Shown piece by piece: positions 1 to 20,000 of a stretch of DNA of 20,000 nucleotides; the stretch's first letter is position 1, and each line of letters starts with the position of its first letter. Both the position numbers and the translations under genes were made by a program. The stretch is from an uncultured virus (IMG/VR IMGVR_UViG_3300030503_000396). Its lineage: Duplodnaviria; Heunggongvirae; Uroviricota; Caudoviricetes. The notes beneath the pieces were generated by a model. That model saw only the letters and a list, made by a program, of their open reading frames with translations, was not told where the DNA came from and did not search any database. The stretch is taken from the IMG/VR virus record IMGVR_UViG_3300030503_000396. One strand, 5' to 3'.

Positions 1-2
1 TT

Positions 3-674
3 ACAGCAGGCAATCTTGTTTTACAGAGCAGGGCTACAGGTGCAAATAGGGATATTGTATTTGTCGGCAACACTACACCAGTGGCGCAGGCTGAAATTTA
101 CGGAGCAACGGGTGATTTTCAAGTAGGTGGCACGGCCGGAACGGATGCAGGGTATGGTGCCTACATCGGTAAGAACGGCATTAATGGATATTTTTATGGG
201 AGTCCCAATGTAAGTATTAATACAAGTGGCAATCTTACATTAGGTGGTATTCCAACGGCTCCAACAGCCGCAGTAGCAACCAATACAACACAAATAGCAA
301 CAATGGCTGCTATACAGGCGGCTATCGCTTTAACACCACAGATAAAAGGAACGGCAGATTTAACTTCTCAAAGTGCAGCAGGTAATATAACCACATTCAC
401 TGTAGGGGCTTCCACGGCTACTTTTGATGTGTCGGGGTATATAAACGTTACTGCGGTTACAACTGATGTTATAGAGGCTCAAATAACCTACACAGATGAG
501 AATAGCACTGCTCAAACAATAACATTAAGCAGCATAAGCGCAATAGGAAATAATTCATTTAGCAGTGGTAAAATCAGGTGTAAAAATGGTACTGTTATTA
601 CAGCTAAAACAACATTAACAACTGGGATTGGTAGTATAACGTTTGATGCCGGTGCAAGAATTGTAATGTATTAA
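3..674 (+). CDS. Tail fibre/tail-associated protein, C-terminal part (starts before the window)
   Basis: The frame is open from base 3 (TAGNLVLQSRATG...), so the 81 start is probably internal. G/T/A/S-rich, with a phage tail-fibre repeat-like segment GIPTAPTAAVATNTTQIAT. Confidence 0.75.
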   Translation, partial: TAGNLVLQSRATGANRDIVFVGNTTPVAQAEIYGATGDFQVGGTAGTDAGYGAYIGKNGINGYFYGSPNVSINTSGNLTLGGIPTAPTAAVATNTTQIATMAAIQAAIALTPQIKGTADLTSQSAAGNITTFTVGASTATFDVSGYINVTAVTTDVIEAQITYTDENSTAQTITLSSISAIGNNSFSSGKIRCKNGTVITAKTTLTTGIGSITFDAGARIVMY

Positions 675-692
675 TCCTTTAAAAAACATATC

Positions 693-809
693 ATGGCAAA
701 GAAAAAAACAACAAAAGTCGCACAACCGAAAGAAAACCCACCTCCGAAATGTCCGCAGGGACAGGTATGGAGTCAATCATTACAGAAATGTGTTGATGAC
801 GTGGGCTGA
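693..809 (+). CDS. 38-aa peptide with a two-Cys motif (not in ORF track)
   Basis: MAKKKTTKVAQPKENPPPKCPQGQVWSQSLQKCVDDVG*. A-rich leader; fills the gap between the 674 stop and the 814 start. Confidence 0.65.
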   Translation: MAKKKTTKVAQPKENPPPKCPQGQVWSQSLQKCVDDVG

Positions 810-813
810 TAAT

Positions 814-1182
814 ATGAAATGGGGTGTTTTAAGCCTACTTGCACTCTTGATTAATGTGGGGGTGTATGAAGTATATCTATACGAATTATTCTTTGGTACG
901 TGGGAGATGAGGGTTATTAAGGGTCTATTCTACCTGACAACGGCAATCATTTTGTCATTCCTGACTTATTTTGATATATTTGGTTATAAATCATGCTCTC
1001 AATTTGAGATCAATACCATTTGTAAATTCTCTTTGATTATAAACTTTTTATTTTTTGCTCTAACACTATATGATATTTTGCCCAACCATAGATTATATTT
1101 ATACACCTTTAACGGCACGATATTGGTAGCATCAATAGCAATCTTATATTTTGGCGTTAAATATGAAACTTTCGAGGATTGA
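814..1182 (+). CDS. Membrane protein with about 4 TM helices
   Basis: ATG at 814 (MKWGVLSLL...); four hydrophobic segments. Confidence 0.7.
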   Translation: MKWGVLSLLALLINVGVYEVYLYELFFGTWEMRVIKGLFYLTTAIILSFLTYFDIFGYKSCSQFEINTICKFSLIINFLFFALTLYDILPNHRLYLYTFNGTILVASIAILYFGVKYETFED

Positions 1183-1186
1183 TACA

Positions 1187-1483
1187 ATGACAGATACACC
1201 ACCTCCACTCTTTGATTGGTCTACGCTAATAGAGGTGTTTACACCGTGTATAACCATTTTGATAGCTTTTTTTAAGTATATTGATGTTTACTTTAAATCC
1301 AAAAAGGAGGAAAAGACGGAATTTATAGAAAAGATTGCGGAGGCTTCTGTGAACAAAACTTTAGATAAGGTATTTGCAGATCAAAATAGCAAAATTAGCA
1401 CGTTGTTTGAATATCGTGAGAGTGATAGAAAGCATTGGGATGATAGATTTGATGGGATTATGAATAAATTAGGAAAATTGTAG
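1187..1483 (+). CDS. Single-TM protein with charged helical tail (holin-like/lysis-associated candidate)
   Basis: ATG at 1187; one hydrophobic helix followed by a K/E-rich region; lies upstream of the endolysin. Confidence 0.55.
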   Translation: MTDTPPPLFDWSTLIEVFTPCITILIAFFKYIDVYFKSKKEEKTEFIEKIAEASVNKTLDKVFADQNSKISTLFEYRESDRKHWDDRFDGIMNKLGKL

Positions 1484-1565
1484 TAGGTCTTATACCATGA
1501 AACCAAAACACAACATCAGAATTTTAATAGCAACGGGATATTTCTAACACATATAATCTCCAAAA

Positions 1566-1643
1566 ATGATAGCTATAACTATAATTGTTTTAGTGTTATT
1601 ATGCTCTGCCACACTATTTATGAGTAACGGTAAAAAACCATGA
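1566..1643 (+). CDS. 25-aa hydrophobic peptide (not in ORF track)
   Basis: MIAITIIVLVLLCSATLFMSNGKKP*; ATGA overlap with the 1640 start. Confidence 0.45.
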   Translation: MIAITIIVLVLLCSATLFMSNGKKP

Positions 1644-1837
1644 AATCACTTGTCAGACTGATTTTCATTACGATTTTAGTTTGGCTTGCCCTTGTGTTAG
1701 GCTTGCATTATTTGGCTGGGATGAAAGATATTAAAACACGAAAATCGCACATTTGGATATATAAATATTTTCATAGAATTGGATTTAAAGAATATCTTTG
1801 TTTTATAAATTACGTAAAAAATGAAAAAACCACTTAG
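1640..1837 (+). CDS. Small membrane protein
   Basis: N-terminal TM helix and basic tail; overlaps both neighbours. Confidence 0.5.
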   Translation: MKSLVRLIFITILVWLALVLGLHYLAGMKDIKTRKSHIWIYKYFHRIGFKEYLCFINYVKNEKTT

Positions 1838-2420
1838 AATAATCTGCCAACTTATTGCTTGGCTTATGCTTATTATAAATGCTGAATGGTGTAATGGGCA
1901 GCAAGTCAAACACGTATATCCCGGCTTCACAACCTACTGGAACACAAAAACACTTATCCCTGATAGTGTGGTATATTTTGCTAAACCACATAAGAAAGTT
2001 GCACCCCGTTTGCCCTCATTCCACGTTGTTGGTAATATGGTTAACGAAGATAGGGATTATGCCAAATCGGGCTACGATCAAGGTCATTTATGTAACGCCT
2101 CGGACGAAAACGGGTCGGTAACCGATGAATACAACTCATTCGGTCAAGACAATATATTCCCCCAAACACCACAAGACAACCGATTAACTTGGCTTGCTAT
2201 TGAAAATTACGTAAGGCAATTAGCTGTTAAATACGGTTCAGTAAAAGTTAAGATATATTGGCAAGGCATTGAGGGTTATATGGGAATTGATAGGGTAACA
2301 ATACCTGCTAACTGCATTAAAGAAATTTGGTACTCAAATCATTATGAAAAATGGGTCGTGCCTAACACCACAACCGTTAATAGTAAACTTTTTACGACCT
2401 ATGAGGTTGTTAAGAATTAG
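1821..2420 (+). CDS. DNA/RNA non-specific endonuclease (NucA/EndoG-type His-Me finger) with N-terminal signal peptide or anchor
   Basis: DYAKSGYDQGHL matches the DRGH motif; NIFPQ...NRLTWLAIENYVR supplies the metal-binding Asn/Glu helix; basic then hydrophobic N-terminus. Confidence 0.85.
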   Translation: MKKPLRIICQLIAWLMLIINAEWCNGQQVKHVYPGFTTYWNTKTLIPDSVVYFAKPHKKVAPRLPSFHVVGNMVNEDRDYAKSGYDQGHLCNASDENGSVTDEYNSFGQDNIFPQTPQDNRLTWLAIENYVRQLAVKYGSVKVKIYWQGIEGYMGIDRVTIPANCIKEIWYSNHYEKWVVPNTTTVNSKLFTTYEVVKN

Positions 2421-2524
2421 CGAACATACGATATGACAACAATGGGGATATTTATAGTAAAGCTTGATTTCGGAACTATAACTATTAAAACGGGTAAATG
2501 AACCGTAAATTTAAGACATAAAAC

Positions 2525-2905
2525 ATGCAGGTCACAGTGAATAGGTTAACCCAAACCAAAGATGATACAATTAGTGCAGTTGAAATAAATGGTAGATTGA
2601 AATATTACGGCCTTGAAATTCTTAAATGTATTCCGCCCGGCACCTATCCCTTAACCCGTTATTTTTCACCTGATCATAACTTTTACGTACCACTTGTTAA
2701 TAACGTTCCCGGTTTTGAGGGCATAGAATTACATATAGCAAACACCGTAAAAGATGTAAAAGGTTGTTTAGGATTAGCCGATAATATAGAAAGTTTAGAA
2801 GACATAACAAATTCATGGGTGGCTGTAACCGAATTTTATACGGCTTTTTTTGCTGATTGTGCCGATGGGATTGAAAGTACAATAACTTATGTAGATTTAT
2901 TTTGA
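2525..2905 (+). CDS. DUF5675 family protein (L,D-transpeptidase-like fold, lysis-region protein)
   Basis: Motifs CIPPGTY, VPGFEGIELHIAN, DVKGCL (His...Gly-Cys). Confidence 0.8.
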   Translation: MQVTVNRLTQTKDDTISAVEINGRLKYYGLEILKCIPPGTYPLTRYFSPDHNFYVPLVNNVPGFEGIELHIANTVKDVKGCLGLADNIESLEDITNSWVAVTEFYTAFFADCADGIESTITYVDLF

Positions 2906-2928
2906 ACAGAAAATTTAGAAATAAACTT

Positions 2929-3477
2929 ATGGCAAACTTTAACGAAGCGCAGGCAATAACAGGTAAAACTGAATATGGGTATAATCCGGGTATTGGAGAA
3001 GCGCAAACAATAAATGGGGTTGACAGGTCGCAAAATCCTAAATGGCAGGGATGGACTATTGTTGACAATATATTGAATAGATGCCCACAATTAACGCCAC
3101 ATCAATTAAATCTTATTTTTGATGCCGATACCGAACTACAAAACATGATACTATCTTTCTTTAAGGTAAATTACTGGGATGTTTTATCACTGGACGAGGT
3201 GAACGATCAACAAGTCGCCAACACATGCTACGATTGTTCAATTAATCAAGGATCAGGAATTGCAGCACGTTTTATGCAGATTGCTTGTAACGCATTGCAT
3301 GTACCTGTAATTGTAGATGGACAAATAGGCAGTAAAACACTTGCGGCCATTAACTCAATCAATCCTGTGGCTTATTACGACGAAATAAATACTTTACGTG
3401 AAGCGAGGTATAAAGCAAGTAACAATAAAGAATGGATTGCTGATTGGCTCTCCCGCCTCACTCCCTATATTTCCTAA
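2929..3477 (+). CDS. Endolysin, glycoside hydrolase family 108, with peptidoglycan-binding C-terminus
   Basis: MANF..A...TEYGY (EGGY-like), T.NGV.R..NPKWQGW, FFKVNYWD, YDCSINQG, VDGQIGSKTLAAIN, WLSR. Confidence 0.85.
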   Translation: MANFNEAQAITGKTEYGYNPGIGEAQTINGVDRSQNPKWQGWTIVDNILNRCPQLTPHQLNLIFDADTELQNMILSFFKVNYWDVLSLDEVNDQQVANTCYDCSINQGSGIAARFMQIACNALHVPVIVDGQIGSKTLAAINSINPVAYYDEINTLREARYKASNNKEWIADWLSRLTPYIS

Positions 3478-3508
3478 AAAAGCCGGAATATCCGAAGATA
3501 GACCGGCT
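3476..3508 (-). terminator. Intrinsic terminator with C(UUCG)G loop
   Basis: Minus strand AGCCGG-uc-UAUC-UUCG-GAUA-uu-CCGGCU then UUUUU; sits between convergent genes. Confidence 0.8.
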
Positions 3509-3534
3509 AAGAACCGAAAGGCACAACCACGAGC

Positions 3535-4173
3535 CTAATCGGTGGTTTCTTTTGGCTTACCTATCAATCCCATCAACTCATCACACAATAATTCAGGCAT
3601 TTTGCTGCGTTCGTAACTGCCTTTTTTACCTTGTGTGCCTGTTTTGCTTCCTCTTGGAGCCGGTTGGTGGTGACAGCCCTTATTTCCATTATGGCAAACA
3701 GGCTTTGGTGTCCAGTCTAAATTAGTCCATATATCGGTCGGCTTTGCCCTATCATCTCCGTATTGGCAATACCAAATTGTATACCGAGGCAATGGCAACA
3801 TGAATGGCATTTTACGAAGCATACCACGAGGATTTTCAATTGTGAACGTTATATTAGGATTTAGCTTTTGGTAATATTCAATTAGTTTTAACACATTTTG
3901 ATTAACTCTATCACATTTTTTAGCATAATCACTTTTAGGTTCTATGTCATTCCTATGTGTGCTTATTGCTGCTATGGTATAGGTGGTGCAATCAAACGAG
4001 GCGTGGATATGGTCAGGAACAAATTTTATTAGATCTGGAGTTAAATATTCAATATCTATTTCCATATTAATATCTTCGTATGCAGTCCAATCTACGCTAA
4101 ATACTTCGTGACCTAATTTTTCGGCTGCTTTACCAATACACCGAGAACCGGCGAATAATTCTAATACTTTCAT
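3535..4173 (-). CDS. Short phage-type DNA (cytosine-5) methyltransferase
   Basis: Motif I LELFAGS, motif IV-like ASFDCTTY, motif VI IENP, and YCQYG...KPTDIW. Confidence 0.8.
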   Translation of the reverse strand: MKVLELFAGSRCIGKAAEKLGHEVFSVDWTAYEDINMEIDIEYLTPDLIKFVPDHIHASFDCTTYTIAAISTHRNDIEPKSDYAKKCDRVNQNVLKLIEYYQKLNPNITFTIENPRGMLRKMPFMLPLPRYTIWYCQYGDDRAKPTDIWTNLDWTPKPVCHNGNKGCHHQPAPRGSKTGTQGKKGSYERSKMPELLCDELMGLIGKPKETTD

Positions 4174-4194
4174 TTTTGTGGTTGTTTTAAACCC

Positions 4195-4251
4195 CTAATC
4201 TACAAAATCCTTTTCAAATTTGCAAATGTGGGGGGATGGGTGGTATATTTG
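4195..4251. promoter_or_regulatory. Overlapping divergent Bacteroidota-type promoters
   Basis: Plus strand: TTTG (4219-4222), 21 nt, TATATTTG (4244-4251). Minus strand: TTTG, 20 nt, TAGATTAG (4202-4195) toward the MTase. Confidence 0.7.
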
Positions 4252-4256
4252 CAACA

Positions 4257-4407
4257 AGCATGGGTGCTGAAACGGGGCTATGTATTACGGTACACCTTTT
4301 AGTAGGCACTTAGCACCACACACACACACCAAAGCAACGGCGGCTAAACCGTAAAGGCTGTGTAAATTAGCGGTTATGGGTACTTGGCGTACACGACCGC
4401 TTTTTTA
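4257..4407 (+). ncRNA. Candidate ~150-nt structured sRNA or attenuator leader
   Basis: Bounded by a consensus promoter and a terminator hairpin (4369-4401 plus U6); internal stems 4263-4270/4310-4317 and 4337-4340/4349-4352; (CA)6 linker. Confidence 0.5.
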
Positions 4408-4434
4408 TTTCGGGATAATTTTGTAGGTTTGGGG

Positions 4435-4737
4435 ATGAAACAATCATGGCTTGCAGATAACATTAAGAGCGTTACAGGGCTTATAATAATTATAGGTGTA
4501 ATTGTTTACCTTTTTATGGTAACGTTAATCACAACCGATACAACGGTTCATAGCCAGGCTTTAATAGCCATGGTATCTTTGGGAACTGCGGTTGTATCAT
4601 ACTACTATGGTTACTCTCAAGGCGCAAGTAAAAAAGACGATGCAGCAGCCAATTTAGCGGCAAACAGCCAAACCACAACAACCGCCACCACGGTTACGCC
4701 TGTTAACCAGCCTACTGATAATGCGCCGACGGCTTAG
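4435..4737 (+). CDS. Holin-like 2-TM protein
   Basis: ATG at 4435; two TM helices followed by VVSYYYGYSQGASKKD (similar to the YYFGSS.GS..K motif of phage holin-like proteins); Thr-rich tail. Confidence 0.65.
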   Translation: MKQSWLADNIKSVTGLIIIIGVIVYLFMVTLITTDTTVHSQALIAMVSLGTAVVSYYYGYSQGASKKDDAAANLAANSQTTTTATTVTPVNQPTDNAPTA

Positions 4738-4741
4738 TGAG

Positions 4742-5368
4742 TTAAGGCATAGTACCGAGGGTAGCTATTTCAATGGCTATTTTATTGGCGTTCTTAATTT
4801 TACGCTGTAACTTAACCAATTCATCTGGGCTAACTTCCATTAATCGGTAATTAAGGAATTGTATATAGCTATGTAGCATCAAGCCGCCTTTTTCTTGGTT
4901 ACATTCAAAGCAACAAGGTTTTATTATTTTACCGCCCTTACTTTTTGGTATAACATGCTCACGTGTTTTATGGGTAGGGTCTTTGATATGATTATACGTT
5001 AATTGCACCTCGCAATAACAACAGCGCCCATAGTCTTTTTGGTAATTTACTTTTTTAGGGGCTATATAAGCAACCGATAATTTAGACTTTATCTCTTTTA
5101 TTTCATTATTAATCGCTATTTTATGAACCGCCCTATTTGGCCTGCCTATACCTAAAAACTCAACATCATGGTGCATTTTAAGTATGGCTAAATCCTGCGA
5201 TGCTTTGAAGTACCACTTCTCTCCGTCAACTAAATATACAAACCATTCATCTAATTCAACTGGCTGCGTTTTGCTAAATAGCTTATTTCGCCTATCCTCA
5301 TTGCGCTGGGCTTTGTTTTTAGGTTTGAAAGCAGGTATATTGTCAAAAAGTCTTTCTATATCGCTCAT
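4742..5368 (-). CDS. HNH endonuclease (C-terminal Zn-binding HNH domain)
   Basis: RCCYC...TREHVIPKSKGG...CCFECNQEKG. Confidence 0.85.
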   Translation of the reverse strand: MSDIERLFDNIPAFKPKNKAQRNEDRRNKLFSKTQPVELDEWFVYLVDGEKWYFKASQDLAILKMHHDVEFLGIGRPNRAVHKIAINNEIKEIKSKLSVAYIAPKKVNYQKDYGRCCYCEVQLTYNHIKDPTHKTREHVIPKSKGGKIIKPCCFECNQEKGGLMLHSYIQFLNYRLMEVSPDELVKLQRKIKNANKIAIEIATLGTMP

Positions 5369-5384
5369 AGTTTAGTTTTTTCTT

Positions 5385-5412
5385 TAAAAAGCCGCCCCTT
5401 TCGGAACGGCTT
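5385..5412 (-). terminator. Intrinsic terminator with GAAA tetraloop
   Basis: Minus strand AAGCCGUUCC-GAAA-GGGGCGGCUU-UUU; the G-U pairs work only on the minus strand. Confidence 0.8.
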
Positions 5413-5589
5413 AAAAAGTGTGAGGGTAAGGGTCTCAATAAACAGCGCCAAGTACAATGCCGCTTATAGGCTTTAAATGGATTTCCGCCCATCCTGTTTA
5501 CCCATCCATAAAATAACGCATCCTTACATGCTGCACTCGCTGAATTGCTTCGTGGCTGTACCATTTTACTTTCGGCACTTTTGTTTTTT

Positions 5590-5665
5590 AAAAAAGGGCA
5601 TCCATCGCAGACTTTACTGCCAAAACGTTTTAACTTACCATTGTATGGTATATGGATGCCTTTTT
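5590..5665 (-). ncRNA. Multibranched stem-loop ending in a U tract
   Basis: Closing stem GGCATCCAT (5597-5605)/ATGGATGCC (5652-5660) encloses GCAG/CTGC, the palindrome AAAACGTTTT and TACCA/TGGTA. Confidence 0.5.
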
Positions 5666-5687
5666 ATCTTACTTCGCCAATATCGGC

Positions 5688-6167
5688 TTAACCCGCAGAA
5701 AACAACGGTTTAACCAAATCCAAATAAACGTATTTTACCACGTTCATGGCGATAGTTATTTCATTGCCGCCATTTAATATGGTTGCGGCTATACTTGCAC
5801 CTGCGTTGCATATATCAGCCCAATAACCGCCTAAGCCGCCTAAATATCCTTGCAAGGCAGTTAATAAAGCCGTGCCGCTCGATGTGTCTGCAATGGCTAT
5901 ATTAAAGGCTTTGGCAAGCCCCGCCATTACACTGATAACATCTGCTTCATTTATGCCAAACTTTGCTGTAATGGCAGCTAATACGGTTGCATAGGGGCCA
6001 GTTAGGTCTGCATTAATTGTGGCAAGTATGCCCGAGCCGTTTTTTAATGCCGCCTGTACTTCGGGGCTAAGTTTTTTGTAGGCTGCTTCTGCCTTGTTAA
6101 AAATTGATGTTACATCTTCTGCCAGTTCTTTAGGCAGGTCTTCGATGAATGTTAGTACGTTGCTCAT
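5688..6167 (-). CDS. Ala-rich amphipathic helical hypothetical protein
   Basis: 159-aa ORF with A-rich leader; no recognised motif. Confidence 0.75.
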   Translation of the reverse strand: MSNVLTFIEDLPKELAEDVTSIFNKAEAAYKKLSPEVQAALKNGSGILATINADLTGPYATVLAAITAKFGINEADVISVMAGLAKAFNIAIADTSSGTALLTALQGYLGGLGGYWADICNAGASIAATILNGGNEITIAMNVVKYVYLDLVKPLFSAG

Positions 6168-6202
6168 TTTATTTTTAACGGCTACCTATACGCCGATGGG
6201 TG

Positions 6203-6409
6203 TTAGTTAATGTAAATTGTTTTGATAGCTTTTGGTAATGTTTGAATTAGCTTATAAGCTTCTTGCCTATCTGCTCGTTTTTGTGATTGTTTTTTAACTT
6301 TATCGTTCTTGCCTTCGGTTTCTTTTAGCAATGATAATATAGTTATTTCAATTCCACTCGGTATTCTGCCTGCTTTGGTTAATCGCCCTGTATAATGCGC
6401 AACTTTCAT
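6203..6409 (-). CDS. Small basic hypothetical protein
   Basis: ORF with A-rich leader, downstream of a TAACTTTA promoter-like element (6459-6452). Confidence 0.55.
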   Translation of the reverse strand: MKVAHYTGRLTKAGRIPSGIEITILSLLKETEGKNDKVKKQSQKRADRQEAYKLIQTLPKAIKTIYIN

Positions 6410-6468
6410 ATTCTTTATAACCGCATTTTCAGGCGGTCGGCTGTTTTTATGTAAAGTTAAATATTTAT

Positions 6469-6657
6469 TTAATGATTTGTAACCGCCCTTATGCTATCAA
6501 CCCTAATCACACTATCCAAACTCTTTTCAAAGCGGTCGGTTACAGGTTGTATCGGCTGATATTTCGGATGATACTGTAACCATACCGCTAAACAGCATAT
6601 TAGGATTGCCATTAGGATCAAGGCGTTTTTGTTGGTGAAGATGCGGGAATTGTTCAT
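6469..6657 (-). CDS. Single-TM hypothetical protein
   Basis: Likely start at 6657 (MNNSRIFTNKNALILMAILICCLAVW); the longer track ORF extends into AT-rich intergenic DNA. Confidence 0.55.
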   Translation of the reverse strand: MNNSRIFTNKNALILMAILICCLAVWLQYHPKYQPIQPVTDRFEKSLDSVIRVDSIRAVTNH

Positions 6658-6773
6658 TTGATTAATATGGTTAGTAAAGCAAACAGATTTAATATTGCTA
6701 AAATAAAGGATAAAAAAAATAAAAATGATTTTAACAGCTACTGTTAATAAACGGTCTAAAGTGGTAAAATGGT

Positions 6774-6971
6774 TCATATCAATTGGTTTAATTCGTTTAA
6801 CAATATCTTGGCTTGTAAGAGGCACCGACTAATTGGTATATATCCTTCTGTTTCTTCGTTTTCAGTATATGCTTCATCAATCAGTGCAATCACCGAACTT
6901 ACCCTATCATTCAAAGTCGGCACCTTGGCTTTTACTATTTCGCCGTTTATTAGTTTGGAACCTTTTTTCAT
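6774..6971 (-). CDS. Hypothetical protein
   Basis: Last gene of the tightly packed leftward run. Confidence 0.6.
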   Translation of the reverse strand: MKKGSKLINGEIVKAKVPTLNDRVSSVIALIDEAYTENEETEGYIPISRCLLQAKILLNELNQLI

Positions 6972-7059
6972 TTTATTGTATCAGGTAAAATTAAAGTTGT
7001 TCCATCAATATATAATACTGCACCATCTTTGGATGGTAGTGTTAAATCATGCGTGTAGG

Positions 7060-7224
7060 TTACGCTTCATGGTTTAATTCTTTTAAAGTTGGTAAATAGC
7101 CGAATTGTATTCTTACAAATGGAAGTATAATGTTGTGAGTGTAACCACCGGGTATAACCTCGTAAACATCTTTCCAGTAACCTATCCCGATTATTGGAGC
7201 TAATTTTATGTGAAATGTTTTCAT
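7060..7224 (-). CDS. 54-aa hypothetical protein (not in ORF track)
   Basis: MKTFHIKLAPIIGIGYWKDVYEVIPGGYTHNIILPFVRIQFGYLPTLKELNHEA*; starts 1 nt after the 7226 stop. Confidence 0.6.
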   Translation of the reverse strand: MKTFHIKLAPIIGIGYWKDVYEVIPGGYTHNIILPFVRIQFGYLPTLKELNHEA

Positions 7225-7225
7225 T

Positions 7226-7468
7226 TTAAGCGTTCTCCTCCATTTGTTTTACAAAGGCTTCGTATTCATCATCGGTTAATTGTAATAACGTAATAGATAT
7301 GCGAGGTCTGCCATATTCAGGCTCAAAGTTCGGCTCGAAATGCCCCCATTCATCCTCGATAGCCTCTAATTGGCTTTTAATATCGCTAAACTCACAAATA
7401 GTCCACGTGTATTCTAAAGCGCAATTGATAAACTTTATTCGGGTGTAGTTTTTGGTTTCTTCGCTCAT
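7226..7468 (-). CDS. Acidic hypothetical protein
   Basis: ATGA overlap with the upstream gene. Confidence 0.7.
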   Translation of the reverse strand: MSEETKNYTRIKFINCALEYTWTICEFSDIKSQLEAIEDEWGHFEPNFEPEYGRPRISITLLQLTDDEYEAFVKQMEENA

Positions 7469-7719
7469 ATCTTTAATTTTAAAATGGATTGTTTGTCGAC
7501 CTGTATATTATCAGCACCCGATTGATGGTGTTTAGTTGGGTAATTATTCTTGGTGTATCCGTCATGGTAGACCATTGTTGCGCTCTCCGCAGCATCTTCA
7601 ATAGCCCTGTTGTATGCAAGTTGCATGGCTGTGATAATCTCATCATGTGTGTAAGAACGGATACTTTTATAACCTAACCTATCCTCCAACAACTTTTCTA
7701 TTTTCTCTTTCGGTGTCAT
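7465..7719 (-). CDS. Hypothetical phage protein
   Basis: MTPKEKIE...AYNRAIEDAAESA...VDKQSILKLK; packed within the operon. Confidence 0.7.
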   Translation of the reverse strand: MTPKEKIEKLLEDRLGYKSIRSYTHDEIITAMQLAYNRAIEDAAESATMVYHDGYTKNNYPTKHHQSGADNIQVDKQSILKLKI

Positions 7720-7721
7720 AA

Positions 7722-7933
7722 TCAAATTAGATCGGTGGTATCAGGGTGTTCAATACATAATTCATGTCCAAACATTTGCATAGACTCAAAATGGTTTAAT
7801 CGGTTAATTTTAATGGCACAATCGGGGCAGTACCATTTACGGGTAGAAAAGTTATAATAACTCCTACTGGTTTTTGACAATCAGTTCGGTTGCAATTACC
7901 GTCCTTTTGCCCTTTAAGTTTTTTCGCTGTCAT
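7722..7933 (-). pseudogene. Frameshifted Cys-rich (Zn-finger-like) small gene
   Basis: Frame 0 gives MTAKKLKGQKDGNCNRTDCQK; the -1 frame continues YYNFSTRKWYCPDCAIKINRLNHFESMQMFGHELC... to a TGA just before the next ATG. Confidence 0.65.
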
Positions 7934-8136
7934 AATTGTTTGATTTGTGTTAGTAAGTCCGTTAAGTCCGATGCCAAAACTAATACGTGAGTTCTGTCTA
8001 TGGTTGATTGCACTGCTTTTAGCACATTCTCAATCGTTTCTGCTTTTGTTTGGTCGCAAGCCTCGGCAACTTCATTTTTCGTAAACAGGGTTATTTTACC
8101 ATGTTCAACTATACCTATGCGTTCTAAACCTTTCAT
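7930..8136 (-). CDS. Hypothetical protein
   Basis: ATGA overlaps at both ends. Confidence 0.65.
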   Translation of the reverse strand: MKGLERIGIVEHGKITLFTKNEVAEACDQTKAETIENVLKAVQSTIDRTHVLVLASDLTDLLTQIKQL

Positions 8137-8465
8137 ACTTTATTTTTTAAATATGTTGTTGGGTTGTGAGGCTCGAAATAATTGGAACAATAAATATTTG
8201 CCTCTCTTTCAACCGTGTCTTGATTTACCTTTTCTATTATCGCCAAAACTTCATCATCCGTATAGAGCCTTTTAGCCGCTTCGTTATAGCCTGAAAAATG
8301 CTCTTCCATTGCATTGTAAATGCTATCGGTAACACCATTATCTTTTTGCCATTCATGGAATGTTCTATCAGGATTTGTTCTACCAGTATGAAATGCACCG
8401 AACAACGTATTGTCAATTATATTCCAATATGCTTGTTTTTCTTCCGCCTTTTTCTGTGTTTCCAT
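8133..8465 (-). CDS. Hypothetical protein
   Basis: Likely start METQKKAEEK at 8465. Confidence 0.7.
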   Translation of the reverse strand: METQKKAEEKQAYWNIIDNTLFGAFHTGRTNPDRTFHEWQKDNGVTDSIYNAMEEHFSGYNEAAKRLYTDDEVLAIIEKVNQDTVEREANIYCSNYFEPHNPTTYLKNKV

Positions 8466-8472
8466 GTTGGGG

Positions 8473-8643
8473 TTATTTGGTTTTACGGGCGATGTACTTG
8501 TCAATTTCAGCCTCGGCTATTTTAGTCATAGGCATACGGTCGGCTTTGCATAGTTTGTTAAATTCATCATATTTAGCACTTGTCATATAAACAGGTAGCG
8601 ATACAATATCAGTTGGTAATTTTTCTTTTTTGTTCTTTGCCAT
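8473..8643 (-). CDS. Small DNA-binding protein, ribbon-helix-helix-like
   Basis: Beta strand VSLPVYM followed by two helices (KYDEFNKLCK, MTKIAEAEIDKYI). Confidence 0.55.
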   Translation of the reverse strand: MAKNKKEKLPTDIVSLPVYMTSAKYDEFNKLCKADRMPMTKIAEAEIDKYIARKTK

Positions 8644-8662
8644 AGTATTATCTTTTACCACC

Positions 8663-8683
8663 AAAGGCTATCCGAAGATAGCC
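8663..8683 (-). terminator. Hairpin/terminator with C(UUCG)G loop
   Basis: GGCUAUC-UUCG-GAUAGCC-UUU; shares TATCCGAAGATAG with the 3476-3508 terminator. Confidence 0.7.
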
Positions 8684-8711
8684 AATAGTAGAAAGAATAG
8701 AGTAGTCAAAA

Positions 8712-9722
8712 CTATTCAGTTTCTTTTGCCTTACCGTCAACCAACTTGTAATACGTATCAGCTTTTATTTTTTTGCCATCAACCTTAAAGGCTTTAACAT
8801 CTATAGGTTTCCATAATTCGTAACCTTTGTTATCGTCTACGTATTCAGCTAAAACAATAAAAGATCCTAAAGATGCTTTTGCTTTTCCGTTAGCGTTTAA
8901 CGCTGCGGAAATACAACCCTCGCCCGATGTTGCGCTGTTTGCACCGTAGCCTGATGTTGCGCTGTTTGCACGGTCGCCCGATGTTGCGCTGTTTGCATAT
9001 CTGCCCGATGTTGCGCTGTTTGCACCGTAGCCTGATGTTGCGCTGTTTGCACCGTAGCCCGATGTTGCGCTGTTTGCACCGTAGCCCGATGTTGCGCTGT
9101 TTGCACTGTAGCCCGATGTTGCGCTGTTTGCATATCTGCCCGATGTTGCGCTGTTTGCACTGTAGCCCGATGTTGCGCTGTTTGCATATCTGCCCGATGT
9201 TGCGCTGTTTGCACCGTAGCCTGATGTTGCGCTGTTTGCACGGTCGCCCGATGTTGCGCTGTTTGCACCGTAGCCTGATGTTGCGCTGTTTGCACCGTAG
9301 CCCGATGTTGCGCTGTTTGCACCGTAGCCTGATGTTGCGCTGGAATTTTCTGTTACTTCTTTAGCTTTAGAAAAAATGAACTTAACAGCACCATTAATTA
9401 ATGATGACATACTAACTTCTAATCCTATTTCTATTTTAGAGGTGGCAACCTTACTATCATCTGTATGATAGGAGAATTTATCTTTACCAATTACTTCGGT
9501 AAACCTGTTACCATTAGTTGGCGCATAATAATTAAACACATCTAACGGATTTTCACAATAATGAAACCCATTATTACAAGTCGATGGCTCACCTTGTTCC
9601 TCGAATTCTTTGCCTATTTCATATTGAAAATTACGGCACTTTAAATCTTTGTCAAAGCCTTTATACCCTTTGACTGTTTTTTCTTCTTTTGCTTGATCTG
9701 CAACTTCTTTTTCTTTTTTCAT
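8712..9722 (-). CDS. DUF7666-like phage protein with 16 nonapeptide repeats
   Basis: N-terminal GYKGFDKDLKCRNFQYEIG...CNNGFHYCENPLDVFNYY; ANSATSGxx repeats; C-terminal VDGKKIKADTYYKL. Confidence 0.85.
   Translation of the reverse strand: MKKEKEVADQAKEEKTVKGYKGFDKDLKCRNFQYEIGKEFEEQGEPSTCNNGFHYCENPLDVFNYYAPTNGNRFTEVIGKDKFSYHTDDSKVATSKIEIGLEVSMSSLINGAVKFIFSKAKEVTENSSATSGYGANSATSGYGANSATSGYGANSATSGDRANSATSGYGANSATSGRYANSATSGYSANSATSGRYANSATSGYSANSATSGYGANSATSGYGANSATSGYGANSATSGRYANSATSGDRANSATSGYGANSATSGEGCISAALNANGKAKASLGSFIVLAEYVDDNKGYELWKPIDVKAFKVDGKKIKADTYYKLVDGKAKETE
8916..9347 (-). repeat. 16 x 27-bp coding tandem repeat
   Basis: GCA AAC AGC GCA ACA TC(G/A) GGC plus two variable codons; the first unit is slightly degenerate. 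Confidence 0.95.
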
Positions 9723-9748
9723 TTTGTTTGACTACTTTTTAATTTGTT

Positions 9749-9860
9749 AAAAATAAGCAGGTATTTGAACTCGCTTCGCATACCTGCTTTAACCTAAACC
9801 TTATCACAATGTAGCGGTTGCTACGTACCACCTAATCCCCGCTATGTTGTAGCGGGGTAG
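9749..9860 (-). terminator. Hairpin cluster ending in a terminator-like stem
   Basis: CCCCGCTA/TAGCGGGG, GTAGC/GCTAC, and AAGCAGGTAT/ATACCTGCTT followed by AUUUUU on the minus strand. Confidence 0.6.
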
Positions 9861-9900
9861 CAGACCCTGAAACGTTTATCAAGGCAAATCAGAGTGTTTT

Positions 9901-10140
9901 TTAAATAGGCTTAAACCTATGATTATTTTGTATAATAGCAATTGGTTTGTTACCCCTGTAACAGGTAATATAGTCTATACGCCAAGATGAACCAGTGCTT
10001 ACAACCTCAACAACTTTTCCTACGTAGTCAAAAAGAATATTTGATTGAAATTTAATGTGTTCAAATTTAACAATGCCGCCTTTTCTTACAAGGCGTTCAC
10101 CACTAAACAAAGACCCCTCGCTACCTCTTTTATCTGCCAT
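9901..10140 (-). CDS. Small beta-rich protein, weakly similar to the Mu transposase C-terminal domain
   Basis: RLVRKGGIVKF...FQS..L.DYVGKVVEV pattern. Confidence 0.55.
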   Translation of the reverse strand: MADKRGSEGSLFSGERLVRKGGIVKFEHIKFQSNILFDYVGKVVEVVSTGSSWRIDYITCYRGNKPIAIIQNNHRFKPI

Positions 10141-10219
10141 GCTTATTGCCTATATAAATTAATAATAAACCAATTGGTAAACATAGTATCATAAACCATA
10201 TAAATATAGATTGAAGCAT
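10130..10219 (-). CDS. 29-aa single-TM peptide (not in ORF track)
   Basis: MLQSIFIWFMILCLPIGLLLIYIGNKHGR*; fills the operon gap. Confidence 0.5.
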   Translation of the reverse strand: MLQSIFIWFMILCLPIGLLLIYIGNKHGR

Positions 10220-10221
10220 GT

Positions 10222-10596
10222 TTAACGTTTTAATATTTCTTTAATTCTACTAACAAATATTTCTTTAGTATAGCTATCCGATGTGCTATTAATTTCTTCA
10301 AAAGTATTTCTATTAACCCGTTTAGCTAAAACAAATGGATTATAGCGTTCATCAGACGGGTGATAATGCTTTATACCAACCTTATGCACCTTATATGTAA
10401 ATTCAGTTCCCATAGTAAAAATAGTACCAACGCTTATTTTATTATCTACTAAATACATAAAACAATGCTCCATCTTAGAGACAAGCAGTCTTTTATTCGC
10501 TATAATATCATCTTCTAATTTATCTTCAATTGATAGATATTTTTCGTAATCATCAAAGACTGCCTGTTTGATTAAATCACTAACTTTTTTGCTCAT
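10222..10596 (-). CDS. Hypothetical protein
   Basis: 124-aa ORF in a packed operon. Confidence 0.7.
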   Translation of the reverse strand: MSKKVSDLIKQAVFDDYEKYLSIEDKLEDDIIANKRLLVSKMEHCFMYLVDNKISVGTIFTMGTEFTYKVHKVGIKHYHPSDERYNPFVLAKRVNRNTFEEINSTSDSYTKEIFVSRIKEILKR

Positions 10597-10801
10597 TTGG
10601 ATTTATATAATATTTATCAGGCTGTATGTAGTGACCCTGATTGTTATACCCGCTACTTGTTGAAAGCCTAACTTCGTTGTCTTGTTGTTTTGCTATTTTT
10701 ACAGCATCAGACCAAGATATTACACCTAAATAGGTTTGCGGTGTTTCACTCCATGGTTGATATGGAACTTTAACCGTCATGTAAGTTGCTTCTTTTTTCA
10801 T
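10580..10801 (-). CDS. Hypothetical protein
   Basis: First gene after the leftward promoter-like TATACTTG (10844-10837). Confidence 0.7.
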   Translation of the reverse strand: MKKEATYMTVKVPYQPWSETPQTYLGVISWSDAVKIAKQQDNEVRLSTSSGYNNQGHYIQPDKYYINPNEQKS

Positions 10802-10946
10802 AATAACGTTTTTTTAATTTGCCTTGATTGACAATACAAGTATAGGGAGTATTTTTGATATTAAGAAATTTATTTGTAATTTTTATTATTTTTATTTTAA
10901 ATATAAAAATAGTATATTTGCACGTAACAAAATAAAAAATATAATT

Positions 10947-11423
10947 ATGACTGTAATTTATGAAATAAAATGTCCAAAAACTGGATTCCTGTTATATGTA
11001 GGAAGATCTATTAGTTTTGAGGGAAGAAAAAAAGAGCACATGCAGGGGTGCTTTGGATATATTGGTAAGTATATAAAAGCCCTTACATCTATTGGTGAAG
11101 ATCCTATTTTTGGGCAACTTGAAACATGTGAAGATGAAGATGCCAACGAGAGGGAAGGGTTATGGATAGAAAAACTTTCTCCGTTGCTAAATATAGCTAC
11201 ATCTGGCAATGTAAGCGTAAAAAGACGACACAATAAGATAAGAAAAACAAAATATCCATTCAATAGCATAAAAGTTGGTGATACGTTTGAAATAAATTCA
11301 GAAGATTTTAATTCGATGTCTACATCGTTGCGTGGGTTCAACTCGAGACATTCTACAAAAATTCAACTTTCAGCAAGTGATAGTTTTACAGATGGTAATT
11401 TAATAATACAAAGAATAAAATAA
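10947..11423 (+). CDS. GIY-YIG nuclease with C-terminal putative DNA-binding domain (homing-endonuclease-like)
   Basis: MTVIYEI...LYVGRS...RKKEH...ERE..WI...LLN; C-terminal KYPF.SIKVGDTF; TATATTTG element at 10913-10920. Confidence 0.8.
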   Translation: MTVIYEIKCPKTGFLLYVGRSISFEGRKKEHMQGCFGYIGKYIKALTSIGEDPIFGQLETCEDEDANEREGLWIEKLSPLLNIATSGNVSVKRRHNKIRKTKYPFNSIKVGDTFEINSEDFNSMSTSLRGFNSRHSTKIQLSASDSFTDGNLIIQRIK

Positions 11424-11437
11424 TTTTTTAAAATAAA

Positions 11438-11469
11438 TTTGCACATCTCATTCCTACCCCTTACCTTTA
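11438..11469 (+). promoter_or_regulatory. Bacteroidota-type promoter
   Basis: TTTG (11438-11441), 20 nt, TACCTTTA (11462-11469). Confidence 0.65.
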
Positions 11470-11502
11470 CAAAACTTTAAACGAAAGAAAAACTTAGCGA
11501 TT

Positions 11503-11868
11503 ATGAGAGACAAAGAAAAAATTAACCACTGGCCTTTAATAAATAAGGCTATTAATATTTCAGTTAAAATTCAGAACAAAGGATTAGCAACTGTATTTTT
11601 TGATTTTAGTGGTCACGTAAACAAAATATCTTTTAGGATTTATGAGCCTGTTTATTATGACGGAGCTTCGTATGAAACCATTGAATGCTATGTGGGATAT
11701 GAAGATTCGGAAAAATACATATTAAATATAATATCACGCCTGCAATCTATATGCAGGAAAAGAGCTATTGATGAAGTTAAGCAAAAACAAATTGCCGCTA
11801 AGCTAATATTAGATACTAAAAAAGCGCAATACGAACGGCTTAAAAAAGAATTGGAAGAAACTGTTTAA
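11503..11868 (+). CDS. Hypothetical phage protein
   Basis: VFFDFSGHVN motif; coiled-coil C-terminus. Confidence 0.75.
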   Translation: MRDKEKINHWPLINKAINISVKIQNKGLATVFFDFSGHVNKISFRIYEPVYYDGASYETIECYVGYEDSEKYILNIISRLQSICRKRAIDEVKQKQIAAKLILDTKKAQYERLKKELEETV

Positions 11869-11958
11869 GTTCTGCTAAGTCTTTAGCAGTCGGATTAGCC
11901 CACCGTAACGGGTTTTTACATAACCACCCTCATTTCGCAGGGAAAAGAAAAAAGAAAG

Positions 11959-12366
11959 ATGAAACTTGAAGCGAAGCACTTTGCAAAAGATAGGTTCTAT
12001 GTACCAACGCATAGTTCAAGGCAAGTAGGTTTATATAAGCTACTAATTAAAAGCCGCGGTATTGCACCTGAAATAGTGTGCGAATGCTTAGATACATATT
12101 TTGACTTATATCTTAAAAGCCAATTCGCGCCCGAAAGAATGAGCAATAGTGAAAAGAAATATTATACACAACGTAGGATTAAGGCTTACACAATTGAACA
12201 TGCAAGCGGAGATAACTTTGATAAATTTTTAAAAATTGTTACTGAAAAAACAGGACAGACATTTAAGACCAAATTCAAGAAACGCAGAAACGCTTATGAT
12301 GATTGGTATGCCGAAGCATCAATGGATGGAACGCTTGCATATTCAGGAGTAACAGACGATTTTTAA
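11959..12366 (+). CDS. Hypothetical protein
   Basis: 135-aa ORF with A-rich leader. Confidence 0.7.
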   Translation: MKLEAKHFAKDRFYVPTHSSRQVGLYKLLIKSRGIAPEIVCECLDTYFDLYLKSQFAPERMSNSEKKYYTQRRIKAYTIEHASGDNFDKFLKIVTEKTGQTFKTKFKKRRNAYDDWYAEASMDGTLAYSGVTDDF

Positions 12367-12413
12367 CCCCCGCCAATTAATTGTATTGGCGTTAAGAAGA
12401 AAAAATTAAAACT

Positions 12414-12626
12414 ATGGAAAATATAGAAGATAAAAAATATAAACTAATTATGGCTCTTCAAAAAGAGCGTGATTGGTTTGCTGAAAAAGGTAAAAGTACA
12501 TGGGATCACGATTATTCGATACATTATTTAAGGACAGGTGAAATACATGGGGACTTAGAAAAATGCGAAATATTAGATGCTGCAATTAATGATTTTGATT
12601 GCCTTTACCACGACTATTGTAATTAA
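12414..12626 (+). CDS. Hypothetical protein
   Basis: 70-aa ORF with A-rich leader. Confidence 0.7.
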   Translation: MENIEDKKYKLIMALQKERDWFAEKGKSTWDHDYSIHYLRTGEIHGDLEKCEILDAAINDFDCLYHDYCN

Positions 12627-12648
12627 CCTAAAAAATCAGAGCGCAAAA

Positions 12649-12945
12649 ATGAAAAAGACAGGGAGTGACACATATACAGCATTACGGGTTGATAATGGAT
12701 TTAGAGTAGCCGGATATTACGTATTCAGCCGAGGGAAACACTACATTCTTGAATCATATAACGATAATGGTTATGATGAACGTTGGGAAACCTCTGAATG
12801 GATAGAGGTTAAAGAAGAAAGCGTAATTAACTTCAGGGCTAAAGAACTCGAAACCGTATTAACCACCATTAAAGATAACGTATTGGTTAATTATAAAAAG
12901 GACAATACCATGTATAACTTGGCTTATAACACCCTTAAAAACTAA
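12649..12945 (+). CDS. YopX-like N-terminal domain protein
   Basis: ALRVDNGFRVAGYY...HYI...WIEVKEESV resembles YopX (GKR.DNGEWV.GY...EV.PETV). Confidence 0.55.
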   Translation: MKKTGSDTYTALRVDNGFRVAGYYVFSRGKHYILESYNDNGYDERWETSEWIEVKEESVINFRAKELETVLTTIKDNVLVNYKKDNTMYNLAYNTLKN

Positions 12946-12992
12946 CCCCCGCCATTACTTTTGTTGTATTGGCACTAATTGAAAAGAAAGAT

Positions 12993-13154
12993 ATGAAAAC
13001 TTACAAAGTATCACCAATAGCATATCACAAATTACGTGTAATGCTTTCAGGTTTGGTTTTTCACAGAGTTGATGAACTGAACAATCATTTTATAAAACCG
13101 TTCAAATCGGTAGAAAAATATGTAAAACTTGCAGGAGGGGTTGAGGTATGTTAA
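12993..13154 (+). CDS. Small hypothetical protein
   Basis: ATG at 12993 after an AAAAGAAAGAT leader. Confidence 0.6.
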   Translation: MKTYKVSPIAYHKLRVMLSGLVFHRVDELNNHFIKPFKSVEKYVKLAGGVEVC

Positions 13155-13315
13155 ATGCTACGTACGACCTAACAGAAAAAGATTTGGCGGTTTTAAGGTA
13201 TCGTCAACTCCAAAGCGAACAAGCCGCCTGGAACATCCAAAGGCAACAACGCAACCCGAATTATAAGCCGCTCTTTAGTTGGCGGAGGGTGAATATAGCG
13301 AGGAGGGTTGTATAA
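13148..13315 (+). CDS. 55-aa hypothetical protein (not in ORF track)
   Basis: MLNATYDLTEKDLAVLRYRQ...RRVV*; TAATG overlap with the next gene. Confidence 0.55.
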   Translation: MLNATYDLTEKDLAVLRYRQLQSEQAAWNIQRQQRNPNYKPLFSWRRVNIARRVV

Positions 13316-13638
13316 TGGGAGAAATAGCAGACATGATGCTTGACGGCATATTAGATGCCAATGGCGAATATACAGGGCGTAATTATGGGCATCCTGTTTA
13401 CCCTAAAGGGTGGTTTGGGAAAAAGAAGTTTGTAAATTCTGCACCGGCTGTTTTTAAGGTACAAAACTTTATGTCACAGCGTGGCATCCCTAAAGGCGAA
13501 CAACAAAAGCAAGCACTTGAAGATTACAAGTCACATGTAGGTTGTGAAAGACCTACTAACCACACTTATAGTAATTGGCCTATATTCAAAGCATTTATAG
13601 ATGGCAGGATTGGATATATTAAACCTTCGAAACTTTAA
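13315..13638 (+). CDS. Hypothetical phage protein
   Basis: Start MGEIADMMLDG, a recurrent phage N-terminal motif. Confidence 0.7.
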   Translation: MGEIADMMLDGILDANGEYTGRNYGHPVYPKGWFGKKKFVNSAPAVFKVQNFMSQRGIPKGEQQKQALEDYKSHVGCERPTNHTYSNWPIFKAFIDGRIGYIKPSKL

Positions 13639-13642
13639 AACA

Positions 13643-14035
13643 ATGGAAAATAAAACAGAAAAACCGATAGCGGTAAAACTAATTAACGAAAGTGAATTTG
13701 ATGTATTTAAGGCTTATTATGGTAAAAAATCGTATTATGTAGGCGATATTGAATCGTATAATCCTTTATACCCTTTGTTTTATTTTAGCGGGAAAACAAT
13801 ACAATGCGCTTCAATCGATAGTGGGATTGGTAAAAGTTCAGTAATACTAAGTTTAGAAAACATTTCATCTTTAACAGGCATTCAATTACCTAAAAATGGG
13901 ATAGAGTTAGATTTGTCTGGCATGAAAGCCATAGTCAAAAAAAATGAAGTTACATTTGAACTTCACGGTCATAAACAATTATTGTTTAAAAGCGAAATTA
14001 GTAAGGTTATGGCTGCCTTTGCATCATTTGGCTAA
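13643..14035 (+). CDS. Hypothetical protein
   Basis: ATG at 13643 (MENKTEK). Confidence 0.7.
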   Translation: MENKTEKPIAVKLINESEFDVFKAYYGKKSYYVGDIESYNPLYPLFYFSGKTIQCASIDSGIGKSSVILSLENISSLTGIQLPKNGIELDLSGMKAIVKKNEVTFELHGHKQLLFKSEISKVMAAFASFG

Positions 14036-14212
14036 CTCCCTTTAACCCTTTTCAGGGGTTGAAAGGTGTGGGAAAGAAAAAAAGAAAGGAGGTTAAGGCA
14101 AAAAAATACTTTAAAGTGCTATTGATTAAAGTCGCTATTTTAAGACAAAAAATATCAATGCACTCATTAATGATTAATTAACTAATATTTCAAATAATAA
14201 AAAAACATTAAA

Positions 14213-15016
14213 ATGAGTAATTTAGAAAAAATCACAAGTAACGCTACAATAATAAAATTACAAGATAGCGTTTCATCCGTAGTATTAGCGGAACAATTGC
14301 AGGGCTTTGAAAAAGCATACCTTGTTGCAAGCGCAGCAGGGGAACTTAAAAAACTTCTTAATGATGAATACATGAAGCCTATAATGGCTTTACAAGGGAA
14401 TCGTTTAGGCTTTAAGACAGACAAAGATAAGACCGGCGGATACTCTTTAGAGATAGTTAAAAATTGCTTGATAGAAGCCGTTTTAATGGGTGTTCAGCCT
14501 TGCGGAAACCAATTCAACATTATACAAGACAATTGCTATCTAACAAAAGAGGGGTTAGGTTATTTGCTTAAAAAAATTCAAGGTTTATCTTATGATATTA
14601 CGTTTGAACTACCACGGGTAAACTCTCAAAAAGATGGAGCTGCTATTAGTGCTAATATAGAATGGACTCTTAACGGAATTAAAAAAACAAAAACATTTGA
14701 GATACCGGTTAAGATGAATTCTTTTATGGGCACAGATGCTGTAATTGGTAAGGCTACACGCAAGGCTCGCAAGTGGTTATATGATACAATCACAGGGTCT
14801 GAAATTCCTGAAGGGGATGCTTTTGACCCGGAAACCCCAAAAGGGTTTAATACTTCAAGAGAGCAAGCCCCGGAAACAGTTGCAAAGGAAAACGAACGTT
14901 TTGCCTTAATGGTTGATGACTGTAAAACGTTAGCCGAATTGGAAACTTTGCGGGATAGTATCAGCAATGATATTCAGAACGATTTGTTTAACCAACAACT
15001 TAACGCTTTATCCTAA
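14213..15016 (+). CDS. Putative single-strand annealing recombinase (RecT/Red-beta-like, divergent)
   Basis: Size, LIEAVLMGVQP..NQFNII....YLTKEG and GKATRKARKW segments, acidic tail, and TAATG coupling to the exonuclease. Confidence 0.55.
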   Translation: MSNLEKITSNATIIKLQDSVSSVVLAEQLQGFEKAYLVASAAGELKKLLNDEYMKPIMALQGNRLGFKTDKDKTGGYSLEIVKNCLIEAVLMGVQPCGNQFNIIQDNCYLTKEGLGYLLKKIQGLSYDITFELPRVNSQKDGAAISANIEWTLNGIKKTKTFEIPVKMNSFMGTDAVIGKATRKARKWLYDTITGSEIPEGDAFDPETPKGFNTSREQAPETVAKENERFALMVDDCKTLAELETLRDSISNDIQNDLFNQQLNALS

Positions 15017-15918
15017 TGAATTTCGATAAATATTTATTCAGATGCTCCGCTTTGGGGCATCTGATGAGTGATCCTATGGGGGATAGCAATTTTGTAAAAT
15101 GGCAAAAAGCGGCTCAAAAGCATTCGGATATGATTGCAAACGCACCCACACGTTATAATAAAGATGGAGTTACACAGTCTAAACTTTATGACAAGTGGCT
15201 TGAAAAATGTATTGAGCAAACTAAAATAGTTGAAGCGCTACATGCTATTAAAGACGAAATTCAACTTTCCGACGGCGCAAAAATACACTTAATGGATATT
15301 TACATATCAGAAAAATACGGCAGGCGCAGGGAGATTGACAATAAGTATATTCGTAAAGGATTGCAAGTTGAGGAAGATGGAATAACCATTTACAGCCGGA
15401 TTAAAAAAACGTTTTTTAAGAAGAACGAAACGCATTTATTTAATGCCTTTATCAAAGGTACGCCCGATAGTTTTGTCGGTGCATCGATTGGTTCAGCAAA
15501 ACGCATACCTGATATTAAATGCTCATGGGATATGCAAACATTTTTTAGAACGTTTACTAAAGGGATGAATACGCTTTACTATTGGCAGGGAGTTGGGTAT
15601 ATGTGGCTCACAGGGGCTTTATTTTTTGATTTAAGCTATTGCCTTGTAAATACACCACAGCCTCTTATAGAGGCTGAAAAACGGTCGTTGTGGTATAAGT
15701 TAGGTCAACCTGAAGAAACGGACAGTGTGTTTACCGATGGATGTAAACAAATCGAGCTTAATATGACTTACGATGATATTCCATTGCGTGAAAAAATGCT
15801 TGAATATACCATTGAACGCAACGAAGCCGATATTGAATTATTGCAGAAAAAAATAATCGCAGCCCGTGAGTATCTGAATTGGCTTGATGCTGAATTTACC
15901 CTTAAGTTTGCCGCTTAA
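15016..15918 (+). CDS. YqaJ/lambda-type PD-(D/E)xK exonuclease
   Basis: FRCSALG, KGLQVEE, GTPD, DIKCSW, YYWQ..GYMWLTG. Confidence 0.85.
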   Translation: MNFDKYLFRCSALGHLMSDPMGDSNFVKWQKAAQKHSDMIANAPTRYNKDGVTQSKLYDKWLEKCIEQTKIVEALHAIKDEIQLSDGAKIHLMDIYISEKYGRRREIDNKYIRKGLQVEEDGITIYSRIKKTFFKKNETHLFNAFIKGTPDSFVGASIGSAKRIPDIKCSWDMQTFFRTFTKGMNTLYYWQGVGYMWLTGALFFDLSYCLVNTPQPLIEAEKRSLWYKLGQPEETDSVFTDGCKQIELNMTYDDIPLREKMLEYTIERNEADIELLQKKIIAAREYLNWLDAEFTLKFAA

Positions 15919-15961
15919 CCCACCTTTAACACATTTAACCTTTAAACGCAGAAAAAAGAAG

Positions 15962-16156
15962 ATGAAAATACAGAAAATAAAAGTAGAGTTTGAAGTAACA
16001 TTACCAGTTGAGGCTACTTTACAGGAAGCAATTGAATGGGCTGAATATAATGTAAATGCAAGGGCTTCATTAAACCTTAGCAACCCATTGGCAGATTACG
16101 AACTACGCCTTAACGAAAATGATGATTGGGAAACTGTTCATATCGAATCTATCTAA
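15962..16156 (+). CDS. Small acidic hypothetical protein
   Basis: ATG at 15962 after an A-rich leader. Confidence 0.65.
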   Translation: MKIQKIKVEFEVTLPVEATLQEAIEWAEYNVNARASLNLSNPLADYELRLNENDDWETVHIESI

Positions 16157-16398
16157 TGCCCTACGCCCTAACCGTCCGCCCTAAATACGCCAAAGCAGGG
16201 GAATTGGTAACGGTGGTTAACACAACACACCTCCCCGTCCTCATCTGCCGCTCTGCTAATGGGAATTTGTTTCCTTGTAGGGTGGAGGATGTGGGGGAGG
16301 AAAAGCCGAGTGTGGTGGCTGCGAAACCAGAACCCAAACCAACTAACAAAAAATTAACAGCGATTGAGAGATTGCAAATTAAATTACTTAATAAATGA
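16156..16398 (+). CDS. Small hypothetical protein (SH3-like beta pattern)
   Basis: TAATG overlap; MPYALTVRPKYAKAGELVTVV. Confidence 0.6.
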   Translation: MPYALTVRPKYAKAGELVTVVNTTHLPVLICRSANGNLFPCRVEDVGEEKPSVVAAKPEPKPTNKKLTAIERLQIKLLNK

Positions 16399-16700
16399 GT
16401 AACCCAACATTAGAACAAGTTAAATCACTCTATGAATATCTAAAGGGCGAAAGCATTCCTGATGGTTTTCATTTATCAAAAAGTGGAAGACCTAAATTAA
16501 CAGCTAAAAAAGCATATCAAGTAATTTACGTTTTGCAGGAACATTTAAGAATTATCCCTGACACTTTTGAGCAATGTTGGAATTGTAAAGAAATATTTGA
16601 TACAAATGAAAGCGGATTATATTGGGAAAGCAAATCAAGACATTATTGTGATGAGTGTACATATTTAGTACCATATAATTATGACAGAGGTAAAAAGTAA
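16395..16700 (+). CDS. Zn-finger hypothetical protein
   Basis: CWNC...CDEC. Confidence 0.7.
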   Translation: MSNPTLEQVKSLYEYLKGESIPDGFHLSKSGRPKLTAKKAYQVIYVLQEHLRIIPDTFEQCWNCKEIFDTNESGLYWESKSRHYCDECTYLVPYNYDRGKK

Positions 16701-16757
16701 TTACGATATAATATTATTCGATCAGTTAGTTAGTAAGCTTACCCAAACCACCCTCTT

Positions 16758-17138
16758 ATGACCCCAACATCAACCACAGCACGAAAGGAAAGCGAAAGCG
16801 GCTTTAAGCAGGATTATTTGGATCTTCGTAAAACATATAGCAAGCCACAAATATTGCCAATTGAATACGATGAAGCAATAGTTATGGAACGTTGCTCAAA
16901 GCCTAATTGCCACTATTGCGATTTGATGAACCGTAAACAGCGAGATGATATACCATTTCGCAGTAATGGGTGGAGCAACAATGATTTAGCAACACTTGAA
17001 AAGGAGTATGCCATGACACCCATGCCTGAATTGGAACGCATACTTAACCGTTCTGCCAATGCTATTATGTATAAGGCTTCTAAAATTGGGGTTAAAAAGG
17101 TGGTAAAAACTTACAAAGGTTCTCTTAGTATGCGATAA
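16758..17138 (+). CDS. Putative regulator with C-terminal Myb/HTH-like domain
   Basis: WSNNDLATLEKEY...ELERILNRSANAIMYKASKIG; Cys cluster CSKPNCHYC. Confidence 0.65.
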   Translation: MTPTSTTARKESESGFKQDYLDLRKTYSKPQILPIEYDEAIVMERCSKPNCHYCDLMNRKQRDDIPFRSNGWSNNDLATLEKEYAMTPMPELERILNRSANAIMYKASKIGVKKVVKTYKGSLSMR

Positions 17139-17144
17139 AAATTG

Positions 17145-17253
17145 TATATTAGTAAAACGAAAAGATTAAGCTAACGGCCATTAGCTATTATTAATATTTA
17201 TAGCCCATTTGGGGTGATTCGGTGGCCGCTGATGATCCCTGAATGGGTTTTTT
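17145..17253 (+). promoter_or_regulatory. Structured leader with two hairpins that have complementary loops, plus a U tract
   Basis: TATATTAG -7-like element; AGCTAA-CGGCCA-TTAGCT hairpin; terminator-like stem 17202-17253 containing TGGCCG. Confidence 0.65.
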
Positions 17254-17256
17254 GTT

Positions 17257-17439
17257 ATGATAAATACTATTGAGTGTATACATTGGTTTTGCGGACAGTC
17301 ATTAGAAACAATGGCTTATTGGCAACAAAAATATCTTAAAGAAAAAAGCCTCCCGTCTATTGATATGATGTCAAGCGATGTACGTGAATTTTATAAATGG
17401 TTACGTAAACAAGATATTTATGCACCCATTAAGGATTGA
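17257..17439 (+). CDS. Small hypothetical protein
   Basis: 60-aa ORF overlapping the helicase start. Confidence 0.55.
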   Translation: MINTIECIHWFCGQSLETMAYWQQKYLKEKSLPSIDMMSSDVREFYKWLRKQDIYAPIKD

Positions 17440-18976
17440 TTATCAAGTACCGTTTAAGCAAGACCTTGCTATTGCGGTTAAACAGCATAAACACGTATTA
17501 GCGGTAAGTCCAGGTGGTACAGGTAAAACAACGGTGTTCGCTCATATAGCGAAAGGCGCTGCGGATAGGGGTACAACTGTTATTATTCTTACTCACCGAA
17601 TCAATATATTTGAACAAAATTTATTAAATAGTGGTGGCATATCGCTAAATGCGGATACCGACAAAACTATACAAATACAACAAGGTACTGTTTATGTTAT
17701 CATGGCTCAAACAATTAAGTTTAGAGAAGAATGGATTAGCCAATTTAACGCTTTGCCATCGCCAGTATTAACTATTATCGATGAAGCACACGACGCCTCG
17801 TTCTGTTCAATCCTTAATCGCCTTACAAACCGCCGTACTATTGGTTTTACAGCCACGCCAAATTATAGGGATGCTAAACACCTTCCTGATTATTATAATA
17901 CGCTGGTTGAAACGAAACCTATCAGTTGGTTCATATTAAACGAACCTCAATATCTTTGCAGTTATGAGCATATCGAAAAAAGCGCAAAGGATGTTGATAG
18001 TTATTTAGTTAAATTAAATGGGGAATATACAGATAAATCGCAGACTTCATACTTTAGCTCAAAGGCTATTTATGGTGGACTTATTGACGATATACCTGTC
18101 TACAAATTTACTAAGTGCATGATATTTTGCGCCAATATTGCCAATGCTGAAATGATATATGAGCAAATACTCGGAAACGGGTATTTAGCTTGCATAGGAC
18201 ATAGTAAACGAAAGGATGAGGTGCAACAAATAGCGAGATTTAAAGACCTTACTTCTGGTTACGATATACTTGTTTCAGTGGCGGCATACACAACCGGATT
18301 TGATTTTGCAGAAGTTGATCAACTTATGCTTTATAGGGCATTTGGCAATTTATCGCTTTATCTTCAAACGCTTTACCGGGGTAATAGGTTTATTAGGGGA
18401 TTTAAATCTTCGTTCCGTGTTATAGATTACGGCAACAATAAACGCCACGGCTTGTACTTTTTCGACAGACCTTGGCATAAATTATGGAGACCTGAATCGT
18501 TGCGGCTATCGCTGAAAGAACAGGGTATTGAGCCTGTTAAGGAATGCCATGCGTGCCATAGGCTTATTGGACTTATGGCACGAATTTGTCCTTATTGTGA
18601 TGCGGAGCAACCTGTTAATGAAGCGCAGTTAAAAGAGGGTGAATTGATTGATATTACGGCGGCTTTTACGGCAATGAAAGGGCGCAGGATAGCTTCACTT
18701 AACCCAAGGGAGTTATCCATTTACTCAAAGTTGCTCAATAAGGGGCAATTTGCTATACGTATAGCAAAAAGTCACCGCCAGCAAGAGCAAGCCATAAGAC
18801 AATGGGATGTTAAGCCATTACAAGGTAGCGAACCCTACAAACAAGATATTCCACCCAACTACCTCAAAGACTTCGCCCACTACATGGGCTATAAACCTGC
18901 ATGGGCATTTCAGCAGGAAAAATTAATTAAAGATATAACCGAGCCTATTATTTATGCAAATATAATTATCAAATAA
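17420..18976 (+). CDS. Superfamily 2 DEAH helicase with C-terminal Zn finger (RadD/YejH-like phage helicase)
   Basis: SPGGTGKT, IIDEAH, GFTATP, TTGFD, YLQTLYRGNR, CHAC...CPYC, MGYKPAW. Confidence 0.9.
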   Translation: MHPLRIDYQVPFKQDLAIAVKQHKHVLAVSPGGTGKTTVFAHIAKGAADRGTTVIILTHRINIFEQNLLNSGGISLNADTDKTIQIQQGTVYVIMAQTIKFREEWISQFNALPSPVLTIIDEAHDASFCSILNRLTNRRTIGFTATPNYRDAKHLPDYYNTLVETKPISWFILNEPQYLCSYEHIEKSAKDVDSYLVKLNGEYTDKSQTSYFSSKAIYGGLIDDIPVYKFTKCMIFCANIANAEMIYEQILGNGYLACIGHSKRKDEVQQIARFKDLTSGYDILVSVAAYTTGFDFAEVDQLMLYRAFGNLSLYLQTLYRGNRFIRGFKSSFRVIDYGNNKRHGLYFFDRPWHKLWRPESLRLSLKEQGIEPVKECHACHRLIGLMARICPYCDAEQPVNEAQLKEGELIDITAAFTAMKGRRIASLNPRELSIYSKLLNKGQFAIRIAKSHRQQEQAIRQWDVKPLQGSEPYKQDIPPNYLKDFAHYMGYKPAWAFQQEKLIKDITEPIIYANIIIK

Positions 18977-18978
18977 AC

Positions 18979-19009
18979 TTTGTACTTTCAAAGTTAATAC
19001 CTATATTCG
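18979..19009 (+). promoter_or_regulatory. Bacteroidota-type promoter
   Basis: TTTG (18979-18982), 19 nt, TATATTCG (19002-19009). Confidence 0.55.
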
Positions 19010-19033
19010 TTTTATAATTTAAAAAGATCAAAA

Positions 19034-20000
19034 ATGAAAAATCAAAAAATTACTCCCGCCAACATTCAGGCATTAAAAAAGAATGAAGTTTTTGTATTCG
19101 GTTCAAATTTAAACGGCAATCATGCCGGAGGCGCTGCCAGGTTAGCACAAGATAAATTTGGAGCTGTTGATGGTAAATATTTTGGCTTACACGGTCAATC
19201 TTTTGCAATCCCATCATTGGATGAGAGCATGGCAAAAATTAATTTAAAGTCATTGCAATGTTATGTGAATGATTTTTTAGAAATCGCCTCATCGCTTCCT
19301 AAAAAACACTTTTACGTTACAGAAATTGGATGCGGTATAGCCGGGTTTACTCACAACGAAATTGCTCCATTATTTAAAGAATTGCAATTTATTGATAATA
19401 TATCACTTCCACAGTCATTTATTGACATTATAAAACCAAAAAAAGGTTTTAAGGTTACGGATGAAAATATGCAATGCAACCCTGACGGAAAGCCGTTTCA
19501 ATATGAATTAAATAAAATTTACACCATTAAAGGTTTAATTTCTACATGTAATTGGGGTTTCCATTATTGCGAAGAGCTAAACGATTGTTTTAACTATTAT
19601 AGTTTTGACCCAAATAATAGGGTTTTTGAGATAATAGACCACGGGGTTGAAACTAAAACAAATAGAGATAAATCATGCACATCTTCTATTGAGTTGGTGA
19701 AAGAATTATCATGGCTTGAAGTATTAAAATTAGTTAATTCAGGTAAGGGTAATAGTGGACGAAGCAACGCCGGGAACGACAACGCCGGGAACGACAACGC
19801 CGGGAACGACAACGCCGGGAACAGAAACGCCGGGTACAGCAACGCCGGGAACGACAACGCCGGGTACTACAACGCCGGGAACGACAACGCCGGGTACTAC
19901 AACGCCGGGTACAGCAACGCCGGGAACGACAACGCCGGGTACTACAACGCCGGGAACGACAACGCCGGGTACTACAACGCCGGGAACAGAAACGCCGGGT
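19034..20000 (+). CDS. Macrodomain-like (A1S_2505 family) + DUF7666-like + pentapeptide-repeat fusion protein, running off the window (not in ORF track)
   Basis: Manual translation is open for 322 codons: MKNQKITPANI...EVFVFGSNLNGNHAGGAA...GQSFAIPS...FYVTEIGCGIAGF...IAPLF; then KGFKVTDENMQC...FQYE...CNWGFHYC...DCFNYY; then NAGxx repeats. Confidence 0.85.
   Translation, partial: MKNQKITPANIQALKKNEVFVFGSNLNGNHAGGAARLAQDKFGAVDGKYFGLHGQSFAIPSLDESMAKINLKSLQCYVNDFLEIASSLPKKHFYVTEIGCGIAGFTHNEIAPLFKELQFIDNISLPQSFIDIIKPKKGFKVTDENMQCNPDGKPFQYELNKIYTIKGLISTCNWGFHYCEELNDCFNYYSFDPNNRVFEIIDHGVETKTNRDKSCTSSIELVKELSWLEVLKLVNSGKGNSGRSNAGNDNAGNDNAGNDNAGNRNAGYSNAGNDNAGYYNAGNDNAGYYNAGYSNAGNDNAGYYNAGNDNAGYYNAGNRNAG
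19766..20000 (+). repeat. At least 15 x 15-bp coding tandem repeat
   Basis: AAC GCC GGG plus two variable codons (ND, NR, YS, YY). Confidence 0.95.

Follow-up and report, generated by a model that had tools for sequence, protein, structure and literature searches.

Covarying leader and 3'-UTR segments in a DUF7666 repeat-protein gene of an uncultured phage

In an uncultured phage recovered from peat metagenomes, the DUF7666 repeat-protein gene W1 carries, just before its start codon, a short segment (X) whose reverse complement (X') directly follows its stop codon, and in related phages the two segments change together. We consider it probable that this pair is selected and that X and X' would pair as RNA in one transcript, braking translation or protecting the mRNA. 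The analysis covered a 20,000-nt stretch of DNA (hereafter the window) in which four units, W1 among them, had been singled out by an initial annotation for such self-complementary ends. The features concerned are collected in Table 1.

Table 1. Genes, complementary segments (X, X') and hairpins in the window
Feature	Position	Strand	Remarks
Methyltransferase X', +5..+12 after stop	3523..3530	-	Precedes terminator-like hairpin 3481-3508
DNA methyltransferase gene	3535..4173	-	212 aa; phrog_757, E = 8.4e-28
Methyltransferase X, ACAACCAC, -12..-5	4178..4185	-	Exact 8-nt match; geometry as in W1
W1 3' hairpin, GGCUAUCUUCGGAUAGCC, downstream of X'	8666..8683	-	Then UUUGG, without long U run
W1 X', UUUGACUACU, +2..+11 after stop codon 8712-8714	8701..8710	-	Exact complement of X
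W1 repeat-protein gene	8712..9722	-	336 aa; PF24703, E = 2.4e-33; phrog_4433
W1 X, AGTAGTCAAA in mRNA sense, -14..-5 before ATG at 9722	9727..9736	-	Exact complement of 8701-8710
Hairpin immediately upstream of W1 leader	9755..9789	-	Ends ~33 nt before ATG
Operon X', +12..+23 after stop 9901-9903	9878..9889	-	Exact 12-nt match
Three-gene operon, small ORFs (73, 124, 79 aa)	9901..10801	-	No family match
Operon X, AUCAAGGCAAAU, -27..-16 before ATG 10801	10817..10828	-	Near inferred transcript 5' end
Gene 11503 X, ACUUAGC, -11..-5	11492..11498	+	Exact 7-nt match
Gene 11503 X'	11874..11880	+	Within 5' arm of local 7-bp hairpin 11872-11889
Leader of second DUF7666 gene W2, AAAAAGAUCAAAA AUG	19016..19033	+	Homologous to W1 leader

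Covariation of the W1 pair among homologues

The W1 protein has its DUF7666 domain at the N terminus, followed by tandem repeats of 9 residues and by a C-terminal domain. The pair of W1, AGTAGTCAAA / TTTGACTACT, comprises 10 bp, and the centroid of the local fold leaves X' unpaired. The region 9742-9905, which includes the hairpin upstream of the leader, has a folding z of -4.05. The second DUF7666 gene, W2, starts at 19034, and its trailer falls outside the window.

Homologous genes whose leaders and trailers are homologous to those of W1 were found in four other phage records (G005, G006, G007 and G008). W1 and the four records have in common a leader frame, AAAA-N-NNNN-TCAAA followed by 3-4 nt and the ATG, and a trailer frame consisting of the stop codon, TT[T/C]TGA-NNNN, a spacer and a hairpin. 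G005 and G006 carry the pair AGCTTTCA / TGAAAGCT (8 bp, at -13..-6 and +4..+11), and the spacers flanking it have diverged between the two. The pair of G007 is AAATTTCAAA / TTTGAAATTT (10 bp, at -14..-5 and +3..+12). Copy 1 of G008 has AUGGUCA / UGACCGU (7 bp, one G-U included), in which X overlaps the likely start codon and is not at -14..-5. The 3' hairpin is conserved in G008, G005 and G006, with compensatory changes in its stem.

For a comparison of the 4-nt cores, the register was fixed by the invariant TCA of the leader and TGA of the trailer. The cores covary: GTAG/CTAC, GCTT/AAGC, AATT/AATT and, including a single G-U pair, AUGG/CCGU. All four positions are paired in 4/4 cognate combinations (16/16 cells, 15 Watson-Crick and 1 G-U), whereas 0/12 non-cognate combinations are fully paired (mean 1.67/4), and every one of the four core positions varies across lineages. 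Leader and trailer cores change together and the pairing is therefore kept. Compensatory changes in homologous genes, which the initial annotation had proposed to look for, are thus present for the repeat-protein gene in the form of four covarying cores; they are carried by four independent lineages only, and two of the cores (the AGCT-centred one and AATT) are themselves palindromic. In a scan of 568 genes from 66 other loci restricted to the geometry of W1 (X with its end at -7..-4, X' with its start at +1..+8, a match of at least 7 nt), the sole matches were two DUF7666 genes (L017 and L130). The same scan of G008 gave 0/111 matching genes.

Retention of the pairing across homologues, as the initial annotation would have it, does not extend to most repeat-protein genes. 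It is missing from operon-embedded homologues of W1: G003 and G004 have no pairing, G009 and G012 reach longest matches of 5 and 4, and over 25 distinct lineages the mean longest match is 4.64, which is the null level. The earlier proposal that the completed mRNA folds back on itself or is held by a closing stem gains comparative support for the repeat-protein gene with its four covarying cores and lacks it for the other units and for most homologues.

Transcript ends, promoter-like positions and hairpin positions were read from the sequence only, and the predicted formation of the helix varies (0.002-0.85) with the assumed transcript ends. When the 5' end is placed at 9745, the minimum-energy structure of the full-length W1 message contains the helix with 9/10 pairs at a mean probability of 0.85; given a long 5' leader, the probability drops to 0.06. 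The corresponding values for G007 are 0.71-0.81 with a short leader and 0.04 with a longer one, and for G005 0.002-0.45 across the assumed ends.

Covariation of this kind would likewise be expected of paired sites for one protein on the DNA, be they invertase or recombinase sites or the sites of a DNA-binding protein, the identity of the arms being maintained through their common protein or through conversion. The whole W1 ORF is flanked by the inverted repeats and the palindromic nature of two cores would suit such sites. Bacteroidota are known for invertible segments, which also counts for a DNA-level repeat. However, the G008 pair has a T-G mismatch as DNA and is paired, through G-U, solely as sense-strand RNA. 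Furthermore, the arms are merely 7-10 bp long and keep a fixed register to start and stop codons within the inferred transcript, and 0/31 scanned window proteins match an integrase or invertase family. No site-specific recombinase was found near W1 among the window proteins scanned (31 with Pfam, 24 with PHROGs; small ORFs had no family match). Contigs crossing either W1 arm have a single orientation with no strand-changing joint listed, contigs showing the majority form only. The initial annotation had offered a cassette-boundary role as an alternative, for which the inverted repeats gave no support; the cassette 11492-12363 is indeed swapped in a strain variant, but at conserved direct linkers. 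We regard a DNA-level origin of the W1 pair as improbable.

The same covariation is also predicted if a small RNA processed out of the 3' UTR, comprising X' and the hairpin, acted in trans on the leaders of other copies and so autoregulated the gene. Its stable and conserved hairpin, ~25 nt beyond X', would give a stable 3' fragment, and the unpaired state of X' in the local centroid fold agrees with this. Yet neither an Rfam match nor evidence of a small RNA was found, and in all members X' begins 2-4 nt past the stop codon. We favor a link to the terminating ribosome over a processing product because it explains this position more simply, and we take action in trans to be distinctly improbable.

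The three other units and the question of a general layout

All four inverted pairs reported for the window are exact reverse complements (8, 10, 12 and 7 nt for the methyltransferase gene, W1, the operon and gene 11503). The 8-, 10- and 12-mers have no second occurrence anywhere within the window, and the 7-mer has one additional copy per strand. The claim that X ends 4 nt before the ATG holds in the three single-gene units (-12..-5, -14..-5 and -11..-5), unlike the three-gene operon with its X at -27..-16. X' starts at +5 after the stop codon in the methyltransferase unit, +2 in the repeat-protein unit, +6 in gene 11503 and +12 in the operon.

The chance level was taken from 1722 non-cognate leader/trailer pairs in 30-nt windows, built from a hand-curated list of 42 window genes with some doubtful small ORFs among them. 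Matches of at least 7 nt occurred in 5.5% and of at least 8 nt in 1.5% of these pairs, so that the 7-mer and the 8-mer are individually ordinary. Four of the 1722 pairs had matches of at least 10 nt; the operon pair, the only 12-mer, is counted among these four, as is a nonsense 11-mer that matches the leader of the endolysin gene to the trailer of the helicase gene. When windows were tightened to 14 nt, 4 cognate matches of at least 7 nt were obtained in the window versus 0.27-0.34 expected, a test that is post hoc because its four matches are the three picks of the initial annotation plus a TAAAAAA run. The methyltransferase, gene-11503 and operon matches cannot be told from chance, and coincidence is the single most likely reading for them.

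The methyltransferase unit has the order stop, X', hairpin as in W1, with the hairpin loop CUUCGG. The pairing is not kept in methyltransferase homologues from 24 loci, the three closest of which are 62-69% identical: their longest matches are 3-6 nt, plus one AT-only 9-mer. Here we lean slightly towards chance. For gene 11503, pairing of X with X' has a predicted probability of 0.03, and the first base of X is the left edge of the strain-variable cassette; chance is quite likely. Both the 8-mer and the 7-mer have the geometry of W1, yet they are at or near chance and comparisons lend them no support. The operon 12-mer stands out statistically and departs from that geometry, as it runs from the inferred mRNA 5' end to just before a hairpin. 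Seven of the 12 bases of its X' are inside a predicted local hairpin, X' belongs to a 76-nt module (9825-9900) located between other genes in a variant contig, and no relatives of the operon were found beyond identical copies. This match, too, is probably due to chance.

That self-complementary ends are a general layout of transcription units was not borne out, as there is no cognate excess in further genes or other phages. In an extension of the same phage (24.5 kb, 34 genes), the cognate mean was 4.76 versus 4.77 (p = 0.53), and duplex energy likewise gave no cognate excess (p = 0.52). In the 111 genes of G008, the phage with a related repeat-protein copy, 0 matches of at least 7 nt were found versus 0.62 expected (W = 14), and a further 64 phage loci with 512 genes gave 3 cognate matches versus 2.72 expected. 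The window itself has a mild cognate excess of matches of at least 6 nt, which is a composition effect because the meaningless reverse and complement controls have it equally. The scoring of cognate against non-cognate pairs, suggested in the initial annotation, thus found cognate pairs to be no more complementary across the genome and other phages. In two units with hairpins of their own (11959-12366 and 12414-12945), the longest matches are 3-4 nt.

Several observations nevertheless speak for a general design in which three or all four of the units are functional. The methyltransferase and gene-11503 pairs have the verified geometry (X end -5, X' start +5 or +6), the methyltransferase unit repeats the stop, X', hairpin layout with its CUUCGG loop, and the operon 12-mer is unmatched in length among the 1722 non-cognate pairs. 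Moreover, the geometry-restricted scan returned matches of at least 7 nt in 3/77 non-DUF7666 genes of this phage (2/41 remaining window genes and 1/36 extension genes) versus 0/677 elsewhere. However, the geometry window was chosen after these cases were known, and the third match, that of the extension, lies inside a neighboring coding sequence in a tight operon. Independent genes have no excess, the pairing is missing from methyltransferase homologues, and the two hairpin-bearing units fall short as well. We regard the full claim as unlikely.

If, on the other hand, all four matches were coincidences picked by a reader from a 20-kb AT-rich window, with no selection involved, then the ordinary 7- and 8-mers in 30-nt windows, the nonsense 11-mer, the excess of matches of at least 6 nt equalled by the controls and the lack of excess in the 34 extension genes, 111 G008 genes and 512 genes elsewhere would be as expected; the window itself was picked from very many. 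Coincidence leaves unexplained, for W1, four independent cores covarying in a fixed register, and the sole other matches among 568 genes are W1's own homologues. We consider coincidence in all four cases very improbable.

Known paired mRNA ends and a putative role in W1

To our knowledge, pairing of the 5' UTR with the 3' UTR of one bacterial-type mRNA has been established experimentally for only a few genes, icaR, hbs and hok among them. W1 resembles these cases in its complementary leader and 3'-UTR segments (10 bp, and 7-10 bp in the four other records) and in their compensatory change. In the icaR mRNA of Staphylococcus aureus, a short 3'-UTR motif is described as pairing with the message's own ribosome-binding region, which limits translation; arm length is similar to that in W1, the icaR core motif being 7 nt (PMC3868564). 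As described there, icaR pairs its Shine-Dalgarno sequence, makes an RNase III substrate and has a long 3' UTR (PMC3868564), whereas the W1 leader is without a Shine-Dalgarno sequence, X' is 2-4 nt past the stop codon and the function is putative. In Bacillus subtilis, a 14-bp long-range helix is reported to link both UTRs of the short monocistronic hbs mRNA and to couple mRNA stability to translation initiation (PMC5737220). By the same account the hbs pairing modulates RNase Y cleavage and involves a structured leader (PMC5737220), whereas that of W1 is short and A-rich. The analogy drawn by the initial annotation was hok, whose completed full-length message is described as closing by 5'-3' (tac/fbi) pairing and as translationally inert (PMC9841398). 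As described, hok differs in that it requires 3' processing and the antisense RNA Sok and encodes a toxin, none of which was seen for W1.

Judged by sequence comparison, the W1 start region most likely pairs with the 3' UTR of its own message, which would be a translation brake or a stabilizer. X and X' would pair as RNA inside one transcript, and a finished, ribosome-free message would close on itself and hide the A-rich initiation region, which would need to be unstructured in hosts without Shine-Dalgarno sequences. A ribosome that terminates 2-4 nt ahead of X' would sit on it and open the leader again, and the pairing would therefore be a translation-dependent brake. Alternatively, its role may be to shield the ends of idle mRNA from decay. 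In a member of the Bacteroidetes, leader structure is described as tuning initiation (PMC6847099).

In a wider version of this model, which we think unlikely, a group of phages of hosts without Shine-Dalgarno sequences would have several single-gene messages with a complement of the initiation region right after the stop codon, forming a closed loop coupled to translation. It would take in the DUF7666 genes, the methyltransferase and perhaps further genes, and every terminating ribosome would unwind the closing helix and so free its own start site again. If true, translated mRNAs would stay active while idle ones would be silenced or protected, and control by mRNA circularization would have evolved independently in bacterial viruses.

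In AT-rich phage DNA, chance produces perfect inverted matches of 7-12 nt at the ends of genes, and a real case was told apart from its look-alikes solely by comparing relatives. The DUF7666 phage genes offer a compact and directly testable case of 5'-3' UTR pairing, one that is short, in fixed register to both start and stop codon and kept by compensatory change. Such pairing would show translation control without a Shine-Dalgarno sequence, in which termination could feed back on initiation.

Inverted matches inside the window and beyond it

The initial annotation proposed that four transcription units of the window carry a leader segment (X) whose reverse complement (X') follows the stop codon of the same, cognate unit, and proposed a general phage design in which the completed mRNA may fold back on itself. 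All four inverted matches proved to be exact, with 8 nt for the methyltransferase, 10 nt for W1, 12 nt for a three-gene operon (9901..10801, minus strand) and 7 nt for gene 11503; W1 and W2 denote the first and second DUF7666 repeat-protein genes of the window. Relative to the ATG, X is located at -12..-5, -14..-5 and -11..-5 in the single-gene units and at -27..-16 in the operon, and X' begins 2-12 nt past the stop in all four.

The window is phage DNA. Its gene content is collected in the table together with the inverted pairs discussed below.

Features of the window and inverted pairs in G001 and in related phage records (positions with a sign are relative to start or stop codon)
Feature	Record	Position	Strand	Sequence or remark
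Tail-fibre-like protein	window			
Nuclease	window			
GH108-type endolysin	window			
DNA methyltransferase	window	3535-4173	minus	
HNH and GIY-YIG endonucleases	window			
Helicase	window			
Many small ORFs	window			no family match
W1, DUF7666 repeat protein	window	8712-9722	minus	
W2, DUF7666 repeat protein	window	from 19034 onward		
DUF7666 pair	G005	-13..-6; +4..+11		AGCTTTCA; TGAAAGCT
DUF7666 pair	G006			AGCTTTCA/TGAAAGCT, identical to G005 pair, flanks diverged
DUF7666 pair	G007	-14..-5; +3..+12		AAATTTCAAA; TTTGAAATTT
DUF7666 pair, copy 1	G008			AUGGUCA/UGACCGU, seven pairs, one G-U
11-nt inverted pair with TATATTTGCGTA	L011 (G001 contig 9100-21500)	joined extension ~2500-2510 and 2783-2793		

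The IMG/VR record G001 (33.6 kb) shares 100% identity with window positions 1-9171 and adds 24.4 kb beyond, and positions 9007-13596 and 9147-13735 are each covered by one metagenome contig. Parts of the window were present in 18 peat-metagenome DNA runs, with no RNA run among them. A near relative was not found in the INPHARED collection, and scanning the window for tRNAs and Rfam families gave no match. The promoter-like TANNTTTGC is not enriched overall (9 versus 8.49 expected), so that a Bacteroidota host can only be inferred, on the strength of three copies in suitable positions and of leaders that lack a Shine-Dalgarno sequence. Two small minus-strand ORFs overlap in different frames (7722-7880 and 7796-7933), which may reflect a frameshift or a miscalled gene.

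For 42 curated window genes, the 30 nt before the start were compared with the 30 nt after the stop. The best Watson-Crick match averaged 5.29 in cognate versus 4.72 in permuted pairs (p ~3e-4), and 19 genes had a match of at least 6 nt where 8.2 were expected. Same-sense leader/trailer matches were enriched as well, and so were physically meaningless "reverse" and "complement" matches of at least 6 nt; three match classes counted at W = 30 gave 17, 13 and 14 such matches versus 10.8, 10.1 and 8.4 expected. Because these classes are enriched too, the window excess of matches of at least 6 nt is a local composition effect and not pairing. The inverted class stands out only in tight 14-nt windows (4 matches of at least 7 nt versus 0.27-0.34 expected), and these four are the three picks of the initial annotation plus one TAAAAAA run. 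A nonsense 11-mer between the endolysin leader and the helicase trailer, 14 kb apart, is similar in length to the four matches. The excess in duplex energy among window genes (cognate -7.19 versus -6.16 kcal/mol, p = 0.004) is, by our own arithmetic, largely due to the three picked genes. Neither the 12-mer (6 copies with up to two mismatches versus 3.97 expected) nor the 10-mer (3 with up to one mismatch versus 1.63) had copies beyond chance, and a repeated regulatory motif is therefore ruled out.

In the other 24.5 kb of the same phage, 34 automatically called genes had a mean longest match of 4.76 versus 4.77 (p = 0.53) and showed no excess in duplex energy (-6.91 versus -6.95, p = 0.52). 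The sole 11-mer of this extension joins the promoter-like TATATTTGCGTA before a small gene to a complement that falls within the initial codons of the following gene and may be an antisense promoter. Among 512 genes from 64 non-redundant phage loci, matches of at least 7 nt numbered 3 versus 2.72 expected at W = 14 and 21 versus 26.4 expected at W = 30. As there was no cognate excess in either set of independent genes, the general design is unsupported and we reject it.

A covarying pairing in the DUF7666 family

A survey of 80 IMG/VR loci yielded 52 repeat-protein genes whose boundaries could be used (after removal of one row) and 25 distinct leader/trailer lineages, in which the best matches were 3-6 nt plus one AT-only 8-mer (mean 4.64). 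The closest W1-type homologue (G009, 58-61% identical) is without pairing, its longest match being 5 nt, and the same holds for G012 (4 nt). In most non-pairing records the gene is part of a tight operon without UTRs. In G004 (locus L016), a DUF7666 gene in an operon is flanked by a 12-nt repeat, AACATAAACTAA, that is direct and not inverted (2504-2533 and 3407-3436). The tandem repeats of W1 and W2 are long and near-perfect (27-nt and 15-nt units, at 8900-9340 and 19750-20000), and many public contigs break off within such repeats, among them several IMG/VR records, G001 and the locus L013, so that the gene is often split between contig ends.

Relatives of W2, whose leader is AAAAAGAUCAAAA-AUG and whose trailer lies outside the window, led to four phage records, AT-rich and 41-76 kb long (G005-G008). 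There the DUF7666 gene stands alone, with a promoter-like TAnnTTTG box on one side and a hairpin on the other; in G006 its two halves are at opposite contig ends. G008 has 4 of 44 window proteins in common, and its copy 1 shows clear homology to W1 in both the leader and the trailer hairpin. The leaders of W1 and G005-G008 share the frame AAAA-N-NNNN-TCAAA. Their trailers have TT[T/C]TGA-NNNN in common and, about 20 nt further on, CTAT, then a hairpin, then CTTTGG.

Within these frames four different cores occur, GTAG/CTAC, GCTT/AAGC, AATT/AATT and ATGG/CCGT. Since whole-gene MAFFT alignments (A3, A4) misplaced the leader or the G007 trailer register, core pairs were counted with the register set by the TCA/TGA anchors. 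Cognate cores were paired at 4/4 positions in every case, whereas this was true of none of 12 non-cognate combinations (mean 1.67 of 4). When 568 genes from 66 loci were scanned with the geometry restricted, matches of at least 7 nt were confined to DUF7666 genes of the subgroup, and the scan of G008 gave 0 of 111 genes. The stems of the 3' hairpins show compensatory changes as well. This covariation indicates that the complementarity in the subgroup is under selection rather than due to chance, and argues for one real 5'-3' pairing in this family of phage genes.

The methyltransferase, operon and gene-11503 units

The fold-back interpretation is partly supported, for one covarying pairing in the DUF7666 family; the matches in the other three units are look-alikes that are unproven. 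The methyltransferase pair has a geometry like that of W1, with the layout stop, X', CUUCGG hairpin. Matches of at least 7 nt in the restricted geometry occurred in 3 of 77 non-DUF7666 genes of this phage versus 0 of 677 genes elsewhere, for a geometry defined after the cases were seen and with one of the three hits inside the coding sequence of a tight operon. At 24 methyltransferase loci besides the phage's own (closest relatives 69, 64 and 62% identical), the best matches measured 3-6 nt, apart from an AT-only 9-mer that lay far from the start. The 3' hairpins after the methyltransferase and W1 have the 13-nt string TATCCGAAGATAG in common (3489-3501 and 8669-8681), which on the minus strand gives the CUUCGG loop. 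The intergenic stretch that separates the methyltransferase from gene 4435 is enclosed by a 23-nt imperfect inverted repeat (4186-4440, 83% complementary) and contains a promoter-like TATATTTGC, a run of CA repeats and a terminator-like hairpin followed by U residues. It may encode a small RNA, but the candidate 4255-4412 did not fold better than shuffled sequences (z = -0.73) and had no Rfam match.

The operon 12-mer is the sole one among 1722 non-cognate pairs, and about 1 window in 100 would be expected to hold a 12-mer in some multi-gene unit (our own arithmetic, from base composition). X would lie at the putative 5' end of the mRNA. X' directly precedes a conserved hairpin, and a predicted local hairpin takes up 7 of its 12 bases. 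The 76-nt module 9825-9900 (hairpin plus X') recurs between different genes on a 271-nt contig of another peat run; nothing else on this contig is shared with the window, both flanks being unlike, and a G>A change at 9855 leads to a G-U pair that keeps the minus-strand RNA hairpin. Strain variants had no change in X or X'. In two runs, T>A at 9902 abolishes the stop of the 79-aa gene, which then ends at TGA 9889-9891 abutting X' and would encode a product four residues longer. IMG/VR contained no relative of the 124-aa operon protein, and in metagenomes only two copies occurred, 100% identical in protein; both this protein and the methyltransferase are absent from G003-G006. A joint of 9811 to 10899 in metagenome run X4 was not trusted, its short side being 21 AT-rich, low-complexity letters.

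In gene 11503, X' forms the 5' arm of a local 7-bp hairpin (predicted pairing probability 0.03), and homologues were limited to two remote partial matches. In a strain variant, represented by L013 and run X3, other genes take the place of the cassette 11492-12363. L013 is 99.3% identical over 9147-11492 and 100% over 12364-13735; at its positions 1373-2104 unrelated ORFs replace both genes, while the promoter and leader to 11491, the ~45-nt linker that separates the two genes (AACCACCCTCATTTCGCAGGGAAAAGAAAAAAGA) and the hairpin downstream of them are retained. The swap is a cassette exchange at conserved intergenic linkers; these are direct, and the inverted repeat of gene 11503 is rejected as the swap site.

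Level of action and proposed role

The literature searched yielded no mention of DUF7666 and, on long-range 5' UTR-3' UTR interaction in phage or bacterial mRNAs, only one unrelated review. Action of the repeat-protein pairing as RNA is favoured over a DNA-level inverted repeat, on points that are not decisive. The G-U pair of G008 would be a mismatch in DNA, the arms keep a fixed register to start and stop codons and lie inside the inferred transcript, no recombinase family is found among the scanned window proteins, and all contigs have a single orientation. The lineages number only four, two of the cores are palindromic, and minority forms are hidden in contigs. In folds of full-length transcripts with a short leader, the helix had a probability of 0.85 for W1, 0.71-0.81 for G007 and 0.21-0.45 for G005; with longer assumed 5' ends it was not predicted (0.002-0.06). 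Locally, X' of W1 is unpaired in the centroid. Stable minus-strand hairpins at 5388-5420 and 9755-9789, ~20-33 nt upstream of the HNH-gene and W1 start codons, leave little or no space for separate promoters; transcription may reach both genes by read-through from upstream units, or the hairpins could be 5' stability elements.

The W1-type leader is A-rich and lacks a Shine-Dalgarno sequence, and one study reports that leader structure tunes initiation in a member of the Bacteroidetes (PMC6847099). A helix over -14..-5 would block initiation on the completed, ribosome-free mRNA. As X' starts 2-4 nt past the stop, a terminating ribosome would cover X' and free the leader. A trans-acting small RNA from the 3' UTR would fit the covariation equally well. 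With the helix over the start region and X' at the stop, we favour, by inference, a brake that depends on translation or a protective effect on idle mRNA, which would act like the 5'-3' pairings of icaR, hbs and hok (PMC3868564, PMC5737220, PMC9841398).
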